DNA of 64,000 bases. It comes from Eubacteriales bacterium (lineage in GTDB: Bacteria; Bacillota; Clostridia; Oscillospirales; CAG-272). Within the stretch, counting starts at the first letter, position 1; each line of letters starts with the position of its first letter. This document shows, piece by piece, positions 1-64,000 of the stretch. The stretch lies in assembly GCA_045631745.1 (NCBI GenBank), contig JAZQVI010000068.1:852-64851 (forward strand), written 5' to 3'. The position numbers and the translations under genes were made by a program. A model generated the notes under the pieces. The model had not been told where the DNA came from, ran no database searches, and saw only the letters and a list, made by a program, of their open reading frames with translations.

Positions 1-422
1 CACCCGATACAAATACTCCCGATGCTACTCCCGATGAGAAGGACGGCATTTCGGCAGGTGCAGTGATCGCGATCGTGATCGGAGCGGTTCTACTCCTTGG
101 GGCTGGCGGATTTGCGATCTTCTGGTTTGTGATCAAGAAGAAGGAAACAGAGCAGCCCGAAACACAACCTGCAATGGCAGAAAAGGCGCCCGAAACGGCA
201 GAAGAGATTGCCAAAGCTGAGGAATGCGCCGTAGTTGTGGATGCTTCCGCGACGGAAGACGATTCCGTAGAAGATGCGGTCGCAGAGAATATCCCCGCAG
301 AAGAAATCTCCTCTGAAGAAACCGCAACTTCCGAAGAGGAAGCGACTGCAGAGGAACTCCCCTCCGAGGAAGATGCGTCGGCTGAAGAAGCTACCTCGGA
401 AGACGGCAACGATCAGGCATAA
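1..422 (+). CDS. 3' end of a membrane-anchored surface protein gene (5' part lies outside the window): end of ectodomain, one TM helix, acidic tail
   Basis: Frame 3 is open from nt 3 (PDTNTPDATPDEKDGISAGA...) into the listed ORF 63..422. Hydrophobic segment AVIAIVIGAVLLLGAGGFAIFWFVI is followed by KKK and a ~90-aa E/A/S/T/D-rich tail. Stop at 420-422. Confidence 0.6.
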   Translation, partial: PDTNTPDATPDEKDGISAGAVIAIVIGAVLLLGAGGFAIFWFVIKKKETEQPETQPAMAEKAPETAEEIAKAEECAVVVDASATEDDSVEDAVAENIPAEEISSEETATSEEEATAEELPSEEDASAEEATSEDGNDQA

Positions 423-469
423 CGGAAACAAAGGTTTTCGAGTATAGCTTGATGTTAGCACAATAACAA

Positions 470-501
470 AACAAGCGGTGAACTTCGGCTCTCCGCTTGT
501 T
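470..501 (+). terminator. stem-loop after the surface-protein gene (weak intrinsic terminator)
   Basis: aacaagcgg / ccgcttgtt 9-bp stem with a 14-nt loop; only a short T run follows. Confidence 0.35.
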
Positions 502-973
502 TATAAAAAATATCTTTAATGTGTGCTTTTTTCTGCGAAAGAGCGATTAAAAGGCGCGTAAAACTAGGTAAGAACGATTAAAAGTATGATTGTTTTATAG
601 ATAAGTACATTGTTTTAGTTGAACATAGCGTTATATCTGTTTATAACAAAGTGCATCTGTTTGACTGATAAAACCAATCCATAATTGTCATTCCTGGTTA
701 GACAACTCATCTGAGTTGAACTCAAAACCAAATAATTCGTTTGTTTTTGTTTTTAAATTATATGCAACCGTCAAAAAGACCTATAATTCAAAAGTGTTCG
801 ATACATGCATGATTTTTGTTCTACTACTTGAACGGCATAAAATCACCACCTTGTAGCAGTATTATAGAGCAAGATACTTTCAATATTGACAAGAGGCGTT
901 CTATCAACCACCCCAAAACAAAAAGCACGCGTTTCTGCGTGCTACCAGTAAGAAAAAACATTGTTTTTATGTC

Positions 974-1176
974 CGTATGGGATTGTAAGGGATTTTTGAG
1001 CTATGAAAATGAAAAAAGTCCTTGAAAATCAAGGACTTTTTTTGGCGGAGAAGGAGAGATTTAGAACTCAAGCGTGCGCTGTAATTCTGTTGTGATCTTC
1101 TATTCAATCTATGCGCACGCTCTGGCGTAATTGCCGCCAGCGGCAATTCGCGGAGTCCTGCATCATACACTTTTTT
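974..1176 (-). repeat. Direct repeat copy A (~203 bp). Contains a terminator-like hairpin, a degenerate tRNA-Ser T-arm/acceptor 3' half, and two further hairpins.
   Basis: Matches 10617-10822. nt 1044-1176 are identical to 10689-10822 apart from one extra T in the copy B T-run; the left ~70 nt are diverged. 1043-1068 TGGCGGAGAAGGAGAGATTTAGAACT resembles the 3' end of the tRNA at 10868 with one inserted A. Confidence 0.9.
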
Positions 1177-1191
1177 GGCGGAGAAGGAGCG
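1176..1191 (-). repeat. Short displaced copy of the tRNA-Ser 3' end (att-core-like, about 15 nt)
   Basis: tGGCGGAGAAGGAG equals the first 14-15 nt of the plus-strand image of the tRNA 3' end at 10868-10882. Sequence diverges immediately afterwards (cgttgcatc versus agatttgaa). Confidence 0.7.
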
Positions 1192-1351
1192 TTGCATCTC
1201 ATGTACACAACGCTTTTCCGTTGCTTTTTTATTTTTTAAATAAATTCTTTGAGAGATTTCAATTGTGACAATTTTGCATCATCTATTTACTTTTCTAAGC
1301 ATTTATGATATGATAAATACAGAAATAATGAAGTGGAAAGGTTTTTTCGAG

Positions 1352-2506
1352 ATGAAATCGTATGCAAAGAATGCAAAAACGGTCAAAAACGAAAACCGCG
1401 CGTTGGTTTTGAGGCATATTCGCCAGAAGATGGTCTCTCGCGCCGACATCTGCAAGAAAACCGGAATGCCAAAATCCTCGGTCACAAGAATCACCAACGA
1501 GCTGATCGAGGAAGGTCAGCTTTTGGAAATTGGCGTCACCGATTCGTCCTACGGAAGAAAGCCGATTCTGTTGGACATTGTCGCCGATTACAGATATGCC
1601 GCGGGGATCGCCTTGCATCGCAGCAGCTTTTACGTTTGCATCGTGAATCTCAAATCGGAAATCCTGGCGTATGAAAGCTATAAAATTGAAAACGGCGATG
1701 ACCCATACGAACTGTTGGACCGCGCCTACGAGCAGATCCTTCGCTTCCTTGAGGAATTGAACATTCCGCCCCAAAAATGTATCGGCATTGGCGTCAGCGC
1801 CCCCGGCCCCGTGGAGTACGTCAAGGGCACGATTCTGAACCCTCCCGACTTCAAGCTTTTCCATCACGTTGAGGTGGGGGAATATCTCCGAGCAAAATCA
1901 GGACTTCCCGTCATGCTTGACAACAACTCTGTTTTGAATGCGATGCAAGAATACGCAACGCAGCCAACAAGTGTTTTTCAAAATTCCATGTTTGTCAATA
2001 TTTTTGGCGGGATTGGATCTGCGGTATTGACAGGTGGAAAGGTATTTCGCGGAATCGGGGGATTCTCGGGAGAGTTTGGGCACACGGGAATCCAGCCGGA
2101 CGGACTCCCCTGCCCCTGCGGAAACGTGGGATGCCTGGAATGCTACGTTTCGCTCAAGGCATTGAAAAAAGCATATCAATTCGAATCCTATGAGGAAATG
2201 GTTGACCTGGCATACGAGGGGGACGAAAAGGCAAACAAAATGTTGCGATTCATGGCAGAGAAATTTTCCTACGCCATGGTCAACGCGATCAACCTCTTCG
2301 ATTTGGATGCAATCATCTTTTACGGTGAGTATTCCTACCGCCCACAGCGTTTGGCGGAGCTACTCCAATCGCACGTTGAATCCCGCGCAATGGTGGCTCG
2401 CGCACATGACGTCAAGGTGATCTTCTCCGAGATGAGTCCCGTTCTCGCCCGCGCCTCGGTCTGCACCGCGATCATCAACGCGTATTTTGAACAAAAATTT
2501 AATTGA
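1352..2506 (+). CDS. ROK-family transcriptional regulator (N-terminal winged HTH plus ROK sugar-binding domain, NagC/XylR-like)
   Basis: Part of ORF 1265..2506; likely start is ATG 1352 (MKSYAKNAKTVKNENRALVLRHIRQ...). HTH-like SRADICKKTGMPKSSVTRITNELIEEG. ROK zinc motif GEFGHTGIQPDGLPCPCGNVGCLECYVS. Confidence 0.85.
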   Translation: MKSYAKNAKTVKNENRALVLRHIRQKMVSRADICKKTGMPKSSVTRITNELIEEGQLLEIGVTDSSYGRKPILLDIVADYRYAAGIALHRSSFYVCIVNLKSEILAYESYKIENGDDPYELLDRAYEQILRFLEELNIPPQKCIGIGVSAPGPVEYVKGTILNPPDFKLFHHVEVGEYLRAKSGLPVMLDNNSVLNAMQEYATQPTSVFQNSMFVNIFGGIGSAVLTGGKVFRGIGGFSGEFGHTGIQPDGLPCPCGNVGCLECYVSLKALKKAYQFESYEEMVDLAYEGDEKANKMLRFMAEKFSYAMVNAINLFDLDAIIFYGEYSYRPQRLAELLQSHVESRAMVARAHDVKVIFSEMSPVLARASVCTAIINAYFEQKFN

Positions 2507-2557
2507 CGATTTATGGGTGAATGGAATTATTTTTACGTTTCATTCGCCCATTTTCTC

Positions 2558-2587
2558 TTGACAGAGATAAGGGCGTTATGTTATAAT
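2558..2587 (+). promoter_or_regulatory. sigma-A type promoter of the glycoside-hydrolase operon
   Basis: TTGACA (2558-2563), 18-nt spacer, TATAAT (2582-2587). Confidence 0.6.
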
Positions 2588-2601
2588 AATTGTGAGCATT
2601 A

Positions 2602-2618
2602 AGTTCCATTGTGGAACT
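2602..2618. promoter_or_regulatory. Perfect 7-3-7 palindrome just downstream of the -10 box; candidate operator for the adjacent ROK regulator
   Basis: AGTTCCA TTG TGGAACT lies between the promoter and the GH2 start codon. Confidence 0.45.
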
Positions 2619-2673
2619 ATATTGGCTTTGTTTTATAATGTATAAAATTTTGCTCTTTCGAGGTGAAAACAAA

Positions 2674-5022
2674 ATGAAGCAGATTTTGAATACGTTTCAA
2701 GGGAAATGGATACTGACAATGGTTCCGAACGCAGAGGTTGAGGCAACGCAATTTAATCCTCGCACCATGCGCGAATTGGGGGCTTGCGCGTATCAAAGCA
2801 TTTCGGCAACGGTTCCCGGAAACTTTGAATTGGATCTTTTTCAAGCGGGACTAACGCCCGATCCTTTCTTTGGGCAAAATCCTTGGGCGTATCAGCAATA
2901 CGAGAACCGCCATTTGTGGTATGCGACCACCTTTGAGGCGGACTGCGCAGGGGATGCGAATACCTTTTTGAGGTTTGAGGGCATTGACACCGTTGCGGAC
3001 ATTTATCTCAACGGAACGCTTTTGGGACACGTGGACAATATGCTGATCGAGCACGAATTTTGCGTGCAGGGATTACTCAAGCCCGCGAATGAACTCGTGG
3101 TGCATATTTTCCCCACCATGATCGAAGCGCGGAAATATCCTCTGACGAACCGTTGCCACGCGCAGCCTCACACCTATGCGGCTCTGCAGATTCGGAAGTG
3201 CGCGTCCATGTTCGGTTGGGACATCATGCCCCGTTTCGTTTCGGGGGGCATTTGGAAGCCCGTGACGCTGATTCAAAAAAGAAACGAGCGGATCGAGCAA
3301 TTTTATCTGACTACCATCTCTCTTGAGGCAGACAGATCCAAGGCAAGCATGAGGGCGTTTGTGGAGCTCCACACCCCCATAGATGACATCAGAGATCTGA
3401 AACTGACGGTCGAGGGCGTTTGCGGAGATTCAAGATTCTACCAAGAGGCTGATTTCTGGCACACCTTCGGGGTCATGCACATTACGCTTGACAACCCCAA
3501 GCTTTGGTATCCGAAAAATGCGGGCGAGCAGTTCCTCTATGACGTAACGGTAAGGCTCTATCGCAAGGATACGCTATGCGACGAGATCTCCTTCCGTCAC
3601 GGCGTTCGCACCGTGGAGCTGCTCCGCACTTCTACCACCGATAAGGATGGTTCGGGAGAATTTGTTTTTAAGATCAACGGAAAAAAGGTGTTCTGCCTGG
3701 GAACCAACTGGGTGCCGCTCAACGCCTTCCCCTCCCAGAATCCCAAGCATTTGAAGCCCGCGCTGGAGATGCTGGACGATCTGGGCTGTAATATGGTTCG
3801 TTGCTGGGGTGGAAACGTATACGAGGACGACGCCTTCTATGATTTCTGCGACGAGCGCGGAATCATGATCTGGCAAGACTTTGGAATGGGCTGCGGTGTG
3901 TATCCGCAGGACAACGGATTTGTTGCAAGAATCCAAAAGGAAGCGGTTTCGGTCATTCACCGTCTGCGCTCTCACGCAGCTCTGGTCCTGTGGGCAGGGG
4001 ACAACGAAAACGACCTGGCACACGACTGGTCTGCCGGCAAAAGCATTGACCCCAACACCAATATCGTGAGCAGAAAGATCCTGCCGAGCGTGCTGCTCGA
4101 GCATGATCACGTGCGCCCCTATCTGCCGTCCTCTCCCTACGTGGACGAGGAAGCGTTTCGAACGGGACGACCTACCTCGGAGGAGCATTTGTGGGGGCCG
4201 AGAGATTATTTCAAGGGATCGTTCTACGGAGAGAGCGTTTGCCATTTCGCATCCGAAACGGGATACCACGGCTGTCCCTCTCCGGAGTCCTTGAAGAAAT
4301 TTATTTCCGCGGAAAACGTTTGGCCGATCACCGACGCAAACGGTGTTCCGAACAATGACTGGATCTGCCACGCCGCCGAAATGGAGCCGGGTCTGAAGGG
4401 CAAATATTCCTACCGGATTTGGCTGATGATGAGCCAGGTGAGCACCCTGTTCGGCAATCTCCCCACAGATCTGGACGCCTTTGCAAAGGCAAGTCAGATC
4501 TCCCAGGCAGAGGCGGTCAAGTATTTCATTGAGCGCTTCCGACTCAGCAAATGGAGACGGACGGGCATTTTGTGGTGGAACCTGATTGACGGTTGGCCGC
4601 AGATCTCCGACGCGGTCGTGGATTGGTATCAATGCAAAAAGCTTGCTTACCATTATATCAAGCGTTCCCAAAAGTCGCTTTGCCTGATGTTTGACGAGCC
4701 GAAGGACGGAAAACTGTCCCTGTATGCAGTCAATGATCTTTCAACGTCACAAACTGTTCGGTTTACTGTGACCGATTTGACAAACGGTCGTGTTCTTTAT
4801 AGCGAAAAAGCCACGGTTGACGGAGATGTGTCAAAATGTGTTGTCTCGATTCCCGAATGCAAGGACTATGCCTTCCTGTATGTGGAATGGGAAACCGACG
4901 AGGGCATCAAGGGAAGCAATCACTATATTACAAAATCGCGCGATATTTCGCTGGAGCAATATTTTAGAGACATTGAAAAGGCAAAATACAACGAATTTGA
5001 CGGGTTTGATAATGAAATCTGA
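2674..5022 (+). CDS. Glycoside hydrolase family 2, beta-mannosidase-like; no signal peptide
   Basis: Part of ORF 2611..5022; ATG 2674 preceded by AGGTGA. Motifs NMVRCWGGNVYEDDAFYDFCDERGIMIWQDF and WAGDNEND are typical of GH2 beta-mannosidases as I recall them. 782 aa. Confidence 0.8.
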   Translation: MKQILNTFQGKWILTMVPNAEVEATQFNPRTMRELGACAYQSISATVPGNFELDLFQAGLTPDPFFGQNPWAYQQYENRHLWYATTFEADCAGDANTFLRFEGIDTVADIYLNGTLLGHVDNMLIEHEFCVQGLLKPANELVVHIFPTMIEARKYPLTNRCHAQPHTYAALQIRKCASMFGWDIMPRFVSGGIWKPVTLIQKRNERIEQFYLTTISLEADRSKASMRAFVELHTPIDDIRDLKLTVEGVCGDSRFYQEADFWHTFGVMHITLDNPKLWYPKNAGEQFLYDVTVRLYRKDTLCDEISFRHGVRTVELLRTSTTDKDGSGEFVFKINGKKVFCLGTNWVPLNAFPSQNPKHLKPALEMLDDLGCNMVRCWGGNVYEDDAFYDFCDERGIMIWQDFGMGCGVYPQDNGFVARIQKEAVSVIHRLRSHAALVLWAGDNENDLAHDWSAGKSIDPNTNIVSRKILPSVLLEHDHVRPYLPSSPYVDEEAFRTGRPTSEEHLWGPRDYFKGSFYGESVCHFASETGYHGCPSPESLKKFISAENVWPITDANGVPNNDWICHAAEMEPGLKGKYSYRIWLMMSQVSTLFGNLPTDLDAFAKASQISQAEAVKYFIERFRLSKWRRTGILWWNLIDGWPQISDAVVDWYQCKKLAYHYIKRSQKSLCLMFDEPKDGKLSLYAVNDLSTSQTVRFTVTDLTNGRVLYSEKATVDGDVSKCVVSIPECKDYAFLYVEWETDEGIKGSNHYITKSRDISLEQYFRDIEKAKYNEFDGFDNEI

Positions 5023-5051
5023 AAGCCACTTGAAAAAGGCAGGGTGTACGT

Positions 5052-5984
5052 ATGAAAATCGGAGTTGACATCGGCGGAACAAAATGCGCCGTCGTTCTTG
5101 GCGACGAGCGGCAGATCGTTCGGAAAATAAAATTTCCTACAACGAATTGCAAGGAAACGCTTGACCATATTATCCGGGTGATCGAAGAGATTGGAACAGG
5201 GGATGCGATCGGCATCAGCTGCGGAGGCCCTTTGGATACGCAAAAGGGGCTCATCCTCTCTCCCCCCAATCTTCCCGATTGGGATCGGGTAGCGATTGTC
5301 GATATTCTATCAAAGAAATTTGGCATTCCCGCGTATTTGTGCAACGACGCCAACGCCTGCGCCTTGGCAGAATGGAAATACGGTGCAGGGCAAGGCACCC
5401 AAAACATGGTGTTCCTGACCTTTGGCACGGGACTTGGCGCAGGGCTGATCCTGAACGGGCAGCTTTACAACGGAACCAACGGAATGGCGGGCGAGGTCGG
5501 TCACATTCGACTGAGTGAGCACGGTCCCGTAGGCTACGGCAAGGCAGGATCCTTCGAGGGTTTTTGTAGCGGAAACGGCCTTTCGCAGATCGGCAGAGCA
5601 CTGGCATTGGAACAATTACAGATCGGAAAAACGCTCCCGTACTGTCAAAGCGTGAGCGAGCTGGAGAAGATCAATGCAAAAGTGCTGGCGGATTACGCCG
5701 ATGAGGGAGAGCCCGTGGCATTGAAGGCATATCAGATCTGCGGAGAGATGCTTGGACGGGGCCTGTCTATCATCGTAGACATACTAAACCCTGAGGTTAT
5801 TGTAATCGGAAGCATTTTTCAACGCTCCGAGGAGCTGCTCAGAGAACACATGGAGCGCTATCTGAATTGGGAAAGCCTGGCGATTTCCAATTCGGTATGC
5901 CGCGTTCTTCCCACCAAGCTTGGCGAGAGCATTGGCGACTATGCGGCACTTTCGGTTGCGTTTGAAGGAAAAAATATTCACTGA
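5052..5984 (+). CDS. ROK-family sugar kinase (glucokinase or hexose kinase-like) lacking the Cys zinc motif
   Basis: MKIGVDIGGTKCAVVLGD (ATP-binding DxGGT); LCNDANACALAE; GEVGHIRLSEHGPVGYGKAGSFEGFCSG replaces the usual CxCGxxGCxE. Confidence 0.8.
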   Translation: MKIGVDIGGTKCAVVLGDERQIVRKIKFPTTNCKETLDHIIRVIEEIGTGDAIGISCGGPLDTQKGLILSPPNLPDWDRVAIVDILSKKFGIPAYLCNDANACALAEWKYGAGQGTQNMVFLTFGTGLGAGLILNGQLYNGTNGMAGEVGHIRLSEHGPVGYGKAGSFEGFCSGNGLSQIGRALALEQLQIGKTLPYCQSVSELEKINAKVLADYADEGEPVALKAYQICGEMLGRGLSIIVDILNPEVIVIGSIFQRSEELLREHMERYLNWESLAISNSVCRVLPTKLGESIGDYAALSVAFEGKNIH

Positions 5985-5995
5985 GGTAAAACAGA

Positions 5996-6640
5996 ATGAA
6001 TCATTTTTTAGGTGAATTACTCACGCGATATCCGGCACTGAACGGATGTCTGGAGGAAATTGAATCGGCGGCACAGATGATGCTGGAAACCTACCGCCGA
6101 GGCGGCAAGATCCTGGTGTGTGGAAACGGCGGCTCCTGCTCGGATTCCGATCATATCGTGGGAGAACTCATGAAAGGATTTTTGGGAAAGCGAAAAATGC
6201 CGCTCGCAGAGCAAGCACGCTTTCGTGATGCGCTCGGCGCGGATGCCGAGGATCTGATCGAAAAATTGCAGTGCGGGATCCCCGCGATTTCCCTGCCTGC
6301 TCAAAGCGCAATTCTCTCCGCCTTTGCAAATGACGTGGACGCGGAGCTGGTCTACGCGCAGCTGGTGTTTGGGTACGCCAAGGCAGAGGATCTGTTGATC
6401 GGACTTTCCACATCGGGAAATTCCAAGAACGTCGTAGCCGCTGCAAAGGTTGCCAAGGCGATGGGAATGCGCTCCCTTGCATTGACAGGGGAAAAAGAAA
6501 GTGCACTGTCCACAATCTGCAACTGCACGATCCGCGTACCCGAAACCGAGACCTTCAAGGTTCAGGAACTGCATTTACCGGTATATCATTACCTTTGCGC
6601 TTGGGCTGAAGCGGAAATATTCGGATGCGAAAGGCATTGA
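5996..6640 (+). CDS. SIS-domain sugar-phosphate isomerase, GmhA (phosphoheptose isomerase)-like
   Basis: GGKILVCGNGGSCSDSDHIVGEL, LIGLSTSGNSKNVVAAAKVAKAMGM..LALTG and IRVP....VQELHLPVYH align by eye with E. coli GmhA motifs. Confidence 0.75.
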   Translation: MNHFLGELLTRYPALNGCLEEIESAAQMMLETYRRGGKILVCGNGGSCSDSDHIVGELMKGFLGKRKMPLAEQARFRDALGADAEDLIEKLQCGIPAISLPAQSAILSAFANDVDAELVYAQLVFGYAKAEDLLIGLSTSGNSKNVVAAAKVAKAMGMRSLALTGEKESALSTICNCTIRVPETETFKVQELHLPVYHYLCAWAEAEIFGCERH

Positions 6641-6658
6641 ACACAGGAGAAAAAACTC

Positions 6659-8260
6659 ATGAAAATCAGATTACCCGATCTATATTGGATCTACGGAGAG
6701 GACGGAAAAAGAATTTGGTCCTCCGATTCGACAAATAATCAAGCGGACGTGCGCGTGGATATGCGGCTGGAGCAGGATACGCTGACCCCCTGCATACAGG
6801 CAAACGAGACGCCCTTGTGCTACGTTGTCCTGAAGTGGTTCTTTGGCGACAGTGAGCGCCGCGCAGAGCCCGTCCGCGTCCTAGGTGACGCGTGGGAGCG
6901 CGCCTATGGCGACATGGAGTGGAAAGGGGTTGTAGCCGAGCGTTGTATGCCTTGGTACTGCCTGGTTTCCAACGGCAGCGATTCCGACCTGTGTACAGAA
7001 GGCCGACACACCGAGTGCTTCGGCGTAAAGGTTCGTCCGTCATCGTTTGCAATCTGGCAATATGATGCGGGCGGTGTCACGCTGACCCTGGACATCCGCT
7101 GTGGCGGACGGGGAGTGATTCTGGGCGGAAGAACGCTCCAAACGGCAGAGGTTATCTTCGGCGACTATCGTAATATGAGCGCATATCAGAGCGGAAAGCT
7201 CTTCTGCAAGGAAATGTGCCAGGATCCCATCTTCCCGAAAGCACCCGTATATGGATTTAACAACTTCTATTATGCCTACGGCGTCAGCTCCGCGGAGGAG
7301 GTCAGACGGGATGCCGGAAAGCTGGCGGAATGCACCAAGGGGCTGCAAAAGCCCTTCATGGTGATTGACGACTGCTGGCAGCCCAACGCCTGTGACGGGC
7401 CGTGGGATCGCGGAAACGAAAAATTCCCCGACATGAATCTCTTGGCAGAGGAGATCTCCAAGCTGGGCGTCGATCCCGGAATCTGGCTCCGTCCTTTGTC
7501 TCAAATGGCGCCCCTTGATCTTCCGGCGCATTGGAGACTGGAGAGAAACGGATGCTTTTTGGATCCGTCCGAGGAAGGTGTTCTCGATTACGTCAAGCAA
7601 CAGTTTCAGAGACTGGTCGACTGGGGATACCGTTTGATCAAATTCGATTTTGTAACCTACGACCTGTTTGGAAAATGGGGCTGGGAAAGCCCGATCTTCC
7701 TGGCACAGGGAGACAACTGGAGCTTCCACGATCGCTCCAAGACCTCTGCCGAGATCATTCTAAACCTGTATCGAGCCATTCGAGAGGCGTCGGGTGATGC
7801 GGTTCTGATCGGATGCAACGCGGTCAGCCATTTGTGCGCCGGACTGGTTGAGATCAACCGTACAGGAGATGATACCAGTGGTCGCGATTGGCGTCGCACA
7901 AGACAGTTCGGTGTCAACACCCTTGCATTCCGTTCGATGCAGAACGGTACCTTCTACGTTGGAGACGCCGACTGCGTGGGACTGACCAATCTCGTTCCGT
8001 GGGGAATGAATGAAAGATGGATGTATCTGCTCTCAAGAAGCGGCTCCCCCTTGTTTATCAGTTGGGATCCGTCTGCCGACAATGAGGAAATTCACAAAGC
8101 GGTATGCGATGCCCTGCAGGTTAATTCGGTTCAGACCGACGAGCTGATCCCCTTGGATTGGATGGAAAACAACTGCCCGAGCCGATGGTTGCTCAACGGA
8201 GAAATCCTTGAGATTGACTGGTTCGGTCAAGAGGCTTACGATATCATTGAAAAAAGATAA
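6659..8260 (+). CDS. Clan GH-D glycosidase, alpha-galactosidase-like (GH36/GH27-type); no signal peptide
   Basis: MVIDDCWQ (DDxW), LIKFDF (KxD), NRTGDD and GDADCVG motifs. 533 aa. Confidence 0.55.
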   Translation: MKIRLPDLYWIYGEDGKRIWSSDSTNNQADVRVDMRLEQDTLTPCIQANETPLCYVVLKWFFGDSERRAEPVRVLGDAWERAYGDMEWKGVVAERCMPWYCLVSNGSDSDLCTEGRHTECFGVKVRPSSFAIWQYDAGGVTLTLDIRCGGRGVILGGRTLQTAEVIFGDYRNMSAYQSGKLFCKEMCQDPIFPKAPVYGFNNFYYAYGVSSAEEVRRDAGKLAECTKGLQKPFMVIDDCWQPNACDGPWDRGNEKFPDMNLLAEEISKLGVDPGIWLRPLSQMAPLDLPAHWRLERNGCFLDPSEEGVLDYVKQQFQRLVDWGYRLIKFDFVTYDLFGKWGWESPIFLAQGDNWSFHDRSKTSAEIILNLYRAIREASGDAVLIGCNAVSHLCAGLVEINRTGDDTSGRDWRRTRQFGVNTLAFRSMQNGTFYVGDADCVGLTNLVPWGMNERWMYLLSRSGSPLFISWDPSADNEEIHKAVCDALQVNSVQTDELIPLDWMENNCPSRWLLNGEILEIDWFGQEAYDIIEKR

Positions 8261-8273
8261 AGCGAGGATTACC

Positions 8274-9500
8274 ATGAGCAAAATAGATGTAAGATCCTTT
8301 GGCGCCGTGGGCGATGGCGTGACTCTGGACACCTTGGCGATTCAGCGTGCGATCGATTCTCTGGAAAAAGGCGATACCTTGGTGTTTTCGGACGGAAGCT
8401 TTGTCACGGGCACGCTGGCACTGAAAAGCGATATTACAATTCTGATCGAGGACAATGCTGAGATTTGCGGCTCCCGCAATTTCGCACACTACCGTGACTG
8501 CGGATTCTATCACAACGAAATGATTCAGACCGTGTCGCTGATCTACGCCTTAAATTGTGAAAATATTACCTTCTGCGGAAAAGGAAAGATCCAGCTCTCC
8601 GGTGACGCGTTCATGAAATTCAACACCTATCACCATCTGCCGCGCGAGATCGATCCTGCCACCATGACAAAAGACTACACGGTGCAAACCGTTGTAGCCG
8701 CAAAGGAACGCCCCACCCAACCCATCTTCTTTGATTCCTGCAAGCACGTTCGTATAGAGGGAATCTTCGTTTGCAACGCGCCCTGCTGGGGACTGGTCTT
8801 TTCCAACTGCGAGGACGTTACGCTGGAGGATCTTTACGTGGACAATCACGCGCGTATCCCCAACAATGATGGCGTTCATTTCTCTGCTTCAAAGGATATT
8901 GTGGTGAAAAATTGCACCTTCCTATGCGGAGACGATTGCATTGCGGCTACCTGCATTACAAATTGGAACGGCGTTTGCAAGAATATCGAAATCACCGATT
9001 GCCTGCTCTCCTCACGCTCGGCGGCAATTCGCCTCGGTCACCTCTCAAGTCACGTGAGAAACGTTCGGGTGAACAACGTCAAGGTTCTTCCCTCCACCCG
9101 TGCGATCATTATCTTTGCGGGAGATGGCGGCAAGGTAGAGCATATTGAGGTCGAAAATTTGACGGCTGAGACCTGCATCCACACAGGAGACTGGTGGGGC
9201 AAAGGAGAGGGTTTTGTCCTCTGCGCCAAGAACTCGAATGGCGCGATTTCAGATATCACCTTCAAAAACTGCTCCTTCGTCCAGGAGAATCCCTCCATCA
9301 TCGCAGGTGAGGCAGGCAATATATCGAACGTAACGCTCTCAAACTGCGAGCACACCTACCGAAGAGGAAACGCGCATCCTTATTACGTTGGGAAAATAGA
9401 CCTTCAGCCCAACGTTCCCGGACTCGCGACGGCACCTTTCCAAGCAGAGGATAAGATTTATATCACCGAGGACGGTTGTCGCAATCTACAGATCAAATAA
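8274..9500 (+). CDS. Glycoside hydrolase family 28 (polygalacturonase / pectate-lyase-fold beta-helix); no signal peptide
   Basis: Part of ORF 8208..9500; start ATG 8274 (MSKIDVRSFGAVGDGVTLDT...). Motifs NNDGVHF and GDDCIA. Confidence 0.75.
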   Translation: MSKIDVRSFGAVGDGVTLDTLAIQRAIDSLEKGDTLVFSDGSFVTGTLALKSDITILIEDNAEICGSRNFAHYRDCGFYHNEMIQTVSLIYALNCENITFCGKGKIQLSGDAFMKFNTYHHLPREIDPATMTKDYTVQTVVAAKERPTQPIFFDSCKHVRIEGIFVCNAPCWGLVFSNCEDVTLEDLYVDNHARIPNNDGVHFSASKDIVVKNCTFLCGDDCIAATCITNWNGVCKNIEITDCLLSSRSAAIRLGHLSSHVRNVRVNNVKVLPSTRAIIIFAGDGGKVEHIEVENLTAETCIHTGDWWGKGEGFVLCAKNSNGAISDITFKNCSFVQENPSIIAGEAGNISNVTLSNCEHTYRRGNAHPYYVGKIDLQPNVPGLATAPFQAEDKIYITEDGCRNLQIK

Positions 9501-9560
9501 CCGAATGCGGAACACCCGCTTTCAAAACAACATCACGACTCAAAAAAGCGAGGATAAAAC

Positions 9561-10382
9561 ATGAAAGAAGTAAATTGGAAGGAATGGATCATTCCAAACG
9601 AGGATGAAAAGCCGCTCGATTCTCTTTGCGCAGATGGCGGCATGAGTGGGATCTTTCGGACGGTTGCGTGCGTAGGAGACAGTCTTTCCTCGGGAGAATT
9701 TGAGGCAACCAACGAAAACGGCGAGAAAACATATCACGATATGTTTGAATACTCATGGGGACAGTTCTTCGCGCGAATGAGCGGGAATACCGTATATAAT
9801 TTCTCTCGCGGTGGAATGACCGCAAAGGAGTATTGTGAATCCTTTGCAGATGCAATGGATTATTGGAATCCCGAAAAGAAATGCAGAGCGTATGTCATTG
9901 CACTTGGCGTAAACGATCTGTTCAATCAGGGACGGTTGCTCGATGCGCAGGAAATCGGCTCGACAAAGGATATCTGCCTTGAGGACTGGAGACAAAATGC
10001 GCATAATTTTATGGGATACTACGCACAGATCATTCAACGATATAAGGAAATCCAGCCCGATGCAAAGTTCTTCCTGATGGCAATGCCGCGTAGCGAGACC
10101 TGGGATGCCGCCCGTGACGAGCTATGCAAAACGCATCGCAAAATGCTTTATGATCTCGCGGCGTTCTTCTCCAACACCTACGTCCTGGATCTCTATGAAT
10201 ACGCCCCCATTTATGACGAGGACTTCAAGCGCGTGTACTATCTGGGCGGACACCTGAACCCCATGGGATACGTTCTTACGGCAAAAATGCTGGCTTCCTA
10301 TCTGGATTACATCATCCGCCACAACTACAATGATTTCAAACAGATCGGATTTGTCGGCACCCCCTTCCGATACAACGAGTAA
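9561..10382 (+). CDS. SGNH/GDSL-family hydrolase (probable carbohydrate esterase)
   Basis: Block I ACVGDSLSSGE, block III ALGVND. 273 aa, no signal peptide. Confidence 0.75.
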   Translation: MKEVNWKEWIIPNEDEKPLDSLCADGGMSGIFRTVACVGDSLSSGEFEATNENGEKTYHDMFEYSWGQFFARMSGNTVYNFSRGGMTAKEYCESFADAMDYWNPEKKCRAYVIALGVNDLFNQGRLLDAQEIGSTKDICLEDWRQNAHNFMGYYAQIIQRYKEIQPDAKFFLMAMPRSETWDAARDELCKTHRKMLYDLAAFFSNTYVLDLYEYAPIYDEDFKRVYYLGGHLNPMGYVLTAKMLASYLDYIIRHNYNDFKQIGFVGTPFRYNE

Positions 10383-10436
10383 AGGGATAAGGCTACTTCC
10401 ATTTTCGTGGACTAAAAAAAGAACTGACAAACAAAA

Positions 10437-10465
10437 CAGGGGCTGCGTCATTTACGCAGCCCCTG
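10437..10465. terminator. GC-rich 12-bp hairpin after the SGNH gene
   Basis: caggggctgcgt cattt acgcagcccctg. The U-tract is on the minus-strand side (ttttgtttg); the plus side is followed by a second weak A/T hairpin (aaaaaagcc..ggctttttt). Confidence 0.45.
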
Positions 10466-10565
10466 CGCAAAAAAGCCGACTAGGCTTTTTTGACGCGTGG
10501 AATTTGCGTTTTTTGCCTGTAAAACAGGCAAAAATTGCGGTGTTTAGCCGCAAAGCAAAAACGAC

Positions 10566-10607
10566 GGGGGTGAGTCACCTATGCATCTATGCATTTGACT
10601 CACCCCC
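10566..10607. terminator. 12-bp hairpin with 18-nt loop, T-rich on the plus side
   Basis: gggggtgagtca ...atgcatctatgcat... tgactcaccccc followed by tttcttatt. Confidence 0.4.
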
Positions 10608-10616
10608 TTTCTTATT

Positions 10617-10822
10617 CGTATGGGATTTGTAAGGGATTTTAGCCCATCGAAATGAAAAAAGTCGTTGAAAATCAAGGACTTTTTTCATGGCGGAGAAGGA
10701 GAGATTTAGAACTCAAGCGTGCGCTGTAATTCTGTTGTGATCTTCTATTCAATCTATGCGCACGCTCTGGCGTAATTGCCGCCAGCGGCAATTCGCGGAG
10801 TCCTGCATCATACACTTTTTTT
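10617..10822 (-). repeat. Direct repeat copy B (~206 bp), partner of 974-1176
   Basis: See copy A. The tRNA-like segment is at 10688-10713. Confidence 0.9.
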
Positions 10823-10825
10823 CAA

Positions 10826-10867
10826 CAAAAAAGATAGGCAACACCTTACGGCATTGCCTATCTTTTT
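10826..10867 (-). terminator. Intrinsic terminator of tRNA-Ser
   Basis: gataggcaa / ttgcctatc stem directly 3' of the tRNA on the minus strand, followed by a T run. Confidence 0.7.
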
Positions 10868-10959
10868 TGGCGGAGAAGGAGAGATTTGAACTCTCGCGCC
10901 GGTATAACCGGCCTACACCCTTAGCAGGGGCGCCTCTTCGGCCTCTTGAGTACTTCTCC
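10868..10959 (-). tRNA. tRNA-Ser (anticodon GCU), class II with long variable arm, CCA encoded
   Basis: The reverse complement folds by hand. Acceptor GGAGAAG/CTTCTCC. D arm CTC..GAG. Anticodon stem CGCCC/GGGTG with loop CT-GCT-AA. Variable arm GCCGG-TTATA-CCGGC. T arm GAGAG-TTCAAAT-CTCTC. 3' end G-CCA. Confidence 0.92.
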
Positions 10960-11007
10960 GTGTACTCGTCGCAGGGTGCCGTTTCCTTTTGCCTGCGGAC
11001 ATCACTT

Positions 11008-11036
11008 ATTATACACAATTTTATCCGCTTTGTCAA
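11008..11036 (-). promoter_or_regulatory. sigma-A type promoter for tRNA-Ser
   Basis: Minus strand TTGACA (11036-11031), 17-nt spacer, TATAAT (11013-11008). Confidence 0.65.
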
Positions 11037-11144
11037 GCCCTTTTTCTATTTTTATCCCTCCCTTTTTCAATTTGGTTTTTTCATTGATTTTGAGGCGATC
11101 TTCTGTAAAAATGCAATCGATCGCCTCGTGCAAAGTTTGACCTG

Positions 11145-13814
11145 TCAGTACCCTTTTTTACCCTTAACCTTCCTCCAGATCCATTTCCTCAAAATATCGA
11201 AAGGGAACACAAGTGATGCCATGAGCATCGTCACCCCCAGCTCTCTTGGAGTGAGCGGAACCGTTCGCAACACACTGCCGCCGATGTACACAAACAGAAT
11301 CTGTATTACCAATATCGCAACCATAATTCCCAGGAATACAGGGTTCTGCTTCAGCCCTGCTGAAAGCTTTAGTCGATCCGTTCTTGCATTGAAGCAGTTA
11401 AAGACCGACGCAAAAATGAACAATGCGAAGAATGCGGTGAGCAGATAGAGGTTGTTCTCATGGGGGCGAAATTGAGACGTGACGAGAGGGCATTTCAAAA
11501 ATAACAAACACAGCGCCACCGTAAATCCTCCAAGAACGGCAATCTCATCCACCATGTAGCCATTCAGAATTCCCGTTCCCCGTTTTTTCGGCTTTTCGTT
11601 CATGTATTCCGCCAGGGGTGCCTCTCCCGCAAACGCCAAGCCCCCGAGCGTATCCATGATGAGGTTGATCCAAAGCATCTGTACCACCGTAACAGGTGTA
11701 TCAACACCAAGGAAGGGACAGATCATGGTCACCCCTACCGCCGAAAAGTTCATGGTAAGCTGCAACGCAATAAATTTTCGGATGCTCTTAAAAATACTTC
11801 TTCCGTAAAGCACCGCCTTGACAATGGACGCTAAATTATTATCCAGTATTACGATATCCCCTGCATCCTTTGCGACCTGAGTACCGCCCCCCATTGAAAA
11901 TCCGATATCCGCGCGTCGGAGAGCGGGGGCATCATTGATCCCGTCTCCCGTCATACCGGTAACCAACTCCATCTCCTGCGCCACCCGAACCAATCGGCTC
12001 TTATCGGTCGGCAGCGCCCTTGCGACCACCGAAAGCCTTGGCAAAAGCTCCTTGAGCTGAACGTCCGAAAGCTTCGACAGCTCCTCTCCCGTCAGTGCCA
12101 CCGGAGTTTTGGCGGTTTGGATCCCGCACATTTGTGCAATCGCCGATGCTGTTTCCTTGTTATCCCCCGTAATCATAATGACCTGAATCCCCGCGCGATG
12201 CAGATCTGATACCGCACCAGGGGCTTCCCGACGGATGGGATCGGAAAGACATAGGACAGACACCAAAACAAGACCACCCCTTACCCTGTCTCGATGAGAG
12301 GCGGCAGGAATATCCTCGGCAGACAACGCGAGCAGCAAACACCGGTTTCCCCTTTTTGTTCTCTCTGACAGGGCACTCTCTATCTTCTTTTTTGAATATG
12401 CCCCCATACTTCCATCCGGATAGATCGCGCTTTGAACATACGGCAAAAGTTTCTCGGGAGCTCCCAGAAGAAAGGTCATGCTGTTTCTCCCCTTGTAGCT
12501 GACAGCTGCATACTTTCTCTCACTTTCAAAACGCAGTCTTGAAAACACGCGGTATCCTTCGAGGTCAGGAAGCGCAGCGATCCCCTCGAGAAGCGCACGA
12601 TCGGTTGCATTTCCGCCAATCGCACGTCCACCCTCTCCCATCATTGCCTCTCCTCCGCGAAGTCCAAGGGAGAGCAGCTCTGCAAAAAATCGTCCCCTTA
12701 AGAGAATGGACTCTGCCGTAGGGCAAACACCGCCATCTGCAGTCAGAACCTCGGTCAACTTCATTTTTCCTTCGGTCAGCGTGCCCGTTTTGTCTGTAAA
12801 CAGCAGATTCATGCTCCCCGCCGCCTCGATCCCGACCGGCTTTCTCACCAGCACATTGTCTCTGACCATTCTGCGGATATTTCCCGAAAGCACAACTGCA
12901 ATCATCATGGGAAGCCCCTCGGGAACGGCTACCACAATCACCGTCAAACCAAGCGTGAAGGCGTGAAAGAGCTTAGACAGGAGATACGGCGCATCCAAAA
13001 GCTTGATCCGAATGACCTCCCATCGCATTCCGCTATCCAAAAGGAACACATGGAACAAATATGCCAGCGTCACTAAAATCGCCGCAACATATCCCAGCGC
13101 GCTGATCTGTTTTGCAAGCTTGGCAAGACGGATCTTGAGGGGACTGTCTCTCTGCTCCATCTGCACCTCTCTTGAGATCTGTCCCAAAAAGGTTGCGTCG
13201 CCCACCGAGGTGACGCCCATCTCTCCCCCGCCTGCCGTTACGGTGCAACCCCGAAACAAGGCTGATGGGGAGGTTGGATCCCTTGAAACATTGTCAGACG
13301 GAAGCTTGCTCACCTCCCGACTTTCCCCCGTCATGGCAGATTGATCGCTGGCGAGAGCTCCCGCCAAAAGAAGTCCGTCCGCCGGGATCCGTTCTCCTGC
13401 GCAAAGCAGAACAATATCCCCAACCACAACCTCGCTCATGGGAATCTCGCACACCCGTCCCTCCCGACGAACGCGGCACACCACCTTTTCATTCTCTTTT
13501 GACAACTCCTCAAACGCCCGCTCGGAGGAACACTCCGACAAAGTAGAGATGAATGCCGCTAAAAAAACGGCAATGGCAATCCCAACCGTCTCCACCCAAT
13601 CCGCACCTCGAACGGCAAGAATCAGATTGACCGCCAGCGCTCCTAAAAGAATTCGAATAACGGGGTCGTTTAAATTCCCCAAAAACCGTTTCCAAAAGGA
13701 TTTTCCCTTCTGTTTTGATAACACGTTCCGTCCAAATCGACTTGCCGATGACTCAACCTCTTCCTCCGCCAAGCCCACTCGACGAAAATCCTCCGCCCTT
13801 TTGAATTCTGTCAT
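11145..13814 (-). CDS. P-type cation-transporting ATPase, P2 (Ca2+-ATPase-like) family
   Basis: Part of ORF 11145..13862; start ATG 13814 preceded by GGAGGGA. Motifs FTDKTGTLTEGKM, VPEGLP and MTGDGINDAPALRRADIG. Confidence 0.85.
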   Translation of the reverse strand: MTEFKRAEDFRRVGLAEEEVESSASRFGRNVLSKQKGKSFWKRFLGNLNDPVIRILLGALAVNLILAVRGADWVETVGIAIAVFLAAFISTLSECSSERAFEELSKENEKVVCRVRREGRVCEIPMSEVVVGDIVLLCAGERIPADGLLLAGALASDQSAMTGESREVSKLPSDNVSRDPTSPSALFRGCTVTAGGGEMGVTSVGDATFLGQISREVQMEQRDSPLKIRLAKLAKQISALGYVAAILVTLAYLFHVFLLDSGMRWEVIRIKLLDAPYLLSKLFHAFTLGLTVIVVAVPEGLPMMIAVVLSGNIRRMVRDNVLVRKPVGIEAAGSMNLLFTDKTGTLTEGKMKLTEVLTADGGVCPTAESILLRGRFFAELLSLGLRGGEAMMGEGGRAIGGNATDRALLEGIAALPDLEGYRVFSRLRFESERKYAAVSYKGRNSMTFLLGAPEKLLPYVQSAIYPDGSMGAYSKKKIESALSERTKRGNRCLLLALSAEDIPAASHRDRVRGGLVLVSVLCLSDPIRREAPGAVSDLHRAGIQVIMITGDNKETASAIAQMCGIQTAKTPVALTGEELSKLSDVQLKELLPRLSVVARALPTDKSRLVRVAQEMELVTGMTGDGINDAPALRRADIGFSMGGGTQVAKDAGDIVILDNNLASIVKAVLYGRSIFKSIRKFIALQLTMNFSAVGVTMICPFLGVDTPVTVVQMLWINLIMDTLGGLAFAGEAPLAEYMNEKPKKRGTGILNGYMVDEIAVLGGFTVALCLLFLKCPLVTSQFRPHENNLYLLTAFFALFIFASVFNCFNARTDRLKLSAGLKQNPVFLGIMVAILVIQILFVYIGGSVLRTVPLTPRELGVTMLMASLVFPFDILRKWIWRKVKGKKGY

Positions 13815-13885
13815 TTCCGTCCCTCCGCGCACTTGATTCATACCACTATATGAAAAAAACACCTTAAAAATACGGCGTGGGAGGA

Positions 13886-13918
13886 CAAAAAAAGGAACCG
13901 TAAAAAACGGTTCCTTAT
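13886..13918 (-). terminator. Intrinsic terminator after pfkA
   Basis: aaggaaccg / cggttcctt stem followed by TTTTTTT on the minus strand. Confidence 0.7.
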
Positions 13919-13937
13919 TTTTGAAATTCCTAAAATC

Positions 13938-15014
13938 TCAGAATGCCATATCATTTGCAACAGCATAGAGTCTCTTGATCTCGGCACGGCGCTTTTCTGC
14001 CATTTCCTCCATCGCCCGAACCTCTTCCTTTGTGAACTTGTCCAGGTCTCCTGCCTTGAGCTTGTTTTTATACATACGGTCTGCAATCAGAGCCCAGGAA
14101 ATATCCACGGGAGTTACCACGCCGTCCAGTTCACACATCACCGCGTTGCTCTTGCCCTCCACCAGCATCTCAACTGCCTTTACAGACATCTCTGCCGCCG
14201 TGACACGGTCGCGGACGGTAGGTCTGCCACCTCTGACGATGTGCGCCAAACGTGCAAACTTGGTCTCTACACCGGTGTTCTCGGCAATTCTCTTTGCAAG
14301 CGTCTCACCGTAAGGCGTTCCGTCGGGATTTCGCATACCCTCGGATACCATCACGATCATTCCGCGCTTACCAGACGCGCGAAGAGCACGAATTCTTTCA
14401 AATGCAGCCTCCTCATCAAACGGAACCTCGGGAATCGCCACCGCAGCGGCTCCCGATGCGATTGCCGCGTAGAGCGCAATCTGTCCGCAGTCGCGTCCCA
14501 TAACCTCTACAACGTTCAAACGTGCATGAGACTCACAGGTATCGCGCAGGCAGTCCACCATCTCCACGGTGGTATTGATTGCAGTATCCAATCCAATCGT
14601 GTAATCGGTTGCAGTGATGTCGTTGTCAATGGTTCCGGGAAGTCCGATCGAAGGGATTCCGTGCAGGGTCATATCGGTCGCGCCGCGGAAGGTTCCGTCG
14701 CCGCCGATACATACCAGCGCATCAATTCCGTTTTCACGGCAGACCTTGACCGCCTGCATAACACCGGCCTCCTCCTTGAATTCAGGGCAACGGCTGGAAT
14801 ACAGCATTGTACCGCCCAAGCCGATGGCAGTGCTCATTTTCTCGCAGGTGAGTTCAACGAATTCTCCGCGCATCAACCCCGTATATCCGCCAACAACGCC
14901 AACGACCTCAATTCCAAGAGACGTTGCCTTGCTCAAAACGGCCTTGATGCAAACGTTCATTCCGGGAGCATCTCCGCCGGACGTCAAAATTCCAATCTTT
15001 TTGAAACTTGCCAT
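13938..15014 (-). CDS. pfkA: ATP-dependent 6-phosphofructokinase
   Basis: MASFKKIGILTSGGDAPGMN, IGGDGTF and GLPGTIDNDI motifs. 358 aa. Confidence 0.93.
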   Translation of the reverse strand: MASFKKIGILTSGGDAPGMNVCIKAVLSKATSLGIEVVGVVGGYTGLMRGEFVELTCEKMSTAIGLGGTMLYSSRCPEFKEEAGVMQAVKVCRENGIDALVCIGGDGTFRGATDMTLHGIPSIGLPGTIDNDITATDYTIGLDTAINTTVEMVDCLRDTCESHARLNVVEVMGRDCGQIALYAAIASGAAAVAIPEVPFDEEAAFERIRALRASGKRGMIVMVSEGMRNPDGTPYGETLAKRIAENTGVETKFARLAHIVRGGRPTVRDRVTAAEMSVKAVEMLVEGKSNAVMCELDGVVTPVDISWALIADRMYKNKLKAGDLDKFTKEEVRAMEEMAEKRRAEIKRLYAVANDMAF

Positions 15015-15152
15015 TTTATCACTCCTAAACCATCTTTAAATGTTTGTCTATGTTATTGTAATATATCTTTTTCAAAAAATCAAGATATTATGAAAAACAT
15101 CCGTATTTTTATCCTCCATGACCGGCATCGCACTTTCGACCCTGTTTTTCAT

Positions 15153-15260
15153 TCAAACAGATCGCGTTCTTTTGTGCAATTTCTTAGGTGCCCTTCCCGA
15201 AAACAGTTTTCTGAGAACGGGAGAGAGAATCGCGGGTGCCTTCCAAACAATCATTTTCAT
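15153..15260 (-). CDS. Candidate unannotated small basic protein (35 aa)
   Basis: Hand translation gives MKMIVWKAPAILSPVLRKLFSGRAPKKLHKRTRSV*. GAGGAGGGG lies 5-7 nt upstream of the ATG. It sits in the 293-bp gap between the Nudix gene and pfkA. It is below the 60-aa cut-off of the ORF track. Confidence 0.3.
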   Translation of the reverse strand: MKMIVWKAPAILSPVLRKLFSGRAPKKLHKRTRSV

Positions 15261-15307
15261 ATGTGCCCCTCCTCGCAGTTTGATTCTGCTAAAGGATATG
15301 CGGGCAT

Positions 15308-15784
15308 TCAGTTTTTGGTGTTTGCTCGGGAGAGGGGGTATCCTTTTTTCTCGATCGTCTCCATGGCTGCACGGAAAACAGTCTTGTCGTTCTCATGCGT
15401 GAGGGACGCCTCTGCCTGCTCGATCGGAACCCACTCCACCTGCGCGATCTCACCGATTCGCGGACGAACCTCCGACTGCGCGGTTTCGGTCAGGAAATAC
15501 ACGACCTCCTTACGGACTCCCGGCATAGGATTGTAGTGCACGGTTTGCCGAAAATCAGACAAGATGCGGATCTGCACGGCGGTCTCCTCGTACACCTCGC
15601 GGATCGCAGTCATATACTCGGTTTCTCCGCGTTCCATATGCCCCTTGGGGAAGGAACGGTGTCCGCCGTTCTTGTGACGAATCATCAGAATATACGTTTT
15701 TTCACTTTCCACGTCGCGGCGCAACACCAGCGCGCCACACGATTTTTCACGACGCATCCGCTTTTGGTCCTTTCCGTTTTGCAC
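15308..15784 (-). CDS. Nudix hydrolase
   Basis: Nudix box GHMERGETEYMTAIREVYEETAV. Start is uncertain (GTG 15784 or ATG 15757). Confidence 0.8.
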   Translation of the reverse strand: MQNGKDQKRMRREKSCGALVLRRDVESEKTYILMIRHKNGGHRSFPKGHMERGETEYMTAIREVYEETAVQIRILSDFRQTVHYNPMPGVRKEVVYFLTETAQSEVRPRIGEIAQVEWVPIEQAEASLTHENDKTVFRAAMETIEKKGYPLSRANTKN

Positions 15785-15824
15785 AGCGGGAATCGGGCTT
15801 GATTCCCGCTATGCCAAACATTTT

Positions 15825-18776
15825 TTACTTTACCTCGATCTGCTCCATTACGAAGGCCTCGAGAACGTCTCCAACCTTGATGTCGTTGAACTTCTCCAAT
15901 CCAACGCCGCACTCGTATCCGCTGTTAACCTCTTTTGCGTCATCCTTGAAACGCTTGAGAGAGGAAATGCGGTCCTCAAAGATCACGATGCTGTCACGCA
16001 GCACACGAATCTGAGACTGACGAGTGATCTTTCCGTCTTGGATATAGCATCCTGCAATCGTTCCGACGTTGGGCACGTGAATGGTCTGACGGACCTCGGC
16101 GTGTCCCAGGATATTCTCCTTGAACTTGGGAGCAAGCATACCCTTCATTGCGGCCTCGATCTCCTCGATGCACTCGTAAATAACACGGTATGTGCGAATC
16201 TCAACGTTCTGACGCTCCGCGGAGTCGATCGCGGACTTATCGGGACGCACGTTGAATCCGACGATAATTGCATCGGATGCTGCCGCGAAGGTAACGTCAC
16301 CCTCGGTGATGCCTCCTGCAGCTGCGTGAATGATGCGAACCTTAACTTCCTCATTAGAGAGCTTCTCAAGAGACTGCTTGACAGCCTCCACAGATCCTCC
16401 AACGTCCGCCTTGACGATGACGTTGAGGTTCTTGACACCCTCCGAGATCTGCGCGAACAAGTCGTTCAGACTTGCTCTTGCATTGGCACGGAACACCTCT
16501 TCCTTTGCGGAATCACGACGCTGGTCAGCCAGTGTTCTTGCCATTCTTTCATCCTCTACCGCCTGGAACTCATCTCCCGAGGAAGGAACCTCGGCAAGTC
16601 CGGTAATCTCAACCGGAACAGAGGGAGCCGCTTCCTTAAGCAGCTTTCCGGTGTGGTCCATCATCGAACGGACACGTCCCACCGCAGTACCTGCGATGAT
16701 GATATCTCCGTTTCTCAGCGTTCCATTCTGAACCAGAACGGTCGCAACGGGTCCTCTTCCCTTATCCAGCTTTGCTTCTATCACGATACCCTTTGCACGA
16801 CGGTTGGGATTTGCCTTCAATTCCTTCATGTCAGCAACGAGCAATACGTTCTCAAGCAGATCGTCAATTCCCTCGTGCTTAAGTGCAGACACGGGAACAC
16901 AGATCACATCTCCACCCCACTCCTCGGGCACCAGGTCATATTTGGTCAACTCCTGCTTGATCGCATCGGGGTTTGCGGTGGGTTTATCCATCTTGTTGAT
17001 CGCAACCACAATCTCGATTCCCGCAGCCTTTGCATGGTTGATTGCCTCAACCGTCTGGGGCATCACACCGTCGTCTGCCGCAACAACCAGGATTGCGATA
17101 TCGGTTGCCATTGCACCTCTTGCACGCATCGCGGTAAAGGCTTCGTGTCCGGGGGTATCCAGGAAGGTCATATCTCTGCCTCCCACATTTACACGGTAAG
17201 CACCGATGTGCTGGGTAATACCACCCGCCTCGCCTGCGGTAACATTTGCATGTCTGATTGCGTCCAAAATGGACGTCTTTCCGTGGTCAACGTGTCCCAT
17301 AACGCACACAACGGGTGCGCGAGACTCCAGCTGCTCCTCGGTATCCTCTACCTCGTCAAACAGCTTATCCTCAATGCTCACCACAACCTCCTTGGTCGCG
17401 GTTACGCCGAATTCTTCACATACCAGTGCGGCATAGTCATACTCAATGACCTGGTTTACGGTCACCATCATACCCATCATAATGAGCTTCTTGACGACCT
17501 CGCCCGCGGTCACCATCAAACGGGATGCCAGCTGACCAACCACGATCTCCTCGGGAAGCTCAACGCTGGTGGGACGCTTGATGACATTGGACTGCATGGG
17601 AACGTTCTGTGCCCGTCCCTTCTTGCCCTTGCCTGCAAACTGATTCTTGCCGCCTGCGATCGGATTGCCGGTCTGCTTCTTCACTCTCTGGTTTCCGCCG
17701 CGGAGATTGTTCTCGCGGTCGGATGCAAAGGTCTCCAGCTTTTCATCGTATTTCGAGAGATCCACTCCGGCGGAGCCTCTGGTATCCACCACACGGGGAC
17801 CCTTGAGTGTTCCATCGGGATTGACGTTGGTCGTCGCACCTCTGACAATGGGCTGTGCCTTGAAGGTGTCTCTGGGGCCGCCCTGTACGAAATCTCCCTT
17901 ATCCTTATCAAATTTCTGACCGCCGCGGTTGTTCTGCGGACGGTTCTGACCGCCCTGGCGATTTCCGCCGAAGGAGCCGCCAAAGCTATCGTTTCCGCCA
18001 AAGGAAGGACGGTTGCCGCCAAACTGCTGGGGACGGCCGCCAAAGCCTCCCTGCGCGGGTTGGCCATAAGAATTGCGCTGGGTATTTGCTCCGCCTCCGT
18101 TATTGGAGTAGGGGCGTGCACCTGCTCCTGCAGCAGAACCTGCCTGCGGACGGGGCTGATAACCGCCACTCGAGGCCTGATTTGCATTGGGATTCGGTCT
18201 TCCACCCGCTGTGGGCGCAGGACGGTATCCTGCCGCGGGATTCGTATTCATTCTCTGCTGGGGTGCTCCGTTCTGCGGACGTGCGCCCATAGGTCTTTCG
18301 TTCGTCGAAGCGTTCGCAGGACGTGCGCTTTCGACAGGTGCAGCTTTTTTAGGTGCAGGAGCAACAGGCTCCGCCTTTGCAGCGGGAGCTTCCGGTTTTT
18401 CAACCGTCTTTGCAGGCGCTGCGGGCTTCTTTTCCTCCACGGGTGCGGGAGTCTCTGCCTTAACAGGAGCCACCTCGGGCGCCTTCTTTTCTGCCTCAAC
18501 AGGCTTCTGCTCTGCTTCCTCTGCCGGTTTTTCTTCCTTTACGGGCTTCTTTTTGGAGGGAATATAGGTCTTCCCATCAAGATATGCGCCAACGTCATCG
18601 ATCTGATTCTCGCGTGTCAGCGTGTCAAACAAAATGTCAAACTCGGAGGAATCCAGCGTTTTCTGCGCCGTAGCCTCCTTTCCGTGCTTTGACAAAATTT
18701 CGATCAGATCCTTTCCCTTCAGTCCAAGATCCTTTGCAAGCTTGTTAAGCTTAAATTGTGTTTTTGTATCAGCCAT
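15825..18776 (-). CDS. infB: Translation initiation factor IF-2 with an extended low-complexity N-terminal region
   Basis: Part of ORF 15825..18941; start ATG 18776 ([18 protein letters not shown]) preceded by GGAGG. G domain [25 protein letters not shown]. Confidence 0.93.
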
Positions 18777-18819
18777 ATACCCTCCTGATCTCTCCGCAAA
18801 ACCGCAGATCTTGCAGAGA

Positions 18820-19164
18820 TCATAAAATGTGTTCCTCTTTGAGCTTTCCCAGCACAAGCCGACAAAGCTGCTCGTCTGTAATTGCCACAGCAGAGATTCT
18901 GCTATTCTTCCCCAGCGCCCTCGCCAGGGTGTCACCGTCAACCCTCAGGCGTTTTTTTTCAACGCCGTAAAAGTCGCAACGGTCACGGAGACGCTTTTGG
19001 GTGTTCTCGGAGTTATCCGACGCCTCCACCACCAGGAAAATCTCTTTTTTCGCTTTCAGCGCTTCGCAAATCAGGGGCGTGCCGTAAATCAGCTTGCCCG
19101 CCTTGGCGCAAAGACCAAGCGCACGAAGCACGTCTGAAGCACCTTCCCTCTCGATCATTTTCAC
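18820..19164 (-). CDS. ylxQ: L7Ae/L30e-family RNA-binding protein (YlxQ-like)
   Basis: [13 protein letters not shown]..., ~114 aa, conserved position between ylxR and infB. Confidence 0.7.
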
Positions 19165-19439
19165 TCTCCCTGATCGAGAAGATCCTGCTCCATCGCGTCG
19201 TAAACCGTCTCGGGAATCTCACATTCCAAAACGCGATCCAGCCGACGGCTCTTTCTTGCCTTTTGCAGACACTTGACCGAGCGGCAGATGTATGCGCCTC
19301 TTCCCGATTTTTTTCCCGTAAAATCCAGGGAAACCTGATTTTCGGGACTTCTTACGACCCGCAAAAGCTCGGACTTCGGCTTATGCTCGTTGCATCCCAT
19401 GCACTGACGCATCGGGATCTTCTTCACCTTTTTTTCCAT
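19161..19439 (-). CDS. ylxR: YlxR/RnpM-family (DUF448) RNA-binding protein
   Basis: MRQCMGCNEHKPKSELLRVV...GRGAYIC. Lies downstream of nusA and overlaps ylxQ by 4 nt. Confidence 0.8.
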   Translation of the reverse strand: MEKKVKKIPMRQCMGCNEHKPKSELLRVVRSPENQVSLDFTGKKSGRGAYICRSVKCLQKARKSRRLDRVLECEIPETVYDAMEQDLLDQGE

Positions 19440-19441
19440 GC

Positions 19442-20485
19442 TTAAACGTCCAGATCGCTGTCGTCTGCCTTGATATCGATCTTATAGCCGGTCAGTCTTG
19501 CCGCCAAGCGAGCATTCTGACCCTCCTTACCGATGGCAAGGGAAAGCTGGTCGGGCTCAACACGTACGCGGCAGCTGCGCTCCCCGGTAACGGTAACCGA
19601 GAGAACCGACGCGGGTGCCAATGCAGCCGCAACATATTCCTCAATGGATTCACTGTATTTTACAATATCAACCTTTTCACCGCGAAGCTCGTCAACGATG
19701 CCCGAAATTCTTGATCCGTGGCTACCGATACAAGCGCCTACGGGATCAACGTCGGGGTCTCTGGACATGACTGCGATCTTGGTACGGGATCCTGCCTCAC
19801 GGCTGACACCCTTTACCAAAACGATTCCGTCCGCGATCTCGGGGATCTCCAATTCAAACATTCTGCGAACCAGTCCTGCATGTGCGCGGGAAAGTGTTAC
19901 CAGAGGTCCGCGGCTCTCCTTGTTGACCTCCATGACGAAGACCTTGATCTTGTCATCCACGCGGAATCTCTCGCCGGGGATCTGCTCGGATCGGAGCAGA
20001 ACTGCGCGGCTCGTGCCGGTATCCAGCACGACGTTTCCGTTCTCGGGATCCACCTTGCTCACGGTCGCTGTAATAATCTCCTCGTGCTTATCCTCATAAG
20101 CCTCCTGCATCGCGCGGCGCTCGCCCTCACGAATGCCCTGAATGATAACAGACTTTGCGGCTGCCGCACTCAGACGGCGGAAATCCTTGGTCTTTACCTC
20201 GTATTCCAGCACGCTTCCGACAGTCGCTCTCTTGGACTTGAGCTTTGCATCCTCCAGGCTGACCTGCGTCTCGGGGATCTCTACAACCTCAACAACCTCC
20301 TTCTGCTGATATACACGCACATCCTTCTTGGCGGGGTCGATCAGCACACGAACGTTGGTGTTGTTTCCGTACTCCTTTTTGTACGCCGAAACAAGAGCGG
20401 CCTCAATCTTTTCGATCATGTAGTCGGCCGGGATTCCCTTTTCCTTCTCAAGCAACTCAAGGGCAGTAAAAAACTCTGAATTCAT
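19442..20485 (-). CDS. nusA: Transcription termination/antitermination factor NusA
   Basis: MNSEFFTALELLEKEKGI..., S1 and KH regions (ACIGSHGSRI, LAIGKEGQNARLA). 347 aa. Confidence 0.93.
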   Translation of the reverse strand: MNSEFFTALELLEKEKGIPADYMIEKIEAALVSAYKKEYGNNTNVRVLIDPAKKDVRVYQQKEVVEVVEIPETQVSLEDAKLKSKRATVGSVLEYEVKTKDFRRLSAAAAKSVIIQGIREGERRAMQEAYEDKHEEIITATVSKVDPENGNVVLDTGTSRAVLLRSEQIPGERFRVDDKIKVFVMEVNKESRGPLVTLSRAHAGLVRRMFELEIPEIADGIVLVKGVSREAGSRTKIAVMSRDPDVDPVGACIGSHGSRISGIVDELRGEKVDIVKYSESIEEYVAAALAPASVLSVTVTGERSCRVRVEPDQLSLAIGKEGQNARLAARLTGYKIDIKADDSDLDV

Positions 20486-20521
20486 TCTTCTGTATCCTTT
20501 CTCAATCTATCTCACTCTTGA

Positions 20522-21010
20522 TCATTTCTCGTCATCAAAATTGTAGCGCGTACGCAGAGATGCAACCGATGCACGGGGGAAGGAAATTTCCTCTCCGTTC
20601 GGATCTGCGGCAATTCTGATCGCGCCGTCCTCGCCCAAGGGGAGCAGCTCTCCCGTATAGGTCTTGGAGCCGTTCACAGGAGCATACAGCCGAAGCTCCA
20701 CACTCCAGCCCTCGCTCGCCTGAATGTGACGGTCGGTCTTGAGCTCGCGCTCAATTCCCGTGGAGGAAACCTCCAGGTGATAGAAGCCCTCGATGGGATC
20801 TGCCTCGTCCAGAACAGGATCGATCGCGCGGTGCATTTTCTCGCAATCATCAATGGTAATCCCCTCTGCCGAATCAATGGTGATCCGCAAATAGTAATCC
20901 GCGCCCTCCTTGACGTATTCCACGTCCCAGAGCTCGTAGCCGAGAGACTCCGCAATCGGCTCTGCCAGCTTCTTTACCGTCGCTACAACGCTTCCGCCAC
21001 TTTTTTTCAT
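20522..21010 (-). CDS. rimP: Ribosome maturation factor RimP
   Basis: 162 aa, directly upstream of nusA. LGYELWDVEYVKEG...YLRITID pattern. Confidence 0.85.
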   Translation of the reverse strand: MKKSGGSVVATVKKLAEPIAESLGYELWDVEYVKEGADYYLRITIDSAEGITIDDCEKMHRAIDPVLDEADPIEGFYHLEVSSTGIERELKTDRHIQASEGWSVELRLYAPVNGSKTYTGELLPLGEDGAIRIAADPNGEEISFPRASVASLRTRYNFDDEK

Positions 21011-21124
21011 GGGTTGACTCCGTTCATCTTATTATAGTATAGCAATTTCGTATTTCTCAAAAATTAAGAGCGGGTCCTCTCCGAAAACCCACTCCAATAC
21101 TCTCATCTTATACTACCATGACAT

Positions 21125-21153
21125 AGTATATCACAGTTTTTTCAGTTTTGCAA
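21125..21153 (-). promoter_or_regulatory. sigma-A type promoter of the rimP-nusA-infB operon
   Basis: Minus strand TTGCAA (21153-21148), 17-nt spacer, TATACT (21130-21125). Confidence 0.5.
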
Positions 21154-21215
21154 CCCTTTTTTGAATTTTTTTTGAATTTTGACAACATTTTAAGGAAGAT
21201 TTTTTTAAAAAACCT

Positions 21216-21262
21216 TCAAAAAGCGTATGGCAGGACGCCAAAGTGCACCTTCCATACGCTTT
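21216..21262 (-). terminator. Terminator after recG
   Basis: aagcgtatgg / ccatacgctt stem, followed by TTTT on the minus strand. Confidence 0.55.
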
Positions 21263-21266
21263 TATC

Positions 21267-23426
21267 TCAGCTAATAAGTCCCGATTCAATAGAAAACATT
21301 CGTCTTGCGCGCTCTGCAAGCCCGGGGCAAGAGGCAAGCTCGCGATCTGCCCGCAGAAGTTCCCTTGCGTCCTCGGTCGCCTGCACCATTAGCGCAAAAT
21401 CCTCAGAGGTGCTTGCCAAACGAAAGCACAAAGCACCACTCTGGCGGACCGATCCGTCCGAAGCATTTCCAAGAAAATCTCCCGGTCCTCTCTGCGCCAA
21501 ATCCTGCTCGGCAATCGCAAAGCCGTCGTAGGTGGTGTGCATGACGTGAAGTCTTTGTCGGGAGGTCTCGGAGATCGAGCCGCCCTCTCCTCCCGCAACC
21601 AAAATACAGTAGGATTTCCGCGACCCGCGTCCAACTCGTCCTCTGAGCTGATGCAGCTGGGACAGTCCGAACCGCTCTGCGTTTTCCACAATCATCAAGC
21701 AGGCGTTCGGAACGTTCACTCCCACCTCGATCACGGTTGTGGAAACAAGGATCCCAATCTCTCCCTCCGAAAAGCGCCGCATGATCTCTTCCTTTTCGCG
21801 GCTCTTCAGCTTTCCGTGAATGAAGGCAACCTCCGTGCTCGGAAAGACCTTTGAAAGCTCCGCCGCATATGCCACGGCAGCCTTGAGAGGCGGCTTCTGC
21901 TCCGCAAACACCGATCCATCCACCGGATTCAGGTCGCGAAGCTCTACCTCGTCAGGCTCAATCTCTTGCTCCTCAACCGCAGGGCATACCACGTACACCT
22001 GCCCACCCTCCAAAAGCTGCTTTTCAATAAATCCATTCAGACGAGCACGATAGGATTCGTCCACCACAAAGGTGTCTACCCGCTGTCTTCCTGCCGGCAT
22101 CTCATCGATGCGAGAAAGCGCAATATCTCCGTACAAAACCAGCGCAAGGGAGCGCGGGATGGGGGTTGCGCTCATGACAAGCAGGTGCGCGTGTGCATTT
22201 TTTTGAGAGAGCTGCGCCCTCTGACGAGCACCAAAGCGATGCTGCTCGTCGGTGATCACCAATCCCGGACGTGCAAATTCCACGCCGTCCGACAACAGGG
22301 CGTGTGTGCCGATCACAATGTCCAGTCTTTCCCCCTCGTGCTCGGAAGCAAGCGCTTCCTTGATCTCGCGCTTCTCCTTTGCGGTAGATGCGCCGATCAG
22401 AAGCGCACAGGAAATTCCCATCGCCTCAAAGTAGGGAGAAAGATCAAGATAATGCTGACGTGCCAGGATCTCCGTCGGCGCCATTAGAGCTGCCTGCCGT
22501 CCGCTCTGAACTGCAATCAGCATCGCCGCTGCTGCACAGACCGTCTTTCCGCAGCCCACATCTCCCACGATCATACGCGCCATGGGCGTACTCCTTGCCA
22601 TATCCCGACGGATCTCCTCGATCACACGCACCTGCGCCCCGGTCAGATGGTAAGGAAGCTGCGCCGTCAGACGGCTGATGTCGCCGTTTTCACAAACAGG
22701 CGCATCGTGTCGCCCGGTCTGCTCCTGAGTCATGGATACGCCGAGCGAAAAATCGAAAAACTCCTGATACACCAGACGCCGTCTCGCAATCATCAATTCC
22801 TTTGCGGTATCCGGCTGATGAATGTTACGTTCCGCGAAGGAGAGCGTGCAAAGTTCCCTTCTCTGACGGATCTCTACGGGCAGAGGATCCTCTATATCCC
22901 CACCGAGCAGGGAAAGTGCCGTAAAAATATCCTTTTCCACCTGCTTCTGCGTCAGCCCATCGGTCAGACGCCACACCGCGCAGAGAGATCGCGGTGGCAT
23001 TTCCTCCACCCACGCCTCTGCCACGGGAGAGGACATCGAAAAGCCGTTCCGTCCCTTTGGCTCCACACGTCCCCAAAAACGGAATTCCGACCCAATCTGA
23101 AACTTGTCCTTGAGGTAATCCTGGTTAAAATATACGATCTCACAGGAGGCGCTGTCATCATAGGCGCGGAACTTCAAAAAGCTCTTATGACTGCGAAGGC
23201 GAACAACCTTGGGTGCAGTCGCAACCGTGAGCACCACTGCGCTTTTGCCATCGGCTCGGGCATCGGTCAGAAGGCGGATATCTCCTCTATTCTCGTACGC
23301 TCTCGGAAAATGTGCCAATAAGTCTCCCAAGGTAAAGATCCCAAGACGCGCATAGCTTGCCGCGCGCACCTTTCCAACGCCCCCAAGCACCGTAATCGGA
23401 GATTCTCTTGTGATGTTTCCCGCCAT
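21267..23426 (-). CDS. recG: ATP-dependent DNA helicase RecG
   Basis: 719 aa. Helicase motifs GDVGCGKT, DEQHRFG, and the C-terminal QLHQLRGRVGRG. Confidence 0.92.
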   Translation of the reverse strand: MAGNITRESPITVLGGVGKVRAASYARLGIFTLGDLLAHFPRAYENRGDIRLLTDARADGKSAVVLTVATAPKVVRLRSHKSFLKFRAYDDSASCEIVYFNQDYLKDKFQIGSEFRFWGRVEPKGRNGFSMSSPVAEAWVEEMPPRSLCAVWRLTDGLTQKQVEKDIFTALSLLGGDIEDPLPVEIRQRRELCTLSFAERNIHQPDTAKELMIARRRLVYQEFFDFSLGVSMTQEQTGRHDAPVCENGDISRLTAQLPYHLTGAQVRVIEEIRRDMARSTPMARMIVGDVGCGKTVCAAAAMLIAVQSGRQAALMAPTEILARQHYLDLSPYFEAMGISCALLIGASTAKEKREIKEALASEHEGERLDIVIGTHALLSDGVEFARPGLVITDEQHRFGARQRAQLSQKNAHAHLLVMSATPIPRSLALVLYGDIALSRIDEMPAGRQRVDTFVVDESYRARLNGFIEKQLLEGGQVYVVCPAVEEQEIEPDEVELRDLNPVDGSVFAEQKPPLKAAVAYAAELSKVFPSTEVAFIHGKLKSREKEEIMRRFSEGEIGILVSTTVIEVGVNVPNACLMIVENAERFGLSQLHQLRGRVGRGSRKSYCILVAGGEGGSISETSRQRLHVMHTTYDGFAIAEQDLAQRGPGDFLGNASDGSVRQSGALCFRLASTSEDFALMVQATEDARELLRADRELASCPGLAERARRMFSIESGLIS

Positions 23427-23612
23427 TTTCTCACCTCCCCATCATTTGGAAACCTACCTTCATTATAAGCAAAAAACGAACGTTTGTCAAGCAGGAAAAG
23501 AAAAAGCCCCCTCCGACAAAAAAGCCGCACACTCCCTATCTCGCGACATAAACTGATAGCAGAAGGGCGCTCCCCTTGCGTTCCGCCCTTCAATTCAATT
23601 CGGAGGAATACC

Positions 23613-23738
23613 ATGAACAACAACTGCTTGTGCCAACTGTTTGACAACAACTGGGTATGGCTGATCATTCTTGCCATCGTTCTCTTCTCCTGCTGCGGAT
23701 GCGGCAACACCTACGGCGGCGGTTGCGGATGCCACTAA
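23613..23738 (+). CDS. Tiny (41 aa) Cys/Gly-rich single-TM protein
   Basis: MNNNCLCQLFDNNWVWLIILAIVLFSCCGCGNTYGGGCGCH*. GGAGGAA lies 4-5 nt upstream of ATG 23613. Hairpins follow downstream. Confidence 0.55.
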   Translation: MNNNCLCQLFDNNWVWLIILAIVLFSCCGCGNTYGGGCGCH

Positions 23739-23790
23739 GGTAATCACACCCCGGGGGGCGCGAATGCGCCCCCAACTCCCCAAAGATAAA

Positions 23791-23832
23791 TCAAGCGGCA
23801 ACCTCGCTCGGAGATTGCCGCTTGATTCTTAT
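23791..23832. terminator. Bidirectional terminator between the tiny peptide gene and the convergent ECF S-component gene
   Basis: tcaagcggcaa / ttgccgcttga 11-bp stem, T-rich on both sides. Confidence 0.65.
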
Positions 23833-24368
23833 TCTTTATCCCTCTCAAACACATTCCATGTGTCAAGAGCCCTGCTCTTTTTCAGCACTCGTTCAAGAAG
23901 AATTCCGAGTGACATACCAACGAGTCCCTGCAATACGTTAAAGGGAATCGCAGCCAGCGCCGCTCCGAACCCATAAAAGAAGCCCTCGAACACATAGTAG
24001 CCCAAAACCATCAGAATCTCCGCCAGGAGAGCCGCAATGATCTGAACCGTCAGCTTTCTGTTGCTTTTGCAAAGCAGCTTCTGCGTCCAGTAGATGACGA
24101 GCACCATGCCGCCCTTAATAAGGAAGGTCACAGGCGCGTACATCGCATACCCCGAAAAAACATCTGCCAAGCAGGACCCGATTCCCGCCGCAAGAAACCC
24201 GTATGTCGGAGACAGCAGGAAGGCTGCCAGAACGACGGGCGCGTCACCCGCGTGGATGTATCCCAAGGGCGTTGGCAGTTTAATCAGTGCGGTCGCTGCA
24301 CAAATCAGCGCAGAGATCAGAGATGCCAAAACGAGCTTTTTGGTTGCATTTTTAGATCTGATTTTCAT
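23829..24368 (-). CDS. Polytopic membrane protein, ECF-transporter S-component-like (substrate unknown)
   Basis: 179 aa with about 5-6 hydrophobic segments. The LPTPLGYIHAGDAPVVLAAFLLSP motif resembles ECF_trnsprt-type S components as I recall them. No ECF A/T genes are adjacent. Confidence 0.5.
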   Translation of the reverse strand: MKIRSKNATKKLVLASLISALICAATALIKLPTPLGYIHAGDAPVVLAAFLLSPTYGFLAAGIGSCLADVFSGYAMYAPVTFLIKGGMVLVIYWTQKLLCKSNRKLTVQIIAALLAEILMVLGYYVFEGFFYGFGAALAAIPFNVLQGLVGMSLGILLERVLKKSRALDTWNVFERDKE

Positions 24369-24401
24369 AACAGGAACCTCTTGTAAAAAATACTTTTACA
24401 C

Positions 24402-24430
24402 ATTATAGCACGCCAAAAACAGAATTGCAA
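24402..24430 (-). promoter_or_regulatory. sigma-A type promoter of the S-component gene
   Basis: Minus strand TTGCAA, 17-nt spacer, TATAAT. Confidence 0.55.
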
Positions 24431-24459
24431 TAGGATTTCCCTATTTTTCGCGGCTTTTC

Positions 24460-27402
24460 TCACGGTTTCGGATCGAAACCAATTCCCCACTTGACAAAGG
24501 AATAATCCTCTCTGAACCGCTCGCAATATCCGTTCTTCCAACACTTCTCAAAGGTAAAGTTGTTCGGTCCGACAAAATGCGGTTCTGCAGTCATGCGGTG
24601 ATGCGGGCCGAACAAATTGCGATTGGAGAAGCAAAGGGTGAGTGTGATCGCGTTTTCTCCCTCGTGCAGATGGGGAGCAAGCTCAAAGGTATCCGAGAAG
24701 ATCTGGACGCCGAGATCCTTGCCGTTGATCTCCACTCCGCAGGTGGCAAACCGACCGCCGAGAGTAAGCGTCGTAGGATCTCCCGTGTGATAGGTAAAGG
24801 TCGCACTTGCTCGAACGCTGCCTCTGAAGAAAACAAATCCGTCACGGTTGAAATCGGTCAGATTGACCGTCTCCTTCGCTGCGTCCAGGAAGAACTCTCC
24901 CGCATTACGCCAGATACCGGGCTGATCCGATGTCCACGCCCCCTCGGAATACACTCTGAAATCCCCAAACAAATAGATGGGCTCGATCTCAGCGTCAAAG
25001 GTGAGACAGTTTCGGAGTGTTTCACTTCCGCCCCCATAGAGGACATCATAAACCTCTTGCCTCTGCGCGTAGTCAAAGGAAACAACCACGTCGTTCTCCC
25101 CTGCTTTAACAAAGGGAAGGATATCCGCTCCCAAAAAACGGGGATCAATCCGTCCATCCGATTCAAGCGCGACTGCCCTTCCGTTGACCGTCACCGTCAT
25201 CCCCTTGATCGGCTCAGCAACCAGCCGCAGACTGCTCGGAACGGCTTTCACCTTGAAGGAGTAGAGCAAATCGACCCTTCCCTCGAAGCGGTCGGTAAGA
25301 AGCTCATCCCGAATACGGCTCCAGGAATACCATTCACTGAACGCACTGCCATTGAGAGAAATCCTTGCGCGATCCATCAGCAACGCGTTTTCCGAGGTCT
25401 CCAGCAGGCGGAAGGTGTTTGGCAAGGAAATGGATCTCTGTTCCCTGCTTTTTTCAAAGGGCAAAAAATCTGCTTCGCATTCTACCAAAAGGCAGGATGC
25501 GGAATCCTCAAAATCATAAAGAACCGTCACCGATCCATCTGAATTTCGTGTTCCTCTGAGAGGACATAGCGACAGGGTGTCGGTGCGAAGTTCCATCAGC
25601 CCCTGACAGTTTTCCACGCAGATCTCGGTATTTCGGTATACATTCGGTGAGGTATTCGCCAAGAAAATAATTCTTCCCATCTCGCCTTTTCTAATCTGCA
25701 TATGCAAGGGAACGCCCGCGCCGTTGCTTGAAACAGTAACACCCGAGGCCTTTTTGAGATCCTCATAGGTGAGATTGGACTGCAAAAAGCTCAAGTCGGA
25801 GATCCGTCCGTCCACACGGCTCGGATGATCGCCCAATACACACACCTTGCCCCCTTGCGAAAGATACGTCCGCAAAAGAGCAACGGTAGAGGAATCCAGC
25901 GTCTCGCAATCGGGAATCACGACGTAACGGTAGGTGCATTTTCCAACGCGAATGCGATCTCCCTCTACCGATCCCATCTGCCCGAGAATCGTCTCGTCTC
26001 CAAAGTGGTAGGCGATCTGATCACTCGACAGCCGCTCCACCCAAGAAGCAAAGCTGCTTTCAAGCGCCTCCAATTTTTCTCTTGTCTGATTTTTGATAAA
26101 GTGGAGATATGCACTGTGCATGGGGTGAATAACCAGCACGTCGGCAAGCTCCTCTCCCTCCGAGAGTGCCGCGCCCAGACGCTGAAAATGGGTTTCAAAC
26201 TGTCGAAACTCGCGGTGCCACGGGCTGTGCTCCGAAAAATGATGGGGATAGTCGCGCTTTCTCTCGCCGCGCTCGGAATAGGCATACAAATGCTCACAAA
26301 GAAGATTTGCACCGCCCGCCATCTGCAATTCGGCAATTCGCTTGAGTTCTCTCGGAGAAACGTCCCAACCGCACGCGGCAAAGGTCTCTGTGAGAGCAAC
26401 CTTTTTGCCTGTCTGCGCACACACCGAGCCCAGCTGGCGCGCACCGCTGACGTTCTTGATACTCCGCCCGAGATAATCGATTCCCGGAATGTGCTGGTAG
26501 AGATAGAAGGGCATCACACCGCCGCAGCAGTGCATCTGATCGCTCAGACCCCATTCCTCGATCCCGTGCCCCGTGAGCTTAACCCCGTGGTCAGTGCACC
26601 AGTCGTAGATAGGCTTCATAAAGCCTTCGTAAAAGGAGCGGTGACAGTGTAGGTAATAATCGAAGCGAAATTCCTCCGCGCCCTTACAATCTATGAACAG
26701 GGCGGGGAGATTGTCTCGCACGTCATACCCGAACCGCTCGCGGAACGTGGTCAGAAAACAATCCGACCAGGGGGTACCGTTGCGGAAATATTGAGGCTCA
26801 TCGGTGAAAAAGCCCGGCATGACCGTTCCAAAATCCTCACCCAGCTCCCGGCGGTATCTCTCATGCGTCGCCTCAATGAAGCGATGCGTGACCGCAGGAT
26901 TCATGGTGTCCACGTAAGAGAAATCGCGTATGCGGCGAATGACGGTGTATTCCTTCGATCCGTCGGGCGCGCTCAATCGCACAGCCCCCTTGTCCGAGAT
27001 CGAATAGACACCAAGGATGTCCTCTCTCATCTCGGGAAATGCATCCGTCGTCTCACAGATCAAACCGCACGCATGGTTTTGGGGATCGCGAAGCAGCTCT
27101 CCTCCCGCAAATCCGGAGGGCCAGCCGTTTTCATCGTACGCCCACGCCTCCATGCCAAGCTTTTTTGCTTCATCCACACAAGCGCGTACAGCATCAAACC
27201 ATTCCTTCGACATATATTCCGTCTCAAGCCCACCTCTGGCATGCATGAAAAAGCCTCGCATCCCCAGTTCGTGCATATCCCGAATCTGGCGGCGGAGATC
27301 CGCCTCGCAAAGACGGTCGTTCCAGCTCCAAAAGGGAATGCTGCCATGAACGGGCGCATTCTTTTCTATTTTTTCAAGCAGATAATCAATTTTTTGACTC
27401 AT
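24460..27402 (-). CDS. Large cytoplasmic glycoside hydrolase (TIM-barrel N-domain plus beta-sandwich C-domains; possibly GH106/alpha-L-rhamnosidase-like, family uncertain)
   Basis: 980 aa, no signal peptide. The N-terminus PFWSWNDRL..RQIRDMHELGMRGFFMHARGGLETEYMSKEW...AKKLGMEAWAYDENGWPSGFAGG matches a pattern I associate with uncharacterised or GH106-type hydrolases. Confidence 0.55.
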   Translation of the reverse strand: MSQKIDYLLEKIEKNAPVHGSIPFWSWNDRLCEADLRRQIRDMHELGMRGFFMHARGGLETEYMSKEWFDAVRACVDEAKKLGMEAWAYDENGWPSGFAGGELLRDPQNHACGLICETTDAFPEMREDILGVYSISDKGAVRLSAPDGSKEYTVIRRIRDFSYVDTMNPAVTHRFIEATHERYRRELGEDFGTVMPGFFTDEPQYFRNGTPWSDCFLTTFRERFGYDVRDNLPALFIDCKGAEEFRFDYYLHCHRSFYEGFMKPIYDWCTDHGVKLTGHGIEEWGLSDQMHCCGGVMPFYLYQHIPGIDYLGRSIKNVSGARQLGSVCAQTGKKVALTETFAACGWDVSPRELKRIAELQMAGGANLLCEHLYAYSERGERKRDYPHHFSEHSPWHREFRQFETHFQRLGAALSEGEELADVLVIHPMHSAYLHFIKNQTREKLEALESSFASWVERLSSDQIAYHFGDETILGQMGSVEGDRIRVGKCTYRYVVIPDCETLDSSTVALLRTYLSQGGKVCVLGDHPSRVDGRISDLSFLQSNLTYEDLKKASGVTVSSNGAGVPLHMQIRKGEMGRIIFLANTSPNVYRNTEICVENCQGLMELRTDTLSLCPLRGTRNSDGSVTVLYDFEDSASCLLVECEADFLPFEKSREQRSISLPNTFRLLETSENALLMDRARISLNGSAFSEWYSWSRIRDELLTDRFEGRVDLLYSFKVKAVPSSLRLVAEPIKGMTVTVNGRAVALESDGRIDPRFLGADILPFVKAGENDVVVSFDYAQRQEVYDVLYGGGSETLRNCLTFDAEIEPIYLFGDFRVYSEGAWTSDQPGIWRNAGEFFLDAAKETVNLTDFNRDGFVFFRGSVRASATFTYHTGDPTTLTLGGRFATCGVEINGKDLGVQIFSDTFELAPHLHEGENAITLTLCFSNRNLFGPHHRMTAEPHFVGPNNFTFEKCWKNGYCERFREDYSFVKWGIGFDPKP

Positions 27403-27452
27403 TTCGTGCCTCCGTAGAACTCATTTAGGCTTCGTACAAGTTTTACTACCCC

Positions 27453-27481
27453 AGTATAGCATAATTTCATAGAAAAATCAA
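27453..27481 (-). promoter_or_regulatory. sigma-A type promoter of the 980-aa hydrolase gene
   Basis: Minus strand TTGATT, 17-nt spacer, TATACT. Confidence 0.5.
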
Positions 27482-27492
27482 TGATGTAATAA

Positions 27493-27530
27493 CAAAAACC
27501 GCCTCCGCAGAAAAAATTCTGCAGAGACGG
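27493..27530 (-). terminator. Terminator after the second P-type ATPase
   Basis: ccgtctctgcag / ctgcggaggcgg stem (with G-U pairs) followed by TTTTT on the minus strand. Confidence 0.6.
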
Positions 27531-27544
27531 TCGTTCTGTAATTT

Positions 27545-30193
27545 TTACGCCTTTTGCGTCTTGCGCTGGATCAGCTTCACGATCTCGACGATCGGAATCA
27601 CCAAAACGCCAAGTCCTGCCGCGATCGCATACTCGGGCAGAGCTACGTGCGTAAATCCAAACGCATTTGCGATGAATTCGACCTCGCAAACCAGCGTGGT
27701 TGCAAGCAGAGAGCCTACAGCTGCAAGATAGAGCATCTTGTTGTGTGTTTTCAGTCCAAACAGGCTTGCTCTTTGCGAACGCATATTCAAGCTGTGGAAG
27801 ATCTCTGCCATGGACATGGTCAAGAATGCCATGGTCATACCCTCTGCACTGTCGAGAGAATTGATGATGTTCCATGTGCCGTATTCAAAATGATGACCGA
27901 TTGCATAAGAAATGATAACCAGAATAGAAACCATCAAGCCCTGATAGATCACATCAAATCCCATGCCGCCCGAGAAGATACCCGACTTGGCATCGCGGGG
28001 CTTACGTTGCATGATATCGGTCTCCGCCTTCTCCATACCCAAAGCAAGCGCAGGAAGGCTATCGGTTACAAGGTTGATCCAAAGCAAGTGCACGGGCTTG
28101 AGAATGGTGAAGCCCATCAGGGTTGCGGTAAAGATACTGATAACCTCGCTCATGTTGGATCCCAGCAGGAACTGGATCGCCTTACGAATGTTATCGTAGA
28201 TTCTTCTTCCCTCTTCTACTGCGCCAACGATCGTTGCAAAGTTATCGTCAGCCAGCACCATGTCAGCAACGTTTTTGGTAACATCGGTGCCTGTAATTCC
28301 CATGCCGACACCAATATCGGCAGATTTGATGGAGGGCGCATCGTTGACGCCGTCTCCGGTCATCGCGGTGACCTTTCCGATCTTTCTCCACGCATTGACG
28401 ATTCTTGTCTTATGCTCGGGCTGAACGCGGGCGTAAACGCTGATCTCCTGGAACTGCGCCTCAAACTCCTCGTCGCTCATTTCATTGAGCATGGATCCCG
28501 TGATCGCACGCGTGGTCTCGGTCATAATGCCAAGCTCCTTCGCGATTGCAATCGCGGTATCAATGTGGTCACCCGTGATCATAATGGGGCGGATTCCTGC
28601 AGACGTACACTGCACAATCGCATCCTTTACCTCGGGACGAACGGGGTCGATCATACCGCAAAGTCCGACGAAGCAAAGCTCGGTCTCGAGTGCTTCCGGC
28701 TCAAAACTGGTAGGCTTATCCGTGTATACGCGCTGTGCACAAGCAAGCACACGGAGCGCCTTGTCCGCCATGTTCTTGTTTGCTGCCAGAATCTCTGCGG
28801 AGTACTCTGCCGTCATAGGAACAGGTGCACCATCCTTGAGATAGTGCGTGCAACGCCCAATGATCACGTCGGGCGCACCCTTGGTAAACTGTACGAAGGA
28901 GCCGTTGTCGTCGTGGACAGTGGACATCATCTTTCTGCCCGAATCAAAGGGCGCCTCACCAACACGCACAAGCTTTACCTTCAATTCATTCTTGTCAAGA
29001 CCGAGCTTGTGCGCCCACGTAACCAGTGCAGCCTCCGTAGGCTCACCCGTCACGTTTGCATCGCCATCAATCTCCGCGTCGCTGCAAAGCGCCATCGCAG
29101 TTGCGAGCTTCGTGTCAGACTCGCCGAAGAAATCAACGACGGTCATCTTGTTCTGCGTCAGCGTTCCGGTCTTATCCGAGCAAATGATCTGCGCGCATCC
29201 CAAGGTCTCAACCGCGGTCAGCTTGCGGATGATCGCATTTCTCTTAGACATATTCGTAACACCAATGGAGAGAACCACGGTAACGACTGCAGCAAGTCCC
29301 TCGGGAATCGCCGCCACCGCCAACGAAACTGCGATCATGAAGGAATCCAGTGCAAATTCAAAGTTCAGATCTCCCGAATGGCGGATCAGCTGAACACCAA
29401 ACACAACCACGCAAATACCCAAAACGAGCCAGGTCAGAATTTTGGAAAGCTGTCCCAGCTTAATCTGCAGAGGGGTCTGTCCCTCCTCTGCCTGCGCCAA
29501 CGCATCCGCAATCTTACCCATTTCGGTATCCATGCCCGTCGCCGTAACAACCACGATTCCACGTCCGTATACGACGGTCGATCCCATGTATACCATGTTC
29601 TTGCGGTCTCCAAGCGGCACATCCTTGGCACCATCCGAAAGTTCGATCACATCGGCATGCTTGGTAACAGGTACAGATTCACCTGTCAGAGCTGCCTCCT
29701 CGATCTTGAGGCTCGCATTTTCCAAAATTCTTGCATCGGCAGGTACTGCATCTCCTGCCTCCAGGAGAACGATGTCTCCCACAACCAGATCCTCGCTGTG
29801 AACGATCTGCACCTTGCCGTCGCGTAAAACCTTTGAGGTCGCCGCCGACATTTCCTGCAGGGCTTCGATCGCCTTTTCCGCCTTGCTCTCCTGATAAACG
29901 CCAAGGATGGCGTTGATCAGAACAACGGAGAGAATGATGATGACGTCAACAAAGCCTTCCCCCTCCTTCACCGCGAGCACACCGCTGATCGCTGCCGCAA
30001 CGAGCAAAATAATGATCATGGGGTCTGCAAGCTGCTCAAGGAATCTACGCAAAATAGATTTTCCCTTCGCCGCCGCCAAACGGTTCTTGCCATTGGCTTC
30101 CAGTCGCTTGCCTGCCTCTTCGGACGTAAGGCCCTCGCGAGTGGCGTTCAGATGCCCGAGAACCTCGTTTGATTCTGTACAATAGTACTTCAT
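27545..30193 (-). CDS. Calcium-translocating P-type ATPase (P2A, YloB/LMCA1-like)
   Basis: 882 aa. Motifs CSDKTGTLTQNKM, IPEGL, TGDGVNDAPSIKSADIG. N-terminus LTSEEAGKRLEANGKNRL. Confidence 0.88.
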   Translation of the reverse strand: MKYYCTESNEVLGHLNATREGLTSEEAGKRLEANGKNRLAAAKGKSILRRFLEQLADPMIIILLVAAAISGVLAVKEGEGFVDVIIILSVVLINAILGVYQESKAEKAIEALQEMSAATSKVLRDGKVQIVHSEDLVVGDIVLLEAGDAVPADARILENASLKIEEAALTGESVPVTKHADVIELSDGAKDVPLGDRKNMVYMGSTVVYGRGIVVVTATGMDTEMGKIADALAQAEEGQTPLQIKLGQLSKILTWLVLGICVVVFGVQLIRHSGDLNFEFALDSFMIAVSLAVAAIPEGLAAVVTVVLSIGVTNMSKRNAIIRKLTAVETLGCAQIICSDKTGTLTQNKMTVVDFFGESDTKLATAMALCSDAEIDGDANVTGEPTEAALVTWAHKLGLDKNELKVKLVRVGEAPFDSGRKMMSTVHDDNGSFVQFTKGAPDVIIGRCTHYLKDGAPVPMTAEYSAEILAANKNMADKALRVLACAQRVYTDKPTSFEPEALETELCFVGLCGMIDPVRPEVKDAIVQCTSAGIRPIMITGDHIDTAIAIAKELGIMTETTRAITGSMLNEMSDEEFEAQFQEISVYARVQPEHKTRIVNAWRKIGKVTAMTGDGVNDAPSIKSADIGVGMGITGTDVTKNVADMVLADDNFATIVGAVEEGRRIYDNIRKAIQFLLGSNMSEVISIFTATLMGFTILKPVHLLWINLVTDSLPALALGMEKAETDIMQRKPRDAKSGIFSGGMGFDVIYQGLMVSILVIISYAIGHHFEYGTWNIINSLDSAEGMTMAFLTMSMAEIFHSLNMRSQRASLFGLKTHNKMLYLAAVGSLLATTLVCEVEFIANAFGFTHVALPEYAIAAGLGVLVIPIVEIVKLIQRKTQKA

Positions 30194-30441
30194 AAAACCG
30201 CTCCTTTTTTCTTTTTTCGATCAGAGAATAGACCTAAGCCGCGCAAAATATACGCAAAAAGGCTTATGTATCTCCAACGGATACATAAGCCTTTTTTATC
30301 CAACCTACAAGACGAATGTATCACCATTGGGAAATACATGAGTCTCGCAATTTAAAACAAGCCAGACCGCACAGGCCAGGATGTTGACTTGCTACGCATA
30401 TCAATACGCTTGCTACTCCCTCATTCGGAATTTGCTTTATG
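30194..30441 (-). promoter_or_regulatory. ~240-nt structured 5' leader of the Ca-ATPase gene with an internal intrinsic terminator (candidate riboswitch or attenuator)
   Basis: Lies between a consensus promoter (30442-30470) and the RBS AAGGAG. Contains GGGAGUAGC (30420-30412), a hairpin at 30346-30308, and the terminator at 30297-30256. See findings. Confidence 0.45.
30256..30297. terminator. Strong 14-17 bp hairpin with T runs on both strands
   Basis: aaaaaggcttatgtatc tccaacg gatacataagccttttt. Confidence 0.75.
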
Positions 30442-30470
30442 ATTATAACACAGTTTCCTGTATTTGTCAA
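30442..30470 (-). promoter_or_regulatory. Consensus sigma-A promoter immediately after the acyl-CoA ligase stop codon
   Basis: Minus strand TTGACA (30470-30465), 17-nt spacer, TATAAT (30447-30442). Confidence 0.6.
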
Positions 30471-30484
30471 TAGATTTTGGGATT

Positions 30485-32185
30485 TTATAAAATCCTCTCC
30501 CGAAATGCGCAAAAGCTCTCCTCGGCAAGCCCCGCGCGACGGATCCTACCCGTCGGTGTTTTGGGAAATTCCGTGCTACGGATCACAAACGTCTCAATTT
30601 GCTTGTAGGCCGCAAGCGATCCGTTCACCTCCGCCAGTACGCGTTGGATCGCATTTTCGATCTGTGCAGACGAGATGCTTTGGCCATATACCTTTGTCAA
30701 AGCCTCGACATCGGGATAAATCAACGCCACCACATGAGTATTCTTGTTTTTTTCATCGCGGTAGCCCACCACAACGCTTTCCTTTATATAAGAGGAGCGA
30801 CAGAGAGCAACCTCCAGCTCTTCCGGAAAGATCTTTTTTCCATCTCCCGATTCGATCACATTCTTTTTGCTCCCCGTGACATACAAAAATCCGTCACCAT
30901 CGAGATAACCCATGTCTCCCGTGTAAAACCATCCGTCTCGGATCACCTCGCGCGTCTGTTCAGGCATTTTATAATAGCCCGCCATCACGCCGTCTCCGCG
31001 GTATCGGATCTCCCCAACGCCGTCCTCCTGCATCTCTGCAATATCCAAAAGCGCGTTCGGGGTACAAAGTCCGACCGAATCATCTCTGAAGCAGGTATCC
31101 CGATTCAACGCAATCATAGGAGAACATTCCGTAATCCCATAGCCCTGCAAAACGGCAATTCCCAATTCACGAAAACCCTTTGCGGTTTCTGCCGCCACAA
31201 GAGAGCCGCCCGAGATCATCAACCGCAGCTTTCCGCCAAAGCTGTTGTGGATAGCGGAGAAGGCCTTCTTTTTAGCGGTTATTGCGGCCTTCTGATTCGG
31301 AATGGAATTGGTCACGGCAATCATACGCCGAACCGGCTCTGCCGCACGGCGATTCTCAAGATGTTTCCACAGCCGCTCATACATTCTGTCGAGCATGGCG
31401 GGCACACAAATCATAACGGTAGGAGAAATCTCCTTCATCTCCTTGCCAAGGTGCTGCAATCCTTCGGAGAAGGCAATCGTACAGCCTCTCGACATGGGAG
31501 AGAGAAATCCACAGGTGCACTCATAGGCATGATGCAAAGGGAGCACCGACAAGAAAACGTCCTTCTCGTCCGTGTAAATCATCCGGGAGACCTCTGATGC
31601 GTTAAAGCAGAGATTGCGGTGCGAGAGCATCACGCCGCGCACATCCTCCGATGTGCCATGCGAAAACAGAATCGCACATGGCTCTCTGCTCTCGATCTTG
31701 GCATCAAAGTAGCTTCTGTCCCCTCCGCGAACCCGGCGGTTTCCCAACTGGATCCATTTTTTGAGATCGGAGAAGGAAATTTTCTTCACACGCTCTCCCA
31801 ATGCATCGAATTTCTTGAGCAGGGGGTCCGCGCAAATCACGGCATCAGCCTCGCACAGGTCGACAATCTGTACCGCATCCTTTTCCCCCATCTCCTCGTC
31901 CAAGGGGACAACCGTTCCGACGCCGCAGACAACCGCCATGTAAGCCACCGCCCACGCATAGCAATTTTTACCTGCAAGAACAATCTTCTTCCCCTGCAAT
32001 CCCATGCCGAGAAGTGCCGTTCCCAGTCCGCACACATCCTGATAGTATGCCTCATAGCTGACCGAACGGTACCTTCCCCTCGTCTTTTGCAGAAACAACG
32101 TCTTTTCTCCAAATGTCCTCGCGCTTTCCCGAAGCATTTGTCTCAAGTCGTCATAACATTCAGCTGAATAGTTCCGATATTTCAT
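30485..32185 (-). CDS. AMP-dependent synthetase/ligase (long-chain fatty-acid-CoA ligase-like)
   Basis: 566 aa. ILFSHGTSEDVRGVMLSHRNL (AMP-binding motif region), GYGITE, YTGDMGYLDGDGFLYVTGSKKNVI. Confidence 0.8.
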   Translation of the reverse strand: MKYRNYSAECYDDLRQMLRESARTFGEKTLFLQKTRGRYRSVSYEAYYQDVCGLGTALLGMGLQGKKIVLAGKNCYAWAVAYMAVVCGVGTVVPLDEEMGEKDAVQIVDLCEADAVICADPLLKKFDALGERVKKISFSDLKKWIQLGNRRVRGGDRSYFDAKIESREPCAILFSHGTSEDVRGVMLSHRNLCFNASEVSRMIYTDEKDVFLSVLPLHHAYECTCGFLSPMSRGCTIAFSEGLQHLGKEMKEISPTVMICVPAMLDRMYERLWKHLENRRAAEPVRRMIAVTNSIPNQKAAITAKKKAFSAIHNSFGGKLRLMISGGSLVAAETAKGFRELGIAVLQGYGITECSPMIALNRDTCFRDDSVGLCTPNALLDIAEMQEDGVGEIRYRGDGVMAGYYKMPEQTREVIRDGWFYTGDMGYLDGDGFLYVTGSKKNVIESGDGKKIFPEELEVALCRSSYIKESVVVGYRDEKNKNTHVVALIYPDVEALTKVYGQSISSAQIENAIQRVLAEVNGSLAAYKQIETFVIRSTEFPKTPTGRIRRAGLAEESFCAFRERIL

Positions 32186-32272
32186 CCAAACCTCTCCTTT
32201 TCACCGCTCCAAGCACAGGGATACCAACGAACCTACGATATAAGTAGAAATTCAACAGGCAGCAAAATACCG

Positions 32273-33442
32273 TCAGCAGCGGTCAATCGTGAGCACCACA
32301 AAATAGGAAGGATCCAAACGGCTGACGGCATCCGCCACCGCTCGGCGCACCTCATCCTCCGAAAGCTTACATTCAAAGGGAACCGCCACATCAAAAATCA
32401 GATTGGTGTGCGTATTTCCCCGCACGAACCTAAAATCATGGATGTTCATACCCTCTCCCAGCTCTGCAACCGCCGCCGCAACTCGCCCGCGAAGGACATT
32501 GACCTCCTCATCATCGGTCACAATGGGATCCATGTGAATGGTGGCATAAATTCCGCACTCACGGCGAAGCTTCTTTTCCAGATTATCCACCATGTCGTGA
32601 GATTCAAAGATATCCTTGGATCCGTCCACCTCAACGTGAAGGGCAACAATCATGCGCCCGGGACCGTAGTTATGTACCTCAAGATCGTGAATTCCCAAAA
32701 CGCCCTCGCATTGCTCTGCTATATCGGCAATACGCTGCACAACCTCCTCAGAGGGGGCGCCTCCCAGAATGGAGTCCTTTGCCTCCAAAAGAATCTTAAA
32801 TCCGGAAACGAGGATCAAAACCGCAACGCCGACGCCCACGTATGCATCCAAATTAAGCGTGAGCGAAGGAACGAGAAGCATAATAAGCGTAGTAACGAGC
32901 ACCGCGCCTGTAGAAAGCACGTCAGAGAGGGAATCCGCCGCGGTCGCCCTCATGACAGAGGAATCAATACGTTTTCCAATCCTGGTATTAAAATACGCCA
33001 TCCATAGTTTGACAAGAACCGATCCGCCGAGAATCCCCACCGAGACCCAGCTCCGCGAGGGCGGCGCGGGTGTGATGATCTTTTGTATGGATTCCACGAG
33101 CAAATCCAAACCGATGTGAAGAACCAGAAAGGACACGATCAGAGTTGCCACGTATTCAAATCTTCCATGCCCAAAGGGATGTTCCCGATCGGCAGGCTTC
33201 GCGGAAACGCGAAAGGAAACAAAGGAAAGCATCTGCGAGCCGGCATCGGAAAGGTTGTTGATCGCATCCGCGCGAATGGCAACCGATCCTGTGAAAACGC
33301 CGATTGCAAATTTTGCACCGAAGAGGATCACGTTCAGGATCAGCCCCAGCACGCTTACCAGCGTACCGTAAGCACGCCGCACCTCCCCATCGGATGTATT
33401 TTTGTAGTCTTTAATCAATAATCTCGAAAGCAGTTCGACCAT
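32273..33442 (-). CDS. Cation diffusion facilitator (CDF) family metal efflux transporter
   Basis: 389 aa. AIRADAINNLSDAGS, HPFGHGRFE, and a C-terminal cytoplasmic domain. Confidence 0.8.
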   Translation of the reverse strand: MVELLSRLLIKDYKNTSDGEVRRAYGTLVSVLGLILNVILFGAKFAIGVFTGSVAIRADAINNLSDAGSQMLSFVSFRVSAKPADREHPFGHGRFEYVATLIVSFLVLHIGLDLLVESIQKIITPAPPSRSWVSVGILGGSVLVKLWMAYFNTRIGKRIDSSVMRATAADSLSDVLSTGAVLVTTLIMLLVPSLTLNLDAYVGVGVAVLILVSGFKILLEAKDSILGGAPSEEVVQRIADIAEQCEGVLGIHDLEVHNYGPGRMIVALHVEVDGSKDIFESHDMVDNLEKKLRRECGIYATIHMDPIVTDDEEVNVLRGRVAAAVAELGEGMNIHDFRFVRGNTHTNLIFDVAVPFECKLSEDEVRRAVADAVSRLDPSYFVVLTIDRC

Positions 33443-33459
33443 AAATTCTCCTTATGGGG

Positions 33460-35001
33460 TCAACCCCAGTATTTTCTGTCCAGCGAGCGGAATTGGATCG
33501 CCTCGGCAACATGAGAGGCAGAAATCCGCTCGCTTCGGTCAAGGTCGGCAATGGTTCTGGCAACACGCAGGACGCGGTCATAGCCTCTGCCGCTCAATCC
33601 CATTCGCTCGTATGCCGCCTTGAGAAGCGCAGACGCCCCCTCATCGGTCTGACAAAACGCGCGGATCCCCGCGGAATCCAGCTGAGCATTGCAGAAAATG
33701 TCAGGACGGGCCGCCATTCTCTTCCTCGCAAATTCCCGCGCCGCCGTCACTCGTTTGCGGATCGTCTCGGAGGAATCGGCATTCGCATCGTGCGTGGAAA
33801 TTTCCTCATAGGACAGCGAAGGCAGCTCGATCTGAATATCCATGCGGTCCAGCATCGGGCCGCTGATCTTGGAAATATAGCGCTGCACGTCACCCTTCTT
33901 GCAGGTGCAAGGGTGAGTCGGATGTCCGAAATAACCGCATCTGCAGGGATTCATCGCTCCCACCAGCATAAAGGAGCAGGGGAAGGTTACCCGACCGTTG
34001 GCACGCGTGATGGTCACCCGTCTGTCCTCCAGCGGCTGACGGAGAGAATCCGTCACCTGCTTTGGAAATTCGGGGAACTCATCCAAAAACAGCACCCCGT
34101 TGTTGGCAAGAGAAACCTCGCCCGGGAGAGGATTGACACCGCCTCCCACAAGGCTCGCAGGACTCATGGTATGGTGAGGGGAGCGGAAGGGTCTTGCTGT
34201 CAGGAGAGATACGCCCTCCGGGAGCGTCCCCGACACCGAATGGATCTTGGTGGTCTCGATCGCCTCCGCGAAGGTCAGGGGAGGAAGGATCGAAGGCAGA
34301 CGCTTTGCCAGCATGGATTTTCCCGTACCGGGAGGACCGATAAGCAGGATGTTGTGTCCTCCTGCCGCCGCAACCTCCATCGCTCTTTTTGCCATCTGCT
34401 GTCCACGCACATCCAAAAAATCCATGGTGTAAGAGCCAAACGCCTGTATGAACGCCGAGCGATCACAGACCTCGGCAGGGAGAGGCGCTCGCCCGTTCAG
34501 ATGCTCCACCAGTTCCTTGACGGTATGAACGGCGTAAACGCGGATCCCCTCCACGGCAGACGCCTCGGCAGCATTTGCAGCAGGTGCGTAAAACTCGGTA
34601 AAGCCTGCCTCCTTGGCTGCAACACACATACAAAGAACCCCTCGCACGCTTCTGACCTCTCCCGAAAGAGAGAGCTCTCCGACGAAGCATTTTCCCTCCA
34701 AAGAGACGTCTCGGCGGACGACACCCGAACTATGGAAAATCCCCATAAGAATCGCAAGGTCAAAGGCTGAGCCCTCCTTCTTGCGATCTGCGGGTGCGAG
34801 ATTCACCGTGATTTTTGCATAAGGAAAAGGATAGCCGCTATTGGAGCAGGCGTTCCACACACGCTCCTTTGCTTCGCGGATTGCCATATCCGGCAATCCT
34901 ACGATATCAAAGCCCTCCAGCTTATCTCTTAAATTACATTCAACGGTCACCGGAAATCCTTCGATTCCGCAAATTCCGGCGCTGTACGCTGATGATAGCA
35001 T
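33460..35001 (-). CDS. comM: YifB/ComM-family Mg-chelatase-like ATPase
   Basis: 513 aa. Walker A GPPGTGKSMLAKR, and LFLDEFPEF. Confidence 0.88.
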   Translation of the reverse strand: MLSSAYSAGICGIEGFPVTVECNLRDKLEGFDIVGLPDMAIREAKERVWNACSNSGYPFPYAKITVNLAPADRKKEGSAFDLAILMGIFHSSGVVRRDVSLEGKCFVGELSLSGEVRSVRGVLCMCVAAKEAGFTEFYAPAANAAEASAVEGIRVYAVHTVKELVEHLNGRAPLPAEVCDRSAFIQAFGSYTMDFLDVRGQQMAKRAMEVAAAGGHNILLIGPPGTGKSMLAKRLPSILPPLTFAEAIETTKIHSVSGTLPEGVSLLTARPFRSPHHTMSPASLVGGGVNPLPGEVSLANNGVLFLDEFPEFPKQVTDSLRQPLEDRRVTITRANGRVTFPCSFMLVGAMNPCRCGYFGHPTHPCTCKKGDVQRYISKISGPMLDRMDIQIELPSLSYEEISTHDANADSSETIRKRVTAAREFARKRMAARPDIFCNAQLDSAGIRAFCQTDEGASALLKAAYERMGLSGRGYDRVLRVARTIADLDRSERISASHVAEAIQFRSLDRKYWG

Positions 35002-35054
35002 TCCTTTTCCCCCTGTAGTCTTATATCTGTATTCTGCTTCTGTTTTTTACGAAC

Positions 35055-35083
35055 ATTATATCTCGGAATCACTCTCTTGTCAA
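35055..35083 (-). promoter_or_regulatory. Consensus sigma-A promoter upstream of comM
   Basis: Minus strand TTGACA, 17-nt spacer, TATAAT. Confidence 0.55.
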
Positions 35084-35170
35084 GGGATTCCTTCGTTCCC
35101 CGCGGCACCCCCGGGGAGCAAATGCGCCCTCATTTACGCCGGATTCCCACGCAAATGAAGGCGCACAAAA

Positions 35171-35881
35171 TCAGTCTCTGCGAGAATGATTTGCGATGAC
35201 AATCAGACGAAGAAGAGAGAGAAGCGAGGTAGCAAGTGCCGCCACGTAGGTCATTGCAGCCGCCTTGAGCACCTTCTGCGCGCCCCCCTGTTCTTCCTTT
35301 GTCAAAAGTCCCGATTCTCGGATCCCCGCCATGGCTCTGCGCGACGCATCAAACTCCACCGGCAGCGTAATCAGCTGAAACAGGGTAGAAAGCGAGAAGC
35401 ACGCAATTCCGGCCAGCATCAATCCGGATCCCATCGGCGCCGCCGCAAACAGCAGCCCGATGAAGAAAAGTGGCATTGCCAGCTGAGAACCGATGTTACA
35501 CATCGGAATGATCCGCATACGCATCTCCAGCGGCGCGTATTTCTGCGCGTGCTGGATCGCGTGTCCCGCCTCGTGGCAGGCAACACCCACAGCCGCGACA
35601 CTTGTAGATCCGTACACGCTATCCGAGAGGTTGAGCGTTCGGTTTCGAGGATCGTAATGATCGGTCAACTCTCCTCTGACGCGTCTAACCTCAACGTTAT
35701 AAATTCCTTTGGAATGGAGCAGCTCGGTTGCAGCCTGTGCCGCGGTCATGCCCGAGCGGGACATCTTGCGGCTGTACTCCGAAAAGGTGCCCTTCACCTG
35801 AAATTGCGCCCACAGGGTGAAAATAAATGCGGGCAGGACAATCAGAATCGTCCAGTCACCCCAAAACAAACCAAAAAGCAT
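35171..35881 (-). CDS. Membrane zinc metallopeptidase, YugP family
   Basis: 236 aa. HEAGHAIQH. Overall similarity by eye to B. subtilis YugP (TDHYDPR..., VAAHE.GHAIQH). Confidence 0.8.
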   Translation of the reverse strand: MLFGLFWGDWTILIVLPAFIFTLWAQFQVKGTFSEYSRKMSRSGMTAAQAATELLHSKGIYNVEVRRVRGELTDHYDPRNRTLNLSDSVYGSTSVAAVGVACHEAGHAIQHAQKYAPLEMRMRIIPMCNIGSQLAMPLFFIGLLFAAAPMGSGLMLAGIACFSLSTLFQLITLPVEFDASRRAMAGIRESGLLTKEEQGGAQKVLKAAAMTYVAALATSLLSLLRLIVIANHSRRD

Positions 35882-35910
35882 AAAAAACTCCTTTCAAACC
35901 ATGCGCTGTG

Positions 35911-36855
35911 TCAAAGCTGCGCCGAAAGCACGTCTCCCACCTTGACACGTCGGCCGTTGATCCACGCCTCTGCGCTCATTCTGCCCTTGCCCTCGGGAAG
36001 AACCGCCAAAAGGGAGAGCGTTCCCTCTCCGCACGCGACCGTCACCTTTCCTCCGTTTAGGGAAATGACCGTGCCTGCAGGCGCAACGGAGCCCTCTGCC
36101 TCACAGACCTCTGCCGCGGTTACCTTGAGCAGCTTTCCGTCCGGCGTTCTCGTAAACGCCAAAGGAAAGGGCGAAAGTCCCCTGATCTGATCGTGAAGCT
36201 GGTGCGCGGAACGGGAAAAGTCCAGCACACAGTCACTCTTTTCGATCTTTGCGGCATACGTCGCCAGGGAATCGTCCTGCGCCTCTCGCACAAGCGTTCC
36301 CTCTTCGATGGCATTCAGCGTGCGGCGAAGCACCTCTGCACTGCAAACGCCCATCTTGTCGTGAATCGTTTCAAAATTATCCTCTTGCTCGATGGAGACC
36401 TCTCCTTTGAGAAGCATATCTCCCGTATCAAGCCCCTTGTTCATCATCATAGTGGTCACACCCGTAACGGTCTTCCCCTCCATGATCGCACGCTGCATGG
36501 GTGCAGCGCCGCGGTATTCGGGGAGGAGTGAACCGTGCACGTTGACACATCCGTATTTCGGATAGTTCAAAACCCGCTCGGGCAGGATCTTTCCATACGC
36601 TGTCACCACAATCAAATCGGGTGCGAGCGTTTGGAGCAGGTCAAAAAAGGCATCGTCTCTGAGCGTGAGGGGCTGGTACACCGCAATCCCCTGCTCCTCT
36701 GCATACACCTTGACGGGAGGAGGCGTCATAACGTACCCTCTGCCCTTCGGCTGATCGGGCTGCGTTACAACGCCGATGATCTCCTTGCCCGATTCCACCA
36801 GCTCCCGAAGGGAATACAGCGCAAAATCAGGCGTTCCCATAAACAGTATTCTCAT
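35911..36855 (-). CDS. fmt: Methionyl-tRNA formyltransferase
   Basis: Part of ORF 35911..36897; start ATG 36855 (MRILFMGTPDFA) preceded by GGAGG. Confidence 0.9.
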   Translation of the reverse strand: MRILFMGTPDFALYSLRELVESGKEIIGVVTQPDQPKGRGYVMTPPPVKVYAEEQGIAVYQPLTLRDDAFFDLLQTLAPDLIVVTAYGKILPERVLNYPKYGCVNVHGSLLPEYRGAAPMQRAIMEGKTVTGVTTMMMNKGLDTGDMLLKGEVSIEQEDNFETIHDKMGVCSAEVLRRTLNAIEEGTLVREAQDDSLATYAAKIEKSDCVLDFSRSAHQLHDQIRGLSPFPLAFTRTPDGKLLKVTAAEVCEAEGSVAPAGTVISLNGGKVTVACGEGTLSLLAVLPEGKGRMSAEAWINGRRVKVGDVLSAQL

Positions 36856-36893
36856 ATACGTCCTCCGTTTATCAGAGAAAATTCGTTTTTCGG

Positions 36894-37346
36894 TCAATCT
36901 TCGTCAGGGATAACGTGATCAATGAAGAGCTTCCCGTCCAAATGATCGATCTCATGGCAAAGCGCACGGGCAAGAAGTCCGCTTCCCGTCACCTCAAAGG
37001 CTCTTCCCTCTCGGTCGATGGCGCGAACCGTTACGTGCTGCGGGCGAATGGTTCTTCCCCAACGTTCGGGAATAGAAAGACACCCTTCATCTTCTCTCTG
37101 CTCTCCTGCGTATGCCACGATCTTGGGGTTGATGAGCTCGATCACCTCGCCCTCATTCACTTCGACCACCGCGATACGGCGCAGAATACCTACCTGCGGT
37201 GCTGCCAGTCCGCATCCGTTCGCCTCTCGCATGGTCTCGATCATATCGTCAAGCAGCGTCAGGGTACGTGGGGTGATCTTTTCCACCGGGCGACAGACTT
37301 TCCTAAGGATCTCGTCACCGTATTTTACAATTTTCAATTTTGCCAT
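36894..37346 (-). CDS. def: Peptide deformylase
   Basis: Part of ORF 36894..37505; start ATG 37346 (MAKLKIVKYGDEILRK). Motifs GCGLAAPQVG, EGCLS, HEIDHL. Confidence 0.92.
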   Translation of the reverse strand: MAKLKIVKYGDEILRKVCRPVEKITPRTLTLLDDMIETMREANGCGLAAPQVGILRRIAVVEVNEGEVIELINPKIVAYAGEQREDEGCLSIPERWGRTIRPQHVTVRAIDREGRAFEVTGSGLLARALCHEIDHLDGKLFIDHVIPDED

Positions 37347-37390
37347 TGTGGTTTCCTCTTTTCGTTGTATCGATCCAACGGTTCTTTCTC

Positions 37391-39886
37391 TTATAAATTC
37401 GACGGATTGAAATCTATGCTGACGTGGATGCGTTTTCCGCATCCGTTCAAAAATCTGCACAGAAGGTCTCCAAACATCTCCATCGTCTGCTTGGTCAGGC
37501 GGCATTTGATCACCATTCTCATGCGGTATCGGTTATCCACGCGATACACCGGTGCCTCGAATGGGCCAAACGTCACAAGCTCGACCGATTGGTATTTTTC
37601 TTCCTTCCGAATCGTCCCCAGCTCCTCGTAAAGCTTTTTGGTCGCCATCAGAAGCTCATTCTCCAGGGTTCCGCTCACCGTCAGAAGCGCAATGTCACAG
37701 GTCGGCGGAAAACAAAGCAGTCTGCGCAAACGCACCTCACGCTCGTAGAAGGTGGGATAATCCTGCGCACTCGCCAGCGCGATGATCTCACTGTCGGGAT
37801 TGTTTGTCTGAATGATGGCCCTGCCGGGGCGATCTCCTCGACCCGCACGGCCGATCACCTGTGTCAACATGGAAAAGGTGCGCTCCGAGGCGCGATAATC
37901 GTCTAAATACAGCGACGCGTCTGCAAGCAAAACGCCCACCAGCGTCACATTCGGAAAGTCATGTCCCTTTGTCACCATCTGCGTTCCAAGCAGAATATCC
38001 GCCTCTCCTCGGCGGAATTTTCCAAGCATCTGCTCATAAGCACTCTTGCTCGCGGTGGTATCCGCATCCATACGGAGCACCCGCGCGTGCGGGAACAATT
38101 CTCCCAGCTCCTCCTCCACGCGTTGCGTTCCGTAACCGATGTGTCCAAGATGCGTCGAGTGGCACTCGGGACACTCCCGCGGAAGCTCCTTTTTCACACC
38201 ACACCAATGGCAGACCATCTGTCCCTCGGAATAACTCCACTTGGAGGTATGGTAGGTCATGGCAACCGAGCAGTTGGGGCAGGTTATGGGCTTGCCGCAG
38301 CTGCGGCAGGTCACCGTGCGGTGGTATCCCCGTCTGTTGAGGAACAGAACCGCCTGCTCTCCCTTCCCAAGCGTCTCTCTTAAAGCACCAATCAGTTCAC
38401 CCGACAATTCGGATGTGTTTCCGTTTTTTAGCTCTGCGCGCATATCGGTCACGGTTACCTCCGGGAGCTTCGCTTCGCCAAAACGGTTTTTGAGCTCTAC
38501 CAATGTGTAAACGCCGTCCTTCGCTTTTTTGTAACTCTCCAGCGAAGGGGTTGCAGACGCCAAAAGCATCAACGCGCGATGATGTGCACAGCGATATCTC
38601 GCAACGTCCTTGGTGTGATATTTGGGATTCTGATCGGACTTATAGGTGTGCTCCTGCTCCTCGTCAATGATGATCGCACCCAAATTTTGCACCGGTGCAA
38701 AGACCGCAGAACGGGTTCCGATCACGACATCTGCCTCTCCCCGTTTGATGCGGCAATAGGCATCGTACCGCTCTCCTGTCGAGAGCGCGGAATGAATGAC
38801 CGCAACGCGGTTTCCGTAGCGTGCGCAGAAAATCGACACCGACTGAGGGGTAAGTGCGATCTCGGGCAAAAGCACGATGACGCCTTTGCCATGCTCCAAA
38901 AGGCGGTCGATCAGGGCGGTCATTACCCTCGTTTTACCGCTTCCCGTCACGCCGTGCAAAAGTGCCGCCTTAGGCTCCCCGCAAAGTGCCAGCTGACAAA
39001 GTGTCTCCGCCGCTTCCGATTGCTCCTCACTTAAGGTCTGAGGCGTCTGCCCCACAAAGGGCGTTTCGGTGTAGGGGTTTCGGTTCACACAGCGATCCTC
39101 CCCATAGATCAGTCCCTTTGTCTGCATCGCCTTAATCTGCGCCGACGTCACATCGGCGCGGACAATGAGCTCCGCCTGAGAAAGCGCTGCTCCCTCTTCA
39201 ATCAGCGTCGCCAAAATGTTTTTATGGTTGATGGAGGAGAGCCTCACGCCCTCCCACGTCTTTCCGTCGATCAGCTCCCGAGCGGCATCGACAGATACCG
39301 CCAAAGACCAGTATCGCTCCAGCTTTCCCTCTCTCGCTTCCTCGAATACAATTCTGCGGTTGAGAACTCCCATGCTTGCCAAACGCCGCGCAACACTTTC
39401 CGCGCGAACGTCAAGCTTCTCACGCAGACGGGCAAGCGATGTCTCGCCAAACTCCTGTAAATACCGATATACGAACAAATCCGACGATCTGATCTCGTCG
39501 GAGTTGCTCACTATGGACGGATTCACCGAATACAGCTCCGAAAGCCTTGTCAGAGCAGATGTCGGAACCATTGCGCGCACGGCATCTCCCGTGGAGCAAA
39601 GCGTTCTGCCGCGAAGAAAGGAGGCCAGCCCCATCATTTCCTCCCCGATCGCAATGCTCTCGGGGCAAAGATGACGGATCATTTTCAGATCCTTGTATTC
39701 CGAAGAATCTCTGATCTGAGTCACCAGCGCCGCACGAAGCTGATTGCGGATTCCGAATGGAACCATTACAAAGCTTCCCGGCACAACCGCATCCTTCATT
39801 TCGGGCGGAATGATGTAGTCATAGACCACATCAATGTGATAGGGGGTGTCCAGCATACGGACGCCCGCGCAAAAGCAGTTTTTCAC
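37391..39886 (-). CDS. priA: Primosomal protein N' (replication restart helicase PriA)
   Basis: 831 aa. Walker A GVTGSGKT, DEEQEH, zinc-binding CxxC pairs (CRSCGKPITCPNCS...CHWCG...CPEC). Start is GTG 39886 or ATG 39856. Confidence 0.9.
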   Translation of the reverse strand: MKNCFCAGVRMLDTPYHIDVVYDYIIPPEMKDAVVPGSFVMVPFGIRNQLRAALVTQIRDSSEYKDLKMIRHLCPESIAIGEEMMGLASFLRGRTLCSTGDAVRAMVPTSALTRLSELYSVNPSIVSNSDEIRSSDLFVYRYLQEFGETSLARLREKLDVRAESVARRLASMGVLNRRIVFEEAREGKLERYWSLAVSVDAARELIDGKTWEGVRLSSINHKNILATLIEEGAALSQAELIVRADVTSAQIKAMQTKGLIYGEDRCVNRNPYTETPFVGQTPQTLSEEQSEAAETLCQLALCGEPKAALLHGVTGSGKTRVMTALIDRLLEHGKGVIVLLPEIALTPQSVSIFCARYGNRVAVIHSALSTGERYDAYCRIKRGEADVVIGTRSAVFAPVQNLGAIIIDEEQEHTYKSDQNPKYHTKDVARYRCAHHRALMLLASATPSLESYKKAKDGVYTLVELKNRFGEAKLPEVTVTDMRAELKNGNTSELSGELIGALRETLGKGEQAVLFLNRRGYHRTVTCRSCGKPITCPNCSVAMTYHTSKWSYSEGQMVCHWCGVKKELPRECPECHSTHLGHIGYGTQRVEEELGELFPHARVLRMDADTTASKSAYEQMLGKFRRGEADILLGTQMVTKGHDFPNVTLVGVLLADASLYLDDYRASERTFSMLTQVIGRAGRGDRPGRAIIQTNNPDSEIIALASAQDYPTFYEREVRLRRLLCFPPTCDIALLTVSGTLENELLMATKKLYEELGTIRKEEKYQSVELVTFGPFEAPVYRVDNRYRMRMVIKCRLTKQTMEMFGDLLCRFLNGCGKRIHVSIDFNPSNL

Positions 39887-39895
39887 AACAAGCGA

Positions 39896-40213
39896 TCAGA
39901 GCGCTTCCGCTTCAGACGCATCCTCGGCTTCGTCAGTCTCTTCCTCTTTTTCAGTTTCCTTCTCTCCGGCATGCTCGTCAATCTCATAGATACCGTTGTA
40001 AAGTCTGCTGATAGCGACCTTCACTGCCTTCTCATCACGCAGCTCGCGGTCAACACCGCCCGACTCCTTACCGTTTGCGGAGGGGCGCTCCGAATTGTCG
40101 CGCTGCTCTACGTATTCCTCTGTGATAATACGTGCGCACTTTGCAGTAGCAAGTGCCAGCTCATAGCGGTTGTACTTTCCGCGTGTCAGTTCGTCAATGG
40201 TTGGATGCAACAT
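39896..40213 (-). CDS. rpoZ: DNA-directed RNA polymerase subunit omega with acidic C-terminal extension
   Basis: MLHPTIDELTRGKYNRYELALATAKCARII. Conserved position after gmk. Confidence 0.85.
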   Translation of the reverse strand: MLHPTIDELTRGKYNRYELALATAKCARIITEEYVEQRDNSERPSANGKESGGVDRELRDEKAVKVAISRLYNGIYEIDEHAGEKETEKEEETDEAEDASEAEAL

Positions 40214-40257
40214 AATTCTTTGATCTCCTTGTATATCGATTGTTTTTATTTTCTATG

Positions 40258-40875
40258 TTACTTGGCAATTCCGAAGAAATTGCCCTTGGCTTCGGGATTG
40301 CGACGCATCGCGTTTTTCTCTGCGCGAACGATTCCCTCGATCTCCTGCGCACACTCCTCTGCCCGTCCGTCGTAATTATACACTACATAGTCATACTCCG
40401 AGAGATATTCCATCTCCTCCTTCGTGCGATCCAAACGGCGTCTGATGACATCCTCCGTCTCGGTCGCGCGCCCGCGAAGTCGCTCTTCCTGAACCGCATA
40501 AGAAGGGGGAAGCAGCATGATCAAAACAGCAGAATCGGGGCAAAGACGCTTGATGTTCATCGCACCCTCTACCTCAATTTCCAAAATCAGATTCTTTCCG
40601 CTCTCGAGTACCGCCTCGGTCTCTCTTTTGAGGGTGCCGTAGAAGTTTCCGCAATACTCGGTGTATTCCAGGAGATCCCCCTTTTGAATCCGATCCTTAA
40701 ACTCCTCAACGGATATGTAATGGTAGTTTACTCCGTCCACCTCGCCCGGCCGCGGCGCGCGCGTGGTAGCGGAAACAGAGAAGGCATAGTCTGGATGATC
40801 CATCAAAATGCGGTTTACCGTTCCCTTACCGCTTCCGGCGGGGCCCGAAATGACAACCAGCAATCCTTTTTTCAT
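40258..40875 (-). CDS. gmk: Guanylate kinase
   Basis: Part of ORF 40258..40953; start ATG 40875 (MKKGLLVVISGPAGSGKGTV) with GGAG upstream. Confidence 0.92.
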   Translation of the reverse strand: MKKGLLVVISGPAGSGKGTVNRILMDHPDYAFSVSATTRAPRPGEVDGVNYHYISVEEFKDRIQKGDLLEYTEYCGNFYGTLKRETEAVLESGKNLILEIEVEGAMNIKRLCPDSAVLIMLLPPSYAVQEERLRGRATETEDVIRRRLDRTKEEMEYLSEYDYVVYNYDGRAEECAQEIEGIVRAEKNAMRRNPEAKGNFFGIAK

Positions 40876-40891
40876 AGGCGTCTCCATTCTT

Positions 40892-41164
40892 TTATTCCTC
40901 TTCGCAGTCATCCAGATCGTCCGACGCATCGCTGTTCTCCAAACGGTTTGCAATGGTCTCGGTCTGAATCGCGGACAGGATCACATGCTCCGAATCGGTA
41001 ATGATCGCCGCACGCGTTCTTCTGCCGCAGGTCACGTCGATGGCGCGTCCGTCATCCTTGGAATCCTGGATCAGACGCTTGATAGGTGCGGAGTCGGGGC
41101 TCGCCAGAGCAACTACGCGGTCTGCCGCCACCATATTTCCAAACCCTACGTTGATGAATTTCAT
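40892..41164 (-). CDS. remA: RemA (DUF370) extracellular-matrix/biofilm regulatory protein
   Basis: [33 protein letters not shown]... 90 aa, located between yicC and gmk as in Bacillus. Confidence 0.85.
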
Positions 41165-41176
41165 AATAAGACTCCT

Positions 41177-42064
41177 TTATTCCAGATTCTGAATCTGTTC
41201 TCTGATTTTTTCAAGCTCGCACTTCATGTCAACAACCAAGCGAGCGATCTCTGCATTGTTGCACTTCGATCCGGTCGTGTTGACCTCTCGGTTCATTTCC
41301 TGCAGCAAAAAGTCCAGCTTTCTTCCCACCGGCTCACCCGATGTGAGAATCGTCTCAAACGCTTCAAAGTGCGCCCGTAACCGAACAAGCTCCTCGTCTA
41401 CCGCAACCTTGTCTGCAAAAATGGCACACTCGGTCAGGATCCTGCTCTCATCGGGCTGGATGCGGTTGTCCGCCAACGCATCGCGGATCTTCTCTGCCAA
41501 GCGTTCTCTGTAATGAAGGATGCTGTCCTGCGAAAGGCTCTCAACCTGATCCACGCACGCTTTGATATTCTCCATCTTGGCGCGGATATCCGAAGCAAGA
41601 AGTTCACCTTCGCGCTCCCGCACTGCCAAAAACGCATCAACCGCAGGTGCGAGAACCGACAACAGCTCCTGCCAATCCTTCTCCACATCCTCCTGCGGCT
41701 TTCGGATCAAGAAGATCTGCTGATTCCTTGCACCCGACATCACCGAGATATCATCCTTCAAGCCGTATCCGTCTCGCAGCCGCTCAAGTGCCGAAAGATA
41801 TCCCTTGAGGTACGCATCGTCAAGCTCCACGCAAACGCCCTCGGAATCCACGTTCTCAACGCCGACCCAAACGTCAACCTTTCCTCTGGAGATTCCCCTT
41901 GCCTGCAAATAGGGCTTGATACGCTCCTCAAGATATCCGACAGCACGGCTGATCTTCACCGAGCAATCGAGATACCGACTGTTTACCGCTTTGATCTCTA
42001 CCGTGATGTCTCTGCCCGAGCGTTCCTCACGGCATCTGCCAAATCCGGTCATGCTCCGTATCAT
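41177..42064 (-). CDS. yicC: YicC/YloC-family stress-induced protein (endoribonuclease)
   Basis: MIRSMTGFGR..., C-terminal NREVNTTGSK, 295 aa. Confidence 0.85.
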   Translation of the reverse strand: MIRSMTGFGRCREERSGRDITVEIKAVNSRYLDCSVKISRAVGYLEERIKPYLQARGISRGKVDVWVGVENVDSEGVCVELDDAYLKGYLSALERLRDGYGLKDDISVMSGARNQQIFLIRKPQEDVEKDWQELLSVLAPAVDAFLAVREREGELLASDIRAKMENIKACVDQVESLSQDSILHYRERLAEKIRDALADNRIQPDESRILTECAIFADKVAVDEELVRLRAHFEAFETILTSGEPVGRKLDFLLQEMNREVNTTGSKCNNAEIARLVVDMKCELEKIREQIQNLE

Positions 42065-42100
42065 AATCTCCCTCCTCTCTGAAAATGACTATACACATCT

Positions 42101-42129
42101 ATTTTACTTCTTTTTCATTTAAAAGTCAA
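42101..42129 (-). promoter_or_regulatory. sigma-A type promoter upstream of yicC
   Basis: Minus strand TTGACT, 17-nt spacer, TAAAAT. Confidence 0.45.
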
Positions 42130-42173
42130 CTGTTTTATTAAAATTTATATTTAAAAAGGGATAGACGCCCAAT

Positions 42174-43190
42174 TCAACTTTTCCCGCCGCATGAGCTCTG
42201 ATTCAGTTCAGCAAGCTGATCCAAAAGCGCCGCAACCGTCAGCTTTGCGGGAGAGAGGTGTGCCATTCCGTGCGCCCTGCAAAAAGAGGCAAGCTTTCTC
42301 TCCTCCTCAAACGGAGAGATCGCCAATGCTTCAACGCCTGTCATAGATGCAAAAACCAGGGCATGGAGTCTCATGGAGATCAGAAAACAGGCCCCCGATA
42401 GGATGGACAACGCCTCCCTTGCCTCATGCGGATAAAAGGTTATTCCCCCCACCGAGCGGCAAACACCCTCGGACACATCAACATCGTGCCTCTTGTCAAA
42501 CAGCACGAACACGGGTGTCAAATCACATTCCCTCAAAAATAATCGAAGGGTGGAGGACAGCTTCCCAAGACTCGCGCCGTGCGGAGTGTAATCCTGCCTT
42601 ACCACCACACAAAAATAGGGTTTTTTCTGTAATCCAAGCATTTTTCTTGCAAAAAACAGCCAAGATGCAGGCAGAAGTTCCAACCGCATCGCGGGATCCT
42701 GTACAAGTAAAACTCTCTGCCGATCAAACCCACGGGTCAACAGAAAATGCTCGGACTCGTGATCGCGAACCTCAATCCGCTCACAACCCCTCAGTGTCCA
42801 AATCACAAGACGCTCTGCAAATTTTCCTCTCACCGGCCCAATTCCAGAGGACATGAGCTCGGTTTTGCAGCCGCAAAGCCGAGCGAGCCACAGTAGCGTC
42901 AGATAATAAAAAAGCGACAGATTGCCCGTGGCATTTTGCAAAAGAGACCCTCCTCCACACACAAACACCTTCGATCGTAAAAAACAAACCATTACCGAAA
43001 AAGGATTTTTTCTTCCGACACACTTCACACCAAACCTTCGGCTGTCCCATCGTGGTCGCCCGGACAAAACAATCGTCCGCAAACGCCTTTGCGCCGCCGG
43101 GAGCCCCTTGAGATACCCCTCAAGAATGGCATCGTCGCCGATATTTGAGCACCCCGCATATCCTCCAATGCAAAGATCATATTTTCTCAT
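42174..43190 (-). CDS. csaB: Polysaccharide pyruvyl transferase (CsaB-like)
   Basis: Part of ORF 42174..43214; start ATG 43190 forms an ATGA overlap with the upstream GT4 stop. MRKYDLCIGGYAGCSNIGDDAILEGYL. Confidence 0.65.
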   Translation of the reverse strand: MRKYDLCIGGYAGCSNIGDDAILEGYLKGLPAAQRRLRTIVLSGRPRWDSRRFGVKCVGRKNPFSVMVCFLRSKVFVCGGGSLLQNATGNLSLFYYLTLLWLARLCGCKTELMSSGIGPVRGKFAERLVIWTLRGCERIEVRDHESEHFLLTRGFDRQRVLLVQDPAMRLELLPASWLFFARKMLGLQKKPYFCVVVRQDYTPHGASLGKLSSTLRLFLRECDLTPVFVLFDKRHDVDVSEGVCRSVGGITFYPHEAREALSILSGACFLISMRLHALVFASMTGVEALAISPFEEERKLASFCRAHGMAHLSPAKLTVAALLDQLAELNQSSCGGKS

Positions 43191-44296
43191 GCCATTTCTC
43201 CTTCCGTGTCGCACAAAGCACCATAAACGTCACGCGTCAGACGCGCAGTCTCCGCGGCATTTCGGTTTTTCTCCACCCACACCCTTCCGAGTTCCGAAAG
43301 GAGCATGGTCTTGCGCTCGTTTTTCAAAAGAGCTCGCAGCTCTCGCTCCAGCCAATCGGCATTTGGCAAGGGTTCTCCCCTGGAGCAAAGATTGTCCACA
43401 TCGGCCATAAGACGCTCAAGCGTCAGAACGCCGCCCCGCCCCTCGTTTCCGCACAGAATGACGGCGCACCCGCACGCTGCGGCTTCCATCGCAGCTCTGG
43501 AGGCGCCTATAAAGATTCGGTGCTTTTGATACGCCGTCGCCATATCATCCACCGCTCCGAGCAGAATAATTGCATCACGTCCCACCGCTTTTCGGCACTC
43601 CCCATTCGCCTCTATTGCCAATCCCTTGATCCGATCCATCGCATCCCCTCCCCCTGCAATGGAAATCCGAAGAGAGGGGAACGTCCGTGCCAAACGCGGT
43701 GCGACCTCGCAAAGAAGCTCTGCGCCAAGCGAGCAATCCCCGTCCAATCGACTGGCAAAAAGAACCGTTTGGGGTTCCGCCAATTCCTTTGGAGGGCAAA
43801 AAACGCTGCAATCAATCCCGTTTGGAATAACCGAAACCGATTCGGCAGGAATCCCAAACACCTCGATCCCTCTCTGTCGAAGATCCTCGCTCACGGCAAT
43901 CGATTTTTCGGCACAAAAAGCAAGCCTCGAAAGCCATGGAAATTTTGGAAAAGCAGCATGAACGGTCACCACAAAGCCCGCCCTTCCCCCTCTTCCCGCC
44001 AATCCTCGCGCAAGGAGGGCCATCGTTCGGGTGTGGGCATGAAGAATATCATATTTTTCTCTCTCGATCAGCTTTTTCAAAGCACGCCTTGCCAAAAGAA
44101 ATCGCCACGGTGATCTCCCTATGGCGGCAACCTTCCGTTGTTTGATTCCCTTCCCCGCCATCCTTTCCGCAATTCTTCCCCCCGCCGAAAAGACCTCCAC
44201 GACTTCTCCTCCGTTGCAGAGTGCCAGCGCAAGCGCCTCCACGTGTGTCTCCGCGCCCCCGCTCTCCATTCGGTCGATCAGCATCAAAATTTTCAT
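43187..44296 (-). CDS. Glycosyltransferase, GT4 (GT-B fold) family
   Basis: Part of ORF 43187..44350; start ATG 44296 (MKILMLIDRMESGGAETHVEALA) preceded by GAGGAAG. Confidence 0.7.
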   Translation of the reverse strand: MKILMLIDRMESGGAETHVEALALALCNGGEVVEVFSAGGRIAERMAGKGIKQRKVAAIGRSPWRFLLARRALKKLIEREKYDILHAHTRTMALLARGLAGRGGRAGFVVTVHAAFPKFPWLSRLAFCAEKSIAVSEDLRQRGIEVFGIPAESVSVIPNGIDCSVFCPPKELAEPQTVLFASRLDGDCSLGAELLCEVAPRLARTFPSLRISIAGGGDAMDRIKGLAIEANGECRKAVGRDAIILLGAVDDMATAYQKHRIFIGASRAAMEAAACGCAVILCGNEGRGGVLTLERLMADVDNLCSRGEPLPNADWLERELRALLKNERKTMLLSELGRVWVEKNRNAAETARLTRDVYGALCDTEGEMA

Positions 44297-44365
44297 ATCT
44301 TCCTCTTTTCCAAAAGACTTTTGATGTAAAACCGCACGTTTTTTCCCCAATCTTTTTAAAATCCC

Positions 44366-44394
44366 TTGACAAACAGCGAAAAAGAGACTATACT
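44366..44394 (+). promoter_or_regulatory. sigma-A type promoter of the T-box leader
   Basis: TTGACA (44366-44371), 17-nt spacer, TATACT (44389-44394). Confidence 0.65.
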
Positions 44395-44399
44395 GTTAA

Positions 44400-44680
44400 A
44401 AAGATTGAAACCGACGAGAAAGCGGAGTAGCAACCGAGAGGTTTTGTGCAGAGAGCCACAGGCGGTGGGATTGTGGTCAAGGCGCGGCTGTGAATGGGCT
44501 TTTGAGGGCGAACCGAACGTCATCAGACCAGTAGGCTTCGACGGGGCGCGCTCCCGTTATCCACGGCGCCGCATATCATGGTATGCGCAAGGAGAATGCA
44601 AGTTATTCAAATTGCAATTCGGGTGGTACCGCAGGAATTTCGACCCCTGCCCCGTATTGGGGCAGGGGTCTGTCTTTTTC
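44400..44680 (+). promoter_or_regulatory. T-box riboswitch leader, probable Trp specifier (UGG)
   Basis: Stem I elements (GAGAAAGCGGAGTAG, GCAGAGAG, GGTGGGA). Candidate specifier GAA-UGG-G at 44492-44498. T-box sequence AATTCGGGTGGTACCGC at 44616-44632. Terminator gacccctgcccc/ggggcaggggtc plus U-tract at 44642-44679. Confidence 0.8.
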
Positions 44681-44726
44681 TGTTATGCGAAAAATGCAGT
44701 TCCCGGCAAGCAGAAAGGAAATCACA

Positions 44727-46100
44727 ATGGAAAACAAAAAAATCCCCTACAAAATTTATCTGGAAGAGGACGAGATGCCAAAGGCTTGGTATAACCTTCG
44801 CGCAGATATGAAAAACAAGCCCGCTCCCCTTCTCAATCCCGAAACGCTCAAGCCCATGACCGCAGAGGAACTCTCCCCCGTGTTCTGTGACGAGCTGATC
44901 GCCCAGGAGCTGGACGACACCACCGCTTATTTTGACATTCCCGAGGAGATCACCAGCTTCTATAAAATGTATCGTCCTTCCCCCTTAGTCCGCGCGTACT
45001 GTCTGGAGGAAAAACTACAAACCCCTGCAAAGATTTACTACAAGTTTGAGGGAAGCAACACCAGCGGAAGCCACAAACTCAACTCGGCAATCGCACAGGC
45101 ATACTACGCAAAGAAGCAAGGGCTCAAGGGCGTAACCACCGAGACGGGAGCAGGTCAATGGGGCACAGCGCTCTCGATGGCTTGCGCGTATCTCGGGCTT
45201 GACTGCAAGGTTTACATGGTAAAGTGCTCCTACGAGCAGAAACCCTTCCGCCGCGAGGTCATGCGCACCTACGGTGCGTCGGTTACCCCCTCTCCCTCGA
45301 TGGAGACCGAGGTGGGAAGAAAAATCCTTGCAGAGCACCCTGGCACCAACGGAAGCCTGGGCTGCGCTATCTCCGAGGCAGTTGAAAAGGCGGAGAGCCT
45401 GGAGGGCTACCGCTACGTTTTGGGAAGCGTGCTCAACCAGGTCATGCTCCACCAGACCGTCATCGGTTTGGAAACCAAGGCGGCAATGGATAAATACGGA
45501 ATCAAGCCCGATGTGATTATCGGATGCGCGGGCGGCGGCTCCAACCTCGGCGGACTGATCGCTCCCTTCATGGGTGAAAAGATCAGAGGAGAGGCAGACT
45601 ACCGCTTTATCGCCGTCGAGCCTGCATCCTGCCCCAGCCTTTCCAGAGGCGTTTACGCATACGATTATTGCGATACGGGAAAGGTTTGTCCCTTGGCAAA
45701 GATGTACACCCTCGGCAGCGGCTTTATGCCTGCGGCAACCCACGCGGGAGGACTTCGTTATCACGGCATGAACCCCATTCTTTCCCAGCTTCGTCACGAC
45801 GGACTTCTTGAGGCAGTTACCGTTCCCCAAACCTCTGTGTTCGAGGCAGCAGAGACCTTTGCACGCGTGGAAGGAATCCTTCCTGCCCCCGAGAGCTCCC
45901 ACGCCATCAAGATCGCCATCGACGAGGCGCTTAAATGCAAGGAAACAGGCGAAGAAAAGACCATTCTCTTCGGTCTGACCGGCACGGGTTACTTCGATAT
46001 GATGTCCTATGAGAAATTCCACGACGGCATCATGACCGACTATATCCCCAGCGACGAAGAGATTCAGGCGAACCTCGACAAGCTTCCGAAGGTCGACTGA
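44727..46100 (+). CDS. trpB2: TrpB2-type tryptophan synthase beta-like PLP enzyme (stand-alone)
   Basis: Part of ORF 44583..46100; start ATG 44727 (MENKKIPYKIYLEEDEMPKAWYN). KFEGSNTSGSHKLNSA (PLP lysine region) and GCAGGGSN. Confidence 0.8.
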   Translation: MENKKIPYKIYLEEDEMPKAWYNLRADMKNKPAPLLNPETLKPMTAEELSPVFCDELIAQELDDTTAYFDIPEEITSFYKMYRPSPLVRAYCLEEKLQTPAKIYYKFEGSNTSGSHKLNSAIAQAYYAKKQGLKGVTTETGAGQWGTALSMACAYLGLDCKVYMVKCSYEQKPFRREVMRTYGASVTPSPSMETEVGRKILAEHPGTNGSLGCAISEAVEKAESLEGYRYVLGSVLNQVMLHQTVIGLETKAAMDKYGIKPDVIIGCAGGGSNLGGLIAPFMGEKIRGEADYRFIAVEPASCPSLSRGVYAYDYCDTGKVCPLAKMYTLGSGFMPAATHAGGLRYHGMNPILSQLRHDGLLEAVTVPQTSVFEAAETFARVEGILPAPESSHAIKIAIDEALKCKETGEEKTILFGLTGTGYFDMMSYEKFHDGIMTDYIPSDEEIQANLDKLPKVD

Positions 46101-46105
46101 TCAAT

Positions 46106-46137
46106 AAAAAATCCCGTCACGGTGACGGGATTTTTTA
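46106..46137 (+). terminator. Intrinsic terminator after trpB2
   Basis: aaaaaatcccgtcac/gtgacgggatttttt. Confidence 0.75.
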
Positions 46138-46160
46138 TTTCCCACATTTCCGAAAAAAAC

Positions 46161-46189
46161 TTGAAAAAAACACTTATATAGTGTATAAT
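46161..46189 (+). promoter_or_regulatory. sigma-A type promoter of mnmG-rsmG
   Basis: TTGAAA, 17-nt spacer, TATAAT. Confidence 0.55.
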
Positions 46190-46276
46190 AGGATACAAGT
46201 ATGCCTTTTCAAAGGAAATCTTCTCCCTTTGTCGAAAGGCTAAAACCGCAATTTTTGTCTATTCGGGAGTAGTCGT

Positions 46277-48169
46277 ATGTCAGATTCATACAATCCATGT
46301 AAAACCTCTGTTGCCGTCATCGGAGCGGGACACGCGGGAATCGAAGCCGCGCTGGCATCCGCCCGTATGGGGGTGGACACCGTTTTGTTCACCATGTCCC
46401 TCGATTCTATCGCCAACCTCCCCTGCAACCCCTCTATCGGCGGAACTGCAAAAGGGCACCTGGTCTATGAAATCGACGCACTGGGCGGTGAAATGGGACG
46501 TGTTGCAGACCTTGTAACCCTGCAATCGCGTACTCTGAATCTCGGAAAAGGCGCAGCCGTGCAAAGCAAACGAATCCAGGCGGATCGCAAAAAATATCAA
46601 TCCATCATGAAAAGCGTGTTGGAAAAGACCGAAAACCTGCGCCTGATCCAAGCGGAAATCATCTCTCTCAACACCATCCCTGTTGATGAATCTACAAAAA
46701 AAGTCTGCTCCGTCACCACAAAGCTCGGCGAGGAATGGATCTGCGACTGCGTCATTGTTGCAACCGGAACCTATCTTGAAAGCGCAATTTTTGTCGGAAA
46801 CACAAGCTATGAAGCCGGACCGGACGGGCTTCTCCCTGCAAAGGGACTAAGCGCATCTCTTTCCGAGGCAGGCGTGAAGCTTTTGCGATTCAAAACCGGA
46901 ACGCCCGCAAGGGTAAAGCGCTCCACGATCGATTTCTCCAAGCTGGAAGAGCAACCCGGAGAATCCCCTATCGTTCCTTATAGCGTTCTCACAGACTGGC
47001 AATATATGGAAGATATAAATCAGATTTCTTGCCATATTGTTTATACAAATGCAGAAACACACCGCATTATTCGCGACAACATCACGCGAAGCGCGATGTA
47101 CTCCGGAAAAATCCACGGTACAGGTCCGCGCTACTGTCCCTCCATCGAGGACAAGCTTGTACGATTCGCTGACAAGGAGCGCCATCAGCTTTTCGTCGAG
47201 CCCATGGGGGAGGACACCGAGGAAATGTACATTCAAGGCTTTTCTACCTCCCTTCCCCTTGACGTGCAGAGAAAAATGCTGGCATCCTTGGACGGATTTG
47301 CAAATGCAGAAATTATGCGCTACGCGTACGCCATCGAGTACGACTGCGCCGATCCCACGCAAATGAATGCAACGCTGGAGTTCAAAAACATTTCCGGACT
47401 GTTTGGAGCCGGGCAGTTCAATGGCACCTCGGGATACGAGGAGGCAGCCGGCCAGGGACTTGTCGCAGGAATCAACGCAGCACGAAGGATTCAAGGCAAA
47501 TCCCCCATTACACTCGCGCGCTCCTCGGGTTACATCGGAACGCTAATCGACGATCTTGTTACCAAGGGCACAAATGAGCCTTACCGCATGATGACCTCCC
47601 GTTCGGAGTACCGCTTGCTGCTCCGACAGGACAACACCGATCTTCGTCTCACTCCCATCGGATATGAAGTCGGTTTGATTGATGAGGCGCGCTATCAGCA
47701 GTTTTTGGCAAAAAAAGAGCGCCAGGAGGAAGAAAAAGCGCGTTTGGAGGCCACCGTTCTCTCTCCCAAGCAAGCAAACGACTTTTTGAGAGCAAAAGGA
47801 GAGACCGAACTCAAGTCAGGCGCAACCCTGGCAGATCTCCTCAGACGCCCCGGTATTACCTATAAGGAATTAGAAGTGTTGGATCCAAAACGCCCGCTTC
47901 TGCCTTTAAACGAGCAAATGACGGTGGAATACGACATCAAATACGCCGGATATGCCGCAAGACAACTTGCGGACGTCGCGAGACAGGAAAAGCTCGAGGA
48001 AAAAAGATTGCCTGATAACCTTGATTATCCTTCCATTCGAGGGCTTCGCATTGAGGCGGCGCAAAAGCTGTCCAAGATCCGTCCTCTCACCCTGGCACAG
48101 GCATCCAGGATCAGCGGCGTGAACCCCGCTGACATTTCAGTCCTCATGATTTATTTGAAAATCCGATGA
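46277..48169 (+). CDS. mnmG: tRNA uridine-5-carboxymethylaminomethyl modification enzyme MnmG (GidA)
   Basis: 630 aa. FAD motif [27 protein letters not shown]. Confidence 0.93.
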
Positions 48170-48191
48170 ATTAACATAGAAAGGACCCAAA

Positions 48192-48926
48192 ATGTTGAAC
48201 TTTGACGCCTTTTCTGCAGAATTTTGCAGAATATTCAAGGAAAACGGCTTGGAACAATTCTGCGAAGAACAAACCATCCGAACATTCTATGACTTTACAA
48301 CCCTTCTAACAGAAGAAAACAGCCATACAAATCTCACTGCAATTCGGGAGATACCCGATATGATCGCAAAGCATTTTGCCGATTGTTTACTCCCTGAAGC
48401 ATATTTTCCTCAAAACGCGTCCGTGCTTGATGTTGGTTGCGGTGGCGGTTTCCCCACAATCCCCCTTGCGATTGCAAGACCCGATCTGAAGATTACCGCA
48501 GTCGACAGCACACAGAAAAAGATCAATTTCGTCCAAAAAGCCGCCAAGATGCTGAATTTGACCAATGTTACAGCAATTTGTGCACGCGCAGAGGCTCCCG
48601 AATTGAGAAAATTCCGTGAATCCTTTGACATTGTTACCAGCCGTGCAATGGCAAGAATGCCCGTTTTGATTGAACTAACGCTCCCGTTTGTGAAGATCGG
48701 AGGCGGCGTAGTTGCGCTAAAAGGGGCACAAGGAGCAGCCGAACTTGCAGAATCTATGCGCGCCATCCCTGTTTTAGGCGGAAGCTCCTCTCCCGTTTGC
48801 AACAATCTGTCTCTAAGAACCCCAACAGACGACGAGTCAAGAACCATCCTGCTTGTTGAAAAAACCAAGCCAACTCCCCCGGAATATCCGCGCAATTACT
48901 CCGTCATCTGCAAAAAGCCGCTTTGA
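48192..48926 (+). CDS. rsmG: 16S rRNA (guanine527-N7)-methyltransferase RsmG (GidB)
   Basis: 244 aa. SAM motif VLDVGCGGGFP. Position after mnmG. Confidence 0.9.
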   Translation: MLNFDAFSAEFCRIFKENGLEQFCEEQTIRTFYDFTTLLTEENSHTNLTAIREIPDMIAKHFADCLLPEAYFPQNASVLDVGCGGGFPTIPLAIARPDLKITAVDSTQKKINFVQKAAKMLNLTNVTAICARAEAPELRKFRESFDIVTSRAMARMPVLIELTLPFVKIGGGVVALKGAQGAAELAESMRAIPVLGGSSSPVCNNLSLRTPTDDESRTILLVEKTKPTPPEYPRNYSVICKKPL

Positions 48927-48927
48927 T

Positions 48928-48943
48928 TGTTTCACGTGAAACA
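48928..48943. promoter_or_regulatory. parS site 1 (ParB/Spo0J binding)
   Basis: TGTTTCACGTGAAACA, a perfect 16-bp palindrome matching the Firmicutes parS consensus TGTTNCACGTGAAACA. Confidence 0.85.
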
Positions 48944-48957
48944 CAAATCCCGTTAGC

Positions 48958-48997
48958 AACCCTGTTTGATTTCGATGCAAATCAAACAGGGTTCTTT
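48958..48997 (+). terminator. Terminator after rsmG, located between the two parS sites
   Basis: aaccctgtttgat / atcaaacagggtt 13-bp stem followed by cttttg. Confidence 0.7.
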
Positions 48998-49013
48998 TGT
49001 TTCACGTGAAACA
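48998..49013. promoter_or_regulatory. parS site 2
   Basis: Identical TGTTTCACGTGAAACA. Confidence 0.85.
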
Positions 49014-49126
49014 CAAAGTTATTTGACAAAAAATCGGAGCAACCTCTTGCATTTGTTCTGCAAGCATGATATAATATTGTTTGAAAGAAGGCGCGGATGC
49101 GCCCAAGACCACAGAAAGGAATCTTT

Positions 49127-49888
49127 ATGGGAAAGATTATTTCATTTGCAAACCAAAAAGGCGGCGTTGGAAAGACCACTTCCGCAGTTAATATTGCAGC
49201 CTCTTTGGGTGTTTTAGGCTACAAAGTGTTGCTAATCGACCTCGATCCGCAGGGAAATGCAACCAGCGGCGTCGGAATTATGAAGAAAAACCTCAAGGCA
49301 ACCGCCTACGAGATGCTGACAACCGACATCTCCCCGCGAGAGGTTGTGATCTCCACAAATTACGACAATTTGTCCATTATCCCCACGCATACGACGCTTG
49401 CACGCGCCGAATATGAGCTGGGAGACATGGAGAACGGCGAATATGTCATGAGCAAGAAACTGGATGCAATCCGAGATGACTACGATTACATCATCGTCGA
49501 CTGCCCTCCCTCTTTGGGAATGTTGACTGTCAACGCAATGACCGCAAGCGACGGCGTTGTGATCCCTATGCAGTGTGAATTTTTCGCATTGGAAGGACTT
49601 TCTCAGCTGATGTTCACAATCAGCCGTATCAAACAGCACTATAACAAGGATCTGAAGGTGACCGGAATCCTGATTACCATGCACAACAGCCGCCTGTTGC
49701 TCTCCCTGCAGGTCATCAACGAGCTCAGAAAGCACTACGATGATCGCTTGTTTGAGACGACAATCTCCAGAAACGTCAAGGTTTCGGAGGCCCCCGGCTT
49801 TGGAGCGCCTGTTTATTACCACGAAAAGCGCTCCAAGGGCGCAATCGAGTATATGAACGTTGCAAAAGAGCTGGCAGAACGCATCTGA
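49127..49888 (+). CDS. parA: Chromosome partitioning ATPase ParA/Soj
   Basis: Part of ORF 49097..49888; start ATG 49127. Deviant Walker A NQKGGVGKTT. Confidence 0.92.
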   Translation: MGKIISFANQKGGVGKTTSAVNIAASLGVLGYKVLLIDLDPQGNATSGVGIMKKNLKATAYEMLTTDISPREVVISTNYDNLSIIPTHTTLARAEYELGDMENGEYVMSKKLDAIRDDYDYIIVDCPPSLGMLTVNAMTASDGVVIPMQCEFFALEGLSQLMFTISRIKQHYNKDLKVTGILITMHNSRLLLSLQVINELRKHYDDRLFETTISRNVKVSEAPGFGAPVYYHEKRSKGAIEYMNVAKELAERI

Positions 49889-49915
49889 GGATGTATATAA
49901 AGAAAGGAAACAACT

Positions 49916-50812
49916 ATGGCAAAACCAAGAAGCGGACTGGGCAGAGACTTCTATTCCTTGTTGGATGACAACGTCCTGGCAAGCGACAGGACTAACGCAG
50001 CATCCTCCATTCGTCTCTCCGATATCGAGCCCAGAAGCAACCAGCCGAGAAAGGTATTTGAACGAGAACCTTTGGAGGCATTGGCCGATTCCATTGCAGA
50101 ATTTGGCGTTTTGCAGCCCATTGTCGTGCGCGAAAGTGCGCTTTTGAAGGGCACATATGAGATTTTGGCAGGAGAAAGACGTTGGAGAGCTGCAAAAATG
50201 GCAGGCCTCAACGAAATTCCCGCCGTAATTTTGGAAGGCGACGAACTCAAAGCCGCACAAATCGCAGTCATTGAGAACGTTCAGCGTGAGAATCTGAACC
50301 CCATCGAAGAAGCAATGGCGTACGAGTCGCTGATCGACCGCTTTCATCTGACGCAGGAGCAGGTTGCAAAGCAGACCGGCAAAAGCCGCGTGGCAATCGC
50401 AAATCTCCTTCGACTTTTGGACCTTCCGGACGATGTATTGTCCCTTGTAAAAGAGGGAAAACTCTCCGCAGGGCACGCAAGAGCACTGCTTGGACTGAAA
50501 AACGAAGATCAAATGATCGGGCTGGCGCAGAAGATCATTGAAAAGGAGCTTTCTGTGCGCGACGTCGAAAAAACCGTCCGTCTGTTCAACTACGTTCCCG
50601 AAGAATCACCGGTCGACGAATCAAACATTGAGATTCAAAAGAAAGCTCACATGAAGGACCTGGAGCACCGCGCAGTAACGCACCTCGGGCGCAAGGTTCG
50701 CATTTTAAAAACCGCAAAAAAGAAGGTCGTCGAGCTGGCATATGCGGATGACGATGACCTTGAAGCACTTTTGAAGGCGATTTGCGGCGCCGATTTCTTT
50801 ACCGAAGATTGA
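49916..50812 (+). CDS. parB: Chromosome partitioning protein ParB/Spo0J
   Basis: 298 aa. ParB box GERRWRAAKMAGL and HTH LTQEQVAKQTGKSRVAIAN. Confidence 0.92.
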   Translation: MAKPRSGLGRDFYSLLDDNVLASDRTNAASSIRLSDIEPRSNQPRKVFEREPLEALADSIAEFGVLQPIVVRESALLKGTYEILAGERRWRAAKMAGLNEIPAVILEGDELKAAQIAVIENVQRENLNPIEEAMAYESLIDRFHLTQEQVAKQTGKSRVAIANLLRLLDLPDDVLSLVKEGKLSAGHARALLGLKNEDQMIGLAQKIIEKELSVRDVEKTVRLFNYVPEESPVDESNIEIQKKAHMKDLEHRAVTHLGRKVRILKTAKKKVVELAYADDDDLEALLKAICGADFFTED

Positions 50813-50830
50813 ATAACAGGAGAAAAACCC

Positions 50831-52111
50831 ATGATTGACATTAAATATATCAAGGAAAAGCCCGACGAGGTGGTTGCACGCCTTGCAAAGAAGGGCAAGG
50901 ACGCCAAAGAAGACATCGAGAACATCCTTCGTCTCGATGCAGAGCGCAGAGCATTGATCGGCGAGACCGAAACGCTCAAGGCAGACCAAAACAAGACCAA
51001 CAAGCTGATCCCCCAATACAAAAAAGAAGGCAAGGACGTTGCACCTATTTTCGCCGAAATGAAGGCGATCGGCGCAAAGGTTAAGGAGAACGATGACAAG
51101 CTCAAGGAGATCGAGACTCAGCTTACTTCCTTCCTGCTCGGACTCCCCAATCTCCCCGATTTCGACCTCAAGGAAGGCGGAAAAGAGAACAACGAGCCCC
51201 TCCGTTACTTCGGAGAGCCCAGAAAGTTCGACTTCGAGCCCAAGAATCATGTGGATCTTTGCACCGATCTCGGCCTGATTGACTACAAGAGAGGCGCAAA
51301 GCTTTCCGGAAACGGATTTTGGATCTACTCCGGCCTTGGTGCGCGCTTGGAGTGGGCGATTCTGAACTACTTTATCGATTATCACCTTGGCAACAACTAT
51401 CAGCTGATGCTGGTTCCCCATATGCTGGGCTATGAGTGCGGCCTTACCGCAGGTCAGTTCCCGAAATTCCAGGACGAGGTGTACTGGCTTGAAGCAGCAG
51501 AAGACGAGCGTCGCCGCTTCATGCTCCCCACCGCTGAGACCGCTTTGGTATCCCTCCACAGAGACGAGATTCTGACCGAGGCAGATCTTCCCAAGAAGTA
51601 TATCAGCTACACCCCTTGCTTCCGTCGCGAGGCAGGCTCTTATCGTGCAGATGAGCGCGGAATGGTAAGAGGTCACCAATTCAACAAGGTGGAAATGGTT
51701 CAGTACACCCTCCCCGAGAAGAGCGACGAGGCTTTTGAGGAGCTGGTAGCGAACGCAGAAGGCCTGGTTCGCGGTCTTGGATTCCATTTCCGCACCGTAA
51801 AGCTTGCCGCAGAGGACTGCTCCGCATCCATGGCAAGAACCTACGATATCGAGATCAACATCCCCTCCATGAACGGCTATAAGGAGGTTTCCTCTGTTTC
51901 CAACGCACGCGACTATCAGGCCCGCCGCGGCATGATGAGAGTCAGACGCGCAAACGGAAAAACCGAGTTTGTTCACACGCTGAACGGATCCGGACTGGCA
52001 ACCAGCCGTATTTTCCCCGCGCTTGTTGAGCAGAATCAGAACGCCGACGGCAGCGTGACCGTCCCCGAGGTTCTTCGCAAATATATCGGTCTGGACGTCA
52101 TAAAAAAATAA
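50831..52111 (+). CDS. serS: Seryl-tRNA synthetase
   Basis: 426 aa. MIDIKYIKEKPDEV... Class II motifs (FRREAGS, HTLNGSGLA). Confidence 0.93.
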   Translation: MIDIKYIKEKPDEVVARLAKKGKDAKEDIENILRLDAERRALIGETETLKADQNKTNKLIPQYKKEGKDVAPIFAEMKAIGAKVKENDDKLKEIETQLTSFLLGLPNLPDFDLKEGGKENNEPLRYFGEPRKFDFEPKNHVDLCTDLGLIDYKRGAKLSGNGFWIYSGLGARLEWAILNYFIDYHLGNNYQLMLVPHMLGYECGLTAGQFPKFQDEVYWLEAAEDERRRFMLPTAETALVSLHRDEILTEADLPKKYISYTPCFRREAGSYRADERGMVRGHQFNKVEMVQYTLPEKSDEAFEELVANAEGLVRGLGFHFRTVKLAAEDCSASMARTYDIEINIPSMNGYKEVSSVSNARDYQARRGMMRVRRANGKTEFVHTLNGSGLATSRIFPALVEQNQNADGSVTVPEVLRKYIGLDVIKK

Positions 52112-52145
52112 TCCGTTGCATGATTGCTTTTGAAAGGAGAATTTT

Positions 52146-52772
52146 TTGGTGCTTTTTTCAAAGATCTATGCTTTATCCGGCGCAAATATTTGGGATAAGA
52201 CCGTAAATTGGTACCAAACCTCAACAATAAAAGAGCTGTTGACTTTTCTTGATACGCAGGTTTTTCACATCAATCCAACCACATATGACCACTTCTCACT
52301 GACAGAGAGGGCAGGAGACAACATCAGAAATGTTGTCCTTGGATTGGTGATCGGTATGATCCTTGCCTCAGCCGCCGCCTATTACACACGCGCGGTACAG
52401 GGCAAATTTGTACGCGAGCTACTGAAGCGGGAATGTCTCTCCCCCGAAACCGCCATTACACTTCGCGAATGCGGCTTCTTCTGCAACCCCACCATTCGAC
52501 GGGAGTTAAAGAACGGCGGCGCGCTCTCAAGAGTCGCAATGCTTGCAGAGCCGCCAGAAAACGCAGATACCCCCATTGATTTTCTGTCCGCGCGCTATTA
52601 TATCCCCGAGGAAACGAAATATCGAGCAGAGTTTCGCTTCCAAAGCAGGGGATTCAGCCCGTTTCACGTGATTCTGGTCGCCTTGATCAGCATTGCCGCC
52701 GGGGTTGCCGTCTTTCGCATCCTCCCCTCACTATTGGGGCTTGCAGACGGATTGCTTACATTGCTCGGCTAA
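52146..52772 (+). CDS. Hypothetical membrane protein (2 predicted TM segments)
   Basis: TTG/GTG start 6-9 nt after AGGAG (52135-52139). TM-like VVLGLVIGMILASAAAYY and VILVALISIAAGVAVFRILPSLLGL. I recognise no motif. Confidence 0.55.
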   Translation: MVLFSKIYALSGANIWDKTVNWYQTSTIKELLTFLDTQVFHINPTTYDHFSLTERAGDNIRNVVLGLVIGMILASAAAYYTRAVQGKFVRELLKRECLSPETAITLRECGFFCNPTIRRELKNGGALSRVAMLAEPPENADTPIDFLSARYYIPEETKYRAEFRFQSRGFSPFHVILVALISIAAGVAVFRILPSLLGLADGLLTLLG

Positions 52773-52779
52773 ATCTCTT

Positions 52780-52817
52780 CCGGGTGAAAACCACGCGTTT
52801 TCACCCGGTTCTTTTTT
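52780..52817 (+). terminator. Intrinsic terminator after the 2-TM protein gene
   Basis: ccgggtgaaaa / ttttcacccgg stem plus ttctttttt. Confidence 0.75.
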
Positions 52818-53003
52818 CGAAAATCAATCTGCATAGATTTGTAAATTTATTTTATTTTGCTTTTTTAGAACAATTCTTGTTCTGTTTTGTCGAAAAAACA
52901 AATATATTTTGGGTGCAAATAATAAAAACCCGATGCAAAAGGGATTTACTCCCAAAAAATCTATAAAAAAGCGACTTTTTAAGGAATAAAATTTAAAAAA
53001 CCC

Positions 53004-53032
53004 TTGACAAAAAGGGAATGTAATGGTAAGAT
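53004..53032 (+). promoter_or_regulatory. sigma-A type promoter of the 1410-aa protein gene
   Basis: TTGACA (53004-53009), 17-nt spacer, TGgTAAGAT (extended -10). An overlapping TATAAT lies at 53032-53037. Confidence 0.55.
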
Positions 53033-53161
53033 ATAATATGTATGGGTGTACTATACCCTTTTCCGGAAATTAGATCGATTTGACGCTGGTGAAATCTGCA
53101 CCGAAAACGTCGAAAAAGCTTCTTACGGAAAGCAAAATTCTAAACAAAGCGAGGTTTTGTT

Positions 53162-56100
53162 ATGAAAACATTCCACAAAGTACTTGCCATGATCCTGTCG
53201 CTGGTCATGCTGCTGTCGGTTGTCCCCGTAGCAGTATTTGCGGCAGAACCCACCGGCGACGTAAATCCCGAGACATCCGAGCAGGTGATTCTTGGAACCG
53301 GCGCAGATGGCACCATTACGCTGAAGCTGAATGCCGATGCTTTGGTTACAGCTCTGAAGGGCGAAAAATCCCTTGAGGCACTGGTTGCGCTGCTTAAGGA
53401 CGCGATCGATCGTTCCGAGCCGGATACCATCACCAAGGCAGATCTCCTCGAGCTGATTCCTGTAGACGGTATCTTCACCGCTCTGAAGGATAACACGGAC
53501 GACGAGACTTTTGCAAAGGTTATGAAGGAGATTCTTGCCGTTGTAAAGAGCGAGGATCTTACTGACTTTGCAACAAATCTTCCCGCAGGTGCGCTTGACG
53601 AGGAAGCGATTGTCACCTTTATCACCGATAAGCTTGTTTTCGACAATGAAGGATACCCGGAAAGCACCGCTCCGATCGAAAAGTACTTCCCCGAAGGGCT
53701 CTTTGATTCTACGGATCTTGAAGGTGAACTCATTGACTATGTCAAACTGGATGTCGTATTCGCAGAGATCGATGTCACCGAGGTTATAAACATCGATGTG
53801 CTTGGTGCAGGCGAGTATGTTGACCTGATCAAGCTCGTCGGCGTTCGCAATCTGATCAAGATTCTCGCAGACGACACAAAGGCGCTCGTGTCCAAGGCAC
53901 AGCTCATGGCTGTTGTTCAGGTTGTTGCATATGACCTCATCAACAACGTAGACTTCGTTGCCATCAATGGTTATGTTGTTGCAGAAGAGGATAATCTCGG
54001 AGCAGTTTCCTTCAACCTCGAGAATTCCGTAAGAGCGATTGCTTCTCTGATTCCTCGTCTGACCGAGTGGGCAGAGTGCGAGGACGGCAAGATCTTCTCC
54101 TTCAACCTCTGCTTTGATTACAGCAACGGAACCGACAGAGCACTCAGCAAGGACATCAACGTTGAGGTCGTTCTTGAGGGTGACTTGACCAACTTCCGCA
54201 AGCTGGCAAGCAAGCTCTCCGAGTACATCGCTGTATATAATAAAGGAAACGTTCTGTACGTAGACGTAACCCTGCCCGAGATCATTACCAGAGCATTTGC
54301 AAAATTCCTGGAGTCTGACAAGGGCGATTCCATCAAGGACGAGATCCTTGGTCTGGGCGACATCACCGGCGAAGAGCTGGTTGCAGCAATCCAAAACCTC
54401 AGCCTGGAGAAGATCATTGCTCTGGCAGAAAAGGTTGACGTTGAGGATCTTTACACCACCATTATGAACATCGCTCAGGTAGAGATGGTTCTGGAGAAGA
54501 TCCAGGAGACCCTCGGCCTGAACTACAGACTTGAGGATATTCAGGATCTGAACAACATCCTCGACGAGATCGCAGACGGTCTGCCTCGCTTTACCTTTGA
54601 GAAGGTTGTAAACGCAATCTCCGCAAGAATCAAGGTTGACATCATGAAGTATCTGGACAAGGGTACTGCTTTTGTTGACGACAAGGATCTGATCAGCAAG
54701 CTGGAGAAGATTCCTTACATCGGCGGTTACGTTGCAAAGTATGGCAGCGACATCGAGCTGAATGCAATTCTGAACCAATACAAGGATGCTGAACCCGTAG
54801 AAGCCGTTTCCGACTTCCTGGCTAAGCTGATTGGCAAGGATCTTCAGAAGTTCCTGCAGTCCAACACGGTCAACGAAATTTATGACCGCTTCGTAGAAGA
54901 GGCTGCTGAGCGCGCGCTGGCTCACAAGAACATCTTCGAGCGCGTAAAGGACTACGCTCTCGCAGCACTTAACCCTAACTACGTTGCAAACTCCGATTGG
55001 GGCAAGCTCGCACAGAAGATCATTCCCGACAAGTTCTACAATCTGCTTGACAACTCCATTGCAGATACATACAAGGGCAACGGCAAGTTTGAGGTTGGCG
55101 ACCACAGCATGGATATCAATCTTGGTGCTTGGTCCGATAAGGCACTCAACCTCCTGCTCAAGTATGTAAACGTTGGCGACGAGCTCAGAGGCTACATTGA
55201 GAATCTGCTGCCCACCTCCACCGTTAACTTTGGCTTTAACTTCTCCCTGACCCTCAGAGGTCTCTCCGGCGTTACCTTCCTTGGTGACGAGGGCAAGGAC
55301 GACATGGTTATGTTCCTTCCCAACGGTCTCAACCCCGCTGAGTATTACAACCTCTGCGTTCCCGGAAACGACGTTTCCTTCTGGGTTGACGAAACCGCAA
55401 ATCCTGTAACCGAAATTCACGGCGACGTGAAGCTGTCCGCAATCCGCGGATTCATCACCGGTACCGGCTACATCCTTACCATTAAGGACGGCCACTGGAC
55501 CATCACCGCCGACTCCGAGGAGTTCGACATTCTCATTAACCTCGCTCATGAGAACGCAAACCTGCTTGCAAGCGCAAACAGCTTGACCTTTGCAAACAAC
55601 AAGGGTCTGAAGATCACCATGGATCAGGAAACCCTGACCGCCCTGCTGGCATCGAAGCAGGTTCTGAAGGCTTCCTATTACTATAGCCTGAACAACGGCG
55701 AGATTTCCAGCGCAGCAGACGGTGCATACACCTACACGCCCGCTCGCGTTGAGAGCTTTGACGTTGTAGCAGGCGGCAACAAGGTAGAAGGCAACTTCAC
55801 CGTAACCGTTCCTTTTGCAGGTGCAACTCCCGAGGCAAACGGCGGAAGAACCAACGTATATCAGATCATTGATGGCAAGATGTCCGCCGAGGAATTCGAG
55901 ACTGACGTCAACCAGGGCAAGAACATTGTGTTCAAGACCACGCACTTCTCTGATTACATCGTTGTAAACGAGTATTTGTTCAAGACTGTCTTTAACAACA
56001 ATGAAGTAAGCGCAACCAAGGCAGACGGATATATTCCCGTTGGTGCAACCGTAAAGATTCGCCCTGTGCTTGAAAACAACTACGGCAAGAGACTCACCAG

Positions 56101-57394
56101 CGTTACCTACGAGGGCAAGGATGTGTTCAACACCTCCATCGTTATGCCCGCAAAGACCGTTACGATTGAGTGTACGGTTGATACGCCCGCAGGAAACGTT
56201 TACTACGATATTCTTGGTACGATCGTAAGTGTTAACGATCTGGACAAGGCAAACACCGCACTGAACAACTGGCTCAGCGATTCCAAGAACGCGGGTTACA
56301 AGCTTGCTAACGCAAACAACCGTTGGAAGGAAATTGCTACCACCAGCGAAAATGGTGACGTTTATATGTGTGCAAACCTGGTTGCAATCGAGGCAGATCC
56401 TACTCTGCCCCAGGCAACGGTTAAGTACAACGTCCTGAACGCAAACGGTGCAAAGATCGACGGTCCTATTGCTGCAGGAGCAACCTACAAATACACTGCT
56501 ACCGGCAAGGCCGCAATCGTCTACATCAACCTGAGCACCGGCAAGGCTATTGAGGCAGTAAATGGTGCAATCACCATGCCTGCATCCGACGTTATGGTTA
56601 TGGTAACCGAGATGGTAACCTACACCGTTAACGGTGATGAGTACACCGCTGTAAAGGATAGCATCGTAAGCCACAACGTAACGCTGAGCAAGACCGAAGC
56701 TCTGAAGGTAACTGCTAAGCCCAATGACTTCAAGCTTGCATCCTATGTAATCAACGCAGACGGATCCAAGACTCTGACCTACACCTTCACGGCAAAGGAC
56801 GGCGTTGCAATCACCTATGCAAAAGAAATCGTTTCTGTTGATAGCTACCAGTACGATGTCCATGAAGAGGCACCCGAGGAGAAGGGCAGCCTGCTGTGGC
56901 TGTGGATTCTGATCGCTCTGATCGTTCTGATCGGTCTGATCGCTCTGTTCTACAACCTCTACATCAACGAGAAGCTGAAGCCCAACTTCATGCTCCGCTT
57001 CATCACTTGGATCGTAAGCATGTTCTTCAATGCTTGTCTGGCAGTTTCCGCAGTCGTTCTTTGGATCGGCCAGGGAACCACCAAGAAGGGCGAGGTTGAC
57101 TACGAGGAGTTCGGAATGAACAACCCCGAGAACACTGAGAACACCGAGGAGACCGTTGAGGCTGTTTCCGAGGAAACCGTTGAGGAAACCACCGAAGAGG
57201 GCGACGACACAGTAGCCGCATTCGAGGAAGTATCCGAAGAAGAGGTTGCAGTAGACGAGGCTGTTGCTGAGGAGGTAGTTGCTGAAGAGGCAGCTATCGA
57301 AGAAGTAGTCGCTGAAGAAGTGGTTGTCGACGAGGCAGTGGCTGAAGAGGCAGTTGCAGAGGAAACCACCGAAACAACCAACGAACAGAACTAA
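53162..57394 (+). CDS. Very large secreted/membrane-anchored envelope protein: signal peptide, ~1180-aa ectodomain, two C-terminal TM segments, acidic E/A/V tail
   Basis: Signal peptide MKTFHKVLAMILSLVMLLSVVPVAVFAAEP. TM segments LLWLWILIALIVLIGLIALFYNLY and FITWIVSMFFNACLAVSAVVLWIG. Tail ...EEVAVDEAVAEEVVAEEAAIEEVVAEEVVVDEAVAEEAVAEE. I recognise no catalytic motif. Confidence 0.85.
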   Translation: MKTFHKVLAMILSLVMLLSVVPVAVFAAEPTGDVNPETSEQVILGTGADGTITLKLNADALVTALKGEKSLEALVALLKDAIDRSEPDTITKADLLELIPVDGIFTALKDNTDDETFAKVMKEILAVVKSEDLTDFATNLPAGALDEEAIVTFITDKLVFDNEGYPESTAPIEKYFPEGLFDSTDLEGELIDYVKLDVVFAEIDVTEVINIDVLGAGEYVDLIKLVGVRNLIKILADDTKALVSKAQLMAVVQVVAYDLINNVDFVAINGYVVAEEDNLGAVSFNLENSVRAIASLIPRLTEWAECEDGKIFSFNLCFDYSNGTDRALSKDINVEVVLEGDLTNFRKLASKLSEYIAVYNKGNVLYVDVTLPEIITRAFAKFLESDKGDSIKDEILGLGDITGEELVAAIQNLSLEKIIALAEKVDVEDLYTTIMNIAQVEMVLEKIQETLGLNYRLEDIQDLNNILDEIADGLPRFTFEKVVNAISARIKVDIMKYLDKGTAFVDDKDLISKLEKIPYIGGYVAKYGSDIELNAILNQYKDAEPVEAVSDFLAKLIGKDLQKFLQSNTVNEIYDRFVEEAAERALAHKNIFERVKDYALAALNPNYVANSDWGKLAQKIIPDKFYNLLDNSIADTYKGNGKFEVGDHSMDINLGAWSDKALNLLLKYVNVGDELRGYIENLLPTSTVNFGFNFSLTLRGLSGVTFLGDEGKDDMVMFLPNGLNPAEYYNLCVPGNDVSFWVDETANPVTEIHGDVKLSAIRGFITGTGYILTIKDGHWTITADSEEFDILINLAHENANLLASANSLTFANNKGLKITMDQETLTALLASKQVLKASYYYSLNNGEISSAADGAYTYTPARVESFDVVAGGNKVEGNFTVTVPFAGATPEANGGRTNVYQIIDGKMSAEEFETDVNQGKNIVFKTTHFSDYIVVNEYLFKTVFNNNEVSATKADGYIPVGATVKIRPVLENNYGKRLTSVTYEGKDVFNTSIVMPAKTVTIECTVDTPAGNVYYDILGTIVSVNDLDKANTALNNWLSDSKNAGYKLANANNRWKEIATTSENGDVYMCANLVAIEADPTLPQATVKYNVLNANGAKIDGPIAAGATYKYTATGKAAIVYINLSTGKAIEAVNGAITMPASDVMVMVTEMVTYTVNGDEYTAVKDSIVSHNVTLSKTEALKVTAKPNDFKLASYVINADGSKTLTYTFTAKDGVAITYAKEIVSVDSYQYDVHEEAPEEKGSLLWLWILIALIVLIGLIALFYNLYINEKLKPNFMLRFITWIVSMFFNACLAVSAVVLWIGQGTTKKGEVDYEEFGMNNPENTENTEETVEAVSEETVEETTEEGDDTVAAFEEVSEEEVAVDEAVAEEVVAEEAAIEEVVAEEVVVDEAVAEEAVAEETTETTNEQN

Positions 57395-57462
57395 TTTCTC
57401 TCCGCACAAACGTTGCGGTAGATAAGACAAAATCATTTAACAAAGACGTTGAATGAGCGCAA

Positions 57463-57503
57463 GGGGGAAAACTTTTTGAGAGAAAGGTTTTCCCCCGTTT
57501 TTT
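57463..57503 (+). terminator. Intrinsic terminator after the 1410-aa protein gene
   Basis: gggggaaaac / gttttccccc stem plus gtttttt. Confidence 0.8.
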
Positions 57504-57569
57504 ACGTTTGATTTTTCAACAGCATCATTGGCAGAGGTTCACGCTCGACCATGACAAAACGGAGTTTGG

Positions 57570-58436
57570 GTGACTCAATTTTCTAAAAAACCGCCACACG
57601 TCCTGCAAATACGCGAGAAAACAGTCTTTTTCTGTCGGATGGCGAGAAAAAATGATCTGTTGAAAACTTTGTCGACAAATGAAAATTTGGAGGATTCTAT
57701 TTTGATTTATCGCGCACATTACACCGTAAAATGGCATGACACAGACGCCAACCGACGCATGCGTCCGTCGCAGCTGCTGGTTTATATGCAGGAGACGGCA
57801 AATTTACATTTGCACGATTCCAACATGGATCTTGATAAGCTTCGCGACGAGAAGGGGCTTGGCTTTTTGCTCAGCCGTGTGTCGGTTTGTATTTATCATC
57901 AACTGCACGCATATGATGAAATTGACGTGGAGACCTGGATCTGCGAAGGGAAGGGCTTGAGCTTCAACCGTTGCTTCCGAATTTTCAGAGGTGAGGAAAT
58001 TGTTGCAGAGGCCTTTACCGTGTGGGCGTTGATGGATCTTTCCAACCAAAAGCTGGTTCGTCAGGAGCAATTCGAATACCCCTTTACCGGCGAGGCACCA
58101 CTATCTCTGTCCCTGCCCATTCGGTTCCGCGTTCCTGCGATGGAAGAGATGCCTTTGGTTGGAAAGCGTCGGATCGTTTACTCCGATCTTGATTACAACG
58201 GCCACATGAACAATACCCATTATCCCGATATGCTCTGCGACTTCACCGAGGGCATTACCTCAAAAGAGATCATCGGATTCTCACTGTCTTATCTCCATGA
58301 GGCCGCCTTTGGACGAAACCTATCTGTGTATCGAAGTGATCTTGGTGAGGAGCATTTTTTCCGTACTGTAGATGAAGAAGGGAACACCTGCCTTGAGGCA
58401 AAGCTCTTTACAAAATCAATCGAGGATTTGAAGTGA
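57570..58436 (+). CDS. Acyl-[acyl-carrier-protein] thioesterase
   Basis: YRAHYTVKWHDTDANRRMRPSQLLVYMQETANLH and the second hot-dog half SDLDYNGHMNNTHY. GTG 57570 lies 5 nt after GGAG; the alternative start is ATG 57639. Confidence 0.75.
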   Translation: MTQFSKKPPHVLQIREKTVFFCRMARKNDLLKTLSTNENLEDSILIYRAHYTVKWHDTDANRRMRPSQLLVYMQETANLHLHDSNMDLDKLRDEKGLGFLLSRVSVCIYHQLHAYDEIDVETWICEGKGLSFNRCFRIFRGEEIVAEAFTVWALMDLSNQKLVRQEQFEYPFTGEAPLSLSLPIRFRVPAMEEMPLVGKRRIVYSDLDYNGHMNNTHYPDMLCDFTEGITSKEIIGFSLSYLHEAAFGRNLSVYRSDLGEEHFFRTVDEEGNTCLEAKLFTKSIEDLK

Positions 58437-59422
58437 ACATGGTAAACCGAAATTTTCAACTTCTCAAATGCAAACGAAGCGAGGAGAATGTGGACCTATC
58501 CACAGAAAACGCAATCACAATCGGCCCCCGCGCGTTCTATCGGAACAGACGAATTGAAACAGTCAAGCTCCCAAAGACACTTTCGGCAATTAAGGCACAG
58601 GCCTTTTCCAAATGCCGTCATCTGCAGACTGTCGAAGTTGACAGCGAAAGTGTTGGCATTTCTACCGCCTCCTTTTCGGATTGTTACCGTCTAAAACACA
58701 TAAAAAACGACACACGTGTTGTAACAATCGGGAATAAGGCCTTTCAAAATTGCCATGCGTTAGAGGAAATTCATTTTGGAAGCAGCCTTCTAAAGATCGG
58801 AGACGAAGCTTTTCGCGATTGCAGAGCGCTTTCTTCCGTTTCGCTGCCTGATGAGACTGCGTTCCTGGGGCAATTCGCCTTTGCCGACTGTTGGAATTTG
58901 TCGGACGTGTCATTGGGAAACGGAATTACAACGATTCCGAAGGGCGCTTTTCGGAACTGTATTTCGCTCAAAACAGTCGAAATTCCGCAAACCGTGACCG
59001 AAATTTCCACATACGCCTATCAAAACTGCTCCGCTTGTCGGAGCCTAACTGTACCGGAAAACGTGAAAAAGCTGAGACACGTGGCGTTTTTTGGCTGTTC
59101 TCGGCTGGAAACAGTCAAGGTTGAATTGGGATGCACTCAGATCGGAGCACTCTGCTTTGCAAACAACCGAAGCCTTACGGAAGTCACACTCCCTCATTCC
59201 GTCAAACGTCTCGGATTTGGCGCATTTGGTTTAAAAAAGAGAGATAAAAAGATTCGAATTTGCGTCGAAAATGAATATATGCTCCGAAGAATACGGCGCA
59301 CGCTGTTGTTTTGCGGATCGTTTCTTGCTGCCGAGGCCGTCATGACGGGAAAAACAATCGAAGAGCGCAAGCGCGAGCGCCGACGCAATACACTGGAGCA
59401 AACCGCTGCACATATCAGCTAA
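58433..59422 (+). CDS. Cytoplasmic leucine-rich-repeat protein (BspA/LRR_5-type repeats)
   Basis: GTG start overlaps the thioesterase stop (GTGA), with GAGGA 6 nt upstream. Repeats of the pattern I..IG..AF..C..L..V.LP. No signal peptide. Basic C-terminus. Confidence 0.7.
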   Translation: MNMVNRNFQLLKCKRSEENVDLSTENAITIGPRAFYRNRRIETVKLPKTLSAIKAQAFSKCRHLQTVEVDSESVGISTASFSDCYRLKHIKNDTRVVTIGNKAFQNCHALEEIHFGSSLLKIGDEAFRDCRALSSVSLPDETAFLGQFAFADCWNLSDVSLGNGITTIPKGAFRNCISLKTVEIPQTVTEISTYAYQNCSACRSLTVPENVKKLRHVAFFGCSRLETVKVELGCTQIGALCFANNRSLTEVTLPHSVKRLGFGAFGLKKRDKKIRICVENEYMLRRIRRTLLFCGSFLAAEAVMTGKTIEERKRERRRNTLEQTAAHIS

Positions 59423-59572
59423 AAGAACGCGTTTTCCCCATTTTTGGGTAAAAAAATTGCGTTTTTTCAGAGGAGACGCTTTGGAGGAGATAAAATCCCT
59501 TCAAATTCACACCATTGCTGTAAAAAAAACAAAAAAATTTCAAAAAAATGAGCTTTAAAATTACAAATTCTG

Positions 59573-59601
59573 TTGACAAGACATTTTCTTTATGATATAA
59601 T
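59573..59601 (+). promoter_or_regulatory. Consensus sigma-A promoter of the 979-aa protein gene
   Basis: TTGACA, 17-nt spacer, TATAAT. Confidence 0.65.
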
Positions 59602-59670
59602 GTAAAAGGATATTATTATTCATTTCCGGCGTATTGCCGAGAAAAAATTTCAAGAAAGGTTGATGTTGTA

Positions 59671-62610
59671 ATGAAAGGTCAACGCACAAAACAACAAAAC
59701 AGATCGGCATTGCTCACGATCACCGCAGTCCTTCTGATGCTCGTCGTCACCATGATTGGACTTACGGCTGTCGTTTCTGCCGAAGAGGACGGTTTAACTA
59801 CTCGTCTGAACATCACCGCTAACCATTTTGCACAGGTCGCAGGCGACGGTCTCGACTATGAGAATGGTATTTTTACCAAGGAGTATGACGGCACGGACGC
59901 TGCAGATCTGATCCAAAACCCTCTCGTTACTCTCACTGAGGACGACGGTATAGCAGCAGGTCACGACGTTTCTGTACTCTTTACAAGTGCAAAGTTTGAC
60001 AAGTCCGGAGTTGATGCAACCAAGATCGTGGTTGAGTTCGAGCTTGTGGGTGAGGATGCAGGGTTGTACTACGCCCATGCAGTTTCCTTCAACGGAAAGA
60101 TCACTCCCAAGAAGCTGGAGTATAAGACCGATGTTACATATAGCCCCAACGGCATCGTACTGAGCGCAAACGGCGTGGAGGTTGATGGCGTAAACGACGA
60201 AAAGGTTGCAATCACCGTATCCAACGTAAAGCTCGGCGTTTTGAATGCTCGCAGCAACCAGGCTTATTCTTACGAAGGAGCCGGCATTGCAACAACCAAC
60301 AACGCGAACTACGTTGTGTCCAAGGTAGAAGTCACGGTTAATCCCGTTATCATCACGGAGGTTACTTGGGTAGGCAATACCGCGTGGGCATACGGCAGCG
60401 AACCCATCAAGGCTTACGGAAACAAGACCCTCAACATTTTCAAGCTTGTAGCTGACAAAGCCACCGACTGGGCAGAAGGAAACGTTGGTGAATACAGAGT
60501 CACAGCAACGATCATGGATGCATACAGCGGCAACTACAAGTTTGCAACGGGTGTCACAAACAGCAAAACCGTTAACATCAACCAGCTGGTAATCAATGTT
60601 TCTATGCCTGACTCCACTGTGGTCGGCAATGGAACCACTGTTTACTCGATCTCTGTACAGGGAACCAATATTCCTGCAGAGGTTTTGAACCTGATCACCT
60701 ATAAGTCTAACGGAGCAGACTTCAACGGATTTACCTTTGGTGAGGCTACCGTTGAGGCGATCCTTCCCACCTCTGCGAACTACACGTTCCTTGATGGTGA
60801 GAGAACTGTTACGAAGCTCACCGCTACTCTCAGAGTTCTTCGCGGAGAGAAGGTGTTTGACGTTCTTGATGAGGACGGCAACAAGGTCGGAAATGTCATT
60901 CTTGCAAGTCCCGACGGATTCTCTGACAGCGTGACCGCAGAGATCACCGCACTCAAGGGATTCCCCAAGATCACAAAGAACAAGTACAACATGGTTTACA
61001 ACGTCAAGCTCAACGGCGCTGCAGCAGGTCAGACCTTTACCCTCTACATTCCGTTGACCGACACCGTGTTTGGTTCCCGCATTGAGAGCCTTAACAAGGA
61101 TACCCTGTGCATTTACGAAGCAGCTAACGGAACGCTGACCTCCGCAACCAGTGCATCCAAGGGCTACACCGTTGTACTGGACGAGGACAACAGATACTAT
61201 CAGATTGACGGATTCGCAGGCGAATCCACCTTCGTAATCGCTCCCGATTACAATGCACCTTTCTTCCAGACTGTATGGGGCATTCTCCTGATCGTTGTTC
61301 TTGTAATTGCAATTCTCGTTATGATGTGTTACGTTGGTCTCTACCTCCGCCGCGTCCTTGAGACGAGAGAAGCACCCGCTACCGTAATCGATACCATCGG
61401 CGAGCTTCCCGAGGCTGAACCCGTTGAGGTTGAGGAGAAGGAAGAGGTCGATGTGGATGCTGTAATCGATCAGAACCTCGACGAGCTCGTAGAAAACATC
61501 GTCAATGAGACCGCTGAATCCGAGGAAGTTGACACGACTGAGCTGGATGAGGCTGTTGCAGAAAGCATTGAAGCTGTCGTAGAAGAGGCATCTGAGATTG
61601 TTCTGGACGAGGCACCTGCTCAAGAAGAAGTTGTTGAAGAAGCAGCTGAAGAGGTTGTTGAAGAGACTGCCGAGGAGGTTGTTGAGGAAGCAACCGAAGA
61701 GGCAGTTGAGGAAGTTGCCGCTGAAGAAGCATCTGCTGATGAGGAAGTTGTTGTAGCTGCTGAAGAAGTTGTTGAAGAGGTTGCAGAACCTGCAGAGGCA
61801 ACCGAAGAGGCTGTTGAAGAGGTCGTTGAGGCCGCCGAAGAGGTTGTTGAGGAGGTAGCTGCTGAGGAAGCAGAAACCGAATCTGACGATGACAACAACG
61901 ATGACTCCGATGATGGCGACGATTCCGTTGAGGCAATCAGCATGGTTGAGGACAACGACGCATCCTTCGGATTTGGTGTAAGCGTTGATCCTTCCACCTT
62001 CGTTGACGTAAAGGAAGATCCCGATGCATACCAGGCAATGCTGGATCGCGAGGCTCGCGGTGAGATCAAGATCGTTTACCGCTATAAGAAGAGCTTCCAG
62101 TCCAAGCTCGCACAGTCTCAGGGCAACGTTCAGGATTACTACTCCGAGCTCAAGAATGCACTTCTCACCTTCAAGGGTGTGAAGAACCGTCTGAGCTGGA
62201 ACTATGAGGCATTCAACAAGGGCAGAGCACACGTTGCAAAGATGGATGCGAAGTCCAAGACGCTGTATCTCTACCTGGCACTTGATCCTGCACAGTTTGC
62301 AGAGACCAAGTACAGTGTTGTGGACGTATCTGCAAAGAGAAAGTATGCAACCACTCCTACGCTCATCAAGATCAAGGGCGAGAGAAAGTTCAAGCATGCA
62401 CTCGAGCTGATCGAGAAGCTTTGCGGAGAGCAGCTGGAGCTTGCAAAGGTTGAGGCTGAGAACGTAGATTACCGCGTTGCACGCATGACCATTGACGAGA
62501 TGGTAGATGCAGGACTCATGAAAAAGAACGCAGGCTACGTTGTTCTCGTTCCCGAGGCTGAGGCAGTTGCTGCCGATGCTCAGGTTGAGACCGCTCCCGA
62601 GCAGAACTAA
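59671..62610 (+). CDS. Large type-I membrane protein: signal peptide, ~500-aa ectodomain with YDG/MBG-like Ig repeats, one TM helix, ~200-aa acidic E/A/V linker, ~230-aa C-terminal globular domain
   Basis: Signal peptide LLTITAVLLMLVVTMIGLTAVVSAEE. FTKEYDGTDAADL and GKITPKKLEY resemble MBG-type repeats. TM VWGILLIVVLVIAILVMMCYVGLYL followed by RR. Linker EEVVEEAAEEVVEETAEEVVEEATEEAVEE... C-terminal YRYKKSFQSKLAQSQGNVQDYYSELKNALL... Confidence 0.85.
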   Translation: MKGQRTKQQNRSALLTITAVLLMLVVTMIGLTAVVSAEEDGLTTRLNITANHFAQVAGDGLDYENGIFTKEYDGTDAADLIQNPLVTLTEDDGIAAGHDVSVLFTSAKFDKSGVDATKIVVEFELVGEDAGLYYAHAVSFNGKITPKKLEYKTDVTYSPNGIVLSANGVEVDGVNDEKVAITVSNVKLGVLNARSNQAYSYEGAGIATTNNANYVVSKVEVTVNPVIITEVTWVGNTAWAYGSEPIKAYGNKTLNIFKLVADKATDWAEGNVGEYRVTATIMDAYSGNYKFATGVTNSKTVNINQLVINVSMPDSTVVGNGTTVYSISVQGTNIPAEVLNLITYKSNGADFNGFTFGEATVEAILPTSANYTFLDGERTVTKLTATLRVLRGEKVFDVLDEDGNKVGNVILASPDGFSDSVTAEITALKGFPKITKNKYNMVYNVKLNGAAAGQTFTLYIPLTDTVFGSRIESLNKDTLCIYEAANGTLTSATSASKGYTVVLDEDNRYYQIDGFAGESTFVIAPDYNAPFFQTVWGILLIVVLVIAILVMMCYVGLYLRRVLETREAPATVIDTIGELPEAEPVEVEEKEEVDVDAVIDQNLDELVENIVNETAESEEVDTTELDEAVAESIEAVVEEASEIVLDEAPAQEEVVEEAAEEVVEETAEEVVEEATEEAVEEVAAEEASADEEVVVAAEEVVEEVAEPAEATEEAVEEVVEAAEEVVEEVAAEEAETESDDDNNDDSDDGDDSVEAISMVEDNDASFGFGVSVDPSTFVDVKEDPDAYQAMLDREARGEIKIVYRYKKSFQSKLAQSQGNVQDYYSELKNALLTFKGVKNRLSWNYEAFNKGRAHVAKMDAKSKTLYLYLALDPAQFAETKYSVVDVSAKRKYATTPTLIKIKGERKFKHALELIEKLCGEQLELAKVEAENVDYRVARMTIDEMVDAGLMKKNAGYVVLVPEAEAVAADAQVETAPEQN

Positions 62611-62621
62611 TATCGTGTTTT

Positions 62622-62652
62622 ACACCCCCTCGCTTTGAGGGGGTGTTTTTTT
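62622..62652 (+). terminator. Intrinsic terminator after the 979-aa protein gene
   Basis: acaccccctc / gagggggtgt stem plus tttttt. Confidence 0.8.
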
Positions 62653-62660
62653 GACAAAAA

Positions 62661-62702
62661 TAAAAAGACTGTCTCAAATGCGCCTTGCACTTGAGACAGT
62701 TT
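62661..62702 (-). terminator. Terminator after the convergent lipoprotein gene
   Basis: agactgtctcaa / ttgagacagt stem, T-rich downstream on the minus strand. Confidence 0.65.
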
Positions 62703-62715
62703 CTTTTATTTCATT

Positions 62716-63363
62716 TCAGACCGTTAATTTATCCAACAGCCATATGTCATTTTCCTTCACCAGGAACAGATTCATTTCAAATACACGGTCAGGCTTATCT
62801 TCCTCCCAGGCGTTGATCGAAATGGACACACGCTGCGCGTTGCTCGGGCGGATCACCTTCATAGAGGCATAATCATAGATCAGCGGAGTTGGGTGATATG
62901 CACCTTCTTCCTCGATCAGAATAAAGAGATCGGTATTATCCTGAATATACCTTGCCGGAAGATACTTGGATGCGGCACCGGGCACACTTTGCATCAAGCC
63001 ATCAAACATACTGGGATAAACAGAGGATTCCAGCAAGGCAGAGCTATAAACCTGTCCTGCAGCCTGCTTAATCTCTTCCACAGTGTGATATTTGGATTGC
63101 GCGCTCACAATGTGATAGTTTTCTGTGTATCCGAGCTTGGTGTAATCACTGTATAAACTCTCATAAACCGGAAGATTTCGATCACAGTAGGGAAGTCCTT
63201 TTCCGTAGAAGATCTCATTGAGCTCGTAGGAGGCCTCAATCAGCGCTACCACGCGGTCATAAATCTGTTCCAATTTGGGAGCGCGTCCGGCGCATCCGAC
63301 GCATCCGATCAACACGCTCACCAAAATCAGAACGACAGTTAAAATCCTATAAACTTTTTTCAT
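62716..63363 (-). CDS. Hypothetical lipoprotein
   Basis: MKKVYRILTVVLILVSVLIGC: signal peptide with lipobox-like LIGC. 215 aa. I recognise no motif. Confidence 0.65.
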   Translation of the reverse strand: MKKVYRILTVVLILVSVLIGCVGCAGRAPKLEQIYDRVVALIEASYELNEIFYGKGLPYCDRNLPVYESLYSDYTKLGYTENYHIVSAQSKYHTVEEIKQAAGQVYSSALLESSVYPSMFDGLMQSVPGAASKYLPARYIQDNTDLFILIEEEGAYHPTPLIYDYASMKVIRPSNAQRVSISINAWEEDKPDRVFEMNLFLVKENDIWLLDKLTV

Positions 63364-63379
63364 ATAACTTCAGATGGTA

Positions 63380-64000
63380 TTATTCCTGATCCGACGATTC
63401 CTCAACGCCTTCCATAACCTCATCCGATTCCTCCTCACGAGCAACCTTGGTGAAGTTCACAAGCGTCTGATTTTCGCCGAGGCGCATGACGATAACACCT
63501 CCGGCACTTCTGGAACGAGAGGGAATTCCGCTCACGGGGGTACGAATAATCGTTCCCGAGTCGGTAATGAGCATCAAGTCGTCATTGTCGTCAACAGATG
63601 CCACACCTGTGAGCAATCCGCTCTTATCCGTAATATTGTAGCACGTCACACCGTATCCACCGCGGTGCTTCATGACGCGGAATTCATCAAACGGGCAACG
63701 CTTTCCAAATCCCTTTTCGGTCACACAGATCAGATCCTTGCCCTCTTCAACAACGGCAACACCAACGACCTCGTCGCCCTCTCTGAGGGAAATTCCTCTG
63801 ACACCGCGTGCGGTTCTTCCCATGACACGTGCCTCGGATTCAACAAAGCGGACAGCCTGGCCGTTTCTGGTGGTAATAAGCAATTCACTGTCTCCGTCGG
63901 TACAACGAACGAAGAGAAGCTCGTCGCCCTCGTCGAGGTTGATCGCGATCTTTCCGCCCTTGCGCTGATACTCAAAATCTGTCAGAGGCGTACGCTTGAT
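63380..64000 (-). CDS. gyrA: DNA gyrase subunit A, C-terminal beta-pinwheel domain and acidic tail (5' part outside the window)
   Basis: The frame stays open to the window edge. Hand translation upstream of the listed ORF gives ...IKRTPLTDFEYQRKGGKIAINLDEGDELLFVRCTDGDSELLITTRNG... followed by repeated G.RGI/ GGxG blades. Confidence 0.85.
   Translation of the reverse strand: MKRTPLTDFEYQRKGGKIAINLDEGDELLFVRCTDGDSELLITTRNGQAVRFVESEARVMGRTARGVRGISLREGDEVVGVAVVEEGKDLICVTEKGFGKRCPFDEFRVMKHRGGYGVTCYNITDKSGLLTGVASVDDNDDLMLITDSGTIIRTPVSGIPSRSRSAGGVIVMRLGENQTLVNFTKVAREEESDEVMEGVEESSDQE

Follow-up and report, generated by a model that had tools for sequence, protein, structure and literature searches.

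The segment between positions 1190 and 10867 of the window (the whole 64,000-nt stretch analysed, from Eubacteriales bacterium (CAG-272), assembly GCA_045631745.1, contig JAZQVI010000068.1, positions 852-64,851 of the forward strand) is probably, with a likelihood of about 0.7, a 9.7-kb genomic island without an integrase gene, equivalent to a cis-mobilizable element (CIME) and located at the 3′ end of tRNA-Ser(GCU) within a tandem array. The modules at this locus, namely the tRNA body, a unit termed U, the island and the flanks, combine differently between strains and always join exactly at a short core from the tRNA 3′ end. The features of the locus are as follows.

3-422, plus strand: 3′ end of a gene for a membrane-anchored surface protein with an acidic tail, left chromosomal flank (open reading frame to the stop at 422; no Pfam match)
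423-964, no strand: AT-rich non-coding tract (GC 0.341)
974-1042, minus strand: T2′ module, terminator hairpin (1012-1042) plus about 35 nt; older copy of 10617-10687
1043-1176, minus strand: unit U, left copy, 134 nt (134/134 against 10688-10821)
1176-1189, minus strand: far attachment-site core, the displaced last 14 nt of tRNA-Ser and left boundary of the island (exact match to 10868-10881)
1190-1212, no strand: hp23, inverted repeat of 23 nt (arms of 8 bp, spacer of 7 nt), next to the far core in every case
10617-10687, minus strand: T2 module inside the island, terminator hairpin
10688-10821, minus strand: unit U, right copy, with a pseudo tRNA 3′ end at 10688-10713
10822-10867, minus strand: T1, intrinsic terminator directly after the tRNA and tRNA-proximal end of the island (16-bp perfect inverted repeat, then a T run)
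10868-10881, minus strand: near core, in the acceptor and 3′ end of the tRNA
10868-10959, minus strand: intact tRNA-Ser(GCU), the sole tRNA called there (ARAGORN; Rfam tRNA, 49.1 bits)
11008-11036: tRNA promoter (consensus, 12/12)
11145-13814, minus strand: Ca-type P-type ATPase, conserved right chromosomal flank (Pfam)

ARAGORN and Rfam returned the same coordinates for the tRNA, in agreement with an earlier note on this DNA. The 13-mer GGCGGAGAAGGAG, which is the tRNA 3′ terminus, occurs four times on the plus strand, at 1044, 1177, 10689 and 10869, against 0.13 occurrences expected from shuffled sequence with one mismatch allowed; none of 100 shuffles reached four, so a match at chance frequency, which would have spoken against the island, does not account for the copies. 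The repeated tRNA end is 14 nt once the T at 1176/10868 is included, and identity around the two junctions extends to 20 nt (1170-1189 and 10862-10881). The recurrence of the last 14-15 nt at 1176-1191, as described before, was therefore real as an exact copy, but its extent is 14 nt (1176-1189). The island lies immediately 3′ of the intact tRNA, and its DNA begins at 10867.

The DNA between the cores at 1177-1189 and 10869-10881 encodes a ROK regulator and six sugar genes (GH2, ROK kinase, SIS isomerase, 533-aa protein, GH28 and GDSL); the seven operon genes previously counted beside the regulator were one too many.

1310-2506, plus strand: ROK-family transcriptional regulator, 398 aa, NagC/Mlc-like (Pfam ROK 1e-42 and an HTH domain)
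2558-2587: GH2 promoter (consensus TTGACA-18-TATAAT)
2674-5022, plus strand: GH2 glycoside hydrolase (Pfam Glyco_hydro_2_N2, 4e-36)
5052-5984, plus strand: ROK-family sugar kinase (Pfam ROK 5e-56; TIGR00744 1e-50, below its cut-off)
5996-6640, plus strand: SIS-domain sugar-phosphate isomerase, GmhA-like (Pfam SIS_2 and SIS; NCBIfam gmhA-like, below cut-off)
6659-8260, plus strand: 533-aa protein, weakly alpha-galactosidase-like (alpha-galactosidases in PDB, E about 0.006)
8274-9500, plus strand: GH28 polygalacturonase/rhamnogalacturonidase-like hydrolase (Pfam Glyco_hydro_28; NCBIfam PglB-like 3e-51, below cut-off)
9561-10382, plus strand: GDSL esterase, last cargo gene (Pfam Lipase_GDSL_2)

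With its ROK repressor, the operon is probably self-regulated, and it would serve the breakdown of pectin-type glycans. The ROK regulator was 100% identical to protein P0121, and its next homologue, at 67%, lies in an unrelated context (L093/L094); recorded gene models of the regulator use other start codons. GH28 is annotated as a 408-aa gene in contigs L091 and L095, the exact GDSL esterase protein is present on JGI contig L081, and L096 carries an operon of 75% identity in another gene order and without a junction. The 533-aa protein generated no match in Pfam, NCBIfam or PHROG, and the idea that it is a hidden recombinase was ruled out, the weak similarity to alpha-galactosidases being the only one found.

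No integrase or recombinase domain was detected in any open reading frame of the island, and remnants of conjugation, relaxase, integrase or phage genes were absent from it, the intergenic space being too small to hide any. In the right flank, no recombinase was found among the 20 largest open reading frames tested across 21-51 kb, and the 15-21 kb region was judged from the way it aligns with infB-nusA-rimP in L083/L084. As no conjugation or phage gene remnant is present, there is no support for an origin as an ICE, IME or prophage, and a recombinase acting on the island is hypothetical because no integrase occurs in the island or in the right-flank proteins scanned to about 51 kb. The statement that the island has lost its integrase holds as to the absence of the gene, but the loss was assumed, as no remnant is present. 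Comparison of composition with the flanks, proposed in the earlier note, did not set the island apart: GC content (0.506 vs 0.53) and tetranucleotide usage (r = 0.89 vs 0.894 on average for flank chunks of the same size) are not atypical, and the sole difference is a GC-skew sign reversed relative to the surrounding replichore.

An unoccupied counterpart of the site was found in contigs L082 and L083 of a related species, which carry an identical tRNA and in which similarity to the window stops exactly at 10867. The ATPase of L082/L083 is 87% identical in protein, and the order IF2-NUDIX-PFK-ATPase-tRNA is common to L082-L084 and the window. Downstream of the tRNA, L082/L083 have a single core, another terminator, genes that are unrelated, and no island. 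The empty site that the earlier note had suggested looking for thus exists in another species, whose DNA is about 80-86% identical; neither a same-species empty site nor a circular form of the island was recovered. The island's far core in contig L086 borders a terminator that shares 39 of 42 positions with the one following the tRNA directly in L082/L083, and therefore the L086 junction and the L082/L083 site make up an empty-site/far-junction pair. In a scan of genome contigs for the ATPase, the best match was 71% identical in protein, and the closest representatives are uninformative on the site because they carry tRNA-Ser(GGA), not GCU, there.

The left end of the island is present on six metagenome contigs, with at least 99.2% identity to the window over the first 1.6 kb and 95.8-99.6% over the full length. 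Five contigs (L085-L089) reach the left junction; all have the same joining base as the window, and between them they add three kinds of flank to that of the window. Boundary use is identical across the six junction-carrying contigs (L081 and L085-L089). Overall, five sequence types were found left of the core and four right of it (tRNA body, U, hp23 plus ROK, and hp23 plus other DNA), and the core junctions amount to ten different combinations, all of which switch at the same base. The earlier description of a discrete, tRNA-bounded island is supported by the stop at 10867 in L082/L083, the terminator in L086 and the junction base shared by the five contigs. The different flanks could be different older modules in one hypervariable array and not independent insertions. 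The AT-rich tract at 423-964 was found in the window and L085 only, and leftward of about 908 the window is no longer matched by L087 and L088.

Flanks and island also differ in their degree of divergence. The left chromosomal flank of L085 is 98.7% identical to that of the window, a difference of 1.3% against 4.2% for the island (p = 2e-6), while in L087 the flank module is 91% identical and the island 98.5%. The L086 island is 99.4% identical to the window, and the islands of L086, L087 and L088 are the same but for 1-2 of 1600 nt and have different flanks. Because these near-identical islands have differing flanks, and because of the junction in L081 described below, exchange at the core is considered recent; the term fossil, used for the locus before, is not supported for an island whose copies are so similar.

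It is extremely unlikely that the variant junctions in L081 and L085-L089 are chimeras that the assembly created at the repeated core. In favour of chimeras, the contigs compared measure only 1.5-5 kb and come from short-read metagenome assemblies, and L095 breaks off at 10685, at the start of the exact 134-nt repeat; however, the sequence shared at the variant junctions is just 13-20 nt, below the usual assembly k-mers, and the same switching base is used in six contigs, each from a different sample or source. In L085, L087 and L088, which come from three sources, the island core is adjoined by the T2′ module, and the L086 flank is independently matched by L082/L083.

The variable flanks also bear on the possibility that the downstream region was duplicated locally and inherited vertically, with an ancestral operon and nothing mobile. 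Native composition, the resemblance of the T2 and U pairs to a segmental duplication and the absence of mobility genes fit such a history. It is nevertheless very improbable, and is largely refuted by the occurrence of one island allele beside different kinds of flank; the operon, U and T2 are all missing after the identical tRNA of the related species, homologues of the ROK regulator outside the island copies do not exceed the 67% of the one in an unrelated context, and the GC skew opposes that of the replichore.

Contig L081 reads T1-core-hp23-other DNA, with hp23, not the tRNA, following the core; this junction is element-to-element or attP-like. The neighbouring DNA in L081 comprises 740 nt with weak matches to collagen or tail-fibre motifs. 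Its identity as a prophage could not be established from these motifs, and neither the core nor hp23 was present in any of the viral loci matching them. A BLAST search of the attP-like junction against phages and plasmids returned no match. Every island copy carries hp23, which in L081 stands beside unrelated DNA, and it is probably part of the element-side attachment arm. In L087-L089, an A-to-G variant of hp23 converts a G.T pair of the stem into G-C. Viral scans with hp23 plus core gave 0 matches, and the sole return of the corresponding metagenome scan was the contig of L085 itself.

Joining at the core would be site-specific and catalysed by a tyrosine or serine integrase acting in trans, the presumed donor being another element that targets the same tRNA. 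Viruses do use this site: 26 IMG/VR viral contigs carry the tRNA-Ser(GCU) 3′ end, 13 of them as partial copies only, and in two (L171 and L179) a tyrosine integrase gene lies 50-375 nt from a 27-nt T-loop-type block (a 24-nt pattern plus 3 nt) of the same type as the end of unit U. The identity block of the integrase-bearing phages at this tRNA end differs from that of the island. A Xer/dif-type (IMEX) mechanism was set aside on inference, because the locus is near the replication origin (gidA-gidB-parA-parB), not the terminus, and because the crossover sites are tRNA-derived.

The joining could also have proceeded without a recombinase, by transformation or conjugation between related strains followed by homologous recombination at the conserved ATPase-tRNA side and illegitimate joining at 13-20 nt of tRNA-derived microhomology (homology-facilitated illegitimate recombination), in which case the cores would simply be the longest microhomology on offer. 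That no integrase was found in the island or the scanned flank proteins, that the right flank is conserved across relatives, that island composition is like that of the host and that junction identity reaches up to 20 nt all agree with this route, and a 13-nt microhomology guiding such joining could be counted against the island interpretation. We regard the route as rather unlikely, since it leaves unexplained the origin of the displaced core with the conserved hp23 adjoining it, the presence of hp23 plus core at the border of unrelated DNA in L081, and the precise gain or loss of U, which is bounded by cores on both sides. Moreover, illegitimate events usually scatter, whereas all junctions here fall at the same base, and use of this tRNA end is demonstrated by phages with tyrosine integrases.

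With the recombinase-dependent island as the preferred reading, the tRNA locus would be a tandem array of modules separated by cores, in which the 134-nt U is another module. The direct repeat formed by 974-1176 and 10617-10821 (95% identity over 206 columns) consists of two layers, U with 134/134 identical positions and 974-1042 against 10617-10687 with 62/72 (Fisher p = 2e-5), which matches the repeats of about 205 bp with an identical right and a diverged left part in the earlier note. Also as described there, 1043-1068 and 10688-10713 each contain a degenerate copy, with one extra base, of the T-loop and acceptor 3′ end of tRNA-Ser; U ends in this older, longer tRNA-end copy of the T-loop type. 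Contig L085 has the flank of the window with exactly one core and no U, so U is gained or lost core to core, and in L081 U is identical. The left copy of U may be the trace of an earlier insertion; alternatively, the island may have been duplicated in tandem and then reduced by core-to-core deletion. Two or more successive insertions, as put forward before, are thus plausible given the longer T-loop-type block at the U core, but duplication and deletion is an alternative, and L085 lacks U. No deletion through the 205-bp repeats was observed.

Only two copies of U occur in the 64-kb window, both at the tRNA-Ser(GCU) locus. A complete decayed tRNA was ruled out as its origin, as U has no 5′ acceptor strand and was undetected by ARAGORN and Rfam. 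It appears quite unlikely, though compatible with the island interpretation, that U is a structured small RNA gene with a tRNA-like CCA 3′ end and its own terminator. In line with such a gene, U is predicted to fold into two strong hairpins (MFE -42.2 kcal/mol, z = -3.1), a terminator hairpin follows immediately 3′, its identity (134/134) exceeds that of the adjacent module (86%) with the step exactly at the CCA end, and a weak homologue is possible downstream of the same tRNA in L082 (1/200 shuffles). Against it, U matched no Rfam family, no promoter was predicted upstream of the right copy, copies are near-identical only and hence give no covariation evidence, U is dispensable in L085, and a recent core-to-core duplication explains the identity step equally well. 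Copies were absent from the viral, JGI-subset, phage and plasmid collections, and a 33-mer from U gave 0 matches in the metagenome scan.

CIMEs are defined by the retention of both attachment sites without genes for integration or transfer; this definition and the accretion model come from PMC5704250. As in the CIMEs related to ICESt1/ICESt3 of Streptococcus thermophilus (PMC5704250), the island has attL/attR-type repeats of the target gene 3′ end, lacks integration and transfer genes, stands in a tandem array with other decayed modules, with one element-to-element junction (L081), and belongs to modules that are exchanged or deleted exactly at attachment-site cores. Unlike them, it shows no remnant of ICE or IME descent, and the genes it carries form a catabolic glycan operon, here in uncultured Clostridia of a gut or rumen-type lineage.

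The island also shares with tRNA-integrated prophages and islands the insertion 3′ of an intact tRNA with a displaced 3′ end at the far boundary, and the tRNA-Ser(GCU) end is used by the IMG/VR phages noted above. The tRNA identity blocks of such elements reportedly lie at the anticodon loop, the T-loop or the 3′ end, and the end of U matches the T-loop type. In those islands, however, the integrase is usually located beside the tRNA, a position occupied here by T1-U-T2. At 13-14 nt, confined to the acceptor stem, the identity block of the present island is very short, and it is accompanied by a conserved 23-nt inverted repeat. Integrative mobilizable elements (IMEs), phage satellites and PICI-type islands have an integrase of their own and, as a rule, genes for replication or mobilization. 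The island resembles them in small size (about 10 kb), site-specific location and a probable dependence on the functions of another element, but encodes no integrase, replication or mobilization gene.

The island is therefore an ordinary tRNA-targeted genomic island of a known kind that was recently reshuffled, and it leaves the view of tRNA-targeted islands unchanged; its value is that of an annotated case. It offers a clean natural example of a glycan-degrading operon as an attachment-site-flanked island without an integrase in uncultured Clostridia. The same allele, directly observed beside different flanks, would illustrate how carbohydrate-use traits can pass from strain to strain by borrowing the recombinase of another element at a tRNA hotspot. 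The case also points to a candidate integrase specific for tRNA-Ser(GCU), whose core would be short and lie in the acceptor stem.

It is decidedly unlikely that the island and U were moved by a mechanism undescribed for tRNA islands, either through a host or helper recombinase reading hp23 plus the short core or through U as a tRNA-like RNA in targeting or maintenance. If this were so, the L081 junction, with its acceptor-stem-plus-hairpin minihelix fold, would be a functional site and not a by-product.

ARAGORN identified a single tRNA in the window, an intact tRNA-Ser(GCT) on the minus strand at the position read by eye in the earlier note, and Rfam concurred (49 bits). On the plus strand its 3′ end reads GGCGGAGAAGGAG, which starts at 1044, 1177, 10689 and 10869, in one orientation throughout; the number of such core matches expected from shuffled sequence is 0.13, and none of 100 shuffles reached four. 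The copies at 1043-1068 and 10688-10713 run on into the T-loop with one base inserted (extended cores), and each marks where a 134-nt unit, termed U and present twice, starts on the left. The features of the locus are as follows.

Features of the island boundaries in the window
974-1042: terminator-containing module T2′
1043-1176: left copy of U, beginning with an extended core
1190-1212: hp23, a 23-nt inverted repeat beside the far core
10617-10687: terminator-containing module T2
10688-10821: right copy of U, beginning with an extended core
10822-10867: T1, a 46-nt intrinsic terminator between the right copy of U and the tRNA
10868-10959, minus strand: tRNA-Ser(GCT)

The two copies of U are identical at 134 of 134 positions, whereas the adjacent T2′ and T2 modules match at 62 of 72 (p = 2e-5 for the step in identity). 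The left copy of U directly adjoins a bare 14-nt tRNA end, with no T1 between them. In the direction of the tRNA, the near side of the locus reads tRNA - core - (T1 - U) - extended core - (T2 - cargo - hp23), followed on the far side by core - (U) - extended core - T2′ - flank.

The genes between the cores encode a ROK regulator, a GH2 enzyme, a ROK kinase, an SIS isomerase, a 533-aa protein, a GH28 enzyme and a GDSL esterase, that is, one regulator and six further genes rather than the regulator plus seven-gene sugar operon described previously, and no recombinase was found among them. As no sugar transporter is encoded among the island genes (1310-10382), uptake must depend on genes elsewhere in the genome. 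The 533-aa protein (6659-8260), kept in all island copies, generated no hits to Pfam, NCBIfam or PHROG families; its sole matches were weak ones in PDB to GH36/GH27/GH31 alpha-galactosidases (E about 0.006), and it may be an unclassified glycoside hydrolase. The closest homologue of the ROK regulator outside the island copies showed 67% identity and lies in an unrelated context. The compositional comparison proposed in the earlier note gave a divided result: in GC content and tetranucleotide usage the island is typical of the window, but its GC skew is opposite in sign to that of the 12-44 kb flank.

The best match to the ATPase upstream of the tRNA among GTDB representatives, from which the species itself is absent, was 71% identical; closer relatives and near-identical island copies came from a large protein collection. 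Two JGI contigs of a related species, L082 and L083, encode an ATPase with 87% protein identity to that of the window and share with it the order IF2-NUDIX-PFK-ATPase-tRNA-Ser(GCT), with an identical tRNA sequence. Their DNA similarity to the window stops at 10867, the base after the tRNA, and downstream of the tRNA they carry one core, another terminator (terminator D in L082) and unrelated genes. An empty site was therefore found at an identical tRNA in a related species; neither a same-species empty site nor a circular form of the island was recovered.

The left end of the island was found on six contigs from six samples or sources, whose identity to the window is 99.2% or higher in the first 1.6 kb and 95.8%-99.6% over their full lengths. 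These variant contigs are short; five reach the left junction, and L090 begins within the island.

Left flanks of the island in metagenome contigs
L085: the window's own flank, with U absent and one core
L086: a terminator 39/42 identical to the one directly after the tRNA in L082/L083
L087, L088: the T2′ module, with other DNA beyond
L089: a different terminator

In every case, the order at the junction was core, then CGTTGC(A/G)TCTCAT(G/A)TACACAACG (hp23), then the ROK promoter, with the same switching base. The other end of the island is carried by the JGI contig L081, which is 99.5% identical to window 9186-10881 and spans the GDSL gene, T2, U, T1 and the core; there the core is followed by hp23, then by unrelated DNA and a convergent gene for a collagen-like membrane-anchored protein, and no tRNA is present. 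In the window plus eight further contigs, modules flank the core in ten different combinations; site-specific recombination at an attachment core derived from a tRNA would be expected to give this pattern. L082, with terminator D beside the tRNA, and L086, with terminator D at the far end of the island, behave as an attB/attR pair, and L081 is an element-to-element junction, tandem or attP-like. Recombinase-free joining, through a homologous anchor combined with 13-20 nt of microhomology, is a minority alternative that leaves unexplained both the invariant switching base and the occurrence of hp23 plus core beside unrelated DNA.

Island and flank differ in their histories. L086, L087 and L088 show 1-2 differences per 1600 nt in the island, yet their flanks are unlike; relative to the window, L085 shows divergence of 1.3% for the flank and 4.2% for the island (p = 2e-6); and L087 is 91% identical in the flank module and 98.5% identical in the island. 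The left flanks could represent various older modules within a single hypervariable array instead of separate insertions, and under either view exchange occurs at the core. These near-identical alleles in different contexts, together with the tandem-type junction of L081, contradict the description of the island as a fossil, and no deletion through the 205-bp repeats, as had been proposed, was observed; what was seen is that U is gained or lost from core to core. The four cores, L082/L083 and L086 uphold the central proposal of a tRNA-Ser-targeted island bounded by displaced tRNA ends and lacking an integrase; that it lost its integrase, and that two successive insertions took place, is plausible.

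hp23 itself comes in two variants: in L087-L089, G replaces A and thereby converts a G.T pair of the stem into G-C. An additional change in L089 falls in the loop. This hints weakly that the hairpin or inverted repeat is under constraint. At the L081 junction (1686-1745, minus strand), a 7-bp acceptor-like stem (GGAGAAG/CTTCTCC) surrounds the hp23 hairpin and ends in GCC(A), giving a tRNA-like minihelix with a folding energy of -23 kcal/mol (z = -3.96, 0/200 shuffles), which could be either functional or a by-product of recombination.

The 3′ end of tRNA-Ser(GCU) was present on 26 IMG/VR contigs, 13 of which (within L156-L181) carry partial copies. Eleven partial copies begin in the anticodon loop (CCCCTGCTAAGGG...) and the other two in the T-loop, indicating that phages target this tRNA with two or more classes of integrase specificity; both T-loop-type contigs carry a tyrosine integrase gene 50-375 nt away. 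The tRNA-Ser(GCU) end is thus truly used by integrating elements. Because the T-loop-type viral blocks are of the same type as the end of U and adjoin tyrosine integrase genes, U is best read as what is left of an earlier element belonging to that class. Two histories, neither of which is preferred, could account for U copies that are 100% identical while T2 and T2′ are 86% identical, and for the lack of U in L085: a U-carrying island may have landed beside a resident U, or a tandem duplication of the island may have been followed by core-to-core loss of the second cargo copy. The same mini-module layout as in U occurs in a distant Bacillota MAG (L065:4525-4870). There, tRNA-Ser(GCT) precedes, in order, a terminator, about 130 nt, a displaced copy (26 nt) of the T-loop and acceptor 3′ end of the tRNA, and another terminator similar to the first; no integrase lies between the copies. 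In L082, a segment about 1 kb downstream of the tRNA and directly after a terminator (6466-6530) weakly resembles the 5′ 60 nt of U (local score 33, attained by 1/200 shuffles).

Cis-mobilizable elements (CIMEs) are defined as keeping both attachment sites while lacking integration genes, and their accretion is modelled through tandem arrays (PMC5704250). The island likewise keeps both attachment sites without integration genes, and its tandem array suits the accretion model. Taken together, the island is real and clearly bounded, sits at a tRNA integration hotspot, encodes no integrase, keeps both attachment sites and bears evidence of recent modular exchange; it is CIME-like, lies within a tandem array and is of a kind already known. 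Its value lies in annotation and in exemplifying a mobile glycan-utilisation operon, and it would not surprise a specialist. We consider it very improbable that U is a functional tRNA-like RNA or that hp23 and the short core constitute an undescribed recombination system.

In the right flank, the products of the ATPase and PFK genes and of the 20 largest ORFs across 21-51 kb were scanned against Pfam; no recombinase was found among them, and all functions were unrelated to mobility, including recG, priA, fmt, def, gidA, gidB, parA and parB. The content of the infB-nusA-rimP stretch (about 15-21 kb) was inferred from alignment to L083/L084. With gidA, gidB, parA and parB located at 46.3-50.8 kb, a flip of gene orientation at about 44.4 kb and the minimum of cumulative GC skew falling near 52-56 kb, the window is close to the replication origin. 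The island operon is transcribed head-on to replication, with a GC skew opposed to its surroundings. Also encoded in the conserved flank (24460-30193) are a GH106 alpha-L-rhamnosidase-like protein and a second P-type cation ATPase, so that pectin or rhamnose-related catabolism extends beyond the island. To the left, a 540-nt non-coding tract of 34% GC (423-964), located between the surface-protein gene and T2′, had no match in Rfam; it is common to the window and L085, and other sequence takes its place in L087 and L088. In five more distant contigs (L002:13084-13176, L003, L004, L008 and L010), whose ATPases are 63-67% identical, the tRNA downstream of the ATPase gene is tRNA-Ser(GGA), not GCU, so another serine isoacceptor occupies the same syntenic slot.

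Follow-up and report, generated by a model that had tools for sequence, protein, structure and literature searches.

What lies between a strong promoter and the gene of a P-type ATPase when the two are separated by about 240 nt of untranslated sequence? This question is raised by a locus in the genome of a Eubacteriales bacterium, and it was addressed here in a window of 64,000 nucleotides, whose coordinates are used throughout. A sequence-only reading of the window had noticed a terminator and mutually exclusive hairpins ahead of the ATPase gene. It suspected a riboswitch of the yybP-ykoY (Mn2+) class, without asserting the class. Our analysis supports the view, to which we give a probability of about 0.85, that the leader is a riboswitch which turns transcription ON and which belongs to the yybP-ykoY (Mn2+) family in its P4-less three-way-junction form. 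The features on which this view rests are collected in Table 1.

Table 1. Features of the leader and the regulated gene (window coordinates)
Feature	Position	Strand	Sequence or composition	Basis
Sigma-70-type promoter	30442..30470	(-)	-35 TTGACA 30470-30465; 17-nt spacer; extended -10 TGtTATAAT; -10 hexamer 30447-30442	
Predicted yybP-ykoY Mn2+ family aptamer, three-way-junction (P4-less)	30338..30424	(-)	P1.1 5' strand to P1.1 3' strand	Covariance model and covariation
P1.1 5' strand	30420..30424	(-)	AUGAG; pairs with CUCAU 30342-30338 (switch helix)	Covariation
L1 5' strand	30414..30419	(-)	GGAGUA, inside conserved GGGAGUAGC	Invariant in 52/52 leaders; aligns to RF00080 consensus GGGAGUAGC
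P1.2 5' strand	30410..30413	(-)	GCAA; pairs with UUGC 30350-30347	Strong covariation
P2 hairpin	30394..30409	(-)	GCGUA-UUGAUA-UGCGU	5/5 pairs changed on both sides; aligns to RF00080 P2
P3 arm with UCAACA metal-site core	30356..30393	(-)	P3.1 AGCAAGUCA / UGGCUUGUU; L3 bulge ACAUCCU 30384-30378; P3.2 hairpin 30377-30365	
UUAAA linker in the place of P4	30351..30355	(-)	5 nt only between P3.1 and P1.2	
P1.2 3' strand, then L1 3' strand	30343..30350	(-)	UUGC 30350-30347; GAGA 30346-30343	P1.2 covariation; NAGA motif
Hairpin 1 (segments 1:2, putative anti-antiterminator)	30309..30346	(-)	GAGACUCAUGUAUUUCC-caau-GGUGAUACAUUCGUCUU	Unconstrained minimum-energy fold; about 28 orthologues with two-hairpin layout
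Alternative antiterminator (segments 2:3)	30275..30329	(-)	CAAUGG..AUACAU..GUC 30329-30309 pairs with GGC..AUGUAUCCGUUG 30291-30275	
Intrinsic terminator (segments 3:4)	30256..30296	(-)	AAAAAGGCUUAUGUAUCC-guug-GAGAUACAUAAGCCUUUUU	17 pairs and U-tract
RBS and type IIA P-type ATPase CDS	27545..30206	(-)	RBS AAGGAG 30206-30201; CDS 30193-27545 (882 aa), LMCA1/MgtA kind	NCBIfam; solved-structure match

Transcription unit and regulated gene

The promoter of the leader matches the consensus at 12 of 12 positions and has the TG extension. It begins 15 nt past the stop codon of an acyl-CoA ligase ORF (30485-32185, minus strand), and we infer that transcription of the leader starts near 30436-30434, about 12 nt before the aptamer. 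The start codon of the ATPase (ATG at 30193) lies about 240 nt beyond the promoter. Promoter, long leader and terminator were found where the sequence-only reading had placed them. A similar promoter recurs among the orthologous leaders, 36 of 53 of which carry a perfect TTGACA and a -10 box matched at five or more of six positions, 12-27 nt 5' of GGAGUAG. The whole unit of promoter, aptamer, expression platform, RBS and ATPase gene is kept in 58 loci with differing upstream neighbours, including tRNA genes (L013 and L014) and a regulator gene (L007). A cultured relative, Sporobacter termitidis DSM 10068 (L070), is among the carriers of this leader, and Gallintestinimicrobium propionicum (L053) is a further candidate.

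The best NCBIfam matches of the ATPase were to SERCA-type and PMR1-type pumps, both under the equivalog cutoffs, and its closest solved relative is LMCA1 of Listeria, which matched over the full length (E = 3e-214). The association of the yybP-ykoY family with metal efflux holds at these loci: the downstream ATPase is LMCA1/MgtA-like, and in three of the loci (L007, L008 and L016) an MntP-family gene lies between aptamer and ATPase gene. A second ATPase ORF of the window (minus strand) encodes a PMCA-type Ca2+ pump that passes the curated cutoff. It had been described as a paralogue at 11145-13814 without a comparable leader; the ORF in fact spans 11145-13862, but the statement on the leader stands, as a search of the whole window with the covariance model R1 (see below) gave a single match, located elsewhere.

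Aptamer structure and family assignment

Covariation across 52 to 65 orthologous leaders supports the helices P1.1, P1.2, P2 and P3. In a MAFFT alignment, 84% of the cells were paired, against 25-41% when the pairing partners were slid, and the covariation score was 0.38, against 0.18 for shuffled alignments (0 of 500 shuffles as high). In the model-based alignment, 90% of the cells were paired and 26 of 29 pairs showed changes on both sides. RNAalifold recovered P1.1, P1.2 and P3.1 de novo; it predicted no P4 helix in the linker region of the orthologue alignment. The pairs of P1.1 (columns 8-12 with 111-115) alternate among AU, GU and GC types, up to CGCGAG/CUCGCG in L022 and L056. P1.1 of the window comprises only 5 bp, and the extra pairs of many orthologues are mismatched there. 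P1.2 varies as strongly as CG in 31 and UA in 19 sequences (columns 20-105), or AU in 23, CG in 17, GC in 6 and UA in 4 (columns 21-104). P2 was paired in 89% of the cells of the model-based alignment, and P3.1, which also covaries, in 98.5%.

The loops of the aptamer carry the conserved residues of the family. The L1 region of the window is GAGGGAGUAGC (30422-30412), in which GGGAGUAG, aligned to positions 14-22 of the RF00080 model, is found unchanged in all 52 orthologous leaders. This region contains the hallmark L1 5' strand GGGGAGUAG, which forms a sarcin-ricin-like loop with the A-minor adenosine in the yybP-ykoY family. On the 3' side of L1, NAGA was found in 58 of 58 aptamers with AGAC invariant; the hallmark AGA stands immediately 5' of the P1.1 3' strand. 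P3.1 was aligned to the RF00080 P3 consensus GUCAACAUACU...UGGC. L3 of the window (GUCAACAUCCU, against the consensus GUCAACAUACU) has a 7-nt bulge of equal length, the flanking GUCA/UGGC pairs and the metal-coordinating C and A; its CAACA core is invariant among the orthologous leaders. The metal-site residues of L3 (GUCAAC...) are A41 in Lactococcus lactis and C49/A50 in Streptococcus pneumoniae. Just 5' of GUCAAC, the window and 43 of 52 relatives have A-U in place of the consensus C-G pair, which has been described as the A-minor receptor for the L1 adenosine (PMC6649816). The adjoining pair is G-C in 39 of 52, and either of the two pairs may act as the receptor.

Of the two helices P2 and P4, both of which the canonical, crystallized four-way junction contains, the leader has only P2. 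The linker in the place of P4 reads UNAAA in 46 of 58 P4-less aptamers (UUAAA in 29, UGAAA in 10, UCAAA in 4 and UAAAA in 3). This replacement explains why four helices could not be traced in the sequence-only reading. That reading had named GGGAGUAGC and two UAGCAAG strings in the 5' part of the leader as reminders of the conserved yybP-ykoY core. All are present; however, the UAGCAAG strings belong to different helices and do not repeat a core motif: the first consists of the end of L1 and the P1.2 5' strand, and the second is the P3.1 5' strand.

Among the checks that had been proposed were cmscan against RF00080 and a comparison of orthologous leaders. The former gave a partial alignment covering L1, P2 and P3/L3, but its score of 17.8 bits is below the gathering score of 45. 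At the gathering threshold, Rfam gave no RF00080 match in the window or in 26 orthologous leaders, P4-less and four-way alike. The RF00080 model structure contains no P1 pairs and requires P4, and the low score of the P4-less window is attributable to these properties. ATPase leaders resembling canonical four-way junctions, used as a control, also remained below gathering (38.6 and 26.1 bits). Because these controls fail too and the model structure accounts for the score, we do not count the RF00080 miss as absence of the aptamer. The comparison of orthologous leaders revealed the conservation and covariation described above. A P4-less covariance model built here (R1) matched the window over 30431-30332 with 87.6 bits (E = 1e-20), its sole match in the whole window. 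The P4-less aptamer was found at 58 of 80 orthologous ATPase loci with R1 scores of 44-92 bits, and 6 of these loci had not been used in model building. The four-way-junction form occurs at 7 orthologous ATPase loci and reached only 20-33 bits with R1.

Several features published for the mgtA subtype are found here: UNAAA for P4, AGA in the 3' strand of L1, the C and the A of L3, an intrinsic terminator 3' of the aptamer, and a CDS for a PII-type ATPase downstream. Covariation, subtype features and the R1 match together bear out the suspicion of the yybP-ykoY class. Judged by its sequence and covariation, the aptamer of the leader belongs to the yybP-ykoY (Mn2+) riboswitches and has their mgtA-type three-way-junction form, a known kind that standard annotation misses. 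The idea of a P4-less Mn aptamer that had not been described before was dropped, as PMC6649816 already describes the replacement of P4 by UNAAA. Searches of 30150-30520 for M-box, NiCo and T-box gave no match even at E values up to 10.

Expression platform

In the leader, the sequence-only reading had recognized four complementary segments that pair as 1:2, 2:3 or 3:4. Segments 1 (30339-30334), 3 (30286-30280) and 4 (30272-30266) lie exactly as described. Segment 2 (GAUACAU) is present one base away from its described position, at 30322-30316 instead of 30323-30317, and hairpin 1, given as 30346-30308, exists but ends at 30309. The strong terminator of the leader also proved to be present. The mutual exclusion of the hairpins was upheld by the folding and conservation results that follow.

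Hairpin 1 excludes the closed aptamer because its 5' arm contains the L1 3' and P1.1 3' strands. P1.1 thus has the hallmark of a switch helix, a covarying AUGAG/CUCAU pairing with a 3' strand that is also part of the 5' arm of hairpin 1. None of 200 shuffles of the leader equalled its folding stability (z = -5.2), and the core stem of the terminator has a predicted energy of -17.5 kcal/mol. The 2:3 duplex of the window has a predicted energy of -13.5 kcal/mol, whereas shuffles gave -5.3 +/- 2.2 (z = -3.7). Across 23 loci differing in sequence, the matched 2:3 pairings averaged -12.9, against -7.5 for cross-locus pairings, and this value was reached in 0 of 5000 permutations. In constrained folds, hairpin 1 and the terminator gave way to the aptamer and the antiterminator. 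The antiterminator is predicted if folding is carried out with an enforced aptamer and a transcript that stops short of segment 4. For the full-length leader, the minimum-energy fold retains the terminator even with the aptamer enforced, and a shortened hairpin 1 remains able to form. As the complete transcript favours the terminator thermodynamically, the ON state would have to be kinetic, reached through co-transcriptional folding.

The orthologous leaders use two types of platform, which were split by a strict U-tract rule: besides the two-hairpin layout of the window, about 26 orthologues have a simpler direct terminator that overlaps the same P1.1 3' strand. As both designs share this strand, both predict an ON switch. 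The global minimum-energy fold of the leader pairs GGGAGUAG with CUAUUCUC, 3' of the terminator; it was rejected as spurious, as it clashes with the covarying helices P1.1 and P1.2. A literature search for an anti-antiterminator platform in the yybP-ykoY family returned nothing relevant, which is a weak negative.

Proposed mechanism and alternatives

The elements described above suggest the following mechanism. At low metal, hairpin 1 would form and the terminator after it, so that transcription would halt near 30256. When Mn2+ is high, L1 would dock with L3, which would stabilize P1.1 and sequester segment 1. Segment 2, thus freed, would pair with the emerging segment 3 as the antiterminator, which would pre-empt the terminator and allow RNA polymerase to continue into the ATPase gene. 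The pump would then export Mn2+ and probably also Ca2+. Mn2+ is the presumed effector, as judged from family membership and gene context, and the ATPase is probably a failsafe exporter of Mn2+ (and Ca2+) like pneumococcal MgtA.

It is conceivable, if unlikely, that an aptamer of the same family responds physiologically to Ca2+, or to Ca2+ and Mn2+ jointly, and so constitutes a calcium-responsive switch for a Ca2+-type pump. The aptamer of S. pneumoniae mgtA, which is P4-less too, binds Ca2+ with a Kd of 1.7 uM and Mn2+ with a Kd of 54 uM; however, in vitro read-through and in vivo induction in that system respond to Mn2+ and barely to Ca2+ (PMC6649816). The regulated ATPase is nearest to the Ca2+ pump LMCA1, and the A-U pair by which this clade replaces the consensus C-G receptor could retune the site. 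In contrast, the L3 adenosine is invariant here, and its N7 is a soft contact favoured by Mn2+. The same aptamer drives the MntP-family gene at the three loci mentioned above, and the window has a separate pump, of the PMCA type, that is assigned to Ca2+ above the curated cutoff. If Ca2+ were nevertheless the signal, a Ca2+-type pump would be under the control of a naturally occurring riboswitch for calcium, in a clade whose aptamers have A-U for the consensus C-G receptor pair and use a relay-type platform.

A different and quite improbable reading accepts the riboswitch but takes the 2:3 pairing as non-functional. Hairpin 1 would then be the sole regulated element, as a pause site or weak terminator, and the second hairpin either a constitutive terminator that leaks in part or a terminator that belongs to the upstream gene. 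The position of hairpin 1 is homologous to that of the direct terminator of type I orthologues, and the strong terminator wins at equilibrium even with a closed aptamer. However, hairpin 1 has no U-tract (GUCUUGUAGG), and the 2:3 complementarity is kept across the 23 differing loci far above the cross-locus controls. A constitutive 17-bp terminator would moreover silence the pump, for which the sole promoter-like site further downstream is weak and overlaps the terminator. We favor the three-step relay.

The promoter-like site just mentioned (TGGAGA-18-TATATT, 9/12) would speak for a scheme with no riboswitch function, in which the hairpin at 30296-30256 simply ended the acyl-CoA ligase transcript and the ATPase had its own downstream promoter; the sequence-only reading had seen no second promoter between terminator and RBS. 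No terminator was found from the ligase stop codon (30485) to this hairpin, so that the hairpin must stop ligase transcripts as well, or be read through by them. Such a scheme is very improbable, given that the whole unit is conserved in 58 loci despite different upstream neighbours, a consensus promoter stands directly 5' of the aptamer in most of the leaders examined (see above), and the aptamer covaries.

A ribosome-mediated attenuator with a leader peptide was rejected. The ATG-initiated 49-codon ORF at 30339-30190 overlaps segments 1 to 4, and cmscan gave weak matches to Thr-leader and Phe-leader. However, these matches lie on the (+) strand, reach 26 and 17.5 bits where gathering requires 55, and involve nothing but the palindrome of the terminator. 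The ATG of the ORF is located within the P1.1 3' strand and has no Shine-Dalgarno sequence ahead of it, and the pattern of conservation fits RNA helices with compensating substitutions instead of codons. Matches to sRNA and miRNA models likewise aligned only the terminator palindrome, some of them on the wrong strand.

Relation to known riboswitches

The closest known system is the mgtA riboswitch of S. pneumoniae, a yybP-ykoY three-way junction with "P4 replaced by an invariant UNAAA" (Martin et al. 2019, NAR, PMC6649816). By its published description, it shares with the window the order P1.1-L1-P1.2, P2 and P3.1-L3-P3.2 with UNAAA for P4, an AGA that does not vary in the L1 3' strand, and the equally invariant C and A of L3. 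As predicted for the window, it switches transcription ON by way of a terminator, and it resembles the window in its gene context, a downstream PII-type Ca2+/Mn2+ ATPase similar to LMCA1 and a neighbouring CDF efflux gene. The pneumococcal platform is a single terminator directly after the aptamer, whereas the window has a two-hairpin relay, an anti-antiterminator followed by an antiterminator or a terminator. Where the pneumococcal RNA has the receptor pair C46-G83, the window has A-U, and the host of the window is, in contrast, an uncultured gut member of the Eubacteriales/Oscillospirales. Among the orthologous leaders, one aptamer is wired either to a direct terminator or to a three-step relay with equal predicted ON logic, which offers a natural comparison of platform design; this is a modest point and no new principle.

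The kind of riboswitch is already known, and the leader is a sound but ordinary instance of it. Our analysis assigns a function to an unannotated 240-nt leader, and would imply that a "calcium-type" ATPase is induced by manganese. The annotation of this pump in many uncultured gut Clostridia should change accordingly. It also points to an annotation gap: the Rfam Mn-riboswitch model passes over all 26 scanned orthologous leaders, and R1 finds the P4-less ones.

The canonical four-way yybP-ykoY aptamers (L. lactis yoaB, Xanthomonas oryzae and Escherichia coli mntP) share with the window GGGGAGUAG in L1, the GUCAACAU bulge in L3, the P1.1 switch helix and, as predicted here, the ON logic for metal exporters. 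They differ from it in having P4, as reflected in the RF00080 score. E. coli alx (PMC12934788, PMC12153347) is also a three-way-junction reduction of the yybP-ykoY fold in which the L1-L3 metal core is kept. The reduction is of another type, and the only one that the alx papers mention: alx has no P2, with an L2 capping loop instead, and keeps P4, whereas the window keeps P2 and has no P4. Furthermore, alx acts at the translational level and is coupled to pH, in contrast to the transcriptional control predicted for the leader in the window.

Results

Judged from its sequence, the leader of the P-type ATPase gene is a genuine riboswitch of the yybP-ykoY family, in the already characterised mgtA-type three-way-junction form. 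The class left open by the sequence-only reading is a known one, and four helices could not be traced there because the aptamer has the three-helix form. The consensus promoter reported directly after the preceding stop codon was found to be perfect and extended. The only promoter-like site downstream of the terminator was weak and overlapped the terminator; the sequence-only reading had seen no second promoter there. The leader was more stably folded than shuffled sequence (z = -5.2). A 158-aa ORF (27399-27875, minus strand) overlapping the 3' end of the ATPase coding sequence had no match in NCBIfam and is probably not a gene.

Features of the ATPase gene and its leader
Feature	Position	Strand	Basis or remark
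Acyl-CoA ligase ORF	30485-32185	-	its stop codon precedes the promoter
Extended promoter, perfect (TTGACA-17-TGtTATAAT)	30470-30442	-	sequence
Leader, ~240 nt		-	after the promoter
Terminator, 17 pairs and U-tract	30296-30256	-	sequence
Ribosome-binding site AAGGAG		-	between terminator and ATPase ATG
P-type ATPase, 882 aa	ATG at 30193	-	ORF

At gathering level, the Rfam search of the window gave a single match, a T-box leader at 44405-44657 on the plus strand (RF00230, 94.5 bits; gathering score 93), unrelated to the ATPase leader. The cmscan comparison with RF00080 (yybP-ykoY) proposed earlier was partly borne out: under permissive settings the leader gave a partial match of 17.8 bits, under the gathering score of 45, covering GGGAGUAGC, the P2 hairpin and the P3 arm. 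In this arm, the GUCAACAU-type bulge and the flanking GUCA/UGGC pairs are near the RF00080 consensus. Weak matches to Thr and Phe leaders, an sRNA and miRNAs were dropped, as the terminator palindrome alone was aligned.

With the ATPase protein as query, 80 orthologous loci (72-95% identity; numbered with the prefix L) were collected, nearly all from uncultured gut Clostridia of animals and humans; a Eubacteriales MAG was the closest (95% identity). About 60 of the 80 carry GGAGTAG, and TCAACA ~30 nt further on, 150-230 nt 5' of the start codon. None of the 26 loci scanned reached the RF00080 gathering score, P4-less and four-way-junction leaders alike. Six of these 26 (L003, L005, L042, L058, L060 and L066) resemble canonical four-way junctions and have the usual ...UAGCAAGACUUUU at the 3' end, and only L058 (38.6 bits) and L060 (26.1 bits) among them matched RF00080 at E <=0.1. 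As seen on the alignment to L058 2297-2400, the Rfam 15 model leaves positions 1-25 unpaired, comprises P2, P3 and P4 (the last of these carrying a long, variable insert), and stops directly after P4; it lacks the P1 pairs and the 3' L1 strand with its conserved AGAC. Since the model has P4 and no P1, a P4-less leader forfeits one whole helix of score. A four-way-junction Mn-type leader is found in a minority of ATPase orthologues, namely these six and, weakly, L061. The same six contain a T-box-like element 3' of the ATPase gene (53-70 bits; gathering score 93).

In the window group, the 3' strand of P3.1 (CUUGUU) is followed in order by UUAAA, UUGC, GAGA and CUCAU. UUGC and the GCAA of GUAGCAAG make up P1.2, GAGA is the 3' strand of L1, and in the switch helix P1.1 CUCAU is paired with AUGAG, directly 5' of GGAGUAG. 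This three-way-junction structure was imposed on a plain MAFFT alignment of 52 leaders and then tested. Paired cells amounted to 84%, against 25-41% with the partners slid, and the covariation score was 0.38, against 0.18 for shuffled alignments (0 of 500 shuffles as high); the comparative alignment suggested earlier therefore detects covariation. One P1.2 pair is CG in 31 and UA in 19 sequences, the adjacent pair occurs as AU, CG, GC and UA, and one pair at the P3.1 base is AU in 17, GC in 15 and UA in 11.

The covariance model R1, derived from this alignment, had its sole match in the window at 30431-30332 (87.6 bits). Across the 80 loci it found 58 P4-less aptamers, 6 of them outside the model-building set, while four-way-junction leaders scored only 20-33 bits. 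In the model-based alignment, 90% of cells were paired and 26 of 29 pairs showed changes on both sides. RNAalifold, run without imposed structure, recovered P1.1, P1.2 and P3.1 and predicted no P4. The linker, UUAAA in the window, is UNAAA in 46 of the 58 aptamers; NAGA is present in all 58, and CAACA is invariant. The pair 30386/30360 just 5' of GUCAAC (columns 50 and 86 of the leader alignment A1) is A-U in the window and 43 of 52 relatives; the consensus is C-G, described as an A-minor receptor (PMC6649816). The aptamers L053 2209-2355 and L075 2274-2440 bear insertions of ~50-70 nt in P2, with another large one in P3.2 of L075, and still scored 62-66 bits with R1. The Mn-type leader of L006 has a cobalamin riboswitch (2010-2219, minus strand; 31.8 bits, gathering score 31.5) close upstream, encoded on the opposite strand.

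In 36 of 53 P4-less leaders, a promoter with a perfect TTGACA, a spacer of 17-18 nt and a -10 box of at least 5/6 matches lies 12-27 nt 5' of GGAGUAG. As the promoter is kept 5' of the aptamer and upstream neighbour genes vary among the loci, the unit travels with the ATPase gene and not with the acyl-CoA ligase gene.

Two platform designs were observed. In ~26 orthologues with a single terminator, its 5' arm is AGAC plus the P1.1 3' strand, the classical arrangement. In ~28, the window included, a first hairpin without a U-tract holds the P1.1 3' strand and is followed by a spacer and a separate terminator. The four complementary segments described earlier for the window were correctly placed but for one-base slips, segment 2 lying at 30322-30316 and hairpin 1 (1:2) ending at 30309. 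For 23 two-hairpin loci, the duplex energy between the hairpin 1 loop and 3' arm and the terminator 5' arm and loop (2:3) averaged -12.9 kcal/mol in matched loci versus -7.5 in cross-locus pairs, and 0 of 5000 permutations reached the matched mean. The window duplex had -13.5 kcal/mol, against -5.3 +/- 2.2 for shuffles. Since the pairing sequences differ by locus (e.g. GCUGUAC/GUACAGC and AGCUAUAC/GUAUAGCU), conservation applies to the design and not to any single sequence. Covariation and this conserved complementarity uphold the proposed riboswitch with mutually exclusive hairpins.

The unconstrained window leader folded into hairpin 1 and the terminator. When the aptamer was enforced on a transcript stopping before segment 4, it formed together with the 2:3 antiterminator. 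At full length the terminator was favoured with or without the enforced aptamer; therefore, the ON state must be under kinetic control.

Discussion

The resemblance to the yybP-ykoY (Mn2+) riboswitch noted in the sequence-only reading is confirmed by R1 and by subtype features in the literature. In the mgtA aptamer of S. pneumoniae, a UNAAA linker replaces P4, and AGA in the 3' strand of L1 is invariant, as are a C and an A in L3; a terminator follows the aptamer, and the gene downstream, which adjoins the CDF gene mntE, encodes a PII-type Ca2+/Mn2+ ATPase (Martin et al. 2019, PMC6649816). Each mgtA-type point is found in the window: the UUAAA linker, NAGA, CAACA and an LMCA1-like pump. Listeria LMCA1, named as an MgtA analogue (PMC6649816), is the best solved relative of the pump (full length, E = 3e-214). 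E. coli alx also has a three-way-junction Mn aptamer (PMC12934788, PMC12153347); however, the helix missing there is P2, whereas the window aptamer lacks P4.

Our folding models suggest a kinetic relay, in which an aptamer closed before segment 4 emerges would lead to the 2:3 antiterminator. The predicted sign is the same for either platform design, with metal turning expression on. We found no description in the searchable literature of a relay-type platform for this riboswitch family, or of the failure of the Rfam threshold across this clade; we regard both as refinements and not as new biology.

A leader responding to Ca2+ is conceivable, given that the S. pneumoniae mgtA aptamer had a higher in vitro affinity for Ca2+ than for Mn2+ (PMC6649816). 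In solved structures (PMC6649816 among the sources), the Mn2+ site is formed by the L1 and L3 residues that are invariant here, and for pneumococcal MgtA the Mn2+ signal and export of Mn2+ (plus Ca2+) were shown experimentally (PMC6649816). In L007 (1903-2487), L008 (516-1100) and L016 (1874-2458), an MntP-family ORF of 194 aa (E about 1e-25, under the equivalog cutoff) separates the P4-less aptamer from the ATPase gene, which suggests a two-exporter operon under riboswitch control. The other ATPase of the window (11145-13862, minus strand) is a PMCA-type Ca2+ pump (559.7 bits; NCBIfam curated cutoff 507). The R1 search of the window gave no match upstream of it, consistent with the earlier remark that this paralogue has no comparable leader; only a terminator-like hairpin after the preceding gene is present (~13885-13940, AAGGAACCG...CGGUUCCUUUUUUU). 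Together, the L1 and L3 residues, the MntP-family genes and the separate pump without such a leader lead us to favour Mn2+ as the probable signal and export of Mn2+ (plus Ca2+) as its outcome. Two genes upstream of the ATPase gene behind the riboswitch is a CDF-family cation-efflux gene (32273-33442, minus strand), whose MntE-like match of 120.9 bits is far under the equivalog cutoff of 500; this arrangement echoes the mgtA-mntE adjacency in S. pneumoniae.

Follow-up and report, generated by a model that had tools for sequence, protein, structure and literature searches.

Genes A and B of the window, the stretch of 64,000 nucleotides analysed here, appear to encode abundant, membrane-anchored, adhesin-like surface proteins, and in B a long acidic linker would tether a conserved basic domain (C-dom) with a predicted affinity for polyanions. 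We judge this reading, whose abundance, topology, ligand and linker role are predicted from sequences and structural models, to be slightly better than an even bet. Both proteins would be Sec-exported in their lineage of uncultured gut Clostridia (Oscillospirales/Eubacteriales) and held in the cytoplasmic membrane by C-terminal membrane helices, without wall-anchoring modules. Both ectodomains diverge quickly between homologues, whereas the membrane segments and the parts beyond them are conserved.

Layout of the three proteins with acidic stretches

Gene A (53162-57394, + strand) encodes 1410 amino acids and gene B (59671-62610, + strand) encodes 979. An earlier, sequence-only reading of this DNA had given the same coordinates and lengths, as well as the fragment ending at 422, and had described a shared layout of ectodomain, membrane helix and acidic tail. 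When all six frames of the whole window were searched for acidic stretches 79 aa or longer, the three tails were the only ones returned, each after a hydrophobic helix. The description therefore stands for the three acidic stretches after helices, but the stretch in B is not terminal and A has two helices. 'Paralogous', the term used for these genes, does not hold as a statement of homology: a profile-profile match between A and B covered only 39 columns, and the term thus applies to layout only.

The signal peptide of gene A (aa 1-27, 53162..53242, + strand), identified by hydrophobicity scan and sequence, ends in VAVFA before AEP and is 80% identical across homologues; that of gene B, either a signal peptide or a signal anchor (aa 1-37, 59671..59781, + strand), ends in AVVSA before EED and is 81% identical in orthologues. 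Both are signal-peptide-like, in line with the cleavable-looking signals that had been proposed (VFA before A; VSA before E). The ectodomain of A (aa 28-1238, 53243..56875, + strand) was analysed using AlphaFold2, Foldseek and homologue alignment. The model comprised about 640 aa of mostly helical structure and about 550 aa of β-rich, Ig-like or adhesin-like structure, with a mean pLDDT of 67; the β part scored about 80, and the N-terminal half was of low confidence. Foldseek matched YwfG, SraP, streptococcal envelope proteases and the InlB B-repeat. The same search returned the GAIN/HormR structure of BAI3 (4dlo; E 0.012, probability 1.0) as a candidate match with a TM-score of 0.27; no autoproteolysis motif of the HL|T type was visible before the membrane helix. 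The Pfam domain Flg_new_2 was found in 2 of 17 gene A homologues, across which ectodomain identity ranged from 31 to 54%. No relatives of the helical N-terminal part were detectable.

The best-conserved part of gene A (72% mean identity) was a membrane hairpin (56876..57076, + strand), in which the basic loop NEKLKPNFMLR joins one hydrophobic helix located in aa 1239-1270 to another in aa 1276-1305. Among the fetched proteins its sequence was restricted to the A family. An acidic E/V/A/T tail follows (aa 1306-1410, 57077..57394, + strand; net charge -38), made up of degenerate 15/30-nt repeats and ending in TNEQN; it was present in 16 of 17 homologues, the exception being P0013. The loop has a charge of +3 in gene A of the window and of +4 in the consensus of its family, and strict positive-inside counting therefore places the tail outside the cell. 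By this count, which favours it, the A tail may be extracytoplasmic. Gene A has no C-dom.

The ectodomain of gene B (aa 38-526, 59782..61248, + strand) carries a putative YDG-type Ig-like module near its N-terminus. The window protein itself scored 19.9 bits against Pfam YDG (PF18657), below the cut-off of 25, whereas 4 of 13 aligned B sequences matched at E<=0.01 (best 2.1e-6) and one orthologue has a precomputed PF18657 match. A membrane helix (61249..61359, + strand) with RR on its C-terminal side is followed by the acidic linker (aa 564-774, 61360..61992, + strand), composed of degenerate 12/24-nt repeats (EEVVEEAA). Residues 566-762 of the linker are 33% E, 18% V, 16% A and 10% D, with a net charge of -81, and composition and length were kept across orthologues. 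The linker leads to C-dom (aa 775-960, 61993..62550, + strand), a conserved basic domain predicted to be cytoplasmic, and the protein closes with a short acidic end (AQVETAPEQN and stop, 62551..62610, + strand) of low model confidence. Identities among orthologues were 46% for the ectodomain (mean over aa 38-390, with a minimum of 26%), 87% for the membrane helix, 57% for the linker and 93% for C-dom.

Gene C is present only as a C-terminal fragment cut by the window edge (3..422, + strand, frame 3). It encodes a membrane helix (about nt 48-134), then KKK, and an acidic E/A/T/S tail (nt 186-419) before the stop codon; the 79-residue acidic stretch has a net charge of -29. A 97%-identical metagenome contig ends at the same point. 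Distant relatives were surface proteins of more than 1200 aa that have in common with C only the C-terminal anchor helix, GGFAIFWFVIKKK, and the acidic tail was absent from them. The proposal that the tails are cytoplasmic is consistent with RR after the helix of B and KKK after that of C, but the hairpin of A may leave its tail on the outer side, in which case the three tails could not share a single explanation.

Neither A, B nor their homologues contained SLH or cell-wall-binding domains in Pfam and NCBIfam searches, and a regular-expression search found no C-terminal LPXTG. Anchoring by membrane helices rather than by SLH or LPXTG modules, as first suggested, is thus supported, and the fold matches and domain traces agree with adhesin-like envelope proteins. 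The likeness to S-layer proteins found no support; SLH and CWB2 domains are absent from A, B and homologues.

Expression signals and conservation of the locus

The locus lies in an origin-proximal block between parB-serS and gyrA, and was compared with four orthologous loci, L001, L003, L005 and L007, the last from the nearest genome, a Eubacteriales MAG. Near-consensus promoters and strong terminators were found for both genes, and the promoter hexamers were kept in the orthologous loci. The gene A promoter (53004..53032, + strand) reads TTGACA-17 nt-TAAGAT with a TG extension; L001, L003 and L005 have an invariant -35 hexamer and have kept the TG extension together with most of the -10 hexamer. 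The gene B promoter (59573..59601, + strand), TTGACA-17 nt-TATAAT with a TG extension, matches the consensus at 12 of 12 positions and was invariant in L007, L001 and L005. The terminator of A (57463..57496, + strand) has a 15-bp stem and then a T run, and that of B was predicted at 62622..62646 (+ strand).

A 17-nt leader element of gene A, ATGGGTGTACTATACCC (53042..53058, + strand), was identical in four orthologous loci, and the ribosome-binding site in the leader was also invariant. The element occurs once in the window, at the predicted mRNA 5' end, and could form a 6-bp hairpin, which minimum-free-energy folding of the leader also predicts; it may act as an mRNA stabiliser or operator. 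A search of 52000-64000 against Rfam gave zero matches. The reported avoidance of TTA, CTA and TCA codons was upheld, with none in the 1410 codons of A and a single TTA at codon 42 of B, none thereafter. Across the window, these codons average about 7 per 1000; zero counts are also seen in further genes, among them that for SerRS. The conserved consensus promoters, codon bias, origin-proximal position and conserved 5' hairpin together suggest that A and B are highly expressed.

The neighbouring genes were conserved as well. A 208-aa protein with two hydrophobic segments (52146..52772, + strand), encoded between serS and gene A and followed by a predicted terminator (52780-52808), occupied the same place in every fetched locus that reached upstream (L001, L003 and L005; 42-56% identical); Pfam and NCBIfam searches with it were empty. 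Downstream of A lie an acyl-ACP thioesterase (57570..58436, + strand; Pfam Acyl-ACP_TE N- and C-terminal domains) and a BspA-type LRR protein without signal peptide (58433..59422, + strand; Pfam LRR_5, E 3e-59), the latter with orthologues in 4 of 4 loci. The LRR reading frame overlaps the thioesterase stop by 4 nt, consistent with the translational coupling proposed for this pair. The true start of the thioesterase is probably near codon 45, since orthologues are 244-253 aa long and align from residue 45. The convergent lipoprotein gene (62716..63363, - strand) does have a lipobox (LIGC); its product had no Pfam match, its orthologues were 58-89% identical and its synteny was kept.

Gene A itself was less conserved than its surroundings: in the closest genome it was 62% identical, compared with 79-93% for its neighbours. 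Synteny was nevertheless kept across genomes in which A was only 38-52% identical, in agreement with the expected co-conservation. The L003 lineage lacks gene B at the locus, and the L005 lineage has gene B and the tail-less A (P0013). Binding of the B C-dom to the A tail in trans was also considered, and is weakened by L005, which has B with a tail-less A, and by L003, which has a tailed A and no B at the locus.

The C-dom family and its proposed roles

An AlphaFold2 model of C-dom, a domain of about 190 aa, had a pLDDT of 90.4. Its best Foldseek match in the PDB was YjbR (2fki; E 0.011, probability 0.98), and other matches included the YdhG/DUF1801-like structures 2oc6 and 9t2w. A search of viral structures returned a DUF5655 phage protein as second-best (E 4e-4). 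The modelled domain thus resembles the YjbR/DUF1801/DUF5655 'double-wing' fold, through PDB matches that are weak (target-length-normalised TM-scores of about 0.46-0.53, E 0.01-0.05). The window C-dom had no direct Pfam or NCBIfam match, and none to PF18899, PF08818 or PF04237 at E<=10, and searches of PDB sequences with A, B and the profiles of their families gave no meaningful match. The tandem-copy relative P0150, however, matched C-dom at E 2e-113 and PF18899 (DUF5655) at 62.8 bits (cut-off 24, E 3.6e-17), and one relative matched DUF1801 at 6e-5. The shared fold and this chain of intermediate homologues place C-dom in the DUF5655/DUF1801/YjbR superfamily.

Searches at E<=1e-3 of a representative library clustered at 50% identity recovered 2,996 clusters. 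By these profile comparisons, C-dom is a large, uncharacterised family without curated annotation, whose members are usually membrane-tethered and nearly always have C-dom embedded between acidic linkers. Among the best 148 representatives, 58 had the B layout of signal peptide, ectodomain, membrane helix, linker and C-dom, in another 37 the C-dom copies came after an N-terminal anchor, and none had C-dom before the first membrane helix. Relatives carried one to seven copies, in tandem also in proteins without a membrane helix, and 8 to 572 aa separated the last membrane helix from the first C-dom. Ectodomains of other C-dom proteins included MBG, Flg_new, Ig and β-helix domains. The C-dom core had a net charge of +10.9 +/- 3.6 and was positive in 99% of 410 copies, and K, R and aromatic residues account for many of its invariant positions. 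The 60-aa flanks averaged -11.9 and -10.5, compared with -4.6 in background windows of the same proteins. Some relatives also matched Ribosomal_L27A and Extensin, which we suspect to reflect basic or low-complexity composition. The earlier statement that no characterised family has this layout is right in that no curated family matched these window proteins directly, but the C-dom superfamily and a candidate defence family, PDC-S18, were found.

We favour a mechanism in which a cassette of membrane helix, acidic linker and C-dom, recurring in this large unannotated family, would hold C-dom at the inner face of the membrane. The E/V/A-rich segments would be disordered polyanions derived from degenerate short repeats, and the one in B, about 210 residues long, would be a flexible spacer. 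C-dom would bind a cytoplasmic polyanion, with nucleic acid as the most probable candidate. The acidic flanks would act both as spacer and as intramolecular competitor, and the linkers would keep the basic domain soluble and off the anionic membrane, with tuned affinity. A variable ectodomain at the surface would in this way be joined, through B, to a conserved partner inside the cell.

Several indirect leads point to nucleic acid as the ligand: the charge pattern, the PDC-S18 match, domain fusions and genomic context. DUF2357, the N-terminal domain of McrC (PMC11090510), was found in 20 of 33 sampled C-dom relatives, mostly without a membrane helix. Pfam detected no DUF2357 in window genes A and B, and no McrB gene was seen beside the single DUF2357/C-dom gene examined. 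For YjbR, DNA binding has been predicted, and its fusions to EVE domains occur in defence contexts. Paralogues of about 360 aa directly follow rex-dnaB-dnaI in three genomes; such synteny, like that of the block near the origin, may reflect no more than shared ancestry within one order. A bolder version of the proposed mechanism, which we regard as doubtful, is that the cassette is an unrecognised, widespread device of gut Clostridia for physically tethering envelope proteins, many of them adhesin-like and at the surface, to the nucleoid or other nucleic acid; the linkers would gate C-dom as nucleic-acid mimics, B would be a surface-to-chromosome connector or sensor, and the ~360-aa paralogue beside dnaB-dnaI would tie C-dom to replication at the membrane.

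The acidic segments might instead have no specific ligand and serve as entropic spacers, solubility aids or a charged 'stopper' against extraction of single-helix-anchored adhesins from the membrane, with C-dom as a folded cytoplasmic plug. Such roles fit segments that are built of degenerate short repeats and have only 42-57% identity yet keep composition and length, linkers as variable as 8 to 572 aa, and adhesin-like ectodomains with no covalent wall anchor. A passive plug, however, needs less constraint than is seen in a 93% identical domain with invariant K, R and aromatic residues; moreover, C-dom occurs in tandem in proteins without a membrane helix, and acidic flanks track C-dom copies specifically. 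We consider this explanation unlikely.

Rather less probable is the original proposal, by which S-layer-like proteins would have free polyanionic tails in the cytoplasm that sequester cations or basic partners from other molecules. The net charges (-81 in B, -38 in A, -29 over 79 residues in C), the retention of tail composition in homologues, KKK and RR after the helices of C and B, and the apparent high expression of the genes would all suit it. In B, however, the acidic segment is not a free tail and leads to a basic, near-invariant domain, so that the postulated 'basic partner' is at least partly supplied in the same protein. The A hairpin may place its tail outside, one A orthologue is wholly without a tail, and SLH and other S-layer anchoring domains are absent. 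Sequestering of cations by the tails is not supported.

A role in defence was suggested by the match of C-dom to PDC-S18 in PADLOC (E 1.6e-10), which aligned about positions 192-333, the C-terminal half of the profile, to B residues 804-926 rather than the full length; a DUF2357 relative with four C-dom copies matched at 1.6e-17. B-type proteins could then be envelope sensors in defence against phage or foreign nucleic acid, the fast-evolving ectodomain facing phages and C-dom recognising incoming nucleic acid, an idea to which the McrC N-terminal domain in many relatives and the YjbR-EVE fusions also lend themselves. Against it, B sits in a conserved origin-proximal core block and not in a variable island, strong purifying selection acts on C-dom, and among the best 80 loci at least 20 assemblies contribute two C-dom loci each, as for a housekeeping set. 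The neighbourhoods examined showed no nuclease or NTPase partner, and tblastn of C-dom against phage and plasmid collections gave no match. PDC-S18 is itself an unvalidated candidate family, described in no paper found in a literature search; a search for DUF5655 gave a single, unrelated paper. We consider a defence role very unlikely. Least credible, and scarcely to be entertained, is that C-dom is a frataxin/YdhG-like metal-handling domain with linkers that serve at the membrane as binding sites for iron or other cations: YdhG-like (DUF1801) structures, including a Listeria protein deposited as 'frataxin', are among the top fold matches, the fold class includes the iron-handling frataxin analogue YdhG/Fra (9t2w), one relative matches Pfam DUF1801 and the linkers are polyanionic, but frataxins have an acidic metal-binding ridge whereas the C-dom core is basic (mean +10.9), conservation in it falls on K, R, Y and F and not on D, E or H, and no metal-related genes were seen in the genomic context examined.

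Significance and comparison with known systems

Oscillospirales of the gut are an abundant, mostly uncultured group whose envelope biology has hardly been explored. Here a conserved origin-proximal block encodes what appear to be major surface proteins, anchored by helices and not by textbook wall anchors; fast evolution such as that of A and B is expected for proteins that are exposed to the host, to phages or to other bacteria. Defining the C-dom family would provide annotation for thousands of hypothetical proteins and a testable handle on how the envelope connects to the cell interior in gut Clostridia. If the partner of C-dom is nucleic acid, the connection would link membrane and nucleoid in a new way.

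A and B resemble the membrane-helix-anchored, adhesin-like surface proteins of Firmicutes that are made up of YDG/MBG/Flg_new/Ig-like modules (Lactococcus YwfG and staphylococcal SraP being fold matches), with which they share a signal peptide and an extended ectodomain of β-rich modules; the YDG and Flg_new_2 matches are weak. They differ in having no LPXTG, SLH or wall-binding repeats and in the long acidic segments after the helix; A has in addition a helical N-terminal region and the hairpin, and B a conserved, predicted cytoplasmic domain. In sortase-anchored adhesins the C-terminus carries LPXTG followed by a hydrophobic helix and a short basic tail, whereas the tails of A and B are long and acidic. 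Large size, apparent abundance, strong promoters and codon bias are shared with SLH/CWB2 S-layer proteins; A and B have neither domain and are anchored by membrane helices.

Only the C-dom part of B is like PDC-S18, and B is a membrane protein outside defence islands. MmcQ/YjbR (PF04237), DUF1801/YdhG (PF08818) and DUF5655 (PF18899) are, like C-dom, small α/β domains with a basic surface. C-dom is larger (about 190 aa compared with about 110-125) and has the signature RYxxSF...SW.YE.FN.GR and nearly constant acidic flanks. It is typically membrane-tethered or present as tandem copies; to our knowledge, neither arrangement has been described for those families. The acidic tail of HMGB1 and the C-terminal tip of SSB compete with nucleic acid for the basic domain of the same protein. 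They share with C-dom proteins a basic folded domain and a polyanionic disordered flank, by analogy and not homology, while the acidic segments of C-dom proteins are far longer, rich in E, V and A, and would also serve as membrane tethers.

Layout and acidic segments of genes A, B and C

The ORF list confirmed the positions and lengths that a sequence-only reading had assigned to gene A (53162-57394, + strand, 1410 aa) and gene B (59671-62610, + strand, 979 aa), as well as the C-terminal fragment of a third gene, C, which ends at nt 422 on the same strand. A six-frame scan of the 64-kb window revealed no acidic stretches of 79 residues or more besides the three of A, B and C, each of which is preceded by a hydrophobic helix as that reading had proposed. 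Gene C is broken at nearly the same place in the window (1-20) and in an independent, 97%-identical metagenome contig (L087, 14-430), which suggests a repeat or hard-to-assemble region just upstream of the break. The proposal that A and B are paralogues was rejected, profile-profile comparison yielding just one match, of 39 columns. Proteins of the two families end alike (...TNEQN, ...TDEQN, ...TAPEQN, ...TTPEEN; window 57362-57394 and 62578-62610; P0002-P0028), and this similarity may reflect a common C-terminal motif or be a mere consequence of composition.

The acidic segments of A and B consist of degenerate short repeats (period 15/30 nt for A, 12/24 nt for B) and would be disordered polyanions. 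In B the acidic stretch spans about aa 564-774 (33% E, 18% V, 16% A and a net charge of -81 over aa 566-762). It had been taken for the tail of the protein; it is not terminal, and leads into a non-acidic domain of about 190 aa (aa 775-960), here called C-dom. Among 12 B orthologues, identity was 46% in the ectodomain (minimum 26%), 87% in the membrane helix, 57% in the linker and 93% in C-dom.

In the product of gene A a short basic loop joins two hydrophobic helices, which lie within aa 1239-1270 and aa 1276-1305. This hairpin is the best-conserved part of A (72% identity among homologues, compared with 31-54% for the ectodomain), and hairpin plus acidic tail are kept in 16 of 17 A-family proteins. 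Given a cleaved signal peptide, positive-inside counting on the hairpin may place the A tail outside the cell. The C-doms of some very large proteins (P0171, P0194, P0198 and P0210) come after a signal peptide and a pair of hydrophobic segments; because basic residues follow both segments, the topology of these proteins is ambiguous, as for the A hairpin.

Gene A contains no TTA, CTA or TCA codon and gene B a single one, at codon 42, in agreement with the sequence-only reading. Across the remaining genes of the window the mean is about 7 such codons per 1000, and several genes, including that for SerRS, have none. The codon bias of A and B is thus real and fits high expression, yet it is not unique in the window. 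A sense frame lacking these codons clears one antisense frame of stops, so the long - strand ORFs opposite A (53123-57436, 1437 aa) and B (59794-62397, 867 aa) are shadows.

Ectodomains, expression signals and gene order

No match to gene A was found among curated profiles or PDB sequences. An AlphaFold2 model covering aa 39-1238 (window 53276-56875) had a mean pLDDT of 67; its first part, about 640 residues, is mostly helical and of low confidence, and the next 550 or so are β-rich with pLDDT near 80. Foldseek matched this model to YwfG, a surface protein of Lactococcus (E 3e-4), to the SraP adhesin, to envelope proteases of streptococci and to the InlB B-repeat. Flg_new_2 matches occurred in two A homologues, and YDG, below threshold in B, was found in 4 of 13 aligned B sequences. 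On the strength of these matches the ectodomains of A and B look adhesin-like; nothing pointed to the S-layer likeness suggested alongside it. Motif and profile searches of A and B found no C-terminal LPXTG motif and no SLH or wall-binding domain, as expected from the first inspection. The A model, which is of modest confidence, also matched GAIN/HormR of BAI3 (4dlo; E 0.012, probability 1.0, TM-score 0.27), and it would be unusual for a surface protein of bacteria to contain a GAIN-like domain.

A consensus scan located the near-consensus promoters that had been described, TTGACA-17-TATAAT with TG upstream of B (59573-59601, 12/12 match) and TTGACA-17-TAAGAT with TG upstream of A (53004-53032), and terminators are present 3' of both genes. 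In orthologous loci the promoter hexamers of A and B, and likewise the A ribosome-binding site, are invariant or nearly so. Just downstream of the A -10 hexamer lies a 17-nt leader element, ATGGGTGTACTATACCC (53042-53058), which occurs once in the window and is identical in four orthologous loci, where identity between the A proteins is only 38-52%. At the predicted mRNA 5' end it can fold into a 6-bp hairpin, and it may be an mRNA stabilizer or an operator. From the conserved promoters, leader element and ribosome-binding site, together with an origin-proximal position, we infer that A and B are highly expressed.

Both families are small (17 homologues of A, 12 of B), and the homologues found are confined to uncultured gut Clostridia. 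The gene order gidA-gidB-parA-parB-serS-(208-aa two-helix protein)-A-thioesterase-LRR protein-B-lipoprotein-gyrA is kept in genomes where A is merely 38-52% identical, bearing out co-conservation, except that B is absent at this position in one lineage. A is 62% identical to its counterpart in the closest genome, where its neighbours reach 79-93%, making A the fastest-evolving gene of the gidA-gyrA block. We interpret A and B as fast-evolving, adhesin-like surface proteins that are anchored by predicted membrane helices and are probably abundant.

As had been noted, the thioesterase and LRR genes are arranged for coupling: the LRR ORF overlaps the thioesterase stop codon by 4 nt, and the pairing is conserved in synteny. 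The LRR protein (58433-59422) is BspA-type (Pfam LRR_5, E 3e-59) and has no signal peptide, an odd partner for a thioesterase, as this repeat type is usually found at the cell surface. The longest thioesterase ORF begins at a GTG and includes 44 codons (57570-57701) ahead of the point at which most orthologues (244-253 aa) start aligning; the true start is probably near codon 45.

The C-terminal domain of B and its relatives

C-dom from the window matched no Pfam model. Its AlphaFold2 model is confident (pLDDT 90.4), with best PDB fold matches to E. coli YjbR (E 0.011, probability 0.98) and YdhG/DUF1801 proteins, and a match in BFVD to a phage DUF5655 protein (E 4e-4). A relative with tandem copies scored above the DUF5655 threshold (E 3.6e-17), another matched DUF1801, and the C-terminal half of PDC-S18, an unvalidated PADLOC candidate defence family, matched gene B aa 804-926 (window 62080-62448; E 1.6e-10). 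By these matches C-dom would belong to the DUF5655/DUF1801/YjbR superfamily, as a divergent branch that lacks annotation.

A search with C-dom alone returned 227 proteins, most of them hypothetical proteins of about 350-380 aa from Clostridia/Ruminococcaceae, in which an N-terminal segment is followed by an acidic E/A/V linker and C-dom. Exhaustive HMMER searching of 1.84 billion representatives gave 2,996 clusters at E up to 1e-3, of which 2,074 remained at E up to 1e-10; two to seven copies were present in many of the proteins. A genome scan gave 186 loci. The best 80 all lie in assemblies of gut Clostridia/Oscillospiraceae/Eubacteriales, nearly all of them uncultured MAGs, and at least 20 of the assemblies contain two of these 80 loci. 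Phage and plasmid collections yielded no match. Among the 148 best representatives, 58 are built like B, with signal peptide and ectodomain, then membrane helix, linker and C-dom; in 37, one to three C-doms come after an anchor at the N-terminus, and 42 lack a membrane helix. In none does C-dom precede the first membrane helix.

The C-dom core has a net charge of +10.9 +/- 3.6, with 99% of 410 copies being positive, and K, R and aromatic residues make up many of its invariant positions. The invariant basic residues include R804, K828, K835, K838, R840, R852, K900, R905 and K906 of B, which correspond to R42, K66, K73, K76, R78, R90, K138, R143 and K144 of the alignment. The 60-residue flanks average -11.9 and -10.5, compared with -4.6 in other parts of these proteins. 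DUF2357 (the N-terminal domain of McrC; PMC11090510) was present in 20 of 33 sampled relatives, mostly lacking a membrane helix. It is joined to two to seven C-doms split by acidic linkers in proteins of about 1000-1500 aa without a membrane helix (P0151, P0154, P0156, P0180, P0181, P0240, P0252, P0295; L127, 720-4862); no McrB-like neighbour was seen at the one such locus examined. Paralogues of about 360 aa (8001-9080 in L121 and L122, 6001-7077 in L123, 3118-4194 in L124, 6001-7101 in L125 and L126) lie directly 3' of rex-dnaB-dnaI in three genomes, the dnaB gene being of the DnaB_2 (DnaD-like) type and the third gene coding for a helicase loader like DnaI/DnaC; genes farther downstream differ. 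A further paralogue lies downstream of two genes for large surface proteins.

Possible roles of the acidic segments and C-dom

The acidic segment of B would be a spacer tethering a basic, near-invariant cytoplasmic C-dom to the membrane, and the acidic flanks of C-dom could act both as spacer and as intramolecular competitor for its ligand. That ligand is most probably a polyanion. We favour nucleic acid, given the fold class, charge pattern, domain fusions and genomic context; YjbR itself is a predicted 'double-wing' DNA binder resembling phage T4 MotA (PMC7641849, PMC3424535).

We give lower weight to the original suggestion that free tails bind cations or basic partners, the acidic segment of B being internal, and likewise to acidic segments serving as ligand-free spacers or mechanical stoppers. 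The match to PDC-S18 brings to mind a defence-related envelope sensor for B-type proteins, which we also consider less probable than a tethered nucleic-acid-binding domain. A frataxin-like, metal-handling role for C-dom is similarly less favoured.

To our knowledge, neither a recurring cassette in which a membrane helix is followed by an acidic linker and C-dom, nor the size of the unannotated C-dom family, has been described, and we found no description of either in the searchable literature. The kinds of component are already known: surface proteins of modular build, and a domain superfamily to which no function has been assigned.
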